Assembly (NCBI GenBank): GCA_964354495.1
Contig: CAYHAA010000010.1
Location: 40,522 to 104,521 of the forward strand
Direction of reading: 5' to 3'
Origin: an uncultured archaeon
Lineage (GTDB): Archaea > Asgardarchaeota > Thorarchaeia > Thorarchaeales > Thorarchaeaceae
Length of the DNA: 64,000 bases
Part shown: positions 1 to 64,000 of the stretch, one piece after another
Numbering within the stretch: position 1 is the first letter of the stretch
How the letters are laid out: each line of letters begins with the position of its first letter
Made by a program: the position numbers and the translations under genes
Notes under the pieces: model-generated
Database searches by the model: none
What the model saw: only the letters and a program-made list of their open reading frames with translations
What the model was told of the DNA's origin: nothing

Positions 1-10073: not shown

Positions 10074-13037
10074 CTACAGATCAATGCCCTTCTTCCTGAA
10101 TCGCTGTTTGCAAATCTCCACACCAAGAATGGTTGGCAATGAAAGAAGCACACAGATCAGCCAATCATAGAGTGTGAGAGGTATGATATAGAAATTCAGT
10201 CCTACAGAGGAGAGAATCTCATTGACTACAGGGACATACATTAGCAGCAGATGTGCCAGATAGATGAGACCGAGAAATATCGCAAAGATCCATGTACCAG
10301 GTTCACGAATGCTCTTGTGCAGTGGGAGATTGATACGTCGAATGAGAAGCACCATCACGCTCTCGACAATTAGGATAACCGAGAGAAGCATACTAGTCGA
10401 CTTGAGAAGAACCCATATTGGACCGCCACCATCGTAGAATGGATTGGCAGTGTCGGTGACAGGAGGTACGTAGGTTTCCCAGAAGCCAGAATTGTTCTCA
10501 GGAGTGACTTGAACAATGCCCAAGTATCCGGTGAATGTCAGGAAGTAGACAATGACAGCGCCAATGACCATGAGGAGGATATTGACACCCATCACCTTGC
10601 CCAGATTTCGCGTGATAATCTCCTCACTGTCCCGAGGTTTCTCCTCCATGGCTCTTGGAGATGTACGGTCAAAAACAAGGGCCAAGCCTGGGAACGAATG
10701 AGTTGTGACAACGAGATAGATACTCTGCCACATGCTGAGAATCTCAATGTAATCAGGCATGATGAAGAGAGCACCAAAGAAGATGAAGCTCTCAAAGAGA
10801 TTGATGGCCACATAGAAGTAAATCATCATACGAATCTTGTTGAAGAGACCTCTTCCTTGATGTACTCCGGTGACAATCGATGCAAAACTATCATCAGTGA
10901 TAACTATGTCCGCTGCTTCCTTCGCCACATCGGTACCCGTGATACCCATCGCGATTCCAGCGTCACTCATGGCCAGCGCAAGGGCGTCATTGACACCATC
11001 TCCTGTCATCGCGACAACTTTGTTCTGCTCTTGGTACCGCTCGACGATGATCTGCTTATGGTCGGGATTCACTCGTGCAAAGACATTGGTTCTGATGAAG
11101 TCGGCATCGCTGATGTCATGGATAGTGCTGCCTTCGGCCACAAGTGAATTCTGTTGATACACTCCAAGGTCTGTAGCGATGGTCTTGGCTGTTGCAGCGG
11201 CATCACCTGTAATCATGACGACATTGATGCCTGCGCTGTGACATGCCTTGACTGCCTCTTTGACGCCATCTCGTGGCGGATCAACAATGCAGGCAAAACC
11301 GAGATAGGTCAGGCCTCTCTCTGTGACTTGCCTCGCATTCTTTCCAGTTGGCACAGCATCCATTTGTTTGTAGGCCAGGGAAATTACCCTGTATCCTTTG
11401 CTGGCAAAGCCCTCGGCCAGACTGGCAACACGCTGAAGAAGCCCGCGGGTCATTCTAGAGGGGCTGTCTCTTCCATTCGAATACTCGCAGAGTGGCATGA
11501 GAACTTCAGTCGCACCCTTGACAAAGGCGACGAATGTGTCACCATCTTGACAGATCTTGGACATTCTCTTCAACTCAGACTCGAAGGGGAACTCCTCAAC
11601 AATCTTGTAACGTTTCTTGACAGCGGCCTCATCAATTCCACTCTTTCGGAATAGTGTTAAGAGGGCAGCATCAGTAGGATCGCCTAATGGAGTCCACACA
11701 GTCCCCTGATCTGGAAGCTCCTCTTTGATGATCTCTGCATCATTAGCAAGACCACCGCAGTTGACCAGTCTGAATAGTCCTTTCCAAGCAAAGACGTCGT
11801 CTACTGGCTCTTCCTCTGTGTTAGCCACATTTGCATTGGTCGCACCCTTCAAGAGGTACACGCCACCAGAGGGGTCATAGCCATCACCTCTGACCGAGAA
11901 GAGGTTCTGGGTGTCCCAGCAGTACTTGACTGTCATCTGGTTTCGAGTCATTGTTCCAGTCTTATCACTACAGATGACGCTGACTCGACCCAAGCTCTCA
12001 ACTGCTGACAGGTCTCGAATGATGACACCCCTCTTTGCCATTGCAAGCACACCCGTAAGCAGCACTATGGTTGTCAAGAGAGGTATATTGATTGGCATTA
12101 TAGTCATTGCCCGAGTAATACCTGCACCTACCCGTTCTGATAGATACTGGATGCTGAAGTTGAGCGGATCACCCCTCAAGATGGGATAGACAAAGACCTG
12201 CCAGATGAATGAAATCGCCATAAGAATAATCGCAGCAATTCCCAAGTACTTTGCAAGTCTGTTGACCTTTCTTCTAAGTGGAATGTCTCCCGTATTCAAT
12301 GCTTCTAGGGTTCCCTGAATCTTACCGATCTCCGTTCGTGGGCCTGTTGCAGTGGTGACAACGGTAGCCATTCCTGTCGCAACATATGTTCCGAAGAAGA
12401 CCATGTTCAGTCGGTCTGTGAGAGGGGAGTCCTTCTGGACATGAGCATCCTCACTCTTGATTACTGGTACACTCTCGCCAGTTAGTGATGCCTCGTTGGT
12501 CATCAGATTTGACGATGTCACTAGCCGAGCGTCGGCAGGTATCCTATCGCCCTGTTCCAGTTTCACAATATCGCCCAAGACAATGTCCAAGGGTGAAATG
12601 CTACATTCTTTGCCATCCCGAATGACTCGCGCTTCACCAGCCGATAACTTCTCTAGAGCCTCGAGCTTCTTTTGTGCACGAAACTGCTGAACCATGGCGA
12701 CTATGGCATTCACCGCAACTACCGCAAGCCAAACAGTCGCACCACCTATCGTATTGAAGTCAGATGGGAAGAGGAAGGCGATGGTGATCAGAGCAAAAGA
12801 GCTTATGATATAGATTGTAATGAGCCAATTCAGAATTGGAGCAATGTAGACCTGCCAAAATGCACCCTTGTAACGAGGAATAGTATTGGGACCAGATTCC
12901 TCAAGTCGTTTCTTCGCCTCGTCTTTTGATAGACCAAGCGATGCATCAACTCGGAGGGATTTGAAGACATCTTCAAGAGGCGTTGAATGGTGCATTACGA
13001 CTGTGCTATCTTCTGTGATGGCATCATCTGTTGACAA
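10074..13037 (-). CDS. cation-transporting P-type ATPase (P2-type, Ca2+/Mg2+-ATPase-like)
   Basis: DKTGTMT phosphorylation motif and MTGDGVNDALAL hinge motif. It has about 10 predicted transmembrane helices and is 987 aa long. Confidence 0.9.
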   Translation of the reverse strand: MSTDDAITEDSTVVMHHSTPLEDVFKSLRVDASLGLSKDEAKKRLEESGPNTIPRYKGAFWQVYIAPILNWLITIYIISSFALITIAFLFPSDFNTIGGATVWLAVVAVNAIVAMVQQFRAQKKLEALEKLSAGEARVIRDGKECSISPLDIVLGDIVKLEQGDRIPADARLVTSSNLMTNEASLTGESVPVIKSEDAHVQKDSPLTDRLNMVFFGTYVATGMATVVTTATGPRTEIGKIQGTLEALNTGDIPLRRKVNRLAKYLGIAAIILMAISFIWQVFVYPILRGDPLNFSIQYLSERVGAGITRAMTIMPINIPLLTTIVLLTGVLAMAKRGVIIRDLSAVESLGRVSVICSDKTGTMTRNQMTVKYCWDTQNLFSVRGDGYDPSGGVYLLKGATNANVANTEEEPVDDVFAWKGLFRLVNCGGLANDAEIIKEELPDQGTVWTPLGDPTDAALLTLFRKSGIDEAAVKKRYKIVEEFPFESELKRMSKICQDGDTFVAFVKGATEVLMPLCEYSNGRDSPSRMTRGLLQRVASLAEGFASKGYRVISLAYKQMDAVPTGKNARQVTERGLTYLGFACIVDPPRDGVKEAVKACHSAGINVVMITGDAAATAKTIATDLGVYQQNSLVAEGSTIHDISDADFIRTNVFARVNPDHKQIIVERYQEQNKVVAMTGDGVNDALALAMSDAGIAMGITGTDVAKEAADIVITDDSFASIVTGVHQGRGLFNKIRMMIYFYVAINLFESFIFFGALFIMPDYIEILSMWQSIYLVVTTHSFPGLALVFDRTSPRAMEEKPRDSEEIITRNLGKVMGVNILLMVIGAVIVYFLTFTGYLGIVQVTPENNSGFWETYVPPVTDTANPFYDGGGPIWVLLKSTSMLLSVILIVESVMVLLIRRINLPLHKSIREPGTWIFAIFLGLIYLAHLLLMYVPVVNEILSSVGLNFYIIPLTLYDWLICVLLSLPTILGVEICKQRFRKKGIDL

Positions 13038-13235
13038 AACCTGTACCTCTGAAGATGTATCTGTGATGTTGTCTGAGTAGATAAAGCAAACTCGACTGGT
13101 CCTAGTTCATCTTCCAAGGGTGAAAGGTAAGAAGCAACCTTTTGAAGTTTTTCAGTATTGGGCTACTATACCTACGTCGATAGGTTCATGTGTTCAGAAG
13201 ACGAACCAGAGATGCCGCACACGGTCTAATACTGA

Positions 13236-15218
13236 TTGGTGTACACTATGAATTACTACTGGGAGCCTGCACGCATTCAAAGAAGATCCAGAACAAATGG
13301 AACGAAGCTCATTGCGCTTGTCATTATTCTCATGGTCGTGGTATCCGCGGGGCTAGCGCTGCTAGGGAACATCAATCCCAACAGTATAGGCCCCACTGAA
13401 GCTGTGAGAGTTGCAGTATTGGACTCGGGTGTTGACATAGACTTCACTCTACAAGGGAGGATTGCTGCTCAACAGAGCTTCATTACAGTCGAAAATGGGT
13501 ATAGCGCGACGGATACATCAGTGAGTGATGCAAAGCCGGATGATGTTCCTCATGGTACATTGATTGCTAAACAGATTGCACAGGCCGAGAACGCTCTCAT
13601 CATCAACGGCAAAATCCTTGACTATGAAGGCAGCGCAACGACAATGGGGCTGGTAGATGCAATTCACTGGGCAGTCGAGCAGAATGCAAGCGTCATCAAT
13701 CTCAGTCTTGGTGGTTCGCCCACTTTTGGCGACCTGACAGAGGCAGCAATCGATTGGGCATTCTCGCAGGGGGTCGTCGTCGTCGTTTCAGCGGGGAATT
13801 CTGGTGACTACGGAGTGCCGGGTACATGTATAGAGTCGCCAGCAGTCTACATGAGATGCCTAGCTGTTGGCGCCTTGACAGCTAATAACGAGCCTGCATA
13901 TTTCACCTCCACTGGACCTGCAAGGGAGCTCTACATGAAACCGGACATCAGTGCTCTGGGCTACACAACGGATGGTGATGGAACGCAGTATTGGGGGACA
14001 AGCTTTGCAGCTCCAAGGGTCTCTGCGGCTGCGGCACAATTGATTGGTTACTCTATGGCGAATAACATAACATGGTCACCTGGGTCTATCATGGCAGCCC
14101 TGATGAGAGGAGCTGAAGTCCTGACTAGTTATCAACCGTATGAAGTAGGTGCAGGCAAACTGGACCTTCAGGGTTCCTTGACCCTCATTCAACAGCTATC
14201 ATCAGCCGACGAACTGCCTGCAATCAGCTATGCATTTCCAGGAATGATACCCATAGACTATGAGCGGCTCTTTCAGGGAGATACATACAACTTCAATATT
14301 CGGCTCTTTACTGGAGGCGCGACTGTGTTCTCCACATATGTAGGCGCCGATAATTCGTCACTATTCGTTATCGACGACGAAATCATGGTGGACCAGATTG
14401 CCTCTGTTCCAATCTCTGTAATTGTTCCGAGTTCTGGCGTAAGCGATGTGATAGGCACAATCTCATTCACTTCGGAGGACTTTGGAGATACCAGTGTTTT
14501 CATCTCATTCCCAGTTGGCACTCCTGTTGCCAGAGTCGCCTTTGACATCTCACATTCCACTTGGGACATAGACTCGATCTATGGGCAGTTCAGGGAGTTC
14601 TACAAGGAGTTGGTCGGCAATGATATATCAGTCACTGAGATTCGTAACAGCACTGCCACGACTCTAGACATTCTCCAGCAGTATGATGCGGTCGTTCTTC
14701 TTGATCCCTGTGTCTACACATCGAACGAGACTGATCCAGGGAATGTAACATTATTCTCCATTCCATTCTCAGAGGTCGAGAGGAATGCCTACGAAGACTA
14801 CTACAATGCTGGTGGAGGGCTATTCATCGTAGCCTTGTCAGAATCGAGCCTCAATTTGTCAGCCTTGAATGATTTCCTCTCATGGACTGGATTCTCGTTG
14901 ACGTCAATGGAAGTGCCCCTTGGAAACACGCCCGCACTCATAGATGAGATTAATGTTCATATCATCACATCTGGAGTGGATGCCTTCCACTATCTGGGAG
15001 CAACCATCGAGATACCTGCGGATGGACACACACTTGCATTCTATGGAGGTATGCCCATAATGGGATACAAGGAGGGCGCTGGTGGTGGAAAAATCGTGGT
15101 GACAGGGAGCAACTTCATGCTCGATAACTGGGGGCTCCTCGGTCGGTACACAGGATCAAATGATAATACTCTCTTGGCACGACGGATTGTTCTCTGGTGT
15201 GCAGATCAACTCGCATAG
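13236..15218 (+). CDS. secreted subtilisin-like serine peptidase (S8 family) with C-terminal extension
   Basis: Catalytic triad contexts VAVLDSGVD (Asp), HGTLIA (His) and GTSFAAP (Ser). N-terminal transmembrane/signal segment. Confidence 0.85.
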   Translation: MVYTMNYYWEPARIQRRSRTNGTKLIALVIILMVVVSAGLALLGNINPNSIGPTEAVRVAVLDSGVDIDFTLQGRIAAQQSFITVENGYSATDTSVSDAKPDDVPHGTLIAKQIAQAENALIINGKILDYEGSATTMGLVDAIHWAVEQNASVINLSLGGSPTFGDLTEAAIDWAFSQGVVVVVSAGNSGDYGVPGTCIESPAVYMRCLAVGALTANNEPAYFTSTGPARELYMKPDISALGYTTDGDGTQYWGTSFAAPRVSAAAAQLIGYSMANNITWSPGSIMAALMRGAEVLTSYQPYEVGAGKLDLQGSLTLIQQLSSADELPAISYAFPGMIPIDYERLFQGDTYNFNIRLFTGGATVFSTYVGADNSSLFVIDDEIMVDQIASVPISVIVPSSGVSDVIGTISFTSEDFGDTSVFISFPVGTPVARVAFDISHSTWDIDSIYGQFREFYKELVGNDISVTEIRNSTATTLDILQQYDAVVLLDPCVYTSNETDPGNVTLFSIPFSEVERNAYEDYYNAGGGLFIVALSESSLNLSALNDFLSWTGFSLTSMEVPLGNTPALIDEINVHIITSGVDAFHYLGATIEIPADGHTLAFYGGMPIMGYKEGAGGGKIVVTGSNFMLDNWGLLGRYTGSNDNTLLARRIVLWCADQLA

Positions 15219-15326
15219 ACTCAAGGTGTATTCTCAAACACTTTGATTGCGTTGAAACTCGCGCTTTAAATGCAGTAGAGCATCATCCATAACCGCTAAC
15301 AACCTTTCCGAGTCGAAATCGGACAT

Positions 15327-15381
15327 GCTGGCAACGGCGGTCTTTTTTCCGGAGCTGCCAGCCCACCAATTCCCTCTTTTT
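15327..15381 (+). terminator. hairpin (GCTGGCA...TGCCAGC) with internal T6 and a following T6 tract, downstream of the subtilisin gene
   Basis: An inverted repeat around TCTTTTTTCC is followed by CTCTTTTTTCAG; archaeal terminators are T-tracts. Confidence 0.35.
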
Positions 15382-15475
15382 TCAGAACATATGAGGGCGA
15401 TTACGTGTTACTATCAGCATGTTTAATTCAAGGTGACTTTGCCAGACAGACAAATCTGAGGACGTGACGTTCTGA

Positions 15476-16705
15476 TTGGCAAGAGCAACCAAAGCATCTT
15501 ATGTTGTTCTGGCGGCATGCATTATATCACATTTTATGAATCACATCTATACCGGAGTACTGTCACCCTTTCTAGAGATCATTCAGTCAGAACTCGGCAT
15601 CAGCTATACTATGATAGGTGTGGTTGCAAGCGCGGCAGTCCTCTCTATGACCATAGCACATCTCTTAGTTGGATATCTCGTGGACAGAGGATACCGCGAC
15701 ATATTCATCTCAATCAGTATTCTTGGCGCAGCCTTTGCAACACTTTTGACCAGCTATGCTCAGGACTTTGTATTCCTCACCATATTTCAACTCTTTCTCG
15801 GAGTCGGAACCTCAGGATATCATCCGAGCTCATCTCCAGCACTGACTGAGATGTTCCCCAAGTCAGATCGGGCAAAGGCCATGGGCATTCAAGCAATGGG
15901 GGGCCTTGTGGGGATGGCAGTTACCCCCTTTCTCTGTGTGACATTGCTTGTTGTAATGAATTCATGGCAAGGAGTGCTCCGAGTCACAGCAATCTTTGGC
16001 TTTGCGGTGTTCATCCCGACACTGCTATTGATGAGAAGTTCATCTGTGAAGACCAGAGAAACAAGAATAGAGAGTTTGAATCTCGAGGGACCAGATGGCT
16101 GGACAAAGAACTTTTGGGCAATGATGGTTGTCACAGGTCTGCGCGGAATGGCATTCAGATGCACGACTCTTCTAATGCCACTTTACCTGGTCGTCACATA
16201 TGGTGCTAGTACTGTTTCTGCAGGGGTTCTCACTGCGATCATGCTGACAGCCGGGCTGTTTGCAGAAGTAGTTTCATCCATTCTCTCAGATAGATTACAT
16301 AACCGAGTAGTGTTTCTCGTTATCTCGACAGGATTTGCAACACCAGCCATTCTGCTGCTGAACTTTTCATTAGAGCCAATTCTACTGATGCTAGTCCTGA
16401 TAGCCATTGGTTTCTTTTTCTTCCTGGGAGACCCAGCATTCACGGCACTTCAGACTGAGATTTCCCCCAGTAAATCACGGGGTATTGCCTTTGGGCTCAT
16501 CTTCTCAGTTGGCGCATTACCCGGTGCAATTGCGCCCATTATCTTCGGGCTTATTGGTGACCTCTACGGGCTTGCCGCGTCCATACTGTTTCTTGTGTTC
16601 ACTACTTTCCTTGCCACGGTTTTCTCCCTCTTTCTCAAGAATGATAAGTCCTACCTAGTGAGAGACTCTATTTCCATGCCAGAGGGTGTTATACCGCCTC
16701 CGTGA
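15476..16705 (+). CDS. MFS transporter
   Basis: 12 predicted transmembrane helices. MFS-like motif LVDRGYRD between TM2 and TM3. Confidence 0.8.
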   Translation: MARATKASYVVLAACIISHFMNHIYTGVLSPFLEIIQSELGISYTMIGVVASAAVLSMTIAHLLVGYLVDRGYRDIFISISILGAAFATLLTSYAQDFVFLTIFQLFLGVGTSGYHPSSSPALTEMFPKSDRAKAMGIQAMGGLVGMAVTPFLCVTLLVVMNSWQGVLRVTAIFGFAVFIPTLLLMRSSSVKTRETRIESLNLEGPDGWTKNFWAMMVVTGLRGMAFRCTTLLMPLYLVVTYGASTVSAGVLTAIMLTAGLFAEVVSSILSDRLHNRVVFLVISTGFATPAILLLNFSLEPILLMLVLIAIGFFFFLGDPAFTALQTEISPSKSRGIAFGLIFSVGALPGAIAPIIFGLIGDLYGLAASILFLVFTTFLATVFSLFLKNDKSYLVRDSISMPEGVIPPP

Positions 16706-16758
16706 ACATCCCTTCACGTATAGACAGTCTGAAATAACACGATTCTCGCCACAATACC

Positions 16759-17640
16759 ATGCAGGACTATCATGTTCATCCGAATTACTCCATTGATGCT
16801 GAAGGGAGTGTGGAGGACTTCTGCGAGGCCGCATTGCAGAGAGGAATCAAAGAGATTGCCTTTACGACTCATCTTGATACAGACATGACAACCGATGATT
16901 GCCATGTGGTTGTAAGAGGTAAGAGGATGGACACACTCTCGGGTGAATGGCTGGAGAACTATGAGGCAACCATTAGAGCAGCACATGACACATACAAAGA
17001 GAAAGGACTTCGGGTTCTTCTGGGAGTAGAAGTAGACTACATCGATGACCTAGAGAGTGTACTTCCTGAGCAGTTCTATTCAACGGACTTTGATATTGTC
17101 CTCGGCTCGACGCATCTTATCGATCACAGTGCAATATCCGCTGGAGATCGTGCTGAAGATACTTTCAAGAGATACTCCCTGGAGGAACTAGGAGAGGCAT
17201 ACTACACTCACTTGCTGAGGGCAATAGAAACAGGGCTGTTTGACATAATGGCCCACCTTGACCTCTATCGAAGATTCGGGCAAGTCTTCTATGGAGAGGG
17301 AATTCGGGATATCTGGAAACCATATCTTAAGGACCTGGCCAATGCAATGAAGAGGCACAATGTGGGGTTTGAGGTGAATACGTCGCCTCTAAGGACAGGA
17401 CAGGATGAGCCCATGCCAGAGGAGAACATCATTAGGGCGCTCAAGAGAGCAGGGGTTTCGAATGTCACTACTGGATCTGATGCACATAGACCAAGCGATG
17501 TTGGCGCGGGAATTGTAGAGGCCACGAATCTGCTCAAGAAGGTAGGATACTCGACTATCACAACATTCAATCGGCGAAGACCCGGAACGCAGAAAATACC
17601 GAAGACAGCGGGAGGAAACAAAAGAGAATTATCTCCGTGA
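16759..17640 (+). CDS. PHP-domain phosphoesterase (histidinol-phosphatase HisJ family-like)
   Basis: N-terminal MQDYHVHPNYSIDAEG (HxH metal motif). Conserved His and Asp residues continue along the protein (AHLDLY, GSDAH). Confidence 0.65.
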   Translation: MQDYHVHPNYSIDAEGSVEDFCEAALQRGIKEIAFTTHLDTDMTTDDCHVVVRGKRMDTLSGEWLENYEATIRAAHDTYKEKGLRVLLGVEVDYIDDLESVLPEQFYSTDFDIVLGSTHLIDHSAISAGDRAEDTFKRYSLEELGEAYYTHLLRAIETGLFDIMAHLDLYRRFGQVFYGEGIRDIWKPYLKDLANAMKRHNVGFEVNTSPLRTGQDEPMPEENIIRALKRAGVSNVTTGSDAHRPSDVGAGIVEATNLLKKVGYSTITTFNRRRPGTQKIPKTAGGNKRELSP

Positions 17641-17664
17641 TGTGTCTGAACCCCCGGTGATATC

Positions 17665-18090
17665 TTGAGAAACGCTAAGGCATTCGTTCTGTGTGTTATC
17701 GGCGGTCTATTGATGATATATGCAGGTGCCGTAGGCAGTGTTGGCATCTGGGAAGAATTGATACTCCTAGCACAATCTCTAGCCCCAGAATTCGCGCAAA
17801 TTCTGTCCTATATCCTGTTCATCTTGACGAACATAGCCACCATGGGCGGTGTTGCGGTAATAATAGGCGCAATCCTGCTTACAACTAATAGAGTTGGAAC
17901 TGGAAAGTTCATCATTGGGATTGCAGCAGGGATGGGAATCATTGGTTTCATAATACTTGTATACAATATGTATTTGGCAATCGGTTTTGCTGCCCTATTG
18001 GAGATCTACAATCTGCTCTCCAACTCCATGGAAATTCTTGGAGTGGTTCTAACAATAGTAGGAAGAATGATGGCCAAGAAACCTGAATAG
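17665..18090 (+). CDS. small integral membrane protein, hypothetical
   Basis: Four hydrophobic helices. I recognise no family. Confidence 0.5.
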   Translation: MRNAKAFVLCVIGGLLMIYAGAVGSVGIWEELILLAQSLAPEFAQILSYILFILTNIATMGGVAVIIGAILLTTNRVGTGKFIIGIAAGMGIIGFIILVYNMYLAIGFAALLEIYNLLSNSMEILGVVLTIVGRMMAKKPE

Positions 18091-18135
18091 GTCGCTTCTG
18101 GGGAATCATTGACCGGAATGAGCTGATGCAACTCT

Positions 18136-18777
18136 GTGATAGACTTGACCGAGAAAGATGAGAACACCATTCAGAAGGTTGTGAAACTACTAGAAGATGG
18201 GCTCTTCAAGGAGGCAATCGAAGAGATCCGCTTGTTTCTGAAGACGCAACCAGAGTCCATTGAGGGATGGTATAACCTAGGTTATGCACTCATAGAGAAT
18301 GGCGAATATGATGAAGCAATCAGGGCGTATGATGAGGCACTGGCCATCGATAATGGCATCTTCGCCCTCTGGTTCAACAAGGGAACTGCACTCTATGACC
18401 AAATGGATTTCGAGAAAGCTAGAGAGTGCTACGAGAGAGCTCTCGAGATTGACCCGAACGATCCTGAAGCGTGGAATAACCTTGGCAATTGCTTCTCAAG
18501 GCTTGCAAATGGAAGAGCTGCAATCGAGGCATATACCAGAGCAGTGGCTCTGAAACCCGACTATGCCGAGGCATTCTATAACAAGGCAAATGCACACTTC
18601 ATCGAGGAGGAGGATGAGAGAGCGATTGCGTATGCCGAAGTTGCCGTTCAACTGGACCCGAAATTGGCAGAGAGAGTTGGTCAATGGATTAACGTTTCAA
18701 GGAATAGGCTGATTTCACAGAGAGACCAAGAGGAGCACGAGAAGAGAGTGAGGCAGCGCTCCAAGCAAAAGGATTGA
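18136..18777 (+). CDS. tetratricopeptide (TPR) repeat protein
   Basis: Repeated W-N-LG-A...G-Y-AI-Y--AL--DP 34-residue units. Confidence 0.75.
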   Translation: MIDLTEKDENTIQKVVKLLEDGLFKEAIEEIRLFLKTQPESIEGWYNLGYALIENGEYDEAIRAYDEALAIDNGIFALWFNKGTALYDQMDFEKARECYERALEIDPNDPEAWNNLGNCFSRLANGRAAIEAYTRAVALKPDYAEAFYNKANAHFIEEEDERAIAYAEVAVQLDPKLAERVGQWINVSRNRLISQRDQEEHEKRVRQRSKQKD

Positions 18778-18820
18778 TGCATTCATCAGACCTAAAAGGA
18801 GCAACAACTCCCTCAACATC

Positions 18821-19375
18821 ATGATTCCGGGTTTGGTTCCTCAAGAGGCTGCTGAAGGGTTCAGTCCGCCCTACAAGTACATCATACTGATAACAGCTCT
18901 CATCACCGTTGGCGGAATCATTGCAGCGTGGCTCGGTGGACAAGGCATTCTTCCCATTAATCCTGCAGTCACCCTAGGTTTCACCATTCTTGCGGCTACA
19001 GTCGTAGTCTGCTGCGCCGCTGTAATAATGCAGGGCACATACGTTTCACGAATGGTGCACTATGGCGAGATGGAGATTAGATTCGAAGAGGGTAAGACCC
19101 ATTTTGATAATGAGGAATGGGAAAATGCACTCCTCATCTTCACAGAGCTGGCAGGACCAAAGATGGATCACAAGCGGGCAACATACTATGCGGCATGCTG
19201 CTACGAGAAGCTCAGCGACTTGGAGAATGTCAAGAAATACACCAAGGCATACCTTGGTATGAAACCAAGAGATGCTGAAGCCTGGGAGATGCTAGCCCGT
19301 TCTCATAAGCGCCTATTCGAGTATGAAGAGGCACAACATGCACAGGCACAGGCCGAGAGATTCCTGAAAAGCTAG
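18821..19375 (+). CDS. membrane-anchored TPR-like protein
   Basis: Two N-terminal transmembrane helices followed by TPR-like helices (YYAACCYEKLSDLENVKKYTKAYLGMKPRDAEAWEMLA). Confidence 0.55.
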   Translation: MIPGLVPQEAAEGFSPPYKYIILITALITVGGIIAAWLGGQGILPINPAVTLGFTILAATVVVCCAAVIMQGTYVSRMVHYGEMEIRFEEGKTHFDNEEWENALLIFTELAGPKMDHKRATYYAACCYEKLSDLENVKKYTKAYLGMKPRDAEAWEMLARSHKRLFEYEEAQHAQAQAERFLKS

Positions 19376-19413
19376 ATGCCTCTTGAAGGGGCCTCAAATT
19401 CCTCGAGAGGGAC

Positions 19414-20340
19414 CTATTTTGAGGCAAGAATCGGATTACGCAGAAATCCTATGTTCTCGATGTATTGCTCCACTTCATCTCCAGGCTTGAGAAACTCAGG
19501 TGGGTTCCTTGCGAAACCTACTCCTGAGGGAGTACCCGTAGCTATTACGTCTCCGGGTTCGAGAGTGAATGATCTGGAGAGATGAGAGACAATCTGAGGA
19601 ACGTTGAACATCATACTAGAAGTTGACGAATCCTGTTTTGTCACACCGTTTACCTTTGTCATCAGCTTGAGCCCGGATCCATCCCCTAGGGCATCTCTTG
19701 TAACGATACAGGGCCCCATGGGGCAGAAATCGTCTAGTGATTTCGAACGAACAAACTGACCATCACTGTGCTGAAGGTCTCGAGCGCTCACGTCGTTGAT
19801 GATTGTGTAACCTGCAATGTGGTCCAAGGATTGCTTCTCATTGACATCCTTACATGCTCGGCCAATAACGACTGCGAGTTCGACCTCCCAGTCGATTTCT
19901 TTTGATATCCTTGGGATGTGTATTGGGTCGTTGGGTCCAATCACACATGAGGGAAACTTGGCAAAGATCAGTGGGAACTTTGGAATCTCAGAGCCAGTCT
20001 CCTTGATGTGTTCAAGATAGTTCCGTCCAAGCGCCACAATCTTCCCGGGCCTCTGGATTGGTGCTTCTAAGGTCACAGAACTAAGATCGCGGGTGAGGGG
20101 TCGCTCGCCGCGAGGTGCCTGTTCATAACGCTCCACAATCTGACGAACAACCTCAATGCCTGACTCCCAATTCAGAAGGTCCAGCATGGTTGTTGGAAAA
20201 CTCTGACCACGCACGTGATACTTTCTACCGAAGTGTGAGGCAGCGTCCGGTATGTCAAGTATGTCAGACTCTAGGTGCACACCAATAGATGGCACTCCCA
20301 TTCGAGAATATGTGACCAATCGCATGGCTTCATAGGTCAA
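19414..20340 (-). CDS. fumarylacetoacetate hydrolase (FAH) family protein (2-keto-4-pentenoate hydratase-like)
   Basis: FAH family core: KIVALGRNYLEHIKE, GTPSGVG, and conserved Glu and Asp metal ligands. Confidence 0.75.
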   Translation of the reverse strand: MTYEAMRLVTYSRMGVPSIGVHLESDILDIPDAASHFGRKYHVRGQSFPTTMLDLLNWESGIEVVRQIVERYEQAPRGERPLTRDLSSVTLEAPIQRPGKIVALGRNYLEHIKETGSEIPKFPLIFAKFPSCVIGPNDPIHIPRISKEIDWEVELAVVIGRACKDVNEKQSLDHIAGYTIINDVSARDLQHSDGQFVRSKSLDDFCPMGPCIVTRDALGDGSGLKLMTKVNGVTKQDSSTSSMMFNVPQIVSHLSRSFTLEPGDVIATGTPSGVGFARNPPEFLKPGDEVEQYIENIGFLRNPILASK

Positions 20341-20389
20341 ACCAACTCATTTATTCGTAATGGTAGTAGACTCTGATTGGTGTTAGCAC

Positions 20390-20719
20390 ATGACTGATGA
20401 GCCAACCCTAGCAGACCTGCCAGATGAAGTGTTTGTTCCCCTTGGTCAAAGAGGCATGGAGGGCATACCTCTAAAGGACTGCATGTATGAGTGCGATGGA
20501 AAGGAACTGCGCCTACTCAGTTTCAGCAAGGACAGAAACACTCTGAGTGGCAAGGGAGTAGAAAAAGTCATTGAAGACTGGCTTGTGGAGTGTACTACGT
20601 GTGGCAAGTCTTTCACAATCAGATGTCATGTGAGGTATGCAGAGGGAGAAAAGATAGATACAAGAGTAGACATCGTAGATGATACTGGTAAGAATCTCGG
20701 CTGGTTGGGAAGCTATTAG
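20390..20719 (+). CDS. hypothetical protein with CxxC motif
   Basis: The ORF has consistent codon usage and a CTTCGK motif. I recognise no family. Confidence 0.4.
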   Translation: MTDEPTLADLPDEVFVPLGQRGMEGIPLKDCMYECDGKELRLLSFSKDRNTLSGKGVEKVIEDWLVECTTCGKSFTIRCHVRYAEGEKIDTRVDIVDDTGKNLGWLGSY

Positions 20720-20729
20720 GTGAGCTACA

Positions 20730-21890
20730 TTGACTCGAACCTACAAGATATCCGTTCTTCCGGGTGATGGCATCGGTCGCGAAGTAATCCCCCAAGCAGT
20801 TCGCGTACTTCGCGCTGTTGAGGAGGTTGTGGGAGGCTTTCAGATCAACCTTCATGAATTCGAATGCGGCGGAGAATACTATCTCAGAGAGAAACGAGAA
20901 TGGTCACAAGAAGCAGAGGATTTCACGAAGAAGGATGCGGATGCAGTTCTATTCGGTGCGATTGGTGCAGTCAATTCAGATGGAAGTAGTGTGCAACTTC
21001 CAGATGGAAACCTGGCAGGATATAGTATAGCGATAGGTCTTCGAACGGAGCTCGATTTGTATGCCAATGTCAGACCGGTCAAACTCTATGAAGGCGTATG
21101 GACTCCTCTCAGTCAAAAGAGACCTCAAGACATTGACATGACTATAGTCCGTGAGAACACAGAGGGGCTCTACTCGCCAACCCGAGGTACTCTCAGAAGA
21201 GGGGGAATATCCGAGCTGGCAATTGATACAAGAGTGATAACGAGGAAGGGTTCCGAGAGAGTGATACGATATGCCTATCAGCTTGCTGCTGAAAGTCATG
21301 GCGCTCCCGAAGATGGTCTCAAGAGAGTCACCTGTGTCGACAAGAGCAATCTGCTTGCAGGTTGCCAACTCTTCAGAAGCGTATTCGATGAGATTGGCGT
21401 CGAGTATCCAGGAATTGAAAAGGACTATGCGTATGTTGACGCTTGGACTCAGTGGTGCCTCAGGAAACCTGAGCATTACAATGTAGTTGTCGCGCCAAAT
21501 GAATTCGGAGATATTATTACAGACCTTGGAGCAGCAGTTCAAGGAGGTCTCGGAATGGCTCCTGCAGGGAATATCGGGAGCAAGCACGGTGTCTTTGAAC
21601 CAGTGCATGGCTCAGCGCCAAAGTACTACGGACAGAATAGTGCGAATCCAATGGCTGTCATTCTTGCTCTGAGTATGATGCTTGAATGGTTGGCAGCTGA
21701 ACGCCGTGACAAGCGAGTGCAAAGAGCTGGAGAAGTGGTCAAGGCATCCGTTGCAGGGACGCTCAGAGATGGAAAGGTGCGAACGAAGGATCTCTGTGTG
21801 GGCCAATGGAGCACGGTGAACCCTAGTTCCACAGAGGATGTGACATCGGCAGTCATTGAAATGGCCAAGAGTATTGAAGGTGCGAGGTGA
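20730..21890 (+). CDS. isopropylmalate/homoisocitrate/isocitrate dehydrogenase family (probable 3-isopropylmalate dehydrogenase)
   Basis: N-terminal YKISVLPGDGIGREV (NAD/substrate loop) and NEFGDIITDL motif. It is translationally coupled (4-bp overlap) to the dehydratase large-subunit gene. Confidence 0.8.
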   Translation: MTRTYKISVLPGDGIGREVIPQAVRVLRAVEEVVGGFQINLHEFECGGEYYLREKREWSQEAEDFTKKDADAVLFGAIGAVNSDGSSVQLPDGNLAGYSIAIGLRTELDLYANVRPVKLYEGVWTPLSQKRPQDIDMTIVRENTEGLYSPTRGTLRRGGISELAIDTRVITRKGSERVIRYAYQLAAESHGAPEDGLKRVTCVDKSNLLAGCQLFRSVFDEIGVEYPGIEKDYAYVDAWTQWCLRKPEHYNVVVAPNEFGDIITDLGAAVQGGLGMAPAGNIGSKHGVFEPVHGSAPKYYGQNSANPMAVILALSMMLEWLAAERRDKRVQRAGEVVKASVAGTLRDGKVRTKDLCVGQWSTVNPSSTEDVTSAVIEMAKSIEGAR

Positions 21891-23161
21891 AATCCATGGG
21901 CAGAACTCTGGCTGAGAAACTGCTAGCAAGCCATACAGATGATGGAAAGGCCATAGCTGGAGACATCGTTGAAGCGCACGTGGACCTCCTGATGGTGCAC
22001 GAGGTTCTGGGCTCCAGAATCATTCCAATCCTAAAAGAGATGGACTTCAAGAGAGTCTGGGACCCTCAGAAGATCATTGTGGTCAATGACCACTGGGCAC
22101 CCGCATCTGACATCAATAGTGCTGAGATTCATCGCAGAAACCGCAACTTTGTTCACGAACAGGATATCACTAATTTCTGTGATGTCGATTGTGGAATATC
22201 TCACCAAGTTCTCCCCGAGAAGGGGCTTGTCGCACCCGGAGACCTGATAATCGGGAGCGACTCTCATTCAACGACCTACGGTGCATTCAACGCATTCTCT
22301 ACAGGTCTCGCGGCTACTGACTGTGCGCTCATTTTGGCAACAGGTATGTCATGGTTCATGGTTCCCGACTCGATTCGCATTGAAGTGAGAGGGCAACTAC
22401 CCAAGATGGTCATGAGCAAGGACCTCATCTTGAGAGTTCTCAGAGATCTTGGTCCCGATGGTGCGAACTACAGATCGATTGAATTCCATGGTCCAACAGT
22501 AGATACAATGGACGTAGGACCCCGAATGACAATGTGCAACATGGTTGTTGAGGCAGGGGCAAAGTGCTCGCCGATGATGGTGAACCGTTTCGTGGATTCA
22601 TGGATGAGGAATGTCGCGCCCGGACGAAGATGGACTGCCACTAGACCAGATGACAGCGCAGAATACGTCGAGAATCTTGTCTACGATATTGAAAAGGAGC
22701 CACTTGGTCCAATGGTCGCGATACCTCATAGCCCTACGAATGGTCAATCCGTTGCTGAGGTCACCGGTGTGCCAATTGATCAAGCTTTCATCGGATCCTG
22801 CACAAATGGGAGAATAGAGGACTTGGAGATAGCGGCAAGGATATTGAAAGGCAAGAAGATCAGAAACGGGGTACGTCTTATCATCACACCTGCCAGCAAA
22901 GAAACCTACATGCATGCTCTGCACGAGGGACTTATCGACATCTTCATCGATGCAGGAGGTATTGTCACCAACTCCACCTGCGGAGCATGCGTTGGAGGAC
23001 ATCTTGGAGTGCTCGGTGCAGGTGAAGTATGCATCTCAAGTACTAATCGGAACTTCCGTGGGAGGATGGGACACAAGGACGCATCAATCTACCTTGCATC
23101 GCCGGCCACAGTCGCTGCGAGTGCACTCGAGGGAGCAATAATAGATCCGAGGAAGGTGTGA
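21887..23161 (+). CDS. leuC: 3-isopropylmalate / homoaconitate dehydratase large subunit (archaeal-type aconitase family)
   Basis: N-terminus MGRTLAEKLLASH. Aconitase-family Cys ligands (GSCTNG, CGACVG). About 420 aa, the archaeal short form. Confidence 0.85.
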   Translation: MKSMGRTLAEKLLASHTDDGKAIAGDIVEAHVDLLMVHEVLGSRIIPILKEMDFKRVWDPQKIIVVNDHWAPASDINSAEIHRRNRNFVHEQDITNFCDVDCGISHQVLPEKGLVAPGDLIIGSDSHSTTYGAFNAFSTGLAATDCALILATGMSWFMVPDSIRIEVRGQLPKMVMSKDLILRVLRDLGPDGANYRSIEFHGPTVDTMDVGPRMTMCNMVVEAGAKCSPMMVNRFVDSWMRNVAPGRRWTATRPDDSAEYVENLVYDIEKEPLGPMVAIPHSPTNGQSVAEVTGVPIDQAFIGSCTNGRIEDLEIAARILKGKKIRNGVRLIITPASKETYMHALHEGLIDIFIDAGGIVTNSTCGACVGGHLGVLGAGEVCISSTNRNFRGRMGHKDASIYLASPATVAASALEGAIIDPRKV

Positions 23162-23164
23162 CAC

Positions 23165-23677
23165 TTGACAAGAGACCTTGCGAACATCACGGGGAGAGCA
23201 TGGGTATTTGGAAAGGACATTGACACAGACCAGATTATACAGGGCCAATATCTCACCATTCTGGACTATGCTGAGATGGCCAAGCACACATTCGAGATCC
23301 CTCGCCCGCTGTTTGTCTCGAAGGTGAAGAAGAACGATATAGTGATAGCTGGACGCAATTTCGGAGGGGGCTCATCTCGAGAAGAGGCTCCAAGGGTCCT
23401 CCTTGAGTCGGGGATTGGTTGTGTGATTGCAGAGTCTTTTGCACGCATCTTCTACCGCAATGGCTTCAATGTCGGTCTTCCCCTCCTCATCATCCAAAAC
23501 GCGGCCAAGTTAGTAAGTGATGGAGAATCCGTGATAGTGAATCTGATCGAGGGCACAGTCACCATCCGTCGGAGCGGTGACGTGATTCACGGCAAACCTC
23601 TGACAGAGAGAATCCTGAACCTCTTGAGTGCAGGCGGTGCAGTCCAGTGGTATAGAAAGACAGCTGGAAAACGCTAA
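23165..23677 (+). CDS. leuD: 3-isopropylmalate / homoaconitate dehydratase small subunit
   Basis: 170 aa, immediately downstream of the large subunit. LeuD-like motifs (GRNFGGGSSREEAP). Confidence 0.8.
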   Translation: MTRDLANITGRAWVFGKDIDTDQIIQGQYLTILDYAEMAKHTFEIPRPLFVSKVKKNDIVIAGRNFGGGSSREEAPRVLLESGIGCVIAESFARIFYRNGFNVGLPLLIIQNAAKLVSDGESVIVNLIEGTVTIRRSGDVIHGKPLTERILNLLSAGGAVQWYRKTAGKR

Positions 23678-23728
23678 AAGGCTCTACTTATTAGCTTCAG
23701 GCAATATTGTCAGCTAAGAGGTCATTCG

Positions 23729-25513
23729 ATGAATGCGCTACTATTCCTTCTGATTTCTCTCATTGCACATGCAATCCCAATGCCGTTTTCAAGGCAATAC
23801 AGGAAACCAAGCAGTATGATCAAATGGTTGCCCATGCGTTTCATATGGGGAACAGTCGCTTGGGTCATCATCTGCCTGATTTTTGGTTCAGTACTTCCTT
23901 GGGCAATCCTTGGACTGATCATGAGCCTAGCAGCTCTTATGATGATCACGAGCGGATTTCGCCCCGGTGGTCGCTTTGAGGATATGCTAGAGGGCATCCG
24001 AGTTCCCTATGCGTGCATTGGTCTAATTATTCTGATAACAGTACCAACGTTCGGAGGGATAATTGGATGGACCTCAGGACTTGCAAATGCACAATATTTC
24101 GACTCCATGATCACAGAAACCGACGCTCCGCTCTTCACGAACCCCATCCCGGATAGAATGGTCAGGCTCGTCACAGAAGAATATGCGACGTATGTTGCAA
24201 GCCAGCACCTGTCACCCTTTGGATCCAACAACATAGTGGCAGCGGCACACATCACAATTAAGAACGGGACACTTGTGTGGGTGTGTACGATAGTATCAAC
24301 GAATGTTCTTGCTGAGAACTATGTCAAGGGCTTCATTGTTATCGATGCAAACGACCCGCAAACAGTCGAGCCATATCCAATCACTTCAACAACCATCCCA
24401 GTGGGAGAGGGTCTCTTCTGGGACAGAAACATCCAGTTCGGGAACTACTTGAATGACATTACTTCGTTGTATGAATATGCATATCCTACATGGGACCCCT
24501 CTGGTAATCTTGTCTATGTTCAGACACGAACGCCTCTTGGCTTCGATTTCGTAGAGGCTGCAACTGGTCCAATTATCTATGCGGAGAATGGCTCCGTCTT
24601 TGCGTATGATACAATCGCAGATACACCAAGCTGGGTCACTCAGGCATACTCTGAGGAATGGCTTGAACGGCAGATAACAAGATGGGGTAGCTTCAGAAGA
24701 GGAAGCGGATTCGACCTCTTTGCTGGTGGACTCTTGTGGTTTATCGCACCATCGAACGATAGGCTCGAGATGACAGAGGATACGAGATACATACTGAATC
24801 CAGACACGGAACGAATCGAGGCTTTCTTAGCTGTGAATCCAGTGAATGCACCCAATACTCTCGCAGGAGTGCTAAGAGCAACACAGAATGAGGTGTTTTA
24901 TCACGACCTTAGCGGAGAAGGGTACGTCAGCGGTTCAACTGCAGTAGCTAATGTAATTGCCGCGATAGGGCCACCTGCGAGCGGCAACTATTATGGGGCA
25001 ATGCCGCTTCTCTACCCTGTCGTCATCAATTCAACAGTCACAAAATGGACATGGTACACACCCATCTATTGGACTGATGCGTACTACTCCGAGGATCTTG
25101 GAGACTACGTTGCCTCCAACATGAGACTTCATGCTCTTGGTATGGTCGATGCATCGAACATAGATCGATACGTCTGGCTTCCGCTAGGTGGAGCATTATC
25201 AGGTGAGAATCTCGTACATCAGGTCAGAACCGATTACGTCGCTCTTCTTGGTGGCGAAATCGAAGAGGAGCCCTCAGACACCTTCATCATCACTGCAAAT
25301 GTGACAGGTACGACCTCTTTTGTACAAAATAGTCAGCAGCATGTACTGTTGCGGACAGACAACGTCACCTATGAGTTCTTGGAGGGTGCACAGGCTTGGA
25401 TGAATACGACGGACTGGTACACTCTTCTGTTCCTCGATGTGGGCGATAACTTCACAGCAACAGTCCTCCAAGTCGGAGATGTCTACAGAATCATCGCAAT
25501 CGTCAAGAACTAG
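23729..25513 (+). CDS. membrane protein with four to five N-terminal transmembrane helices and a large extracellular domain, hypothetical
   Basis: Hydrophobic helices in the first roughly 120 aa are followed by about 470 aa of Thr/Tyr-rich, non-hydrophobic sequence. Confidence 0.5.
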   Translation: MNALLFLLISLIAHAIPMPFSRQYRKPSSMIKWLPMRFIWGTVAWVIICLIFGSVLPWAILGLIMSLAALMMITSGFRPGGRFEDMLEGIRVPYACIGLIILITVPTFGGIIGWTSGLANAQYFDSMITETDAPLFTNPIPDRMVRLVTEEYATYVASQHLSPFGSNNIVAAAHITIKNGTLVWVCTIVSTNVLAENYVKGFIVIDANDPQTVEPYPITSTTIPVGEGLFWDRNIQFGNYLNDITSLYEYAYPTWDPSGNLVYVQTRTPLGFDFVEAATGPIIYAENGSVFAYDTIADTPSWVTQAYSEEWLERQITRWGSFRRGSGFDLFAGGLLWFIAPSNDRLEMTEDTRYILNPDTERIEAFLAVNPVNAPNTLAGVLRATQNEVFYHDLSGEGYVSGSTAVANVIAAIGPPASGNYYGAMPLLYPVVINSTVTKWTWYTPIYWTDAYYSEDLGDYVASNMRLHALGMVDASNIDRYVWLPLGGALSGENLVHQVRTDYVALLGGEIEEEPSDTFIITANVTGTTSFVQNSQQHVLLRTDNVTYEFLEGAQAWMNTTDWYTLLFLDVGDNFTATVLQVGDVYRIIAIVKN

Positions 25514-25560
25514 TGGAAGGAGGGAATCCCCTCCCTCCCTTGGTATTTTTCAGCGAATCG

Positions 25561-26763
25561 CTACTTTGGGAAGAACTCCTTGAACACTTCACGCTGAATG
25601 AGGAATCGAAGAATCTCGGCTGTTCCACCGCCGATCGTCATCAGACGCGCGTCTCTCATGAAGCGTTCAACAGGATAGTCAGTCGTGTAGCCCATACCAC
25701 CTAGAATTTGGAGCGCATCATTAGTGACTTGAACAGCAGCCTCGGTTGTATAGAGCTTTGCAATTGAGGCAGCCTTAGTAATCTTCTGACCCCGGTCGTA
25801 CATCCTTGCAGCTGTGAGCGTGAGAGCACGGCCTGCCTCCAGTTTCATTGCCATGTCTGCGATCTTGAAACTTACTCCCTCAAACTCATTGATAGGCCGG
25901 CCAAATTGGTGGCGCTCAGTTGAGTACTTGACAGCAATCTCATAGGGTGTTCTGCCATAGCCAATAGCCTCTCCGGCAATCGCAGTCCTCTCAGAGTCCA
26001 GCTCGTCCATCAGAATATGGAATCCCTGACCAGGTTCCCCGAGTATCATATTACCTGGAACTCGAACATCCTCTAGTTTCAACCACGAAACCCGAGCAGA
26101 CTTCATTCCGAGCAAGTCATGGTCTTTGACAACGGTGAATCCCTCACTCTTGGTGTCGACGATGAAAGCAGACATGCCATCCTTAGCCTTCACAGCGGGG
26201 TCAGTGATAGCAAACGCACACATGTAGTCGGCTTGGCTTCCATTTGTGATGAAGCGCTTTTCGCCATTGAGGATCCAGCCATCACCGTCCCTCTTCGCTC
26301 GGGTCTTCATTCCTGCAGTATCAGACCCCACATCAGGTTCAGTGATACCAATGCATCCAATCTTATCTCCTGCAACAACAGGCCTGAGATACTTCCTCTT
26401 CTGTTCAGGCGTTCCAAACCTTTCCACAGGCATGCCATAGAGAGTTGTAGAGGCCATGCGTGCCATGTCCAGGCCGGCATTTGTGGCTGAGATCTCTTCA
26501 GCAACGATAATCTCATACGACAGGCCACGTTTTGTCCCACCTACTGATTTGTCATGGTGTACTCCCATGTAACCCGCCTTGCCAATTTTCCTCAGCAGTT
26601 CCCTTGGATAGGGGCCCTTGTCAATCTCATCCGCAATAGGAGCAATCTCCCTATCACAGAAAGCGCGGACTTCTCTCCGAAACTCGACCTCATCATCGGT
26701 CCAAAGTGCATTCGATAGGTGCTCAACCATTCCTGAAACCCGTGCCTTCTGCCGAGAACTCAC
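25561..26763 (-). CDS. acyl-CoA dehydrogenase
   Basis: ACAD signatures along the full length, including C-terminal GGMGYTTDYPVERFMRDARLMTIGGGTAEI. Confidence 0.9.
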   Translation of the reverse strand: MSSRQKARVSGMVEHLSNALWTDDEVEFRREVRAFCDREIAPIADEIDKGPYPRELLRKIGKAGYMGVHHDKSVGGTKRGLSYEIIVAEEISATNAGLDMARMASTTLYGMPVERFGTPEQKRKYLRPVVAGDKIGCIGITEPDVGSDTAGMKTRAKRDGDGWILNGEKRFITNGSQADYMCAFAITDPAVKAKDGMSAFIVDTKSEGFTVVKDHDLLGMKSARVSWLKLEDVRVPGNMILGEPGQGFHILMDELDSERTAIAGEAIGYGRTPYEIAVKYSTERHQFGRPINEFEGVSFKIADMAMKLEAGRALTLTAARMYDRGQKITKAASIAKLYTTEAAVQVTNDALQILGGMGYTTDYPVERFMRDARLMTIGGGTAEILRFLIQREVFKEFFPK

Positions 26764-26800
26764 TTAAATCACTAACTGGAAGCGCCGATCAGCATGTCAA

Positions 26801-27124
26801 TCATGAGAGTAGCCTGAAACGAAGTAGATTCGATCTGTCAGGAGCGACTTCGACAGGATCTCCAATCTCAGGCTTTGAATCATCTTTGCTGCCAGCTAAG
26901 CATAATACGACTGCGCCTTGGTCCAGCTCCACCAGAGCCATCGTCAACGGGGGAGTGAATCCTTCGGGAGGCATCTCTAGAGTTGTGTGGCTGAGAATGG
27001 TGCCCTCGCCGTTGATCTTCTGTTTGACCATCTCTCCTGCGGCCTTTCCGCAATATGGACAGATGTCACGTGGCGGAACGATTGTTCGAGAACAGCGCTT
27101 GCAATGAGAGGCTTGAATCTTCAT
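26801..27124 (-). CDS. DUF35 OB-fold/zinc-ribbon protein (thiolase-associated)
   Basis: CKRCSRTIVPPRDICPYCG rubredoxin-like zinc ribbon followed by an OB-fold-like segment. This family normally sits next to archaeal thiolase genes. Confidence 0.65.
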   Translation of the reverse strand: MKIQASHCKRCSRTIVPPRDICPYCGKAAGEMVKQKINGEGTILSHTTLEMPPEGFTPPLTMALVELDQGAVVLCLAGSKDDSKPEIGDPVEVAPDRSNLLRFRLLS

Positions 27125-27202
27125 GATCTGTATCGACGAGATAGGAGACCTGAGTCTGTGAAAAGACTTCCGACAGGGCAGTCGGAAGCCCTGTCACATG
27201 AA

Positions 27203-30200
27203 TCATTCAGGTTCCATAAATGATTCTAGGAGGCTAATCAGTTCCTTCTTCGAGAGACGTTTCAGTTCGTCAGGGCTGACAGTAGCTTTGAAATCTGAAG
27301 GAAGAAGCTCGACTAGTGTCTTCTTGTCCAGTTTTGATAGCTCCTTAATGCCGAGTGGAACATCTGAAACGCCAGCTTCCGCAGAGCGGGTTATTGGTTC
27401 AGGAAGCAGCTCCTTGGAAGGAGTATATGAGTCAAGAAGTGACTGAGCCTCCTTTCGAGACATCTTTTCGAGATCCTCTTTGGCTATAGCATCTCGAATC
27501 TCAGGAGGTAGTCTATCCAGGATTTCCTGCTTAGTCAGTGGTTTCTCCACTTCTATCGCAGGCATTGATTCAGGTAATGTCGTAGTCGCGGGAGCTGTTA
27601 ATGCCTCAATGGTCTCCATCTCAACGTCTTCTGCCAACAGAGGTTCTTTCCTGACAGGTTCGGTCGGTTGGACCTCCTCAGCAACATGCAGCTCATCAGC
27701 AGACGTGCTAGTTGTCTCTATTTCCTCGATAGTCGGGGCCTCAGCCGCCCGGGGTACTTCAAGAGGTTCATGCACCTCTGAAACAGGGAGTTCGGCAGGC
27801 GGATAAGTGTCTGGCTCAGGTTCAGCTGGTTCAGTGCTAGTTTCTTCAATATGTGAATCAGCAGGAGCAGTGGCCGTTTCATCATATATTCCGAAGTCGG
27901 AGGGCTCAATATCGGTGATTCCTGCGCTGACTGCACCGTGTCTTCTGCGGGAAGCAATGAGTGCAACACCAATCAAACCGACACCCACACCGCCGCCAAT
28001 CAGTAGGAGGGTCATCGTATCTGGGGCAAATCCCGGAACAGCAACCCATTCAATCTCTACGCTCAAATTGGCTGAATCGAGAGCGGAGATTCCATACAGG
28101 CTGTCTGATATGCTCTCAACAGAGAAAGTGTAGTTGCCTGCAGTGTTCCTAGTGACGCTAACGCTCCAATAGGCACCTGCTGAGTTGTATGTCATTGCAT
28201 TGGTTGCACCAGTCAGAGATACCGAGCCACTAGTAAACGGACTCTCATCAAACTCGTATACGAGAGTGACTCGTATCTCTGTTGCAACTCCGACATCTTG
28301 GGAGAATGACGTCGCAGTGATTGAGGTCACCTGAACTCTGTCCCAGATGATCACCAGATCAGCAGCTGATTGTACGTAACTGCTGATTTCACCAAGTGAT
28401 GCAGAGATGATGCTGAATGAATAACTTCCTACGGTACTCTGAGTGACTGATGCCACATAGACACCACTGGATGGGATACAAGTGATGTCGCCTGTCATCA
28501 CGGCCACAACACCATTTGGTACGGTTACACCTGCGTTCTCAAGTCTTGCACTCCATTGGACCAAAGCCGTATCACCCATACCCAATCTGCTATGGTCAAC
28601 AGATACTGAGTAGAATTCAATTCGGTCCCAATAGACAGTGACTTCATTCGAATCCATATTGAATTCAGTTATACCGTAGAGTGCGGCATTGCAGAGAGTA
28701 AGAAGGTCAAACGATACAGCTTGGTAGGTAGCCTCGGTGACATAGGTTTCCCATAGGCCGGACCCGACATGAGTCAGTGCATGACCTTCAATCGCAAATG
28801 TGCCGGAAGTGACAGACAACGCATCGTACTCATACTGTAGACCGACTATGACTCTCACATTGTCGCCGGGGTCATGGTACAGCTCGTCAGCTGTGATTGA
28901 AGTGACTAGTACTCGGTCCCAAATGCAGTAGACAACATCATTGGAGAGGATGGCGGTGATTCCGAATGAATCATCCGCTGCAGAGAGGACAGTGTAGCCT
29001 TGTATCTGCGGCGTAGCGTACGAGAAGTAAGTGTTGTTCAGCGCGAGAGCTCCATCAAATGTAGCACCATCATATGCATAGATGGCGCTCACGTAGATCC
29101 CCGTTGCGTTGGCTCCAACGTTGACTCGCATATCAGTCGGATTGGTCATGGTGATGATCAGAGCATCCCAGATTGCCTGCACATCAGTTGTAGAATCAGA
29201 CCATTCTGTCAGCCCATGTATTGACTCTACAACTGAAACAACAGTGAATCCTGCAGATATCGGAACAGATGAGGTCTCCTGCCATCGCCAGTACGAGCCA
29301 CCGGCGTTCCAGATCAAGGTCCTTGATCCATTGAGCTGGATCAGCAATCCACTCTGAATCTCAGTTCCGTTGTATTCGTATCGTGCTCTCCACCATACTT
29401 CACAGTAGGAATTGATGTTGATTCGCAAGTCGACGACTCCAGCCAGATAGATCTCAATCCTGTCAGTGATGAAGGTGTCAGTGGGGCTGGTCGAGAAGTA
29501 CAAGTCAGTACTCCCTGAGCCAGCACCCTCAGCCACAGTCTTGATGGTGTAGGTGTTCAACCTGATGGAGGCAGAGGATCCAATGCTGGAGATACTGAAA
29601 CTGCCAGCAGCCAGGTCACCATTCCAACTGCCTGCAACATCATGGATAATCCAGACATCAGTCTCATTTGCGAGAGGGCTAAGACTGGAGCCATAGTATG
29701 TGATGGACCCGGACACGACAAGGTCGGTGGTATTCACATCACCATGGTCGTCAGACAATGATGGTGTAACTGAATAATCAAGACGTGTTTCCACATCCCA
29801 GTTCGTCTCGTAGGAGTCTGAATCTGAATCAGTGCCATCGAAGACAGACTGCTCCACATCAGAATCAGCAGTGTGTTCATGATCCCAACCTATTTTCAGA
29901 TACCAGGTGATACTCAGCGTATTCCCAGCTCCGACTGCATCGGACATGCTGCCGATGACTACAACTGCGCCACCCACTTCGACAGAGAATGTATCGGTCG
30001 AATATGTGTATCGCACTCTCCAATATAGAGTAACTCGATCGTCAGAGTAGAGCGATAACTCGACATAGCTAATGTCTGCAAAGCCATCCGGGTCACTGAC
30101 AGATGTAATGATGATGTAGTATCGATACCGAGCATATAGGCGGTCCGTATCATCTCCGTTAGTGAGTGTTGGAGCAGAATCATTCATTGGAGGATTGTTG

Positions 30201-33200
30201 GGTTCAGAGGACCAGGTAACCAGCCAAGCGTTCGTAGAGAATGCTGTTATACTATAGTTCGATTCGAATGAGATACTACGCGTTGTGTAGCTGTAGGAGA
30301 TGTTGTACCCAACATCAACGAAGAGACTGACATTAGCACCAATGAATGAGTGCCACCATGTTGAGTTTCTCTGTACGACTATCTGATATGATGTACAGGC
30401 GGCGTCATCATAATCAAAGATGACTGTAAGCGAGAAATTAGCTTGGACACCGTTCAAGGGAGTGGAATCATCAACTCCAATCGTAATGACAAGCTGATCC
30501 CATATGCAATATGTCGCATCATTGGCTGAGATCGCTCTGATTCCATGAGTTCCACCACTTGCTGAGTCCACAGTGTACCACTGAATCTGAGCTGTGCCGT
30601 AAGTGAACTGAGTGTTGTTAAGAATCAAAACACCGTCGAAAACAGAGCCATCATAGTCATGCACAGCACTAGTAACGATACCTGACGCATTAGTGTTGAC
30701 ATTGATACGTTGATCTGTGGAGTCACTGATGGTTATCGTAAGCGAGTCCCAGATACAATATGTTGCATCATTGGCTGAGATCGCTGTGATACCATGAGTT
30801 CCACCACTCGCTGATAGGACTGTATACCACTGAATCTGTGCTGTTGAATACGTGAATTGTGTATTATTGAGAGTGAGAGATCCATCAAAAGCCGACCCAT
30901 CATAGTTGTAGACGGCGGCCACTATAATTCCAGAGGCATTTGTATTGATGTCAATGTGCTGGTCAAGTGGTTCTGTGATGACTATCCTCAACGAGTCCCA
31001 GATACAGTAGGTCACATCGTTGTTGGAGATTGCAGTGATTCCAAAGGCACCACCACTCGCAGAACCCAGTGTGTACCACTGGATCTGAGCTGTGCCATAT
31101 GAGAACTGACTGTTGTTTAAGGTCAGAACACCATCGAAAACAGAGCCATCATAGTCGTAGATGGCGCTCACGATGATTCCTGTTGCATTCGCATTGATGT
31201 TTATTCGTTGGTCCGAAGGGTCTGTCAGTGATACAGTGAGTGAATCCCAGATGCAATAGGTCACATCATTCGCAGATACTGCTGTAATCCCGTAGGTTCC
31301 TTCACTAACGCCCTGCACAGTGTACCACTGAATCTGAGCTGTGCTATAAGCAAACAGTGTGTTGTTCAGCGTAAGGATTCCATCGAATTCAGCGCCATCG
31401 TAGTCATAGACCGCTGTGATGACAATTCCAGATGCGTTTGTATTGATGTTTATTCGCTGGTCCAAGGGATCTGTAATCGAAATTGTCAGCGAGTCCCAGA
31501 TGCAGTAGGTCACATCATTTGTCGAGATTGCTGTAATCCCATGAGTTCCACCTGAGACTGACTGTACTGTGTAAGCCTGCCTCTGTGAAATGCTGTAGGT
31601 AAATTGCGTGTTGTTGAGGGTTAGAGTGCCATCGAACGCAGCTCCATCATAATCGTAGGTTGCAGTCAAAATGATTCCCGTTGCATTCGCATTGACATTG
31701 ATTCGCTGATCCAAGGGGGCGGTGAGGACAATAGTCAGTGAGTCCCAGATGCAGTAGGTCACATCATTTGTCGAGATTGCCGTAATCCCATGAGTCCCAC
31801 CTGAAACTGATTGCACGGTGTAGCCCTGTTTCTGGGCTATGGCATATGCGAATTGAGTATTATTGAGGGTGAATGTGCCGTCGAATGCAGCACCATCATA
31901 GTCGTATATTACTGTTACCACGACGGCGGATGCATTGCTGCTTATATTGATTCGTTGATCAGTAGGGTCTGTAATGGCGATAGTAAGTGAGTCCCAAATA
32001 CAGTAGGTAACATCATTTGCTGAGATTGCTGTGATTCCATAAGTTCCCCCACTCACACCCTGAACAGTGTACCACTGAATCTGAGCAGTAGCATAGACGA
32101 ATTGCGTGTTGTTGAGTATGAGCATTCCGTCAAACGGTGCAGAGTCATAGTCATGGACTGCAGAAACAACTATTCCTGAAGCATTCGTATTGATGTTGAT
32201 GCGCCGGTCCAGAGGGTCAGTAATCGTGATTGTAAGCGAGTCCCAGATGCAATAAGACACATCGTTACTTGAGATAGTAGTGATGCCATAGACCCCGCCG
32301 CTCGCACTCTGGACACTATACCACTGAATTTGAACACTGCTGTAGATGAATAGAGTGTTGTTCAGTGTCAATATACCATCGAAAGTAGAGTCGTCATACT
32401 CATAGACAGCAGAAACGATTATTCCGGATGCGTTCGTATTGATATTGATACGTTGGTCGATGGGGTCAGTCATTATGATTCTCAAAGAGTCCCAGATGCA
32501 CCAAGTCATGTCGTTGGCCGATATTGCTGTGATTCCATAGGCCCCGCCACTCACGCTCTGAACAGTGTACCACTGGATTTGAGCAAGGGCATAGCTGAAT
32601 TGAGTGTTATTGAGGCCGACTGTACCATCGAAGGCAGAACCATCATAGTCGTAGAATGCAGTCACGACTATCCCGGACGCATTCGTATTGACGTTGATAC
32701 GCTGGTCAGAAGGATCAGTGACTACAACCGTGAGTGAGTCCCAAATACAATATGCTGCTTCATCAATGGAGACTGCTGTTATACCGAAGGCGCCACCACT
32801 CACTGAGCTCACCCGGTACCATTGAATCTGAGCCGTGGCGTAGCTGAATTGCGTGTTGTTCAGAGAGAGGACTCCATCAAATGCTGAGCCATCGTAATCA
32901 TAGATGGCACTGATGACAATGCCAGAGGCGTTGGTGTTGATGTTAATTCGCTGATCTGACGGATCAGTGATTGTGATTGTGAGCGAGTCCCATATGCAAT
33001 ATGTGACGTCGTTGCTGGAAATCAGTGTAATTCCATAGGTATCACCTGAAGCCGACTGCACAGTGTAACCTTGCCTCTGAGCTACAGCGTACACGAATTG
33101 GGTGCTGTTAATGGTCAACGCACCATCGTACGTGGTGCCATCATAGTCGTATACCGCAGTAACTACAATACCTGACGCATTGGTGTTGATGTTGATTCTT

Positions 33201-36200
33201 TGGTCAGCAGGATCTGTAATGATTATGGTCAGTGAGTCCCAGATGCAGTAGGTCGCGTCATTCACTGATATTGCAGTGATTCCATATGCTCCGCCACTGA
33301 CACCCTGAACAGTGTACCATTGAATCTGGGCTGCAGCATATGCGAATTGAGTGTTGTTTAGAGCTAGGACACCATCGAAGGCAGAACCATCATAATCATA
33401 AACTGCGGAAACTACGATTCCTGATGCGTTTGCATTGATATTGATTCGCTGATCGCCTGGATCGGTTATGGTTATTGAAACAGCGTCCCAGATGCACCAT
33501 GTCACATCGTTTGCTGAGATTGCAGTAATACCATATGTTCCACCACTTGCAGAGAGAGCAGTATACCACTGAATCTGAGCGGTGGAGTAGGCAAACTGCG
33601 TGTTATTCAAGCCGAGCGTGCCGTCAAACGGTGTGGAATCATAGTCGTAGGTAGCGCCGACTACTATCCCTGATGCATTCGCACCAATATTGATTCTCTG
33701 GTCCAACGGATTAGTGATTGTTACAGTCAGCGAGTCCCAGATACAGAAGGTCATGTCATTTGTCGATATGGCCGATATACCGTATGATCCACTGCTTATC
33801 GAAGGAATTGTGTAGTACTGTATTTGCGCGGCCATGTAGGTGAATTGAGTATTGTTCAGAGTCAGGATACCGTCGAAGGCGGAGCCATCATAGTCGTAGA
33901 TAGCAGAAACGATAATCCCGGATGCATTTGTATTGACATTGATGCGCTGGTCGAATGGGTCAGTGATTGTAATCGTGACAGAGTCCCAGATACACCAAGT
34001 GACATCGTTTGCCGAGATGGCAGTGATGCCATAGGTTCCGCCACTGGCAGACATGACTGTATACCACTGAATCTGGGCCGTGGCGTAAGAGAACAGCGTG
34101 TTGTTCAGTGTCAGGGTACCGTCAAACGGCGAGGAGTCATAGTTGTAGACTGCAGTAACCACAACTCCTGATGCGTTCGCGTTGATGTTGATACGCTGAT
34201 CTGATGGCTCGGTGACTGCTATTGTTAGCGAGTCCCAGATACAATATGTCATGTCATTGGTAGAGATTGCAGTGATGCCGAACGCTCCGCCACTCACTGA
34301 GCCGACTCGATACCATTGAATCTGGGCTGTTCCGTAGCTGAACTGCGTGTTGTTCAATGTGAGAATTCCGTCGAATAACGAGCCATCATAGTCATAGACC
34401 ACGCTCACAACAATGCCTGATGCATTGGCATTGATGTTGATTCGCTGATCCAACGGGTCGGAAACTGATATTGTAAGCGAGTCCCAGATGCAATACGTAA
34501 CGTCATTGCTGGAGATCACGGTGATGCCGTATGTACCACCACTAGCAGATAGAACAGTGTACCACTGGATCTGAGCGGCAGGATAGGAGAACTGCGTGTT
34601 GTTGAGTGCGAGCGTTCCATCAAAAGGCGCGGAGTCATAGTTGTAGACTGCTGTGACTACTATTCCCGATGCATTCGTATTGATGTTGATGCGTTGGTCG
34701 AATGGGTCAGTGATTGTAATTGTCAACGAGTCCCAGATGCAGTATGTTTCGTCGTTGACTCCAATGAGCGACACTCCATGGACTCCTCCAGAGGCAGTCG
34801 ATACTTCATATCCTCTTATTCCAACCGTGCCATAGTTGAAGACCGTATCATTAAGATTCAGAGTTCCATCGAAGCTCGTGTCGTCGTAGTCATAGATTGC
34901 TGATGCAACAATGCCTGTTGCGTTGGCACCTGTGTCAATCCTCTGATCGATCGGATCGGTGAGCGTTATGATTAATCGATCGGCAATATAGGTGTCAGTT
35001 GCACTGCTCGTATAGAATAAATCAGTGCCTCCTGCACCAGCTCCCTCCTCAACCACCTTGACCGTGTATGTGTCTAGACCTACTAGATTGTCAGCGTAGC
35101 AAGTGACATTAAAAGCCCCTGAGGTGGGAGTGAGATCGCTCCAAGGCCCAACGTTAGTCCCATATTCTGAGGCAGAAACCCAAATATCGACAGCTGTTGA
35201 AGAGGGCGCAACATTCACAGAACCGTAGTAGATGACAGTTCCTGTCAGTGAGAATGATCCATCTACATTGCCTCTATCTGGAGTCCCAGAGCTGTCGCTG
35301 ACATGTGGCAAAACAGAGTATTCCAGCCTTGTTTCAATGTCCCAGTCAACTTCATACCATGTCGTTGTTGATTCGTTCTGAGCGTCTTCGACATAGCATC
35401 TTGCATCTATGTCAGTAGAATCAGGGAAGTCCCAATCAATTGTGAAGAAGAAGGTGGCATCAATATCATTGCCGCTCTTGGTTGCCGATGAACTTCCTGT
35501 ATTCAATGTGACAAAGTTGCCACCATCGAATTGCTCTGAGAACACGCTTGTGTCCTCATCATATCTGAATCTACAGAACTCTGTTGCCCGGGTATCGTCC
35601 CAAAGCCCAATTTCCAGAAAGTCGATGTCTGCGAATCCGTTCTGGTCGGATACGTAAACACTGACCTGATACTCTGCGTATTGAGCGTACATGTTATCAG
35701 TATCGGTAGGGTTGTTCAGATAGGGTATCTGATCAATCAGGGGAGTATAGCTTGGGGTCCACGTATGCAATAGGACAGCATCAATCTCCCATGTGTCCTG
35801 TGTTGTATCTCCTGTTTCAGTTCCGCCAAGAAATCTGACTTCGAACGCCGAACTGGTCAGGTACGAAGAAACACTGACATTGTTCCACTGGTCCGGAGTG
35901 AGGTCCGCGAGGGCATTGATCCAAGTCCCGCTCCAGACATCAATCTTGATGTCTTCAGTCGGCCAGCCACCCCCTGTGACAGGGTAGATGCATAAGTATT
36001 CGTAGGTTTCATCGTAGTCTGCAGCAGTCCATCCAACCTCCAAGTCAAGTCCATAGCTCCATGATGAAGGAGTCCAACAATGAAGTAAGATACCCTCTAT
36101 CTGCCAAGAACCCTGATAGGCATCATCGGTCTGCATGCTGTCTACGAATCTGATTTCGAAGGATGACGTAGTGAGATAGCTAGTAACCGATACATTATTC

Positions 36201-37252
36201 CAGCCTGCCTGGACACCGGTGATGACAGTGACCCATGCTGCACCATCCCAGACATCGACATTGAGAGTTTCAGAATTCTGTATGCCGCCATAGATACATA
36301 GCGCTTCATTCGATTCTGAATATTGGGCACTGGTCCAGCCAACCTCGAGGTCCAGCTCGTGGTTCAGATTATTGATATTCGCATAGAGCCTGCGCCAAGT
36401 ATATGTGCCGTTAGTTGCATCAGTCGGGTCCGTTGGCGATGCATAGCTATTCGTCGTATCGGACTTACTACTTGCGCCAGTAGTAGACGTATAGTACAGT
36501 CTCATCGAGTTTGAAGCTGGGATTATCAGTATCCAGTATGTATTCCCACTAACTACTATCGGACGTGAGCCAGCTGCAAAGGTCAATGTCTTATCGCCGG
36601 CTGTCGCAGATACGCCGACTGCAGAGCTAACTCCGTTTGGCAAGATGTACCCAGACGAGTTTGTGATGATCCCCTTCGTGTTTATTGTACCCGTTGAGGA
36701 CCTTCCGTAAAACACGACGCTGGCAACTTCCCCCGTGCTACTTGCAGTGTAGACACCACCATACATATAGTTCGCGCTTACTGAAACATAGCTGGCACCA
36801 CTGGCGGAACTTCTGCCAAATGTGCTGGTTCCAGTATTTGTATCAGCCTCGGTTAGAGTGTCATAAGAGCCATCGAAGTCCTGCATTTCAGCAAAAGAAG
36901 AGTGTGCACCTATGTCCGTGGGCGCATGAAGGTTGGATGCTTGATCCACGAAGTCTTCATAATTAGTGCCAGCATAGCTTATGTTTCCCTCGGTCATCTG
37001 ATCGTAATTAGCACCATAGTCTTGAAGATACGAAAAGACACTATGCGAACCCCTATCACTAGGAGGATGAAGATTTGAGCTCTGATCAACAATGTCCTCA
37101 GCATTATCGCCTATTCCTGATACAGTATAGGAATTTGGCTCAGGAATCCCTCTCAATCCTCTAGGGGGTGATTCAATATCCACAATTGGACTAGCCAATA
37201 TAATACCAAGGAATGTTAGAAATAGGGCAAGTGTGAGGACACGTCTTCCCAT
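27203..37252 (-). CDS. giant (3349 aa) type-I surface protein with signal peptide, about 18 tandem 83-aa beta-sandwich-like repeats, C-terminal transmembrane helix and acidic cytoplasmic tail
   Basis: One uninterrupted ORF. N-terminus MGRRVLTLALFLTFLGIILASP. Repeats of consensus CIWDSLTITITDPxDQRININTNASGIVVSAVYDYDGSAFDGTLTLNNTQFSYATAQIQWYTVxSASGGTYGITAISANDVTY. Transmembrane helix LLLIGGGVGVGLIGVALIA followed by RRRHG. Confidence 0.85.
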   Translation of the reverse strand: MGRRVLTLALFLTFLGIILASPIVDIESPPRGLRGIPEPNSYTVSGIGDNAEDIVDQSSNLHPPSDRGSHSVFSYLQDYGANYDQMTEGNISYAGTNYEDFVDQASNLHAPTDIGAHSSFAEMQDFDGSYDTLTEADTNTGTSTFGRSSASGASYVSVSANYMYGGVYTASSTGEVASVVFYGRSSTGTINTKGIITNSSGYILPNGVSSAVGVSATAGDKTLTFAAGSRPIVVSGNTYWILIIPASNSMRLYYTSTTGASSKSDTTNSYASPTDPTDATNGTYTWRRLYANINNLNHELDLEVGWTSAQYSESNEALCIYGGIQNSETLNVDVWDGAAWVTVITGVQAGWNNVSVTSYLTTSSFEIRFVDSMQTDDAYQGSWQIEGILLHCWTPSSWSYGLDLEVGWTAADYDETYEYLCIYPVTGGGWPTEDIKIDVWSGTWINALADLTPDQWNNVSVSSYLTSSAFEVRFLGGTETGDTTQDTWEIDAVLLHTWTPSYTPLIDQIPYLNNPTDTDNMYAQYAEYQVSVYVSDQNGFADIDFLEIGLWDDTRATEFCRFRYDEDTSVFSEQFDGGNFVTLNTGSSSATKSGNDIDATFFFTIDWDFPDSTDIDARCYVEDAQNESTTTWYEVDWDIETRLEYSVLPHVSDSSGTPDRGNVDGSFSLTGTVIYYGSVNVAPSSTAVDIWVSASEYGTNVGPWSDLTPTSGAFNVTCYADNLVGLDTYTVKVVEEGAGAGGTDLFYTSSATDTYIADRLIITLTDPIDQRIDTGANATGIVASAIYDYDDTSFDGTLNLNDTVFNYGTVGIRGYEVSTASGGVHGVSLIGVNDETYCIWDSLTITITDPFDQRININTNASGIVVTAVYNYDSAPFDGTLALNNTQFSYPAAQIQWYTVLSASGGTYGITVISSNDVTYCIWDSLTISVSDPLDQRININANASGIVVSVVYDYDGSLFDGILTLNNTQFSYGTAQIQWYRVGSVSGGAFGITAISTNDMTYCIWDSLTIAVTEPSDQRININANASGVVVTAVYNYDSSPFDGTLTLNNTLFSYATAQIQWYTVMSASGGTYGITAISANDVTWCIWDSVTITITDPFDQRINVNTNASGIIVSAIYDYDGSAFDGILTLNNTQFTYMAAQIQYYTIPSISSGSYGISAISTNDMTFCIWDSLTVTITNPLDQRINIGANASGIVVGATYDYDSTPFDGTLGLNNTQFAYSTAQIQWYTALSASGGTYGITAISANDVTWCIWDAVSITITDPGDQRININANASGIVVSAVYDYDGSAFDGVLALNNTQFAYAAAQIQWYTVQGVSGGAYGITAISVNDATYCIWDSLTIIITDPADQRININTNASGIVVTAVYDYDGTTYDGALTINSTQFVYAVAQRQGYTVQSASGDTYGITLISSNDVTYCIWDSLTITITDPSDQRININTNASGIVISAIYDYDGSAFDGVLSLNNTQFSYATAQIQWYRVSSVSGGAFGITAVSIDEAAYCIWDSLTVVVTDPSDQRINVNTNASGIVVTAFYDYDGSAFDGTVGLNNTQFSYALAQIQWYTVQSVSGGAYGITAISANDMTWCIWDSLRIIMTDPIDQRININTNASGIIVSAVYEYDDSTFDGILTLNNTLFIYSSVQIQWYSVQSASGGVYGITTISSNDVSYCIWDSLTITITDPLDRRININTNASGIVVSAVHDYDSAPFDGMLILNNTQFVYATAQIQWYTVQGVSGGTYGITAISANDVTYCIWDSLTIAITDPTDQRINISSNASAVVVTVIYDYDGAAFDGTFTLNNTQFAYAIAQKQGYTVQSVSGGTHGITAISTNDVTYCIWDSLTIVLTAPLDQRINVNANATGIILTATYDYDGAAFDGTLTLNNTQFTYSISQRQAYTVQSVSGGTHGITAISTNDVTYCIWDSLTISITDPLDQRININTNASGIVITAVYDYDGAEFDGILTLNNTLFAYSTAQIQWYTVQGVSEGTYGITAVSANDVTYCIWDSLTVSLTDPSDQRININANATGIIVSAIYDYDGSVFDGVLTLNNSQFSYGTAQIQWYTLGSASGGAFGITAISNNDVTYCIWDSLRIVITEPLDQHIDINTNASGIIVAAVYNYDGSAFDGSLTLNNTQFTYSTAQIQWYTVLSASGGTHGITAISANDATYCIWDSLTITISDSTDQRINVNTNASGIVTSAVHDYDGSVFDGVLILNNTQFTYGTAQIQWYTVDSASGGTHGIRAISANDATYCIWDQLVITIGVDDSTPLNGVQANFSLTVIFDYDDAACTSYQIVVQRNSTWWHSFIGANVSLFVDVGYNISYSYTTRSISFESNYSITAFSTNAWLVTWSSEPNNPPMNDSAPTLTNGDDTDRLYARYRYYIIITSVSDPDGFADISYVELSLYSDDRVTLYWRVRYTYSTDTFSVEVGGAVVVIGSMSDAVGAGNTLSITWYLKIGWDHEHTADSDVEQSVFDGTDSDSDSYETNWDVETRLDYSVTPSLSDDHGDVNTTDLVVSGSITYYGSSLSPLANETDVWIIHDVAGSWNGDLAAGSFSISSIGSSASIRLNTYTIKTVAEGAGSGSTDLYFSTSPTDTFITDRIEIYLAGVVDLRININSYCEVWWRARYEYNGTEIQSGLLIQLNGSRTLIWNAGGSYWRWQETSSVPISAGFTVVSVVESIHGLTEWSDSTTDVQAIWDALIITMTNPTDMRVNVGANATGIYVSAIYAYDGATFDGALALNNTYFSYATPQIQGYTVLSAADDSFGITAILSNDVVYCIWDRVLVTSITADELYHDPGDNVRVIVGLQYEYDALSVTSGTFAIEGHALTHVGSGLWETYVTEATYQAVSFDLLTLCNAALYGITEFNMDSNEVTVYWDRIEFYSVSVDHSRLGMGDTALVQWSARLENAGVTVPNGVVAVMTGDITCIPSSGVYVASVTQSTVGSYSFSIISASLGEISSYVQSAADLVIIWDRVQVTSITATSFSQDVGVATEIRVTLVYEFDESPFTSGSVSLTGATNAMTYNSAGAYWSVSVTRNTAGNYTFSVESISDSLYGISALDSANLSVEIEWVAVPGFAPDTMTLLLIGGGVGVGLIGVALIASRRRHGAVSAGITDIEPSDFGIYDETATAPADSHIEETSTEPAEPEPDTYPPAELPVSEVHEPLEVPRAAEAPTIEEIETTSTSADELHVAEEVQPTEPVRKEPLLAEDVEMETIEALTAPATTTLPESMPAIEVEKPLTKQEILDRLPPEIRDAIAKEDLEKMSRKEAQSLLDSYTPSKELLPEPITRSAEAGVSDVPLGIKELSKLDKKTLVELLPSDFKATVSPDELKRLSKKELISLLESFMEPE
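30480..34990 (-). repeat. about 18 tandem copies of a 249-bp coding repeat, internal to the giant gene
   Basis: Identical 40+ nt stretches recur at exact 249-bp spacing. For example, GAGTCCCAGATGCAGTAGGTCACATCATTTGTCGAGATTGC occurs at 31491 and again at 31740. Confidence 0.9.
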
Positions 37253-37487
37253 TGTTCTGGCACCTTCTTGCTCATGCTAGTGCGCTTGGACTACCAGGAG
37301 GAGACGAGTAGAAGCAAATTCAACTCATACTCGGCGTCCATGGCGGACCATCATGTCTTCTTCCTGTTCTGTCTGTGTGTGTAGCTGAGCCTGACTTTTG
37401 GATAGTAGATGGTAGGTTCATCTAAATCTCAAATAAGCCAATCTTGGATGAATTAATAGGAAAAAAGAGCGAGATTCATTCTAGAGC

Positions 37488-38660
37488 CTAAGGTCGCTGA
37501 AGAATAGTCACGACGATATTGTTACCAAACCCACCAATGTTGTGAGTAAGACCAATACCCGGGTTATCTACTTGGAGCCCTTTGGGAGCCTCTCCTCTCA
37601 ATTGCGTGACAATGTCGCGTATCTGAGCTACTCCAGTGGCGCCAGTGGGATGACCTCTTGCCTTGATACCACCTGTAGTGTTGACAGGCATCTCTCCCCA
37701 GACCTCCGTTAGACCCTCCTTTACCGCATGAATTGCGCTCCCACGTTCGACTAGACCAATATCCTCCATATTCACAAGTTCGAGGATGGAGAAAGCATCA
37801 TGAAGCTCGCACACATCAATCTCTTGAGGACTGATACTAGCCATCTTGAAGGCTTTCTCTGCAGCTACTACTGAAGCATCAAAAGAGGTCAGAGCAGATC
37901 GATGTTGAACAGCAAGATAGTCGGTTCCATGACCAATACCTAGGACCCGTATTGCTCTATCTGCAAGACCATGTTCTTCCATCGTGCTTTCGGACGCAAC
38001 AACAATAGCTGCTGCACCATCGCTCGTAGGGCAACAATCGTACAGGGTAAGAGGGTCTGCAACAACTCTTGCTGTGTTCACCTGTTCAATGGTGATCTCC
38101 TTTTGAAAGTGAGCCAGGGGGTTCTTCGCTCCATTTCGGTGGGCCTTCACAGGAATGAGAGAGAGTTCGTCCCGCGTCAGACCATAGTCATGCATGTACC
38201 TACGGGCAATCATAGCCGCGAGTGCAATAGGCGTGGCACCGTATCGAGTTTCGTTTTCGTAGGACATCATTTTGGCCAGAATCCCCGATGCTACCCCTCT
38301 GTCGACCTCGGACATCTTCTCCACGCCAACCACAAGAACAAGATTCGCCATGCCTGCGGCGACCAATGCGAAGGCGGACTCGAAGGCACTCGACCCTGAG
38401 GATGGACCAGTCTCAACTCGAATAGCGCCTGCTGGAACCAATCCAAGGCGGTCCGCCAGTACAGATGAGAGATGTCCCTGGCCTACGAACTCATCGGGAT
38501 TCTGGGCACCCACGACAAGACGATCGAATCGTGCCTCGACCGTTGAGGAGTCTTCCATCGCCTCAAAGGCAGCACTCTGTGCGAGATCTAGTATAGAATC
38601 ATCGAGCACACCGAACCTTGTCATTCCCGCTCCAACGATATAGACAGGATCCACGATCAT
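37488..38660 (-). CDS. thiolase (acetyl-CoA C-acyltransferase, archaeal/SCP-x type)
   Basis: N-terminal VYIVGAGMTRFG and thiolase active-site Cys/His contexts. 390 aa. Confidence 0.85.
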   Translation of the reverse strand: MIVDPVYIVGAGMTRFGVLDDSILDLAQSAAFEAMEDSSTVEARFDRLVVGAQNPDEFVGQGHLSSVLADRLGLVPAGAIRVETGPSSGSSAFESAFALVAAGMANLVLVVGVEKMSEVDRGVASGILAKMMSYENETRYGATPIALAAMIARRYMHDYGLTRDELSLIPVKAHRNGAKNPLAHFQKEITIEQVNTARVVADPLTLYDCCPTSDGAAAIVVASESTMEEHGLADRAIRVLGIGHGTDYLAVQHRSALTSFDASVVAAEKAFKMASISPQEIDVCELHDAFSILELVNMEDIGLVERGSAIHAVKEGLTEVWGEMPVNTTGGIKARGHPTGATGVAQIRDIVTQLRGEAPKGLQVDNPGIGLTHNIGGFGNNIVVTILQRP

Positions 38661-38666
38661 GCTCCC

Positions 38667-39191
38667 TCACACAATGAGAACCAGGAGTTCCGTCGGTGTC
38701 ACCATGGTCCCCACCTTGACATTCACTTCCTTCACGGTGCCGGAGGTATCTGCCTTCAGTTCATTGAACATCTTCATCGCTTCAAGTATGCAGACTGTCT
38801 GACCGCTCTTGACAGTGTCACCCACTTTCACACGGACTTCAGTAATCTTGCCAGGCATGGGGGGATAGATGCCACCAGCCACTCTTGGGCCTGCCTGGGA
38901 GGTGCCAGGAGCCTTTTTCTCAGCTTCTTGCTTTCTGACACGTTCCCACTCAATCTCTCGTTCCTGGCCATTTATCTCAAGACTCATGGTCTTCCCTGTT
39001 CGTTTCACGATTCTCACGGGATAGTCAGTGGTGGTATCATTTACAATCCATGAACCATCATCAGCAAGAGTCGGTTTCATTGTGAAACTCTGGTCAGCAA
39101 CCTTCACAACAAGCAAGCCGCCCTCATCGAGCATCTTAACTTCAACAACGAAAGGCTTCTCATTGAGAGTGACCCTGTATTCCGGACTCAT
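38667..39191 (-). CDS. biotin carboxyl carrier subunit (biotinyl domain protein, decarboxylase/transcarboxylase 1.3S-like)
   Basis: C-terminal biotinylation motif CILEAMKMFNELKA. The stop/start overlaps the upstream carboxyltransferase gene. Confidence 0.8.
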   Translation of the reverse strand: MSPEYRVTLNEKPFVVEVKMLDEGGLLVVKVADQSFTMKPTLADDGSWIVNDTTTDYPVRIVKRTGKTMSLEINGQEREIEWERVRKQEAEKKAPGTSQAGPRVAGGIYPPMPGKITEVRVKVGDTVKSGQTVCILEAMKMFNELKADTSGTVKEVNVKVGTMVTPTELLVLIV

Positions 39192-40777
39192 TATACGCCC
39201 TCCTGGCTGCGTCCTCTCATCATATCCTTCCTACCAGCAGAGCCCCATGGTGTCGTGGACTGCTCCCACTTTCCAGCTCCATATTGCACTGTTCGTGCAG
39301 TAACGAGACCACTTCGACCCATGTCTGTCCATGCATCGCCTCGAGTGACTGCTGTTTCCGGCCCGCTTGGAGTAATCCCATTCATATGAAGAATGGCCGC
39401 AGTGATTGCTACCTCCAATTCAGGTGTCATTTGACCTGCGACTTTTTTCCGAGCACGACGTTTCAAGAAGTCCAGAGCATACTGCGGGAATAGGGCATAG
39501 GATATTTCATCACGTGGCAGATGTGGTACGTCTTTGAGGGCTTCCCGTGCTGCTGGAAGTTCTGGCTCAAGAAGATCAGCAGGCCTGCAATCAAGAGGCT
39601 TTTCATTGCCAATCGCCATCTCCCTGACTGCAGCATCAATCTCAGCTGGGGGTCTTCCGTAATAACCGCGGATGTACTGTTTTACCTCAGTTGGAATCGT
39701 GCTGTATCTCTTTCCGGTCACAACATTGAGTGTTGCCTGAGTTCCGACAATCTGACTTGATGGTGTCACAAGGGGGGGATAACCAAGTTCTGCTCGCACA
39801 CGCGGGACCTCTGCAAGCACCTCATCGTACTTATCCAATGCACCCTGTTCACGGAGCTGATTGTCAAGGTTAGATAGCATCCCTCCAGGAATCTGAAACT
39901 CGAGGACCTGTGGATTGACTCCCTGAAGACTGCCCTCGAACTGTGCGTACTTCCTGCGAATTCTACGGAAGTAGTTGGCAATCTCAGAGAGTTGGGTGAT
40001 ATTGAGACCTGTATCACGAGGAGTACCTTTGAGTGCCTCGACAATAGATTCAGTGGCAGGTTGTGATGTTGCCATTGACAGCGCAGATATCGCGCAGTCT
40101 ACTACGTCCACCCCTGCTTCTGCTGCCTTGACATATGCCATTGCAGCCATCCCACTGGTGTAGTGAGAGTGGAGCTGGACAGGAAGGTCTACCTCGTCTT
40201 TGATTCCTGCTACTAGGTCATACGCAGCCGTGGGAGAAATGAGTCCTGCCATGTCCTTGATACAGATTGAGTCAGCCTCCTTTTCATAGAGCTCCTTTGC
40301 CATCTGGACAAACTTCTCATTTGTGTGAAAGGGGCTCAGGGTGTAACTGATGGCTGCTTGAACATGACCACCCTCACGCTTCACGAATCTCATTGCAGCC
40401 TCCATATTCCGAACATCATTCAGTGCATCAAAAATCCTGAAGATATCGATTCCAACTCGGACTGCCTCCACAACGAAGGCTTCCAGAACATCGTCCGCAT
40501 ACATATGATACCCAACGATATTACTTCCCCTCAACAACATCTGAAATGGCGTCTTGGGCATTGTTTCTTTGAGTAGTTCGACACGCTCCCAAGGGTCCTC
40601 GTCAAGAAAACGCATCATAGAGTCGAAGGTAGCCCCACCCCACATCTCAAGCGAATGGTACCCGACTTTATCAATCTTCTCACATATGGGAAGCATGTCC
40701 TCTGTTCGCATTCGCGTAGCAATAAGTGATTGATGTGCGTCTCTCAGTGTCGTATCAGTTATCAGAAGCTTCATCAT
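39191..40777 (-). CDS. carboxyltransferase 5S subunit (oxaloacetate decarboxylase alpha / pyruvate carboxylase subunit B-like, without fused biotinyl domain)
   Basis: N-terminus [49 protein letters not shown] is the hallmark PycB/OadA TIM-barrel start. 528 aa. Confidence 0.85.
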   Translation of the reverse strand: MMKLLITDTTLRDAHQSLIATRMRTEDMLPICEKIDKVGYHSLEMWGGATFDSMMRFLDEDPWERVELLKETMPKTPFQMLLRGSNIVGYHMYADDVLEAFVVEAVRVGIDIFRIFDALNDVRNMEAAMRFVKREGGHVQAAISYTLSPFHTNEKFVQMAKELYEKEADSICIKDMAGLISPTAAYDLVAGIKDEVDLPVQLHSHYTSGMAAMAYVKAAEAGVDVVDCAISALSMATSQPATESIVEALKGTPRDTGLNITQLSEIANYFRRIRRKYAQFEGSLQGVNPQVLEFQIPGGMLSNLDNQLREQGALDKYDEVLAEVPRVRAELGYPPLVTPSSQIVGTQATLNVVTGKRYSTIPTEVKQYIRGYYGRPPAEIDAAVREMAIGNEKPLDCRPADLLEPELPAAREALKDVPHLPRDEISYALFPQYALDFLKRRARKKVAGQMTPELEVAITAAILHMNGITPSGPETAVTRGDAWTDMGRSGLVTARTVQYGAGKWEQSTTPWGSAGRKDMMRGRSQEGV

Positions 40778-40858
40778 CTCTAACCAGCATAGCGCATGTT
40801 AGATAGGTATTTAGTCGTTCTGTTAGTACTCTCTCTTATTCTTTTGATACACATCTGA

Positions 40859-41206
40859 TTGCCAGCGGCGAACGAGAAACTCGAAATTCCCTCCAGATTC
40901 GCGGTTTCATACTCGACTGACTCATCGAAGTTCTCTATGCTATCCAGCAAGAGAGGATTATGCCTTATTCTAGTAGGGTGGATTTACGACGAGTCGGATA
41001 TTATTCCACGCTTCTGTCAGGTGCAAGTCATGCTTCCAACATGGACCTCTCGGACCTGCCATGTATGTGGTGAGAGAGGGGTGTGGGCGGAGGGCGTGAC
41101 CTCAACTGATGAGCGGCGTGGGAGTGATTACTTCCATTGTTCAATGTGCGGTGAGCACTTCCGTGCTGATACGAATGCCACACGGAGTGTTATGCATGTT
41201 CAATAG
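40859..41206 (+). mobile_element. C-terminal fragment of an IS200/IS605-family TnpB (OrfB) gene (zinc-finger plus RuvC-III region); degraded relic
   Basis: PTWTSRTCHVCGE...FHCSMCGEHFRADTNATRSV matches the TnpB C-terminus (PxxTSQxCSxCG...CxxCGxxxDRDxNAAxNI). Only about 115 aa of an expected 400 are present. Confidence 0.6.
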
Positions 41207-41279
41207 TCTGAGCAAGTTGCGGCCCCTAGGCGTACAGCAGGACGTCCGAGTTTTGCAGCTGAAAATGGACTGTTCGCAA

Positions 41280-41867
41280 TTAGGCTCTTCGGCGGTATAT
41301 TATATAAAGTACTGGTAGAATCACAGCCACAATGGTCACCGAGATTATGATTGAGATTTGAAGCGGAATGTCGGCTGTGGTGTTTGTTGAGCCCTGCCTG
41401 CAGAATGATATTCGATGCAAGCTGGATGTATTCCAGTTGTTGAGGCTATCATTTGCATAGAACATGATATCCCAGATAACTAAAGAGTTTGCTCCAATAA
41501 TCGTGAAATTCAGAGGCCAAGCTACAAAGTCGTCTGGATCACTTGTAAAAGCATCTCGACTCATAGAAACATTGTTCCAGTTGCTACTCGAATTGTTATT
41601 GTAACTTCCAATAACATTACTCACTCCATCGGGGTCTGTTACTCCAACTCTGAGTTCAAGGGTCAAGGTCACAGGTTCGGTGCTAGGAACAAGATCCATG
41701 AACACCCATGGAGTGAGTTTGAACGAAGGACCTGAAGACTGACATACCTGAAACGAGGATGACAGAGATGACTGATTGCTCACAGCTGCCCCTCCTGCAT
41801 TTGGCATCAGTGATGTCAGTGCAACTAGAATCAAAACAGCGTATCTAAAAGTCATTATCATCTTCAT
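41280..41867 (-). CDS. secreted Ser/Asn-rich protein with C-terminal transmembrane anchor, hypothetical
   Basis: Signal peptide (AVLILVALTSLMPNAGGAA), many N-x-S/T sequons, and a C-terminal hydrophobic helix followed by RRRA. Confidence 0.5.
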   Translation of the reverse strand: MKMIMTFRYAVLILVALTSLMPNAGGAAVSNQSSLSSSFQVCQSSGPSFKLTPWVFMDLVPSTEPVTLTLELRVGVTDPDGVSNVIGSYNNNSSSNWNNVSMSRDAFTSDPDDFVAWPLNFTIIGANSLVIWDIMFYANDSLNNWNTSSLHRISFCRQGSTNTTADIPLQISIIISVTIVAVILPVLYIIYRRRA

Positions 41868-41955
41868 GTTTCTCCCTTAATGTACGTCCTAAGCTATCTC
41901 TACACCTTTCATTATCATTTCTATATACGAGTTCTTTTTTCTTGCCTCCAATTTG

Positions 41956-43596
41956 TCACCAATAGCTCCGAGCATATGCCAAATACTGGTCCCAACTGCT
42001 ACAATGATAATAATGATATGAGAGGTCACGCTCCGATCCATATATATCAGGTACGCCACCTGAACTTTCGGCCATTCCTTCAACATGACCATACTCATGC
42101 ATTAAAATCCATTGTCTATAATTCTGAAGATAATACGAGGCTTCATCGCCTATTGCAAATCCAAAGCCCCATATTCCAAATCCCCAAATGTTGCTAGGAT
42201 CTATGTAATGAGCAAATAAACCATATACCCATCTGGTCTGTCCGATATGATTGAAATACATATCGCGATAGTTGGATTCGTACTCGTCCCCGTTAATGTC
42301 ATATTCAAAAGGAACGCTCGAACTCTGAACAAATGTCACTCTTCTGTAGTCATGGACTATCCAATATGCTTGGAGATAATCAAAGATAGAAACAGGTTGC
42401 TGATGATTATAGCTGGTTCCTCCATGAACTCCAACCATCCAATCAACTTCGACGTTCCTATAATAGTAATTGATCCACCAGTGCGTCAAAGCCTTTGGAT
42501 TCGTCCCGTAATTGCCATAGTACAGAACAAACTTGATTTCATGCATACCAGGTGTTGAATAACTTGGCAATTGAATATGATAGGTACCAGGAGCAGTAAG
42601 TGTGCTGTGAAGCTGACCGTCTACATAGACGTATAAGTATCTGTAAAACGGATCATGAACATTGACGCATTGTATGTCTAGGTATGTGCTAGGACCCATC
42701 GGTGTGCGGTATCTGAGTTCCGAATAGAGCGCGTTTTGAAAGTTCTCTTCTGTCGTATCATAAGGTTGACCCGAAGAATCAAAGAGGTGGTAATATCTGA
42801 GCTGCCATCCTTTATCGGATATACCTCCATTGTAGATTTCAAGTGTTATTGTCAACCATCCAGTGTAGATTAATGATATATCACCTTCCCAGTAGGGTTG
42901 TGTGCTATAGATTACTGTATTTAGTATCTGAACATATCCCACATACACCCGAAAGTATCTAGAGTAGGTATCTAGATCTCTCTCCACTCTTATGTGTGCC
43001 TTCATCCCGGACTGAATATATGCTTGATATGAGATCCTTGCATATGTGGACTTTGGAAACCAGTGCCCCTCCATTGCAGGAGTCACAGGTACTGCGCGCG
43101 TATTTCTATCATGAGGACCGAATTCCGAGCCCCAAGTATGTCCAGTGAAGTAACCACTGACAAGTGGAGTTGACTCTTTTTCTGATTCTATTATTATTTC
43201 TTGAGATACATTCATTGCTTCAGGTATACAATCAGCGGAAACAAATGGAGGCATTTGATTAATTCTCTCAATCTCTGGAGAGATTGAAGCATTCATCATT
43301 TGAACTTCCTCAAGTGTTGGGATTTTTGTTCCGAAATCCGTTTCTAGATAATTCAGGGTCGTAGGATCTCTCTCAGAGGTAGTTACCATATTGTTCCAAG
43401 GGATATCTGCATTCTGCGTAGTCATGGGACTTTCGGAAAACGCAGCTATTGCCAAAGCTCCCGGAATCTGATTGATAGTGCATACTAGCACCACAATCAC
43501 AACAATCCTGATTGCAGAAAGAAAACGATCCTTTTTGAAACTCCATTTACCAGTCTTGAAATTCATACCACATACTTCCTCAATCAATCGTTCCAT
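41956..43596 (-). CDS. membrane-anchored secreted protein with C-terminal HEXXH zincin-like motif (putative metallopeptidase)
   Basis: N-terminal signal anchor and a Tyr/Trp-rich body. C-terminal ILMHEYGHVEG. Confidence 0.45.
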   Translation of the reverse strand: MERLIEEVCGMNFKTGKWSFKKDRFLSAIRIVVIVVLVCTINQIPGALAIAAFSESPMTTQNADIPWNNMVTTSERDPTTLNYLETDFGTKIPTLEEVQMMNASISPEIERINQMPPFVSADCIPEAMNVSQEIIIESEKESTPLVSGYFTGHTWGSEFGPHDRNTRAVPVTPAMEGHWFPKSTYARISYQAYIQSGMKAHIRVERDLDTYSRYFRVYVGYVQILNTVIYSTQPYWEGDISLIYTGWLTITLEIYNGGISDKGWQLRYYHLFDSSGQPYDTTEENFQNALYSELRYRTPMGPSTYLDIQCVNVHDPFYRYLYVYVDGQLHSTLTAPGTYHIQLPSYSTPGMHEIKFVLYYGNYGTNPKALTHWWINYYYRNVEVDWMVGVHGGTSYNHQQPVSIFDYLQAYWIVHDYRRVTFVQSSSVPFEYDINGDEYESNYRDMYFNHIGQTRWVYGLFAHYIDPSNIWGFGIWGFGFAIGDEASYYLQNYRQWILMHEYGHVEGMAESSGGVPDIYGSERDLSYHYYHCSSWDQYLAYARSYW

Positions 43597-43723
43597 ACGC
43601 GGTAATCAGTTATTAGCCTTCGGTTTGTTGAAATGATCCGAAAATCATATCACCGGACTCACGTGATTGAGGACTCTTTCCAGTCCCATTTGATGCAACG
43701 ATATTAGACCCTCTCAGGAGCAT

Positions 43724-43960
43724 CTAGAACTTGGTCCTTGGCATTGCATCCTTGAGCAGCTCCACGCGCTCCCAAGGGTCTTCATCCAAGAAACGCATCA
43801 TACTGTCAAAGGTCGCACCGCCCCACATCTCAAGGGAATGGTACCCAACATTGTCAATCTTCTCGCATATGGGTAGCATGTCTTCAGTTCGCATTCGTGT
43901 GGCAATGAGAGACTGATGTGCGTCTCGCAATGTTGTATCGGTAATCAGAAGCTTTGCCAT
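43724..43960 (-). pseudogene. 5' fragment (78 codons plus about 45 bp of upstream region) of a second pycB/oadA-like carboxyltransferase gene
   Basis: Translation [78 protein letters not shown] is nearly identical to the N-terminus of the 39191-40777 gene. DNA is about 85% identical over roughly 280 bp, including the upstream GGTATTTAGTC(A/G)TTCTGTTA element. Confidence 0.7.
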
Positions 43961-44157
43961 TGCTGACCAAATCAGTAGGTAGTTGATGGGTATTTAGTCA
44001 TTCTGTTATTGCGCTGCACATTCCATTCGTCCTCAGTCAGCGCCTCGATGTCTCATCCATTGACCGCGAAGGCAGATTATAGCCAGAGAATAAGACTTGG
44101 AGGCAGCCACCAGACTCTCCTCTCAGGACTGGTGAAGCGTAGCCCAGATGTGGTGAG

Positions 44158-44700
44158 TCACTTACTTTGTTTCTTGACCCACCTCTCAATGATATCTGCG
44201 GCTACATCGTCAACAGCGGTCATTCTTACCACAACTCCGGTGACACTGTCAGTGACAAAGATGTTGTAGTAGTGTCTGCGACTGCTCTTTTGAGCCCATA
44301 CGGTCTTCAAATACTGCTCAGGCGCCAACCGCTTCAGATTCGACCTAAGTATCTCTTTCTTTATGGACTTGCCCTGTACTTCAATCAGTCGCTCCGAGGT
44401 GAGATAGTACATGGTCCGTTTCATCTGGACAAACAAGTAGATCACATAGAGAAGAAGTACAAAGAATGCAATCACCGCGATTATGTCGAAGATAACAACG
44501 ATGAGTAGAAGGCCGGCAGGTGAACCTTGAGCAAGATTGCCCAATACTGCTGCAACCACGACTAGAAGCAACATCGGGAAACAGCCATTGCGCATGAGAA
44601 TCATGATGCCAATTCCTGCTCTCTGACTCCACTCGATGGTCTCGCCATCATTCAGCCCTTGAACTGGTGAGTCGGGTGTTGCGACATCGTTACGCGGCAT
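44158..44700 (-). CDS. membrane protein with two transmembrane helices and a C-terminal bacterial-PH-like domain, hypothetical
   Basis: Two hydrophobic helices, then a soluble roughly 80-aa domain (YYLTSERLIEVQGKSIKKE...) reminiscent of the bPH_2/YdbS family. This call is weak. Confidence 0.35.
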   Translation of the reverse strand: MPRNDVATPDSPVQGLNDGETIEWSQRAGIGIMILMRNGCFPMLLLVVVAAVLGNLAQGSPAGLLLIVVIFDIIAVIAFFVLLLYVIYLFVQMKRTMYYLTSERLIEVQGKSIKKEILRSNLKRLAPEQYLKTVWAQKSSRRHYYNIFVTDSVTGVVVRMTAVDDVAADIIERWVKKQSK

Positions 44701-44912
44701 ACTACGATTCCCATGTCACAGCATCTAGGCGGGTATTTGAAGATTATCACGGAGAATAGCATGTGAGAGGTGGTGATCATGGCACAGGCATGAGTCTTAA
44801 GATGATCTCCGGAACGAGCTATCAGAGAAACCAACAAAGCATTTAACGGACCAAGTCAAGGAGGCAGGAATAGGACAACTCCGCAGAGAATGACGGACGA
44901 AAGGCGAGGATC

Positions 44913-45584
44913 ATGAGAAGAAGGTCGATGTGCCTGCTATTTGTGCTTCTACTGGTCACTGCTTCGATTATCGGTGGCCTCTACGTGTTACTCACCCAAA
45001 CAGAGCTAGTTGAGTATGATGAAACGGTGGTCATTTACGAGGACACCTATCCTGCTGCGGAGAATATCTCGATCTATTACGATGTTTGCTTCCACAACGT
45101 CACATTCAACGTGGTTGACGACCCTGGATTCATGATTAGAGTCAACTGGAAGCTCACTGTCCTAGTCGAAGGAGCAAAGGGAAAGAATACAGGTCTTCAA
45201 GTGACTAATACCTCATCGGATGAGTTTGTGTACATTCAGATACTGAAAGAGAACCCCAGTGATGTATGTGCACTGAATGCAGGAGATGCGCGAGCGTTCG
45301 TGAATGTCACGATCAACAGGGCATATACGATTGATATTGAGGCGTCGGCAGGACATGGCAATATCAATATGACTGCAAGTAATGCAACGTTCCAGAACGT
45401 GTACTTCCATCATGGAATCAACTGCCCAGGCAACAATGGAATCAACATGACGGATTCAACGGTATATGGCGACCTTACCTGTCAGGTCTCGACAGGATAC
45501 TACTGGGTGAGGCTTGAGAATGTTGATATCGGAGGCACATTGTCATGTGCGCCAGTGGAACGTGGAACACTGATTGTACTCTGA
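44913..45584 (+). CDS. secreted hypothetical protein
   Basis: Signal peptide (CLLFVLLLVTASIIGG), Asn/Thr-rich body, several N-x-T sequons. Confidence 0.5.
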   Translation: MRRRSMCLLFVLLLVTASIIGGLYVLLTQTELVEYDETVVIYEDTYPAAENISIYYDVCFHNVTFNVVDDPGFMIRVNWKLTVLVEGAKGKNTGLQVTNTSSDEFVYIQILKENPSDVCALNAGDARAFVNVTINRAYTIDIEASAGHGNINMTASNATFQNVYFHHGINCPGNNGINMTDSTVYGDLTCQVSTGYYWVRLENVDIGGTLSCAPVERGTLIVL

Positions 45585-45667
45585 GATGAGCTTCACGAAC
45601 CTGAATTTTCCTCCTGGCCAGTCTCCCGACGTACTCCGCAAGTCTTTTCACATCGTTAGACACAGGA

Positions 45668-47131
45668 ATGTCGTGTGACAGCCTCATGACGGATTCCAGC
45701 ATGTCGACCTATCCAGATGTCGGAGAGATTTACAGAAGACTCGACGCCCTGATGCAATTGCCCGTTCACGGGATCAGACCGGACGCGATGACAAAATACC
45801 TGAAATACTTCGACACTCATTGTACGAAGTCGAAGGAGATTGTCACAAAGGCCCGGGAGTTCATACCCGGCGGCGTCCAGCACAACCTGGCATTCAATCA
45901 CCCATTTCCCATCGTGATAGAGAAGGCAGATGGGGCGTATCTGTGGGATATCGACGGCAACAGATACATCGACTTCCTTCAGGCTGGCGGTCCCACCATG
46001 CTGGGCAGTAACTACAAACCCGTGCGTGACAAGATTATCGAGCTCATCAATGAGCAGGCACCGGTGACCGGTCTGTTCTCAGAGTACGAGCTCCTGCTTG
46101 CAGAGGAAATCAACAGGCACGTGCCCTCAGTCGAGTTGTTCCGTATGCTGGGAAGTGGAACTGAGGCAGTGATGGCTGCGGCCCGCGTTGCTCGTCTGGC
46201 AAGCAAACGAAAGAAAGTGATCAAGCTCGGAGGTGCATACCATGGTTGGAGTGACCAGATGGTCTACGGACTCCATATTCCTGGCACACGCGGGTTCGAG
46301 GCTCACGGCATTCCCAAGAGCTACAGGAAGCACACTCAGGAGGTCTATCCAAACAGCATTAGCGCTCTGAAGAAGAATCTCTCTGTGAACAAGCTGAAAG
46401 GAGGAACAGCTGCAGTCATCATCGAGCCGATGGGGCCAGAATCCGGTACTCGTCCGGTAGACCGTGAGTACAACAAGCAGGTCCGAGAACTATGCGACCA
46501 GCATGATGTCTTTCTCATATTCGACGAGGTAGTGACATTCGGAAGGATTGGACTATCTGGTGCCCAGGGCTACTTCGGTATCAAACCCGACTTGACCGTC
46601 TTTGGAAAGGTGGTGGCAGGCGGATATCCCGGTGCAGGTGGGCTGGGAGGAAGGAGAGATATCATGGAACACCTCGCAGCCGGAATAGAGAGCGGAAAGA
46701 AGAGGGCCTATGTTGGAGGCACACTGGCAGCAAGTCCAATCAGTTCAGCGGCTGGATACTACGCCATTCAGGAGATTGAGAGGACGAATGCCTGCCAGAA
46801 GGCAGGACGTGCAGGCGACCGTATGACTGTTGGTCTTGAGAAGCTCATCGAAGAGCGGAACCTGCCCTATGTGGCGTACAATCAGGGTGCGATATGTCAC
46901 CTTGAAACTGTTGGAGCGATGTTTGTGAAATTGAATTATCTGAAAATCCGCTCTGTGCTCAAGGAGATTAAAGAGAGGAAGTTCGCAATGGAGGAGATGG
47001 GCGCGGCCTACATGGCGGAGGGTGTCATAACGCTCGGAGGCTCAAGAATGTACACCAGCATGGCTGACACTGACGAGGTCGTGGACGATGCTTTGACTCG
47101 GTTCGCACGAGTCTTCGACACTGCGAAATAA
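45668..47131 (+). CDS. class-III aminotransferase, glutamate-1-semialdehyde 2,1-aminomutase family
   Basis: FDEVVTFGRIGLSGAQGYFGIKPDLTVFGKVVAGGYP matches the HemL-type motif and carries the PLP Lys. Confidence 0.8.
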   Translation: MSCDSLMTDSSMSTYPDVGEIYRRLDALMQLPVHGIRPDAMTKYLKYFDTHCTKSKEIVTKAREFIPGGVQHNLAFNHPFPIVIEKADGAYLWDIDGNRYIDFLQAGGPTMLGSNYKPVRDKIIELINEQAPVTGLFSEYELLLAEEINRHVPSVELFRMLGSGTEAVMAAARVARLASKRKKVIKLGGAYHGWSDQMVYGLHIPGTRGFEAHGIPKSYRKHTQEVYPNSISALKKNLSVNKLKGGTAAVIIEPMGPESGTRPVDREYNKQVRELCDQHDVFLIFDEVVTFGRIGLSGAQGYFGIKPDLTVFGKVVAGGYPGAGGLGGRRDIMEHLAAGIESGKKRAYVGGTLAASPISSAAGYYAIQEIERTNACQKAGRAGDRMTVGLEKLIEERNLPYVAYNQGAICHLETVGAMFVKLNYLKIRSVLKEIKERKFAMEEMGAAYMAEGVITLGGSRMYTSMADTDEVVDDALTRFARVFDTAK

Positions 47132-47260
47132 CGTGAGGGAATCAGTGCAGTAGATGTAGACCAAGCAGGGCGACTGGTCTGCGATGAGGGAAAAGATTCA
47201 GCCCAAGTATCAGGTAGAATATGCCAAGATACTATCACAAAACAAGAGTGGACGGTTTCT

Positions 47261-47728
47261 CTATCTCATTGTTCCAGCATTCACTGATTTCGACCAGATA
47301 ATCTCAGGATGAGAATCATCTGTGAATGATTGAAACTTATCATATGTCACAAGATGCATCCTGAGGCTGTCAATGCATGCTTTCAGTTTGGATTCGCTGT
47401 CAGGATGACCTAGACTGAATGAGTTGGGTTCTAGAGGGCGACCATGCTTGAATGCAGTGTAGAAACACGCTTCAATTCCTTTTGCCCCGAGGCTGTGGGC
47501 CCGTTGACCGACAGTCATAATGAGATCGAGATCTTCCTGAGTTTCAATCGCCATATAGTATGCAGGGCGAAGTGGATGCGATCTGTCGGTGAACTTGACG
47601 ATGCGAGAACCCTCAGGAAATTCAGCCCCTAAGCAGCTGTTGCATCTCCACTTGCCGCCCTCACTGGACAGGTCATAGACATACTGCAGGTTTTCAGTGG
47701 ATCCACATACACCACATTGATTGGTCAT
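47261..47728 (-). CDS. hypothetical protein with N-terminal zinc ribbon (CGVCGS...CNSC)
   Basis: Consistent ORF. I recognise no family. Confidence 0.4.
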   Translation of the reverse strand: MTNQCGVCGSTENLQYVYDLSSEGGKWRCNSCLGAEFPEGSRIVKFTDRSHPLRPAYYMAIETQEDLDLIMTVGQRAHSLGAKGIEACFYTAFKHGRPLEPNSFSLGHPDSESKLKACIDSLRMHLVTYDKFQSFTDDSHPEIIWSKSVNAGTMR

Positions 47729-47964
47729 ATCATCGTCCCACTGTCTTCTTTAACAGGAGAAAGGAAAGAAACCAAAGAACAAGAGTTGTTATGTTCTCTG
47801 CGTGTTACAGACAAAACTGGGTGTTTGAGCTTCTTAGCCCAAATAGTTGGTGCAGAGATACAGACTGCCAAACGACTATGGACCATTGCCACTGTAGAAC
47901 CGCACTCAGAATTCGTCTGTGATGATACATACCTACTGAGAATCAAGACCGAGTATGATTTGTC

Positions 47965-48795
47965 TTACTTTGGACTACTGAGTCCCAATATCCTCCGCGT
48001 ATCGTCTGGCTTGGCCACTTCGCGACCCAGTGTTTCAGCCAAGCGCCGAATCCTGGCTACAAAATCCTGATTGGGAGCAAGCAGGCCCTTCGACAAGTAG
48101 ATGTTGTCTTCAAGCCCGACTCGGACATGCCCACCAATACTGACAGACAGACTTGTCATGTTGAGCTGGCATTTGCCAACTCCGGCCACTGTGAATATAG
48201 ATTGTTCTGGCAGTTGTCTGGTCATATGAATGAGATTCTCGGTCGTCCCTGGAATACCACCATCAACACCCATGACCAATTGGAATGCGGAGGGTTTCTC
48301 AATCAGCCCCTGCTGTAGCAGCTTGGTGCCCTGATGAATGAAACCAACGTCAAAAGCCTCCAGCTCTGGCTTGATCTTCAGCTGCTGCATCTTCGTGGCA
48401 AGGAATGTCACGGTTTCCCAGCTGTTGATGTACACACGCGAGGGTTTTCGTCCGGCGAAGTTCAACGAATTGGTGGTTAGACTCGCCATTTCGGGTTTTG
48501 CCCTGAGAGGCCAGGCGCGTTCCTCATCAGACTTCCCAGCTACACCGCTGGTCGAAACCATCACAACGAGACCTGTCCGTTTACGTATCTTGTCCACGGT
48601 CTCCTTGAAGAGATGAGAGTCGGACGTAGGTGCTTCACTCTCGTCACGACAGTGCACATGGACGATGGAGGCGCCTTCCTGCTCACAGAGATACGCTGCC
48701 TCCGCAATCTCATCCGGTGTAGTGGGGAGATATGGTGTGTCCTTCTTTGTAGGAACGGATCCTGTAGGCGCCACAGTGATTATCAGCTTCTCCAA
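47965..48795 (-). CDS. BKACE family enzyme (3-keto-5-aminohexanoate cleavage enzyme-like, DUF849)
   Basis: N-terminus MEKLIITVAPTGSVPTKKDTPYLPTTPDEIAEAAYLCEQEGASIVHVHCRD is the BKACE TIM-barrel signature. Confidence 0.75.
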   Translation of the reverse strand: MEKLIITVAPTGSVPTKKDTPYLPTTPDEIAEAAYLCEQEGASIVHVHCRDESEAPTSDSHLFKETVDKIRKRTGLVVMVSTSGVAGKSDEERAWPLRAKPEMASLTTNSLNFAGRKPSRVYINSWETVTFLATKMQQLKIKPELEAFDVGFIHQGTKLLQQGLIEKPSAFQLVMGVDGGIPGTTENLIHMTRQLPEQSIFTVAGVGKCQLNMTSLSVSIGGHVRVGLEDNIYLSKGLLAPNQDFVARIRRLAETLGREVAKPDDTRRILGLSSPK

Positions 48796-48966
48796 CGATG
48801 AGCCTCCTCAGATACAAGGCAATACTAGAGGGCGGTATGAGGAATACTTGTATCTTAACTTACTGATTCTACACAGTGACTAAATGCCATGAGAAAGTTT
48901 CTATGGGACTCGTATCTTGATTATGGGGTAACATGCGTGAAACCCGGAGAGTGAGAAGGTGGTAGT

Positions 48967-50256
48967 ATGCTCCTAGCAACGGTCAGCAAGAAGACGAAGC
49001 ACTCAGCAACGTTAGCCATGAACGAAATGGTGACGCAACTTCGAAAGAGCGGAAAAGAAGTGTACCACCTGGGTTTTGGCGAATCACCGTTTCCAATTCA
49101 TCCCATCATCCAGAAGGCGTTGCGTGACAACGCAGACCAGAGGAGCTATCTCCCCACTCAGGGTATCCTACCCCTTCGCGAGCAGATCTGTAAGTTCTAT
49201 GAGAAGATGTTTGGATTGTATATTGCACCAGAACAGATCATTGTAGGACCGGGGAGCAAGATACTACTCTATAATGCAATGATGGCACTTCAAGGACCAC
49301 TCTTCGTCCCTACTCCCTCGTGGGTGAGTTATGATGAGCAAGCCCGGCTCTTGGGCAAGGAGGTATACTATGTCAGCACGAGCTCAGACACGTCGTATTT
49401 GATGACTGCGGAGGTCTTCGAAAATGCGCTTCGAAAGCACAGCTCTGGTTCCGAGAAGCAGCGACTGCTGGTCATAAACTATCCATGCAATCCAACTGGA
49501 CAGAGTTACTCCGCAGCACAACTGAAAGAGTTGGCTGATGTGGCACGACAAAATGACATCGTTGTCTTATCAGATGAGATCTATGCACTTCTGACATTTC
49601 AGAGCCATGAGCATCATAGCATTGCCGAGTATTATCCTGAGGGCACCTTGGTAACGGGAGGTCTCTCCAAGGACCGGTCAGCAGGAGGATTCCGGGTTGG
49701 TGTAATCATACTTCCACCACAGGAACATGAACTACGAAACGCCATGCTCACAATGGCAAGCAACATCTGGTCTTGTGTGGCTGCGCCCATACAGTATGCT
49801 GCTGTCGAGGCATACAGACCGAACCAAGAGATTTCAGACTATATCAGAGACTGTACCGCAGTCCATGAGATTGTGACAACACATCTTCATCAAAAGCTCA
49901 AGAGTTTCGACGTCAGGTGCCCTGCTCCTCAGGGAGCATTCTATCTATTTCCAGACTGGAATAAAGACCGCAAGATCTTAGCCGCCAAAGGGATCAAGAC
50001 ATCGATGAATCTCTCGAAATCACTTCTCCAGGATTGGGGTATCGCTACACTGCCAGGATCAGATTTTGGCATGTCCCCATCGGAACTCTGTATTCGAATC
50101 GCCACAGTCGACTATGACGGAGAGTTCGCTTTGAAACAGTACGTAGGAAACAGACAGAAGGCGAGGAGCAGTCCCGACTTGTTTGTCAACAAAGTGGCAC
50201 CGCGTCTAATCACAGCTATGGGCCGTCTTCAGAAATTCACAGAGTCATTCAGGTAA
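48967..50256 (+). CDS. class I/II PLP aminotransferase (aspartate/aromatic aminotransferase-like)
   Basis: GLSKDRSAGGFRVG (SxxK...GxR) motif and N/P/Y context. 429 aa. Confidence 0.8.
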   Translation: MLLATVSKKTKHSATLAMNEMVTQLRKSGKEVYHLGFGESPFPIHPIIQKALRDNADQRSYLPTQGILPLREQICKFYEKMFGLYIAPEQIIVGPGSKILLYNAMMALQGPLFVPTPSWVSYDEQARLLGKEVYYVSTSSDTSYLMTAEVFENALRKHSSGSEKQRLLVINYPCNPTGQSYSAAQLKELADVARQNDIVVLSDEIYALLTFQSHEHHSIAEYYPEGTLVTGGLSKDRSAGGFRVGVIILPPQEHELRNAMLTMASNIWSCVAAPIQYAAVEAYRPNQEISDYIRDCTAVHEIVTTHLHQKLKSFDVRCPAPQGAFYLFPDWNKDRKILAAKGIKTSMNLSKSLLQDWGIATLPGSDFGMSPSELCIRIATVDYDGEFALKQYVGNRQKARSSPDLFVNKVAPRLITAMGRLQKFTESFR

Positions 50257-50380
50257 GATCACTACGTAAAGTGAAACTTTCTCCAAGGCTATTTTCGAAT
50301 GCATGTGAAGGCCGAAGCATATGACTCAGCGAACAATTGACTTGGCGGCAACAACAAATGAAACTGAGTAGCGAGTAATC

Positions 50381-50497
50381 CTATCTCTTCTTACCTGTTC
50401 TTGCTTTCCTCTTTATGGGCGGTATCGGCCCGGCCATAGATCCTATGTTTCCGGGCTGATATGAATCATCAACTTGTTTCTTGCCACTCTTACTCAT
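50381..50497 (-). CDS. 38-aa Lys/Arg-rich small ORF preceded by a strong Shine-Dalgarno sequence
   Basis: CTAGGAGGCTGATTAATG places GGAGG 7 nt upstream of the ATG. Translation: MSKSGKKQVDDSYQPGNIGSMAGPIPPIKRKARTGKKR. The ORF is below the cutoff of the six-frame track. Confidence 0.3.
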   Translation of the reverse strand: MSKSGKKQVDDSYQPGNIGSMAGPIPPIKRKARTGKKR

Positions 50498-50640
50498 TAA
50501 TCAGCCTCCTAGTTCTTCGTCGTCCTTCCCTTTTGTTGATACTCCTCGGCATCCTCATAGGGAACAATAATAGGATTGTTCCCTTTGCTTTTTAGTTCAT
50601 CTATTCTATCATCGCTTGCTCAAAATCCAAGTCAAAAAAA

Positions 50641-51801
50641 CTAGATGAATCGGTCCATCAGGCTGTCAACAACAAGGTCGATGTTCTGAGCGGTTATACC
50701 TTGGTCTAGCGCAATCTGACGAGTCCTCTCAAGCCTTCTTTCGTCATTCATATCGCCCAGTCCGTCGAAGAACCCGAGCCTTCTTCCAAGCCGGAATAGT
50801 AGCTGCTGCTCAGGAGTCATAGCCAGAAATTCACGAAGTATGGAGAGCATTCGCTCCTTGTCGTCAGGAAGTCTTCCCTCTAGGTCAGCAAAGAGGTTGA
50901 GAATGTGGTCACTCAGAATCATACTCGTGATTCCCTCAAGTCCTTCAATGAAGAGGAGCAGCTCTCTGGCAATCTCGATATCATTGCATTTTGTGAAATT
51001 CCCCTCTTCCTGTTTCACGTATAGAGGAGCTCTCGAAGTAACAGCAAGAGGTCTGAGTCTAATGAAGTCCGCATTGATCTGATTCAGAGCGTCTGCAGTC
51101 TCGTTTGCGTGCACGGAAGAGAGTCCTCTTCCGCCCAGACCAGGCATGACATACTCAGAGAGCTCAAATCCGACTCTCTTCGTCATGACACCAGCACGTA
51201 CATGCATGTCCTTCGTCGCTCCTTTCTTGACAAGACGGAGAACAGCATCCGATCCTGACTCGAGTCCCACATGGATTCTATCCAGTCCAGCATCCTTGAT
51301 TGTCCTTAGTCCATCCTCACCAACCTTCAAGATGGTGCTTGAGCGGGAATACGATGTCACGCGGTCAATCCAGGGGAACCTATCATGAAGATGCTTGAGG
51401 ATGGTAGCAAGATTCTCAGCACCGATAACAAGTGAGTCTGAGTCCTGTAAGAAGACAGACTGCATCCCATCACTATACCACTTGAGCGCATAATCGAAGG
51501 CGGGAAGCTCAATAGGATTCACACTCTGAGTGAGTGACCATAGTTGCTGTGCAGATATCTCATAGGGAGACTTGAAAGAATCACGAATGGTGGTGAGATG
51601 CTTGCTGAGCAAGTCTATGTCGGAGATCACTTCCTCAACAGCTCTGGCTGAGAATTCCTTGTTCTTATAGACTGGACAAAAGGTGCAGCGGTTCCATTGG
51701 CAGTTTCTAGTGACTCGAATCAGTAGGCTCTTTGCTTCGCTCGGAGGGCGAATTGGTCCAACCTCAAAACTGATGGGTTCACTCACTGCAAACACTGACA
51801 C
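50641..51801 (-). CDS. radical SAM domain protein with non-canonical CX4CX2C cluster motif
   Basis: RVTRNCQWNRCTFCPVY near the N-terminus. The rest of the protein is consistent with a radical-SAM TIM-barrel (GGE-like, ribose motif region). Confidence 0.65.
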   Translation of the reverse strand: MSVFAVSEPISFEVGPIRPPSEAKSLLIRVTRNCQWNRCTFCPVYKNKEFSARAVEEVISDIDLLSKHLTTIRDSFKSPYEISAQQLWSLTQSVNPIELPAFDYALKWYSDGMQSVFLQDSDSLVIGAENLATILKHLHDRFPWIDRVTSYSRSSTILKVGEDGLRTIKDAGLDRIHVGLESGSDAVLRLVKKGATKDMHVRAGVMTKRVGFELSEYVMPGLGGRGLSSVHANETADALNQINADFIRLRPLAVTSRAPLYVKQEEGNFTKCNDIEIARELLLFIEGLEGITSMILSDHILNLFADLEGRLPDDKERMLSILREFLAMTPEQQLLFRLGRRLGFFDGLGDMNDERRLERTRQIALDQGITAQNIDLVVDSLMDRFI

Positions 51802-51944
51802 TTGACCGATTTGTTATTGTATTGTGTTGTTCTGTGATACACATATCTGTTCCTCAAGAGTACATTAATGGACTCTGGGAGTCTTGATGAGCGTCCCAAC
51901 AGAAGAGCTTAATTCGCCGGTTAGTTCAACATTCGGTAGGTGGT

Positions 51945-52610
51945 TTGCCAATGAAAGCAGAAAGACCAATCTGTTGTAAGGAACTCATGAAAGCAGATGT
52001 TCTCGATTCGAAGGGTCAGAAGATAGGCAGAATCGGTGATCTGACTTTCAAATTCGATGGAGAGCTGAAACTATCAAAATTCATCTTGGCTGGTCCCCGG
52101 TGGGAGGAACTGCTTGAGTCACTGAAAATCAAGAAAGACAGAGATCCAGTGTTTGATGGTTCCAAGATTAGGCAGATTGGCGACAATGTGCATCTTGATA
52201 CGTCCATCAATGAACTCAAGACCACCCTTGACAAGGATGCCATTCCTAAGGGAGACATTAGGTACTCAGCACTGGAAAAGATGGAGATCATTGACAAGCA
52301 CGGGAAGAAAGTCGGCCACGCACTTGATGTGGATTTCGATGTGACAGGTGCTGTGTCGATGATTGCAGGCGGAGGCCTCATCGAGGAGAAGCTTGAGGCG
52401 TCGGGGCTGAAAGCAGACGTAGATGTCATCGTGCCGGGAGATGTCATCTCCTCAATCACTGACAAGATTCATCTCAAAGTCTCCAAAGATGAACTTGCGA
52501 GAACAATGGAACAGGCTATCAAGACCGATAGGGCAAAGAAGGCACGAGATACGAAGCAAGTGGCTCAGCAAGTGACAAAGGTCAGACTGTTTACACAACG
52601 GCCGATGTAG
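51945..52610 (+). CDS. tandem PRC-barrel domain protein
   Basis: Two repeats of the pattern VLDSKGQKIGRIGDLTFKFD / IIDKHGKKVGHALDVDFDV, as in PRC-barrel proteins. Confidence 0.55.
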   Translation: MPMKAERPICCKELMKADVLDSKGQKIGRIGDLTFKFDGELKLSKFILAGPRWEELLESLKIKKDRDPVFDGSKIRQIGDNVHLDTSINELKTTLDKDAIPKGDIRYSALEKMEIIDKHGKKVGHALDVDFDVTGAVSMIAGGGLIEEKLEASGLKADVDVIVPGDVISSITDKIHLKVSKDELARTMEQAIKTDRAKKARDTKQVAQQVTKVRLFTQRPM

Positions 52611-52696
52611 TACGCAGCATCTCGGCTCCGGCATCCTCTGAGTGATTGCCCTCAAGCCTATTTGGATGTCCAAAATGACGTCGGGAAGTATCTAAA

Positions 52697-54454
52697 GTGA
52701 TTCGGAAAAGGTATGCAGCATTACTGATCCTCCTCGTTATTCTCTCGCTCTCGCTCTACGCAAGCTGGCATAGTCGAAGAGCCTTTGGCGATATCGTTAT
52801 TGAAAAACAGGATATTGTGAGGAGCAATGGAAGAACCGTCAGTTTCAGAGTCTATCAACCATCAGTCATCACTTATGGCGAGCCACTTCCAGCAGTCCTC
52901 ACAATTCATGGCATCTCCAGTTCGGGAGCGATGATGGACGCGTACAACATCGAACTTGCGAGAAGGAATTTTACAGTCGTGTCGGTGGACTTAGCAGGGC
53001 ATGGTAGGTCTGCAGAGCGATTTGGCTTTGATACATTCTTTGAGGGAGTAATGGATGCCTACGAGGCCGTCAGGTATGTACAGCTGAACGATCCAGAAAC
53101 CAGTGATGCGGTCTATGGCGTACTGGGTCACTCTCTGGGTGCTGGCGTTTCACTTCTCTTCAACAACATGACAGTGACCCCATCCTGCACAGTGATTATT
53201 GGGGGAGGTATGGGAATGGAATTCGGAGGGCTTTCTCTGACGATTGATGAACTTACTCCGAAGAATCTCATGATTGCCTCAGGAATCTATGATGAGCTGG
53301 TAACGCAGGAAGTAGCACTTGATACGCTGAGGTCTGCAACTGGACTTGCTGACCCAATCGCCGGTGTGACCTATGGAAACTTTACCGAGGGGACTGCTAG
53401 GAGGCTTGTTTTCAGTCTCACAAATCACCTCTTTGAGATGTCTGATTCAGAGATAGTCACTGAGTCTGTCGACTGGCTTGGAAGATCGCTCCAAGGAGAG
53501 GGTCAGGTCGATCTGGCGATGTTGGACCCTTCGCTGCATGTGTACAATATCTGTTCTTTCTTTGACCTGATTGCATCGATCTCTTTTGTTTTCACAATCT
53601 TCCCGATAGTGCTCATCACATACTATCAACTGCCTGACAGTCATAGACCCAGAAGACTTGATAATCTGCCTGCACCTCTTGGGCAGAAAGCCGCTGTTAG
53701 ATACAGTCTTGTAGTTGGTATGGTCACTGCTGCTCTCTTCCTGCTACTAATGCTGCTAGGCTTCGTCTTTGAGTTCGCTGGAGTCACCCTCATCCCTGTG
53801 TCCTTTGGCACCGCCCTGTCACTGATCTCACTCATGACAGCTCTTGTTGTCGTTTGGGTAACCAAGAGATTTCGGGGAAGGGATAGTGCGAAAGCACTGA
53901 TGGCAGATCTTCACTCTGGTCGAAATCGCCTCACAGATGATTTCATCAAGACTCTGCTTGTGCTGCTGCCAACGCTCCTCTGGATATTCGCATTCTCATT
54001 CATTGCAAGAGTCGGGCTGGACAATGGAGTCGCGTTCACCTTTGCAGTGGATAGCGGAGCGGCCGTCTTTCGATTCGTCTACATGATGGCTCTTGTATTC
54101 CTCATGTTACCAATCTTCTATACCGATACACTATGGTTGAATTCGTCTGTCGGGACTGTTTCAGGTTGGAGCAATTTGAGAGAACTCATGCGCAAGACAG
54201 GTCGGGCATTGTTCAGTAGACTCATTGGCTTTGCGATTGTAATTGCCTCTCTCTATCTTCCCTTCCTTGCAGGCGTTCAGCTTGGATTCGTCATGTTCAT
54301 TGCATTACTGATGTTGCCTTTTGCAGCCCTATTTGGTCTGACCATACTTGTCACGGTTTGGGTGGGCGGTATCACTAGAACCAACTTTGGCCCAGCACTA
54401 ATGAATGCGATACTCTTTGCCATTGTGATAACAAGCACATTCCAGTTAGTTTGA
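52697..54454 (+). CDS. membrane-bound alpha/beta hydrolase (GHSLG nucleophile elbow) with C-terminal polytopic membrane domain
   Basis: N-terminal transmembrane helix. Hydrolase core with HGISSSG and GHSLGAG. About six C-terminal transmembrane helices. Confidence 0.65.
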   Translation: MIRKRYAALLILLVILSLSLYASWHSRRAFGDIVIEKQDIVRSNGRTVSFRVYQPSVITYGEPLPAVLTIHGISSSGAMMDAYNIELARRNFTVVSVDLAGHGRSAERFGFDTFFEGVMDAYEAVRYVQLNDPETSDAVYGVLGHSLGAGVSLLFNNMTVTPSCTVIIGGGMGMEFGGLSLTIDELTPKNLMIASGIYDELVTQEVALDTLRSATGLADPIAGVTYGNFTEGTARRLVFSLTNHLFEMSDSEIVTESVDWLGRSLQGEGQVDLAMLDPSLHVYNICSFFDLIASISFVFTIFPIVLITYYQLPDSHRPRRLDNLPAPLGQKAAVRYSLVVGMVTAALFLLLMLLGFVFEFAGVTLIPVSFGTALSLISLMTALVVVWVTKRFRGRDSAKALMADLHSGRNRLTDDFIKTLLVLLPTLLWIFAFSFIARVGLDNGVAFTFAVDSGAAVFRFVYMMALVFLMLPIFYTDTLWLNSSVGTVSGWSNLRELMRKTGRALFSRLIGFAIVIASLYLPFLAGVQLGFVMFIALLMLPFAALFGLTILVTVWVGGITRTNFGPALMNAILFAIVITSTFQLV

Positions 54455-54471
54455 TTTCGGAAGCCGCGCCT

Positions 54472-54888
54472 CTATGCAAACCATAGGCTACAGGCATCAA
54501 TATGTAATCTAGAGACCACATATTTGCCATACTTGATGAGTGTCGGCACACCGATGGCAATAGCGTACCAGGTAATAGCTACTCGCCAATTGGAAACCTT
54601 CTTCAGTAGTGCTCTTGAGCCAGCTTCTCCATAGTTCATTCTGTACACAATGAATGCTGAGAGGAGTGGTCCCCACACTGCTCCGATTGCAAGAAAAGGC
54701 CAGAGAATGAGGTGGTAGTGTCCCTCAGAGATTAATTGTCCAAAGTCCGCACCTATTCCAAGAGATGTGAGTATAGCATCCATTACAAGCCATCCACCCC
54801 AGGTGATCGAGAAAGCTATGATGTAGAAAATCGGGATGTCATGCTTTTTGAATAGCGCTCTGAGCCGTGATGGTGCCTCTGGGATCAT
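54472..54888 (-). CDS. small integral membrane protein, hypothetical
   Basis: Four hydrophobic helices. Confidence 0.45.
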   Translation of the reverse strand: MIPEAPSRLRALFKKHDIPIFYIIAFSITWGGWLVMDAILTSLGIGADFGQLISEGHYHLILWPFLAIGAVWGPLLSAFIVYRMNYGEAGSRALLKKVSNWRVAITWYAIAIGVPTLIKYGKYVVSRLHIDACSLWFA

Positions 54889-55116
54889 TTGTAACCACCC
54901 ATTTCGGCCAAGCTAGTGGTCATATTAGGCATTTCAGCTGAGTATCACTTAGGAATTGCGGGAATCCACAGCGGATTTCAACAAATTCATTCATTGATGA
55001 TACTGGTCGAGCGGAGTATTCTCATGCTTCATTGGAGGTCTACTCCGCTCTTGCTGGCAAGCATTTCGAGCCCCTTGCAGATGAGCGCACGAGTCTCTCG
55101 TGCCAAGATAATCTTG

Positions 55117-56388
55117 TCAGTGTAGCCGAGTCTGACCGCTCCTTATTCTGTGGAAGAACCTCTCAGTGATACGCCTACCACGTGTTGTTGAGAAACGTCG
55201 GTCCAGTTCTTCAATGAACGACTCTAGTGCGTCTGCAAGATCACTCAGATCGTCTGGGGTCATACTCTCTTCGAGAATGCACCGAACGTGCATCCTATCT
55301 GTGAGCGTGACTCTATATACTCGCGGATGCCATTTTGCCAGACTCCGGCGAATTGTTTCAAAGGCCTCTTTCATACTCTTATTACCGATAATCCGGGCGC
55401 CCTCAAGAACCTGAGATGAGAGAATGGACTCGTCGTGTAGTACTCGTCGTTGCTCCGATGAGATTCTCTGAATGACGCCTCTATTGAACAGCGTGCCCAG
55501 TTCGTCCAGAAGCACCTCAAGGTCTTGGGCAGGTAAGCCCTCTGTCAATTGAGACACAGACGTACGACCATCAAAGCGCCCGGCCACACACAGACTAACG
55601 TTAGACAGTCCCAGAGGATTGTTTTTCTGGAATAAGATCGCTGATGATTTCTGAGAGAGAATAAGTATCTCATCATCAGGAGGAACATACTTCAGAAAGA
55701 CAGCATCATGCCAGTAGGCTTGAGAAACAATGTCAATCGTTTGCTCCATATCGATACCCAGGAAGTCGGCTACTTCCTTGACAGTCCGTGTTTCATCAAG
55801 CCCTAGCAGAATCTTTGACACTGAAAATGATGTGCTTGGCAAGTCGAACACAAAGGGCGAGTCTCTCGTCTCAGGTCTCCTCGATACAAGAGTCCTGCCT
55901 GTTACCTGATCGTTCACGAAGGCCCTCCTAACAAATCGGTCAAAATCACCAAACGCGCTGCCTTCAATACCATCTGAGTCTCTGAGGACTGCGAAGCAGT
56001 CTTCAAACTCTCTGACAACATTCCTCAATCTGGTACGACTCACAGTCGTTTCTCTTGATACAAGAAGGACTCCGATGGCCCATGCTCCATGTTCTACAAG
56101 AAGCATTGACTCTGCACCGTATTCTGTCTTCCAGCTCGTCTGTTGCCCGCCCATCACAACACCCATGAAGGTGGCCATTGCGGAGATGAAACCCGATATG
56201 ATCTGGGGGTCCAGGCTGCTCTTGCTGAATTCATGAGAATAAGGAGCCAGGCCACTAATCTTGTTCAGAATCATAATCAGTTTCTCGTTAGCGGCGAAAC
56301 AGTCATAGGAAATGTCTGGGGCTGTCACATTGAGAGACTCTTTCGGTGTCTTCGAGAGTCTCTCACTGAGGTCATCGGTCAATCTCAT
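55117..56388 (-). CDS. hypothetical protein with a possible roadblock/LC7-like domain
   Basis: The ORF track gives 55117-56505. The first 40 or more codons overlap the upstream GNAT gene, so a downstream start (Met at about 56388 or 56274) is likely. The pattern ISAMATFMGVVMGG...SMLLVEHGAWAIGVLLVSR resembles the roadblock fold only weakly. Confidence 0.35.
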   Translation of the reverse strand: MRLTDDLSERLSKTPKESLNVTAPDISYDCFAANEKLIMILNKISGLAPYSHEFSKSSLDPQIISGFISAMATFMGVVMGGQQTSWKTEYGAESMLLVEHGAWAIGVLLVSRETTVSRTRLRNVVREFEDCFAVLRDSDGIEGSAFGDFDRFVRRAFVNDQVTGRTLVSRRPETRDSPFVFDLPSTSFSVSKILLGLDETRTVKEVADFLGIDMEQTIDIVSQAYWHDAVFLKYVPPDDEILILSQKSSAILFQKNNPLGLSNVSLCVAGRFDGRTSVSQLTEGLPAQDLEVLLDELGTLFNRGVIQRISSEQRRVLHDESILSSQVLEGARIIGNKSMKEAFETIRRSLAKWHPRVYRVTLTDRMHVRCILEESMTPDDLSDLADALESFIEELDRRFSTTRGRRITERFFHRIRSGQTRLH

Positions 56389-57445
56389 CCCTTCCTTCTG
56401 CGCCTTGCACAATGGTTCTCTTGCACCAAATGTGCTTGTATATCTCTTTGAAACCATACTTCTCATAGAGAGAAATCGCAGCAGTGTTAGAGCTTTGAAC
56501 AACAAGTTCAGAGGACGTATGTCCTTTCATGTATGCTCGGTTGAGAATCTCGGACAACAGTGCGCGAGCATACCCTCTTCTTCGATACTCTGGCGAGACG
56601 CCCATCCCCTCGATCTTGAGGATTCTCTCTTTGGTCGAAGACTCCACCGAAAAGCCCAGGCAGTATCCGACGGGCCTAGAAAAGTATGAACAAACCACTA
56701 CTAGGTTTGGGTCAAAGGTGCAGTGCGTGACAATAGAAGCAAGAGTTTCTGTGCTGACGGGCTCATAGCCAGGGAAGTTTCCGAATATCCTATTCTGGAG
56801 CTGTGCCCACACCACGGATTCCCTCTTGACATTGAGCGGTCGCACAATCAATCCCGGCGGAGCTGGTCTGGATATGGCAGGATACTTGAGCTCAACACGC
56901 ATTTTCAACCACATATATTCATGGTGAAAGCCATGTTCTTCCAGAAAAGACGCAACATATGGACGGAAACTTGGGAACCTGCATACAAACTCAGAAGAGC
57001 CTCGCTTCAGCCCGACCTGTATTAGGCTGTTCAGAACTTTGGAGCCAATACCTTGACACCTGTACTGGGGATGGACTTGAACCATCAACCTTGAAGTCAG
57101 CGAGGGACTATTCTCCGTAAAGATTGTCCCTGCCGCTATCAGATTTCCTGCAGAATTCCGTACCAGAAGAAAGTCCTCAGACAGATCAACATTGGGAGAT
57201 GAGAAAGAGGACTGAAAGTACTCAGCCGGGAGTTGAATATGGTCAGGGTCATCAAACGACCCCACTGTATTATGCAGGGCTGCGTAGTCTTCCATCATTT
57301 TCTCATCTCCAGGCGCTAGTGCAAGAGTTTCTACGTTACACACTGTTACAGCCCACCGTCTGAATTCCCTCTGAAACGCGACCTGTGAAGGAATCCCACA
57401 CACGTCGTTTCCTAATCTGCTTGTGATGGAGTATGATAGATCCAA
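56372..57445 (-). CDS. tandem GNAT N-acetyltransferase
   Basis: Two acetyl-CoA-binding motifs (QVHPQYRCQGIGSKVL and GVSPEYRRRGYARALL). Confidence 0.75.
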   Translation of the reverse strand: MDLSYSITSRLGNDVCGIPSQVAFQREFRRWAVTVCNVETLALAPGDEKMMEDYAALHNTVGSFDDPDHIQLPAEYFQSSFSSPNVDLSEDFLLVRNSAGNLIAAGTIFTENSPSLTSRLMVQVHPQYRCQGIGSKVLNSLIQVGLKRGSSEFVCRFPSFRPYVASFLEEHGFHHEYMWLKMRVELKYPAISRPAPPGLIVRPLNVKRESVVWAQLQNRIFGNFPGYEPVSTETLASIVTHCTFDPNLVVVCSYFSRPVGYCLGFSVESSTKERILKIEGMGVSPEYRRRGYARALLSEILNRAYMKGHTSSELVVQSSNTAAISLYEKYGFKEIYKHIWCKRTIVQGAEGRDEIDR

Positions 57446-58034
57446 GTTCTGTTATGTGAACCTGTTTCGTCCCCGCAACTCGGTTTCTTTCGATATAACC
57501 TGCAAGCTCCAGATCACGAATGTGTCTGGAAATACCAGATTGCCGGATTCCAGTGTTTCGTGAGATCTCCTTCTGTGCAATCGGGCAGCCAGAATTCTCA
57601 AGATGGTCAAGGATCTCGCGTTTCTTATGCGTGAGATGGACCAGCTCAGATGGCCAGACTTCAGATATCTGAAGTGGCCCGGTTTGTGTTGTGCAGAGGA
57701 TTGATGCTCTTACAATCGCCGCAGCTACACAAGCAGCCAGAGTCATCATACAATGTTCTGATGCTATGCTGAACTCAATTTGATACGCATCAATTCTGCG
57801 ATGGTTCAAGGCGGACAATATCAGTGAAAGAATGTTATGGAAATCGTCCGGCACAATGCGGACTAATTCAACAACGATTCCAAGATTCGAAAAATGCGCA
57901 AATACCTTATCAGCAAGCTCTGTTTCTTCTTCGGCATATACAATAATCAGCTCATCAATACTCCGCCTGATTGCGAGCTGCTCCAATGACTCTTGCTTCC
58001 CTAGTAATGCAACATGTATCTTTTGCTTCGTCAT
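57336..58034 (-). CDS. Csa3-like regulator: CARF-like Rossmann N-domain plus winged-helix DNA-binding domain
   Basis: The track ORF 57336-58163 overlaps the upstream gene, so the likely start is MTKQKIHVALLGK at about 58034. The N-domain pattern HVALLG...IIVY...ELVRIVPDDFHNILSLILSAL...IEFSIASEHCMMTLAACVAAAIV parallels the Csa3 CARF domain. C-terminal wHTH: AQKEISRNTGIRQSGISRHIRDLELAGYIER. Confidence 0.4.
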   Translation of the reverse strand: MTKQKIHVALLGKQESLEQLAIRRSIDELIIVYAEEETELADKVFAHFSNLGIVVELVRIVPDDFHNILSLILSALNHRRIDAYQIEFSIASEHCMMTLAACVAAAIVRASILCTTQTGPLQISEVWPSELVHLTHKKREILDHLENSGCPIAQKEISRNTGIRQSGISRHIRDLELAGYIERNRVAGTKQVHITELGSIILHHKQIRKRRVWDSFTGRVSEGIQTVGCNSV

Positions 58035-58400
58035 ATGCTTCAAACTCCGGGTGCACATCATGATCTCATGATTTTTCAGCATCCTAGATTGCTTTCGCTT
58101 TCCGCGATTACTTGGATGCCATCGGGTGCCAAGGCATTTAGAATGGGAGTTTGAATTCTCCACATTCCTGAAGGTTTCCCCCCTCCCCGGATGTTCTTCG
58201 TTTCAGGAACCCTCGCATCAAACGGTCCTTGGTCCCCAGACATATCGTGTTTTCTTACCATATAAGCACTCGATGATGCCCCAAGACTGAACTATTCTGA
58301 GGAATAAGACGAGTTTCACAGGAGAGATGCCTGAGAATTGGTAGCATATATTGACGATTTTCGTAATATCAAAGAACGCCGCTACCTGAATTCGATGTCG

Positions 58401-60116
58401 TTAGTGCCGTCGAGATATCGCGCGGTTGCGTGAGGCGGAGGGTGCTTTGACTGTCAGACTCTCACTTTCCTCTACAACTCTCTCCAGCCACACTGCGATT
58501 TCATCTTTTGGAGCCTGCCAGCACTGATTCTCGACATCCCACAGATTATAGGGTAACTGCCAATGACCCCAGATTCCGCTACTGAGGGGTGATACCGTGA
58601 CAGGCCATCCAAGGGTACGAAGTGTGTCCATAAGCTGTGTAGAGCCTCCTGCAGGAAGATCAGTCATCATGAGTAGATTCCGATTCTCTTCATAGCGTAA
58701 GAAGGCTCGCGGCAGCTCTCTGGCCCAGGTATCGAGAATATCGGCAGTATTTCTATCACTTGCCTGTATTGCTACTCGCTCAACCAGACCTATGTTCTGG
58801 ACACTCCAGATATGATGAATCAGACCCTCTGCCCTAAGTCGTTTGATGCGAGTTGAGAGTTTGGTCTGCCCGACTGAAAGCCTCTTTCTCAACGCTCTTG
58901 AAGAAGTGATTCCGTCCTGCACTAATGCAAGGATTTCCATATCAAGAGAATCAAGGTATACATCTGTGGTCTTTGCAGGTAGGTCAATGCGATCAATAAG
59001 ATGATGAAGCGACTCCTCTGTTATTCTGTGGCCCCAACCTCTCATCGCAACCCAAGGAATCTCCCACCTATGGTTTTTCGCATTATAGTGGTAGAATGAG
59101 TTCGATACGCCAACTGAATAGGTCTCCGCAACATCAGCAGCTACACCATTGTCATTGAGTGTTGATGACATCTGGTCTAAGGACCGAGTACTTTCAGGAC
59201 TGTCCGGGACGGCGAGACGTGCAATTATCTGCCAAGGACCATTAAGGATTGAACGCATTTCGTAAACGAAGGGACACTCATCAAGGATTTTTGAAGGCTC
59301 ACTCCAAGAGGGACCAGCCAGCAAGACATGAAATGTGCGTATCCCAATTCTGGAGAAGGGAGTGGTCGTGATGTCCATCAGCATATGCTTTTGTTTGAGA
59401 CGATTGATCCGTGTACATACCCAGGACTCACTCAATCCAGCAACCTCAGCGACTCGACGGTAAGTGGCCGTTTCATTTTTCAGTAGGACATCCACAATCT
59501 TTACGTCAGCCTTGCCAAGTTCGACAACAATATTCTGAGTTCTGAGAAGCATGTAATCGACGTACTCATTGAAGTCTAGCGATATGCCATATCGAGCCAT
59601 ACTCACAAATTCGTGCACCAGGGAGTCCAATTCACCCAGACCACCAAGGGCAATAATCCACTCCATCATTGTATAGGAAGTATAGAGCAGGTTGACACGG
59701 ACCCTTTCTGTCGGAATCCTTTGCCACTCTCTTACCCATTCGATTCTCTCAGGTCTCTTCAGCATTTGTCGAGCGAACTCTGAGGAAAGGTCTCGTTTTG
59801 CCTCAAAGCAGAGCTCAGGGGGCAAAGAGTGGAAGAAACATTCACTATATACAATGCCGGCGATCGGAATCGTTTCATGCAATGCTTCGGAATGGACCTG
59901 AAGCTCGTTTTTGGCGGGGTCATAGTGTCCACCCATTTGTGAGATGTCATGTGCTTCGATGACCTGAACTGACTTAGGCACAGGAGGTGTCTTGAGCCCA
60001 AAACGTTGAGCTATTATTCCCGAACAGTCAAGCCACAACGCCGCAATCTGAGATTGAGTGTCAGTCATCAAGTTTGTTGAATGATATTCCAACTTAAGGA
60101 CTTCTTGTTCGAACAA
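58401..60116 (-). CDS. 571-aa putative transcriptional regulator with two Lrp/AsnC-like HTH modules and an unknown N-terminal domain
   Basis: HTH-like segments YRRVAEVAGLSESWVCTRINRLKQKHML and SRALRKRLSVGQTKLSTRIKRLRAEGLI. Confidence 0.4.
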   Translation of the reverse strand: MFEQEVLKLEYHSTNLMTDTQSQIAALWLDCSGIIAQRFGLKTPPVPKSVQVIEAHDISQMGGHYDPAKNELQVHSEALHETIPIAGIVYSECFFHSLPPELCFEAKRDLSSEFARQMLKRPERIEWVREWQRIPTERVRVNLLYTSYTMMEWIIALGGLGELDSLVHEFVSMARYGISLDFNEYVDYMLLRTQNIVVELGKADVKIVDVLLKNETATYRRVAEVAGLSESWVCTRINRLKQKHMLMDITTTPFSRIGIRTFHVLLAGPSWSEPSKILDECPFVYEMRSILNGPWQIIARLAVPDSPESTRSLDQMSSTLNDNGVAADVAETYSVGVSNSFYHYNAKNHRWEIPWVAMRGWGHRITEESLHHLIDRIDLPAKTTDVYLDSLDMEILALVQDGITSSRALRKRLSVGQTKLSTRIKRLRAEGLIHHIWSVQNIGLVERVAIQASDRNTADILDTWARELPRAFLRYEENRNLLMMTDLPAGGSTQLMDTLRTLGWPVTVSPLSSGIWGHWQLPYNLWDVENQCWQAPKDEIAVWLERVVEESESLTVKAPSASRNRAISRRH

Positions 60117-60751
60117 ATCGCAGTTCAGGAGAAACAGATTAGTGTCACTGACGTGAGAGTTGCGTTCCAGAAAGCAAGTTTCGTTTCAGAATATCAGTTA
60201 TCTCGTCTGGCTTTGAATAGTCTATTACCCTAGTACAATCGATTACTATGAACGATCCTCCAAAGAATCCCCCAGAACCATGGTAGTGCAAACCATAGAT
60301 TACCGGGCGAGAAGGCAGCGCGTGAGTTGTACTACGCCAGACCCTTGAAGTCGCTCCTGCTCCTCGTTGTAGCGAGAACGGCCCTCAAGACTGCTGTCTT
60401 AGTAGCGGACCTGTTCATTTATGCTGAGCTGAGCGTGGCTATCACGAGATGAGTCCAGGTAGCCTTCTCGCGCCGGACCCATCTCCGTTCCACTTACTCG
60501 TACAATTGTCAATACTGCTTCCCGTGACCATAAGATTCTCACGAGATCAGTGGCTAAATGAAGAGGGTGGCGACCACACAGGAATCGTGGTAGGAGGGGG
60601 GAGTTTCGTAATTGAGGGCATGTAACGAAAACTAGCCTGTGTGCTCGCCATGGAATTGATTGAAATCTCCTACTCAATATCCAGTCTGCACAATTCCTAA
60701 TAAAGGACTATCGTATGTGCACAGTCTATTCCAGTCCTCTAATCTCGACAA

Positions 60752-64000: not shown

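Follow-up and report, generated by a model that had tools for sequence, protein, structure and literature searches.

Why should a gene of some 10 kb lie between a thiolase gene and the gene of its DUF35 partner? The question is raised by a stretch of 64,000 nucleotides (the window) from an uncultured archaeon of the Thorarchaeaceae, where the genes for a carboxyltransferase (CT), a biotin carboxyl carrier protein (BCCP), a thiolase, an ORF of 3349 amino acids, a DUF35 protein and an acyl-CoA dehydrogenase (ACAD) follow one another in this order on the minus strand (Table 1). A preliminary description had put the thiolase and DUF35 genes on the minus strand about 10.3 kb apart, with hardly anything but the giant gene between them, an ACAD gene downstream, and BCCP and CT genes upstream; our ORF list of the whole window and Pfam profile searches, to which NCBIfam and PDB matches were added, confirmed this layout together with the identities of the thiolase and DUF35 proteins. 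In fact, the giant ORF takes 10,050 bp (97%) of the 10,363 bp gap, hereafter called the slot, and no second thiolase or DUF35 gene is found within the window.

Table 1. Features of the locus, in the order in which they are read on the minus strand (window coordinates)
Feature	Coordinates	Strand	Basis
Carboxyltransferase (pyruvate carboxylase B / OadA-like 5S subunit)	39191..40777	-	Pfam PYC_OADA 6e-54 and HMGL-like
Biotin carboxyl carrier protein	38667..39191	-	Pfam Biotin_lipoyl 1e-19; position conserved
Archaeal-type (SCP-x-like) thiolase	37488..38660	-	Pfam Thiolase_C_1 (PF22691) 4e-40, Thiolase_N 1e-24
T6 run, 22 nt past thiolase stop codon	37461..37466	-	read from sequence
22-nt motif TTCATCCAAGATTGGCTTATTT, including short palindrome AAGA-N3-TCTT	37431..37452	-	conserved across loci
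Giant gene, 3349 aa	27203..37252	-	ORF and translation
Signal peptide MGRRVLTLALFLTFLGIILASP	37190..37252	-	read from translation
Non-repeat ectodomain N2, residues ~309-759	34976..36328	-	conserved among giants
18-19 phased 83-aa (249-nt) repeats, N-x-S/T sequon-rich	30503..34990	-	Pfam DUF7738, CIWD anchors
Transmembrane helix MTLLLIGGGVGVGLIGVALIA, then RRRH	27953..28015	-	read from translation
Acidic cytoplasmic tail	27206..27952	-	read from translation
Hairpin directly 3' of giant stop codon, running into TCTTTT	27157..27198	-	inverted repeat
CTTTTCAC box, 33 nt upstream of DUF35 start codon	27158..27165	-	conserved box
DUF35 protein, 107 aa, zinc ribbon and OB fold	26801..27124	-	OB_ChsH2_C (PF01796) 6.5e-10, zf-ChsH2 (PF12172) 9e-6
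Acyl-CoA dehydrogenase	25561..26730	-	Pfam

CT, with which the conserved left flank opens, scores 739 bits with NCBIfam PRK09282 (cutoff 402) and shares a boundary with BCCP at 39191. Among the Thorarchaeota loci that extend so far upstream, almost all have CT ahead of the thiolase, the exceptions being L031, L032 and L034, where a giant gene occupies its usual place. Beside the CT gene, 3 kb away and outside the slot, low-GC foreign DNA with a TnpB remnant (40859-41206) can be observed. The thiolase, which closes the left flank, has Thorarchaeota orthologues of 62-95% identity; its Thiolase_C_1 domain places it in the archaeal or SCP-x-like subfamily, and it is matched by NCBIfam PRK06064 (431 bits, cutoff 420) and by PDB 6esq_A, the thiolase of a thiolase/HMGCS/DUF35 complex (E 1e-80). 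The DUF35 protein exceeds the cutoffs of both PF12172 and PF01796, matches PDB 6esq_E (E 4e-11), and has an intact zinc ribbon (CxxC...CPYC), which is kept as CKRC...CPYC in all orthologues; these are intact, with all four cysteines, across every arrangement type described below. Purifying selection still acts on DUF35 (dN/dS 0.20 against L086), which lends indirect support to a physical complex with the thiolase; DUF35 evolves about four times faster than its neighbours. The ACAD ORF spans 25561-26763, the true start being probably at 26730 to give 389 amino acids (P0121 matches it at 100% identity over 389 amino acids), and ACAD is always found downstream of DUF35 in a conserved position, with a gap of 40-66 nt or, rarely, about 600 nt.

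The premise of the preliminary description, that thiolase and DUF35 genes are normally adjacent in archaea, holds well. In 13 loci of outgroups (Thermoplasmata, other non-Thorarchaeota archaea, Zixibacteria and Ignavibacteria) DUF35 adjoins the homologous thiolase, 12 times on its downstream side and once upstream; the two genes are contiguous in five Thorarchaeota lineages as well, where the slot is empty; and ketothiolase (KT)/DUF35 pairs are reported as highly conserved neighbours, an Asgard genome having about 3.8 of them (bioRxiv 10.1101/2024.07.05.601840). Adjacency appears to be the ancestral state, and this DUF35 the ancestral partner of the thiolase; such adjacency, together with the best homologues in 6ESQ, suggests that inserted DNA has separated the two. 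Among the closest known systems, the thiolase/HMG-CoA synthase (HMGCS)/DUF35 complex of Methanothermococcus thermolithotrophicus (PDB 6ESQ/6ET9), whose genes form one operon (bioRxiv 10.1101/2024.07.05.601840), has the same thiolase subfamily and DUF35 family, whereas in the window the HMGCS gene is missing, the partners stand 10.4 kb apart with apparently separate transcription signals, the DUF35 protein is short (107 against 130 amino acids) and without the N-terminal helix, and the neighbours are CT, BCCP and ACAD instead of mevalonate-pathway genes. Likewise, Saci_1121/Saci_1120 of the archaeal fatty-acid synthase complex in Sulfolobus acidocaldarius are a thiolase-DUF35 pair in an acyl-CoA cluster, which forms an operon and for which single-protein expression failed (bioRxiv 10.1101/2024.07.05.601840); in most Thorarchaeota, however, the pair is interrupted, and no reductase or dehydratase partners stand at the locus.

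Our survey of about 70 orthologous loci, all the comparison genomes being metagenome-assembled, revealed that the frame of CT-BCCP-thiolase, slot and DUF35-ACAD is conserved, while at least six arrangement types occur inside it and the slot content differs even among sister genomes (tree bootstrap 82-100). Besides being empty as in the outgroups, the slot can hold an ArsR-HTH/Arf-GTPase cassette, either by itself or beside an unrelated surface protein of 2350 amino acids; a homologous giant gene of 3.3-4.2 k amino acids; or the cassette and the giant gene together. Such conserved flanks with variable cargo are those of a genomic island. The window's exact arrangement is found in more than 10 independent assemblies, deep-branching ones included, and homologous giants stand at the same locus in L007, L012, L013, L016, L018, L030, L038, L047/L088, L090, L091-L093 and L099. 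In loci with the order thiolase-giant-DUF35-ACAD the giants measure 3664 (L090), 3953 (the basal L047/L088), 4139 (the Sifarchaeia-labelled L091) and 4219-4230 amino acids. No complete giant of this family is smaller than that of the window, so the suggestion that it grew to its present size here is not borne out. The window, with no cargo but the giant, represents one allele that recurs in this hypervariable island of surface proteins. In relatives the same slot is also seen filled by the wholly different HTH/Arf-GTPase cargo, whose Arf-family small GTPase matches Pfam Arf at 1.6e-12; this cassette is absent from the window. In L046 and L062 it is reduced to a p117-like gene, as would be expected of partial deletions, and L046 keeps the 22-nt motif too. 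Moreover, three metagenome loci (L095, L097, L098) carry giant-family genes apart from the thiolase, hence the family can relocate, and the giants have two classes of repeat region whose distribution departs from the thiolase tree, a discordance that speaks for recombination or exchange and against a wholly vertical descent.

The composition of the giant gene is native and the same as that of its neighbours, with a GC3 of 0.488 against 0.502±0.050 and a CAI of 0.787 against 0.781±0.014; by these measures the atypical base composition or codon usage of island cargo was not found. Flanking direct repeats were found in neither intergenic region, each searched separately; the window's slot contains no mobility domain, nor any recombinase gene that would explain turnover; and Rfam detected no RNA genes, tRNA genes included, anywhere in the window. 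As for the proposal that the giant was inserted into an existing acyl-CoA operon, the splitting of the pair by inserted DNA seems right, but the event is ancient and shared rather than this genome's own: the gene matches its flanks without a foreign signature, and relatives, deep branches among them, have the same arrangement with equally large or larger giants, a finding that the preliminary description had itself named as speaking against it.

Judging from its translation, the giant gene encodes a type-I membrane-anchored surface protein, with a signal peptide and a C-terminal membrane anchor that are kept in the homologues, the N-terminus of which is the same. The N2 ectodomain, 62-71% identical among giants placed directly after the thiolase, appears to consist of 4-5 beta-sandwich domains in a row, among them two modules of about 100 amino acids with the pattern 'LDLEVGWT...LLH.W', a module found in Bathyarchaeia proteins too; its AF2 model is all-beta (pLDDT 87.8), and Foldseek against PDB returned multi-Ig/MG-domain arrays (complement C3, pilin BcpA, RbmA) with low TM-scores. 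In the repeat region, the CIWD anchors keep the 83-aa spacing exactly 17 times, Tandem Repeats Finder reports 17.1 copies of period 249 with 68% matches (30498-34747), the units are 70-82% identical to each other, and an extra copy lies at about residues 2690-2775. DUF7738 matches at 1.2e-31, the whole giant scoring 109.6 bits against a gathering cutoff of 24.6 as a sum over many repeats with no lone stretch above cutoff, and a model of one repeat is poor (pLDDT 52). In the tail the motif L(S/T)K.E(I/L)..LPPEIK...ELK.LSKKEL..LL.S. occurs twice; it also terminates the giants of L086, L088 and L090 and ends 6 of 13 unrelated BIG2350 proteins. From these features we infer a function at the surface, the protein being most likely a glycosylated adhesin or envelope protein.

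Both edges of the slot bear conserved elements, to which promoter and terminator roles can be assigned only by position and conservation. The T6 run behind the thiolase is likely an archaeal oligo-T termination signal. The 22-nt motif is found a single time in the window (0.01 expected), and 40 of its 41 matches in 1.4 Mb of fetched loci lie in an occupied slot just 5' of the first gene, be it HTH388, GIANT or p117, while empty-slot loci do not have it. In L033 the motif is 2.7 kb from the thiolase, yet immediately 5' of HTH388, and in L094 it is immediately 5' of GIANT, past the Arf cassette. Its position gives the 5' boundary of the variable slot, and it presumably serves the first slot gene as a promoter or operator. 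At the other end, the hairpin (18-nt arms, 83% complementary, 6-nt loop), whose stem CTTCCGA/TCGGAAG is retained in L086, resembles a terminator, and the right edge is marked by the CTTTTCA box, which recurs as (A/C)YCTTTTCA(C/G) some 35 nt ahead of DUF35 in loci representing most of the arrangement types. This box is presumably a TATA-like promoter element, and suggests that DUF35-ACAD has a promoter of its own. In the window, thiolase and DUF35 are not adjacent, and the DNA between them contains the T-run and the hairpin as well as both promoter-like elements.

The slot is old, shared and highly variable throughout the Thorarchaeota, and not a recent insertion in the window genome. On a neighbour-joining species tree of two proteins, parsimony reconstructs the ancestor of the Thorarchaeota with its slot filled, and five losses since, in 100 of 100 bootstrap trees; the weak backbone of the species tree means that this polarity could be wrong and that empty slots might be ancestral within the Thorarchaeota; the state of the giant gene itself in that ancestor is ambiguous. 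The identity of N2 is similar to that of the thiolase (69-83%), which fits long residence. In our judgement the explanation is probably an ancient variable island between two transcription units, with the giant native and inherited. Rather unlikely, by comparison, is that the ancestor was contiguous and the spacer became a hot spot filled independently by modules bearing the same motif. Such captures would agree with the scatter of empty-slot loci over the tree, with giant-family genes at other loci, with a motif that moves with its downstream gene and not with the thiolase (L033, L094), and with repeat classes incongruent with the flank phylogeny; however, many more gains would be needed than the one gain and five losses of parsimony, the slot is filled in the basal L047 as well as in the Sifarchaeia-labelled L091, the lone p117 genes of L046 and L062 resemble the decay of a larger island, and neither an integrase nor att-like repeats were found.

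Five lineages have lost the island and retained the metabolic genes, giant-family genes stand at other loci also, and terminator-like and promoter-like signals separate the units; these facts make it distinctly improbable that the giant and the Arf cassette act with the acyl-CoA/lipid genes, for example in membrane or envelope remodelling, and that selection keeps the arrangement, although the island sits at one locus phylum-wide, a cytoplasmic tail motif is common to two unrelated giant proteins, and a single cis motif precedes the HTH/Arf cassette as well as the giant gene. It could also be that nothing was split and that DUF35 serves ACAD or another of the genome's several thiolases, considering its constant close linkage to ACAD (40-66 nt), its own promoter-like box, its roughly fourfold faster evolution, and the some 3.8 KT/DUF35 pairs per Asgard genome. 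We regard this as highly improbable, since DUF35 directly follows this very thiolase orthologue within the same CT-BCCP...ACAD frame in outgroups and empty-slot Thorarchaeota, the best solved homologues are two partners of one complex (6ESQ), and the binding partners of known DUF35 proteins have the thiolase fold and are not ACADs. Finally, a recent horizontal insertion of the giant, by this genome or its immediate ancestor, into an intact thiolase-DUF35-ACAD operon would suit the contiguity in outgroups and some Thorarchaeota and a neighbourhood that accepts insertions, as the foreign low-GC DNA and TnpB remnant 3 kb off indicate, but it is already largely refuted and scarcely credible given native GC3 and codon usage, homologous giants in the same arrangement in over 10 independent assemblies from across the Thorarchaeota tree, the absence of flanking repeats and mobility genes, and 249-nt repeats only 68% alike and hence old.

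Hypervariable loci for surface structures between conserved housekeeping genes are familiar from bacterial O-antigen and capsule loci. Giant extracellular protein genes, Giant1-5, are known in Apilactobacillus kunkeei (PMC12863079). The slot is like these in its conserved flanks, its divergent cargo in close relatives, its large repeat-rich surface proteins, its native composition and its want of an integrase; it differs in belonging to Asgard archaea, in splitting a metabolic enzyme pair, and in having by turns a giant surface protein and an Arf-family GTPase cassette as its cargo. The cassette of relatives, which the window is without, encodes the same family as the Asgard Arf-family GTPases described previously (PMC11914678; PMC10933270), in which two papers there is no text on genomic context; the link between the Arf cassette and giant surface proteins is an observation of the present analysis only.

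Taken together, the acyl-CoA cluster would consist of two transcription units, CT-BCCP-thiolase ending at the T-run and DUF35-ACAD with its own promoter-like box, which would have been contiguous in the ancestor of archaeal thiolase/DUF35 pairs. As we reconstruct the polarity of events, foreign DNA would have entered the thiolase-DUF35 intergenic space before the sampled Thorarchaeota radiated, and this space would since then have been a long-lived, fast-turning-over variable island, always opening with the same 22-nt promoter- or operator-like motif and carrying, according to lineage, a repeat-rich giant, an ArsR-HTH/Arf cassette with or without another giant, both, or nothing, the empty slots being secondary losses. 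The window's giant would be inherited and not recently acquired, while its central repeat array may turn over quickly. The split would be tolerated with separate transcription signals for each unit and a thiolase-DUF35 complex that may assemble in trans.

Thiolase and DUF35 genes count as near-obligate neighbours in archaea, and such pairs are plentiful in Asgard genomes. In the window, the carboxyltransferase (CT), biotin carboxyl carrier (BCCP), thiolase, DUF35 and acyl-CoA dehydrogenase (ACAD) genes of the preliminary description are all present on the minus strand with identities backed by Pfam, and the giant ORF takes up 10,050 bp of the 10,363-bp gap that separates thiolase from DUF35, a space referred to here as the slot. 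The ACAD probably starts at 26730, which makes its product 389 aa, and no further thiolase or DUF35 copy is found in the 64-kb window. Homologues of the window thiolase with 62-95% identity come exclusively from Thorarchaeota (Asgard) metagenome-assembled genomes.

Features of the window (own coordinates) and of related loci, with the arrangement types of the slot; L-numbers denote surveyed orthologous loci
Feature	Position or loci	Strand	Remark
594-aa gene (p594)	23729-25513	plus
ACAD ORF	25561-26763	minus	Pfam
DUF35 protein	26801-27124	minus	107 aa; zinc ribbon + OB fold; Pfam
Giant surface protein	27203-37252	minus	3349 aa
Giant tail	27206-27952	minus	two copies of tail motif
N2, non-repeat ectodomain of giant	34976-36328	minus	residues ~309-759
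22-nt motif TTCATCCAAGATTnTCTTATT(A/T)	37431-37452	minus	36 nt past thiolase stop, 178 nt before giant ATG
Thiolase	37488-38660	minus	archaeal Thiolase_C_1 domain; Pfam
BCCP	38667-39191	minus	Pfam
CT, PYC_OADA/HMGL-like	39191-40777	minus	Pfam
ORF matching TnpB/Cas12f-like C-terminus	40859-41206	plus
Low-GC ORF	41280-41867		GC 0.43
Low-GC ORF	41956-43596		GC 0.41
Truncated second copy of CT 5' end	43694-43960	minus	2.9 kb upstream of real gene
p186 gene	L005 16132-16692, and orthologues		186 aa
HTH/Arf cassette	L005 11385-14406; L089 1-9516; many more
Cas12f1-like TnpB gene	L089 17338-18594		~7 kb downstream of ACAD
Tail motif in BIG2350 C-termini	L064 16600-17277; L015, L020, L022, L061, L014
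Type A	L025, L026, L035, L049, L053		slot empty, DUF35 directly after thiolase
Type A2	L046, L062		small p117-like gene alone
Type B	L005, L010, L011, L042, L044, L065		ArsR-type HTH protein, Arf-family GTPase, two small proteins
Type C	16 loci		B cassette with unrelated ~2350-aa surface protein between HTH and Arf
Type D	L001-L004, L094		cassette, then giant homologue of 4219-4230 aa
Type E	L007, L012, L013, L016, L018, L024, L030, L036, L038, L047, L091, L092, L093, L099		giant alone (window arrangement)
Type F	L031, L032, L034		giant upstream of thiolase

GTDB species representatives, metagenomes and assemblies supplied about 70 orthologous loci, all comparison sequences being metagenome-assembled, and reference proteins were mapped onto them. 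Our comparison revealed that the frame of CT-BCCP-thiolase, slot and DUF35-ACAD-(p186)-p594-aconitase is kept throughout Thorarchaeota, while the content of the slot varies (types A to F). The far ends of type E loci, where reachable, are identical in order to the window; L047/L088 read thiolase-giant (3953 aa)-DUF35-ACAD, L090 reads giant (3664 aa)-DUF35-ACAD, and in L086 the C-terminus of a giant is followed by DUF35-ACAD. In many other relatives the slot holds a cassette encoding a 388-aa ArsR-type HTH protein (HTH388), a 294-aa Arf-family GTPase, optionally a 2350-aa Ig-like surface protein (BIG2350), and small proteins without family (117 and 113-120 aa); in some loci a 190-aa and a 449-aa coiled-coil protein are encoded as well. 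L089, a type C locus whose full slot is seen up to DUF35, has no giant. In the window, none of the HTH/Arf cassette genes is present anywhere in the 64 kb. As for the outer flank, the 594-aa protein has no Pfam or NCBIfam match, and in all Thorarchaeota loci reaching there its gene, conserved with 57-94% identity, separates ACAD from the aconitase-like small subunit. In several relatives p186 follows ACAD and gives a weak Fuz_longin_1 match, which at E 0.003 stays below the cutoff; tblastn detects no counterpart of p186 in the window, and there the 594-aa gene, on the opposite strand, comes directly after ACAD.

Among the outgroup homologues of the thiolase (37-50% identity), DUF35 adjoins in 13 of 25 loci (12 downstream, 1 upstream), which belong to Thermoplasmata, other non-Thorarchaeota archaea, Zixibacteria and Ignavibacteria. 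Ketothiolase/DUF35 pairs have been described as highly conserved, complex-forming neighbours (bioRxiv 10.1101/2024.07.05.601840), and the best solved homologues of the window thiolase and DUF35 are partners within one complex, 6ESQ. Because of this outgroup adjacency, the literature and the shared complex, we infer from comparative evidence that the window DUF35 is the ancestral partner of the thiolase and that the pair was split by inserted DNA. On a neighbour-joining tree of thiolase and CT, whose backbone is weak, the arrangement types are interleaved. Sisters bear unlike slots in L007 (E) and L003 (D) and in L036 (E) and L051 (C), both with bootstrap 100, as well as in L018 (E) and L020 (C) with bootstrap 82, and L013 (E) is nested in the L014/L015 (C) clade. 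By Fitch parsimony over 100 bootstrap trees, the slot was always occupied in the Thorarchaeota ancestor, with 1 gain and 5 losses; the presence of the giant itself in that ancestor comes out ambiguous with 5-7 changes, and thiolase-giant is present in the basal L047 and the Sifarchaeia-labelled L091. Moreover, the A2 loci, which retain one cassette gene (and in L046 also the 22-nt motif), look like decay products of the island. The proposal that the giant gene was inserted into a pre-existing acyl-CoA operon is thus borne out in part: the interruption of the pair by inserted DNA holds, but it is old, phylum-wide and variable rather than recent, and relatives share the order with a gene just as large, an outcome that the preliminary description itself named as refuting. 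The description that suits the locus best is that of a hypervariable island of long standing, home to envelope-related genes and situated between two presumed transcription units of an acyl-CoA cluster.

A recent arrival of the giant gene itself finds no sign in composition, since GC3 (0.488 versus 0.502±0.050) and codon adaptation (0.787 versus 0.781±0.014) are mid-range among the other 37 genes of the window. N2 is 62-71% identical among type E giants, comparable to the divergence of thiolase, which fits a long residence. The central repeats fall into a window-like class (L007, L018, L030 and L090, 57-66% identity) and another type (L012, L013, L016, L047 and L003, ~28%), and as the distribution of the two classes does not follow the flanks, the array seems to turn over or be exchanged. 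That the gene grew to its present size in this genome is contradicted by the family, whose complete members all measure 3.3-4.2 k aa with that of the window the smallest. Giant-family members also occur away from thiolase in three metagenome loci (L095, L097 and L098), so the family is not strictly tied to this locus. Within each intergenic region flanking the giant, searched separately, direct repeats amount to short chance-level matches, and no recombinase was found. A deletion scar was sought by comparing the thiolase-giant spacer of the window with the p120-giant spacer of cassette-plus-giant loci, and no convincing similarity appeared beyond the 22-nt motif. Near the locus, the relatives show a single mobility-related gene, the TnpB gene of the L020/L089 genome.

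Outside the slot, the truncated CT copy comprises 89 codons and ~45 nt of upstream sequence, is 79% identical in nucleotides and 91% in amino acids, and ends in a frameshift/stop. The two low-GC ORFs between the CT copies have no homologue, and the plus-strand ORF beside them is similar to the C-terminal part of TnpB/Cas12f-like genes in L089 and L033. The stretch 40859-43596 resembles inserted foreign DNA, with the gene fragment as a footprint of recombination.

By its architecture, the giant would be a type-I anchored surface protein, probably glycosylated. Its translation begins with a signal peptide; N2 was modelled by AF2 as all-beta with 4-5 beta-sandwich domains (pLDDT 87.8); 18-19 exactly phased 83-aa repeats carry many N-x-S/T sequons and account for the Pfam DUF7738 match; and then come another beta-rich region, one transmembrane helix and a 250-aa acidic cytoplasmic tail. 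In DNA the repeats have a period of 249 and 17.1 copies just 68% alike (Tandem Repeats Finder), and an AF2 model of a single repeat, with the window's own 20 repeat copies as input, is unusable (pLDDT 52). A Foldseek search of PDB with N2 gives multi-Ig/MG-domain arrays as structural neighbours, among them complement C3, pilin BcpA and RbmA; all are generic multi-domain beta-sandwich arrays with TM-scores of ~0.2, from which no specific function follows. The proteins listed in the N2 homologue search are all below 800 aa, apparently fragments. Within the first ~200 aa of N2, a ~100-aa module (NYELDLEVQWT...LCIY...VDVWNG..W...WNNVSV..YLTSSTFTIRF...W.ID..LLH.W) with no Pfam family on record occurs in two copies, and it recurs at 55-63% identity in Bathyarchaeia proteins of 400-700 aa.

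Despite the split, DUF35 is still under purifying selection: the orthologues are intact with four zinc-binding Cys kept in every arrangement type, though fast-evolving (46-62% identity where ACAD has 80-90%; dN/dS 0.20 against L086, with 0.045 for ACAD). L005 is the closest genome by its flanks yet has the most divergent DUF35; flank recombination through DUF35 was considered, and as this DUF35 is divergent from all others, it reflects a long branch rather than exchange. Most arrangement types include loci with a box (A/C)YCTTTTCA(C/G) ~35 nt ahead of the DUF35 start codon, and its conservation argues for DUF35-ACAD as a transcription unit of its own; such independence would account for the tolerance of cargo between the two partner genes. 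The stop codon of thiolase is followed by a T6 run, and that of the giant by a hairpin with a T-run. The 22-nt motif has one occurrence in the window, where 0.01 would be expected; the fetched loci (1.4 Mb) contain 41 matches, of which 40 are in this slot, immediately ahead of whichever gene comes first there. In L033 it is 2.7 kb off thiolase, yet directly before HTH388, and in L094 it is directly before the giant, past the Arf cassette; the motif thus belongs to the island and not to thiolase. It is absent from the empty-slot loci, with possible degenerate remnants as candidates in L025 and L035. Judged from its placement, it may serve as a promoter or operator. An Rfam scan of the whole window gave nothing, the conserved leader and the 22-nt motif matching no known RNA family.

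A further reading, which we regard as rather improbable, is that the slot of Thorarchaeota would be a dedicated, co-regulated module of giant surface protein and Arf-GTPase. It is suggested because the same operator-like 22-nt motif stands ahead of both the ArsR-HTH/Arf cassette and the giant, because the BIG2350 gene invariably lies between those of the HTH regulator and the Arf-family GTPase, and because a tail motif is common to both proteins: L(S/T)K.E(I/L)..LPPEIK...EL(K/R).LSKKEL..LL.S, duplicated in the giant tail, is the C-terminus of 6 of 13 BIG2350 proteins from the relatives' cassettes (BLASTP E 2e-8). The giant and BIG2350 are unrelated, both being type-I membrane proteins with acidic tails. 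We found no published account of an Asgard Arf-family GTPase in such a genomic context, and nothing relevant in the literature on Thorarchaeota giant proteins. If the module were real, an Asgard Arf-like GTPase system would recognise giant envelope proteins by their cytoplasmic tails and so sort them, position them or turn them over, as a prokaryotic precursor of the cargo-tail recognition in eukaryotic trafficking, and the window would be a variant with the cargo kept and the machinery lost or moved.

Altogether, a whole phylum tolerates a thiolase/DUF35 pair split by 3-24 kb of changing cargo, which implies that the complex assembles from separately transcribed genes. CT-BCCP-thiolase / DUF35-ACAD is a conserved landmark where Thorarchaeota hold the most variable of their envelope genes, and it can serve strain typing and surface-protein discovery in metagenome-assembled genomes. 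Moreover, the giants beside an Arf-family GTPase cassette provide a concrete genomic setting in which ideas on what Asgard small GTPases do can be tested.

Follow-up and report, generated by a model that had tools for sequence, protein, structure and literature searches.

The minus strand of the window, by which we mean the whole 64-kb stretch of DNA analyzed, carries a single gene of 10,050 bp that encodes a protein of 3349 aa (Table 1). An ORF of this length had been reported in a preliminary description of the sequence, which also considered that it might be interrupted; the frame is intact in the assembled sequence, with no stop codon or frameshift over 10 kb, and we calculate that 3349 codons would all be free of stops with a probability, (61/64)^3349, of approximately 1e-70. 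The giant ORF is a real and intact gene and is under purifying selection, because identity between the 83-aa units of the protein is 41% at the third position of codons, compared with 80% at positions 1 and 2, and different codons are used for 56% of the residues that are identical between units. The terminator-like hairpin downstream of the stop codon likewise speaks for a real gene. Rfam and tRNA scans of the 64-kb window found nothing, no paralogue of the head, the stalk or the tail was found in the rest of the window, and the whole protein had no match when compared with the sequences of the PDB. The NCBIfam matches of the whole protein to MerB, beta-helix and CCT models, which are far under their cut-offs, were discarded as noise, as were the Pfam matches to MerB, F-93_WHD and SCAB-Ig, which are summed over repeats and contain no qualifying stretch.

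Table 1. Features of the gene and its 3′-flank, with positions in the window; aa, residues of the encoded protein
Feature	Position	Strand	Basis or remark
Complete ORF, 3349 aa plus stop codon	27203..37252	minus	Identical to protein P0155
Signal peptide-like N-terminus, aa 1-22 (MGRRVLTLALFLTFLGIILASP)	37187..37252	minus	Hydropathy window aa 4-22
Head domain 1, aa 51-135, two copies of a 47-aa motif, DxVDQxSNLHxPxDxGxHSxF...YDxxTE	36848..37102	minus	45% identity, E 9e-17
Head domain 2, aa 140-297, variable cassette, all-beta jelly roll	36362..36835	minus	AF2
Head domain 3, aa 300-398, first DLEVGWT...WNNVSV...FEIRF jelly-roll module	36059..36355	minus	AF2 and alignment to the second copy
Head domain 4, aa 403-505, second DLEVGWT jelly-roll module	35738..36046	minus
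Module E, aa 507-754, two Ig/macroglobulin-like sandwiches with DQNGFADI motif	34991..35734	minus	AF2 pLDDT about 90, Foldseek
18 tandem 83-aa Ig-like units, aa 755-2248, weak Pfam DUF7738	30509..34990	minus	Two N-x-S/T sequons kept per unit
Divergent Ig-like unit ending the array, aa 2249-2345	30218..30508	minus	CIWD register continues; same closing unit in homologues
Module E′, aa 2355-2600, module E reiterated (DPDGFADI motif)	29453..30190	minus	Profile match, E 1.6e-159
Divergent beta-rich unit, aa 2601-2692	29177..29452	minus	Inside a profile match of A4 spanning aa 2364-2793
19th canonical 83-aa unit, aa 2693-2775	28928..29176	minus
Three degenerate Ig-like units, aa 2776-3075, IWD/YWD-bounded	28028..28927	minus	Weak profile matches
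Single transmembrane helix, aa 3079-3100, PGFAPD before, SRRRH after	27953..28018	minus	Hydropathy; segment kept in relatives
Cytoplasmic linker, aa 3101-3238, acidic, Pro-rich, poorly conserved	27539..27952	minus	Composition; length varies, unalignable among orthologues
Conserved C-terminal tail module, aa 3239-3349, two 34-38-aa units	27206..27538	minus	Profile search and reciprocal profile
Terminator-like hairpin, 9 pairs (6 G-C), then TCTTTT; begins 7 nt past the stop codon	27161..27196	minus

Homologues were searched for with the head, stalk and tail as separate queries. The source organism is an Asgard archaeon of the Thorarchaeota. The best homologues are proteins of Candidatus Thorarchaeota/Promethearchaeota MAGs, and the Thorarchaeota sequences compared here come from MAGs only. 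Orthologues with the same architecture and synteny are found in other Thorarchaeota MAGs: two contigs share the downstream gene order, one of them with an ORF of at least 3447 aa built to the same plan, and full-length relatives of 2874–3821 aa also possess the signal peptide, the transmembrane (TM) helix and the tail. A scan of a genome collection with the tail profile identified one true locus, L002, and a further candidate, L003, was rejected as a Bdellovibrionales UppS gene that has only the string DRLPPEVRD in common. The region of the array and module E matched only 34 proteins, every source-named one of which is from Thorarchaeota. About 100 further archaeal proteins carry the same head, in some cases fused to a pilin N-terminus (PF07790), LamG or PKD. 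Searches of the literature library covered here returned no account of this protein family or of DUF7738.

Head Modules and Repeat Stalk

The putative signal peptide is probably of the Sec type; the AF2 model has a pLDDT below 50 over aa 1-47. The four modules that follow constitute a head that was modeled as all-beta (pLDDT 85.5). An internal duplication previously noted in this head is borne out by the twin motif of the first module, which is kept in about 100 archaeal homologues and modeled at a pLDDT of 80–95. The second module behaves as an exchangeable cassette: Pfam DUF4082 matches it in 2 of the 19 aligned homologues but not in the 3349-aa protein, an unrelated domain takes its place in the Thorarchaeota relative P0001, and domains of the LamG or F5/8C type occupy this position in other homologues. 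The remaining two modules are the pair of DLEVGWT domains of approximately 100 aa that had been recognized from the sequence; they are 50% identical to each other (E 1e-33). Structure prediction, which had been proposed as a check, yielded jelly-roll modules resembling carbohydrate-binding modules (CBMs) and lectins, and the DLEVGWT jelly rolls superpose on solved CBMs, which places them in the galactose-binding-domain-like/CBM fold. The predicted likeness of the head extends to phage receptor-binding proteins, and the fold matches of head and stalk alike are generic, with low sequence identity and multi-domain TM-scores of 0.1–0.25, and point to no ligand.

The stalk is dominated by the tandem array. 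The preliminary description counted about 18 repeats of 83 aa and called them near-identical; the count and the length hold, since 18 units of exactly 83 aa are present, but the units are on average 70% identical in protein (range 48–83%) and 67% in DNA. TRF reported a period of 249, 17.1 copies and 68% matches, and no higher-order periodicity was found within the array. The copy number differs between loci (18 units here, about 15 in L002, JAOUFI010000004.1), and units of one protein resemble each other more (70% identity here, 79% in L002) than units of different orthologues do (54%); a unit-by-unit orthology of the array with L002 was sought and not found. The reiteration of an N-terminal-type module farther along the protein was confirmed by a comparison of aa 507-757 with aa 2355-2600 (36% identity, E 2e-45), and homologues of module E are confined to Thorarchaeota-type sequences. 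The AF2 model of the stalk (pLDDT 89.8) is all-beta and consists of Ig-like sandwiches, and a Foldseek search of the PDB returned 137 matches at E ≤ 1e-3, all of which are chains of Ig, FN3, macroglobulin (MG) or cadherin-type domains, in agreement with the earlier suggestion of a divergent beta-sandwich and with an Ig-like/E-set fold.

The repeat had been thought to belong to no named domain. This is correct for PKD, Big_1-13, Cadherin and CARDB, none of which matched the whole protein or isolated repeats in Pfam at E ≤ 1 (PKD reached 7.9 bits, in module E only), but an uncharacterized Pfam relative does exist, namely PF24880 (DUF7738). Its score is 109.6 bits for the whole protein (E 1e-31; cut-off 24.6), 27.6 bits for three units, which is over the gathering cut-off of 24.6, and 14.5 bits for a single unit (E 0.05, profile positions 43-97 of 103); several homologues are already annotated as DUF7738. 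The HMM and structure searches recommended for the repeat yielded an Ig-like fold with a weak family match. Weak Pfam matches to Ig_Pom152 and Y_Y_Y were obtained for the degenerate units at aa 2776-3075, and a Pfam search with the divergent beta-rich unit at aa 2601-2692 gave no match. As modeled, the stalk comprises about 28 Ig-like domains, including the 18+1 units, two two-domain spacer modules and several degenerate units, and at about 4 nm per Ig domain it would extend for roughly 100 nm or more.

The two N-x-S/T sequons reported for each repeat are present in all 18 units and in 14 of the 14 units of L002, and in the AF2 model they are located in loops directly past strands. The protein contains 58 sequons in total, all in the ectodomain, compared with 41 ± 5 in shuffled sequences. 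The N-x-S/T sequon is in use in a cultured Asgard archaeon (PMC11284389). Because these sequons are conserved, those of the units are probably N-glycosylated, and because the predicted folds of the head are CBM- and lectin-like, a role in adhesion is likewise suggested.

Membrane Anchor and Cytoplasmic Tail

The signal peptide and single C-terminal TM helix of the preliminary description were both recovered, and the sequence supports a type-I topology, with the helix followed by RRR and all sequons positioned N-terminal to it. The acidic cytoplasmic tail, described before as unusual and about 250 aa long, has 249 aa, with 57 D+E, 25 K+R and no Asn. Its conservation is limited to the last ~115 aa, which are strongly conserved (58–62% identity to orthologue tails) and common to other proteins. 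The arrangement by which we define a Thorarchaeota tail-motif family, in which C-terminal motif units of 34–38 aa follow a TM helix and an acidic linker, is represented here by two units with the consensus +xxLLxxLPxEh+xxhPxExLxxh[ST]xxEhxxLhES. An affiliation with HeH/SAP/Rho_N-type motifs, considered on the basis of consensus patterns, was rejected as unsupported, as Pfam gave no SAP, HeH, Rho_N or LEM match at E ≤ 10 and a PDB profile search yielded no such protein.

A search of 1.84 billion representative proteins with the tail profile returned only 27 matches, namely the C-termini of giant relatives, and soluble HEAT-repeat proteins of 390–530 aa, which carry three or four copies of the motif together with linkers rich in Lys and, in many cases, HHH_5. 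Of five HEAT-protein clusters looked up, four have a source name (three Thorarchaeota, one Lokiarchaeota). One Thorarchaeota protein with the HEAT-associated motif is TXT57420.1 (P0165), and the gene for a HEAT-motif protein adjoins a stomatin (Band_7)/NfeD operon. The occurrence of one motif in both a surface protein and soluble HEAT-repeat proteins of the same lineage suggests, at the level of sequence, that surface and interior of the cell may be linked.

Interpretation and Alternative Explanations

We consider it probable that the gene encodes a giant type-I Thorarchaeota membrane protein that is built like a fibrillar adhesin and whose tail docks a cytoplasmic partner. After the signal peptide, the distal four-module beta-sandwich head, composed of the twin-motif domain, the exchangeable cassette and two jelly rolls, would bind outside the cell to a ligand that is most likely a glycan displayed by particles or partner cells, and the swappable cassette would set its binding specificity. 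The head would be carried on the ~28-domain Ig-like stalk, anchored by the single TM helix and continued inside the cell by the 249-aa tail, in which a disordered-looking acidic, Pro-rich spacer ends in two short-helix motifs of 34–38 aa. Through the conserved motif, which may serve for docking, the surface protein would be coupled to a partner in the cytoplasm, either one common to the HEAT-repeat proteins or these proteins themselves.

Other explanations were weighed for the gene, its membrane anchor, the ectodomain and the cytoplasmic part. When MAGs are assembled from short reads, tandem repeats are liable to collapse or expansion, and the database relatives are mostly fragments on short contigs, as might be expected if the ORF or its array were an assembly artifact or a decaying pseudogene. 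This worry is largely removed because the units have diverged, the longest exact nucleotide run common to any two of them being 29 nt; together with the strong signature of purifying selection in the units, the unbroken 10-kb frame and full-length relatives of the same plan from independent assemblies, this makes an artifact exceedingly improbable. The TM region could instead be a sorting signal of the PGF-CTERM or PVV-CTERM kind, with archaeosortase-type processing that would leave the mature protein lipid-anchored and the tail cut off or active only before processing. Such a signal was suggested by a PGF tripeptide six residues ahead of the helix, which is Gly-rich and followed by RRR; several relatives also carry PGF, and NCBIfam PVV_CTERM gives a weak match (17.5 bits, E 0.0027). 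However, the cut-off of this model (NF051874) is 27, PGF_CTERM (TIGR04126) scores 9 against 24.5, PPF, PPI or GPA replaces PGF in close relatives, and such signals form the extreme C-terminus, whereas 249 residues follow the helix here and the last of these are conserved among orthologues. PGF-CTERM sorting was therefore rejected on score and position, and processing of this type is very unlikely.

The C-terminal membrane anchor, the acidic ectodomain (net charge -252) and the conserved sequons would equally suit an envelope scaffold, i.e., an S-layer or S-layer-associated structural glycoprotein of the outer coat and not an adhesin. Many archaeal S-layer proteins are Ig-like arrays, and the S-layer protein SbsB is among the generic Foldseek matches. 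The length of 3349 aa, the long array, its variable copy number and its homogenization nevertheless look like those of a stalk and not of a lattice subunit, and a distal CBM-like head with a swappable cassette suggests ligand recognition; moreover, two cultured Asgard archaea, which belong to another Asgard class, have no ordered S-layer and display irregular “complex surface proteins” (PMC9834061, PMC11284389). Of the two roles put forward in the preliminary description, adhesin and S-layer-associated protein, the latter is the less likely and is regarded by us as doubtful. A tail with no specific partner, acting as an acidic spacer that ends in an amphipathic membrane- or self-associating helix, would imply that its likeness to the HEAT-protein repeats arose by convergence on a simple helix-capping pattern. 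The motif has the simple periodicity of capped helices, the unit profile finds its best PDB matches in artificial repeat proteins (HeliScrew4, E8), and no Pfam or NCBIfam family matching the tail was found. Nevertheless, the HEAT proteins match the tail profile with whole-library E-values of 1e-7 to 1e-6 across the full unit of 34–38 aa, and a reciprocal profile made from the HEAT proteins only detects exactly the two tail units (38.6 and 21.5 bits) and nothing else in the window. The final unit is near-invariant among relatives, and the matches in the protein library are very few, with all source-named ones from Asgard MAGs, so that a tail of this inert kind seems unlikely.

If the protein is an adhesin with a docking tail, it might further act as an Asgard adhesion receptor in the manner of cadherin–catenin or integrin–talin systems, in which the head, on its stalk of about 100 nm, would touch partner cells or particles and the twin motif of the tail would recruit the soluble HEAT/HhH/Lys-rich protein or compete for its partner and so link cell contact to the interior. 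This proposal is drawn by analogy, and we regard it as unlikely.

Significance and Comparison with Known Systems

Models of eukaryogenesis require that an Asgard host be in close and durable contact with its partners, and cultured Asgard archaea display irregular “complex surface proteins” in place of an S-layer. The analysis delimits a family of giant type-I surface proteins that is conserved in Thorarchaeota. Its members combine a lectin-like head, in which one domain can be swapped, with a long stalk that could be glycosylated and a long cytoplasmic tail; such a tail, ending in a conserved motif that soluble HEAT-repeat proteins also carry, is unusual for a prokaryotic surface protein. These proteins are concrete candidates for Asgard surface structures and lead to the hypothesis of outside-in coupling; if the receptor reading is true, they would form a lineage-specific physical link between Thorarchaeota cell–cell contact and the interior, and if the tail is inert, they would still be a clearly defined case of a fibrillar adhesin in archaea. 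In addition, three uncharacterized modules, the DLEVGWT jelly roll, module E and the DUF7738-type unit, are placed structurally.

The eukaryotic type-I adhesion receptors (classical cadherins, protocadherins and Fat) have the same topology, in which a signal peptide and a chain of beta-sandwich domains in the ectodomain are followed by one TM helix and by a cytoplasmic tail whose end is conserved and, in the receptors, serves for docking, and cadherin ectodomains are among the generic Foldseek matches of the stalk. However, no Pfam Cadherin match was obtained at E ≤ 1 and the tail is unlike catenin-binding regions; the likeness is architectural only, without sign of homology. Surface proteins of Bathyarchaeota, Woesearchaeota and other archaea have the twin motif, the cassette position and the two DLEVGWT modules in common with the protein at 35–55% identity, and some of these head carriers also contain Pilin_N (PF07790), LamG, DUF2341 or PKD. 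They are typically about 400–1300 aa long, lack the DUF7738-type array and module E, and are absent from the 27 tail-motif matches. Compared with CBMs and lectins of the galactose-binding fold (CBM32, CBM29, CBM86, fucolectin) and with phage receptor-binding proteins, sequence identity is 6–14%, and the 3349-aa protein has no CBM match in Pfam.

The combination of a tandem stalk array (18+1 units) and a cell anchor (the TM helix) is the architecture of the bacterial fibrillar adhesins, as exemplified by SiiE, the Bap/LapA-type proteins and the 51-Ig adhesin of Mobiluncus. The two are alike in their very large size with a C-terminal cell anchor, in the distal N-terminal modules of binding type, and in the long tandem array of beta-sandwiches of ~80–100 aa with within-protein homogenization and variable copy number. 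The differences are that ligand binding is here suggested by predicted fold likeness, that the stalk domain matches DUF7738 alone, weakly, that a type-I TM helix with a conserved cytoplasmic tail of 249 aa serves as the anchor in place of LPXTG, T1SS retention or an outer-membrane anchor, and that the host is an Asgard archaeon.

The giant gene, its repeat array and its surroundings

As the preliminary description had claimed, the giant protein is encoded by one uninterrupted ORF of 3349 aa; by our own arithmetic, the chance of an equally long stop-free run is ~1e-70. Tandem Repeats Finder detected a single array in the window, with a period of 249, 17.1 copies and 68% matches. In the protein, the CIWD anchor recurs exactly every 83 residues, 18 times in all, and 18 units are located at aa 755–2248, counting the unit ahead of the first anchor, with a 19th good copy at aa 2693–2775. 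The count of ~18 units of 83 aa described initially therefore stands, but their near-identity does not: mean pairwise identity is 70% at the protein level (48–83%) and 67% at the DNA level. Between units, third codon positions are 41% identical versus 80% at positions 1 and 2, 56% of the identical residues use different codons, and the longest exact nucleotide run common to any two units is 29. The array is old and carries the signature of purifying selection, which removes most of the concern over assembly collapse. Identity within the array is 70% here and 79% in the orthologue in JAOUFI010000004.1, compared with 54% between the orthologues, and neither unit-to-unit orthology with that locus nor a higher-order period in the array was found; these observations indicate that the arrays homogenize or expand within lineages, as do those of adhesin stalks.

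The thiolase, giant, DUF35-type and acyl-CoA dehydrogenase (ACAD) genes, the last of which follows the zf-ChsH2/OB gene, all lie on the minus strand, and a terminator-like hairpin with a T-run follows the stop codon of the giant gene. The downstream order (giant gene, DUF35, ACAD, 594-aa unknown, aconitase-type small and large subunits, isopropylmalate-type dehydrogenase) is conserved in GCA_002825535.1 and JAOUFI010000004.1. The orthologous ORF in the latter spans at least 3447 aa; its tail is longer, and its array comprises ~15 units of 84 aa each. Archaeal thiolase and DUF35-type genes are usually neighbors and encode proteins that assemble with HMG-CoA synthase into a complex; here the giant gene separates the two on the same strand, and two other Thorarchaeota contigs share the arrangement on the downstream side. 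The 594-aa product, a predicted membrane protein without a Pfam match, keeps its length and its position beside the aconitase-type small subunit gene in both Thorarchaeota loci sharing this order (L001 and L002).

Elsewhere in the window, a 1020-aa protein joins an APH-type kinase, Peptidase_M23 and a class-III aminotransferase. In other organisms, a kinase and an AGXT2L-type phospho-lyase act sequentially on hydroxylysine or ethanolamine, and by analogy the fusion may represent a fused kinase/phospho-lyase pathway. Three predicted secreted or membrane proteins (195, 546 and 223 aa), encoded in a cluster, are rich in N-x-S/T and lack Pfam matches, local GC falling to 0.42 at 42–44 kb; comparison with the head, stalk and tail of the giant protein revealed no relation.

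Locations of the features discussed
Feature	Position	Strand	Basis or content
Giant surface-protein ORF	window 27203..37252	-	ORF calling
Ectodomain-coding part	window 27953-37186
Tandem repeat array	window 30498-34747		Tandem Repeats Finder
Antisense ORFs inside the giant gene	window 27480-28133; 33824-34171	+	mechanical, 108-115 aa; nothing marks them as genes
Thiolase gene flanking the giant gene	window 37488-38660	-
zf-ChsH2/OB (DUF35-type) gene flanking the giant gene	window 26801-27124	-
594-aa predicted membrane protein	window 23729-25513	+
1020-aa fusion protein	window 3022-6084	-
Secreted/membrane protein cluster	window 41280-43596	-
Secreted/membrane protein cluster	window 44913-45584	+
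HEAT-motif gene, locus L004	8001-9596		HEAT_2 (+/- HHH_5), 3-4 tail-motif copies
HEAT-motif gene, locus L005	8001-9380		HEAT_2 (+/- HHH_5), 3-4 tail-motif copies
HEAT-motif gene, locus L006	5026-6195		HEAT_2 (+/- HHH_5), 3-4 tail-motif copies
Undecaprenyl-diphosphate synthase-like gene, locus L003 (Bdellovibrionales)	9707-10426

Head, stalk and membrane topology

Hydropathy analysis identified only two transmembrane-like segments, at aa 4–22 and aa 3079–3100, the second followed by SRRRH and a 249-aa tail containing 57 D+E and 25 K+R, in agreement with the single C-terminal helix and acidic tail of ~250 aa proposed previously. The protein has 58 N-x-S/T sequons (versus 41 ± 5 in shuffles), every one of them in the ectodomain; the two per repeat noted initially are present in 18 of 18 units here and 14 of 14 in an orthologue, and both are placed in loops just past strands in the AlphaFold2 model. 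The giant protein has the plan of a type-I membrane protein: a distal head composed of predicted lectin/CBM-fold modules, a stalk of ~28 Ig-like domains bearing conserved sequons, one transmembrane helix and a cytoplasmic tail. The ectodomain has a net charge of -252 and contains 0.3% lysine, a depletion common to full-length relatives (0.4–0.7%); the tail contains 6% lysine and no Asn. At a guess, the ectodomain depletion might reflect avoidance of proteases or glycation.

The stalk was modeled over aa 505–1003 from an alignment of 20 sequences (pLDDT 89.8), giving five successive beta-sandwiches, two in module E (aa 507–754, Ig/macroglobulin-like) and three in repeat units. Foldseek matched this model to chains of macroglobulin, Ig, cadherin, FN3 and Pom152-type domains and to the S-layer protein SbsB, none specifically, which bears out the earlier suggestion of a divergent beta-sandwich. 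The repeat had also been considered to lack a named domain; Pfam PKD, Big, Cadherin and CARDB indeed gave no match to it, but DUF7738 is matched by summed score (109.6 bits; three units, 27.6 bits; a single unit, 14.5 against a cut-off of 24.6). Module E with the unit array was found in only 34 proteins, all source-named ones from Thorarchaeota. The internal reiteration described initially is real (aa 507–757 recurs at aa 2355–2600; 36% identity, E 2e-45), the copied module being the one that follows the head.

Both duplications reported for the head are genuine: the copies of the 47-aa twin motif are 45% identical (E 9e-17) and the two DLEVGWT modules 50% identical (E 1e-33). The head sequence, these two elements included, has no match in Pfam, and DUF4082 was detected in the second head domain of 2 of 19 aligned homologues. 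The head model (aa 1–520, alignment of 19 sequences; mean pLDDT 85.5) is all-beta starting at residue 51, with weak agreement from Foldseek; the head is therefore predicted to consist of several jelly-roll modules with a galactose-binding-domain-like fold. The best head and stalk homologues come from Candidatus Thorarchaeota/Promethearchaeota MAGs, where they are annotated as hypothetical proteins. About 100 retrieved proteins, from Bathyarchaeota, Woesearchaeota and others, cover aa ~50–510, and some carriers in other phyla are fused to an archaeal pilin N-terminus (PF07790), LamG, DUF2341 or PKD. A Thorarchaeota relative (P0001) shows 49% identity over the whole head query with the flanking modules conserved, its second domain being unrelated (E 1.0), and further homologues carry still other domains at this position. 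Judged from these alignments, aa 50–510 constitute a widespread archaeal module set whose second domain, placed after the twin N-terminal motif and ahead of the DLEVGWT jelly-roll pair, is a swappable cassette.

The cytoplasmic tail motif

A word-indexed search with the tail retrieved only two database proteins, and both aligned at the transmembrane region and over the final ~115 residues. The acidic, proline-rich segment in between differs in length among relatives and cannot be aligned. Two units of 34–38 aa make up the conserved end and follow the pattern +xxLLxxLPxEh+xxhPxExLxxh[ST]xxEhxxLhES. When 1.84 billion representative proteins were searched with a profile of this end, 27 matched, in two groups: the C-termini of giant proteins of 2507–3730 aa (one cluster member, 3821 aa), whose shared plan runs from a signal peptide and transmembrane helix through an acidic linker to one or two copies of the motif; and soluble 390–530-aa proteins with N-terminal HEAT_2, lysine-rich linkers between their three or four motif copies, and often an HHH_5 domain. 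Source names were obtained for four of the five HEAT-protein clusters looked up (three Thorarchaeota, one Lokiarchaeota). A reciprocal profile built solely from HEAT-protein units matched precisely the two tail units (38.6 and 21.5 bits) and no other part of the window. The likeness may nevertheless have arisen by convergence, since the unit repeats a simple periodic pattern of capped short helices and its best PDB matches are artificial repeat proteins; no natural fold was assignable among the PDB matches.

No description of the HEAT-motif family was found in the literature, and it is apparently undescribed. In three MAGs, its gene neighborhood retains DUF92, Band_7 (stomatin), NfeD and a divergent Rce1-like gene. 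The Bdellovibrionales gene was picked up by the tail-profile scan solely for 'DRLPPEVRDVI', a chance match that illustrates the shortness of the motif's distinctive core. An archaeosortase signal, considered owing to a PGF tripeptide before the transmembrane helix, was rejected: neither the PGF-CTERM nor the PVV-CTERM model reached its threshold, relatives do not conserve the tripeptide, and the helix has another 249 residues behind it.

Possible function and relation to known surface proteins

If each Ig domain takes up about 4 nm, the stalk would project the head roughly 100 nm or more, where it could bind an external ligand, probably a glycan. The repeat-unit sequons are probably glycosylated; the N-x-S/T sequon is in use in one Asgard archaeon examined (PMC11284389). 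The tail motif would dock a cytoplasmic partner. The complete adhesion link from surface to cytoplasm in an Asgard archaeon is regarded as unlikely and, if true, would be of high interest. That the protein instead forms an S-layer is less likely on account of its size, array dynamics and head, and because cultured Asgard archaea, members of another class than Thorarchaeota, display 'complex surface proteins' without an ordered S-layer (PMC9834061; PMC11284389).

No paper on the giant-protein family or DUF7738 was found in a literature search. Giant Ig-array surface proteins are already known as a kind; what is new is an Asgard-specific family of them, a model-based structural placement of its uncharacterized modules, and a long cytoplasmic tail whose conserved motif recurs in HEAT/HhH proteins. 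Without being a member of either group by sequence, the giant protein is similar to bacterial fibrillar adhesins in proposed function and in architecture and to eukaryotic type-I adhesion receptors, such as cadherins, in topology.
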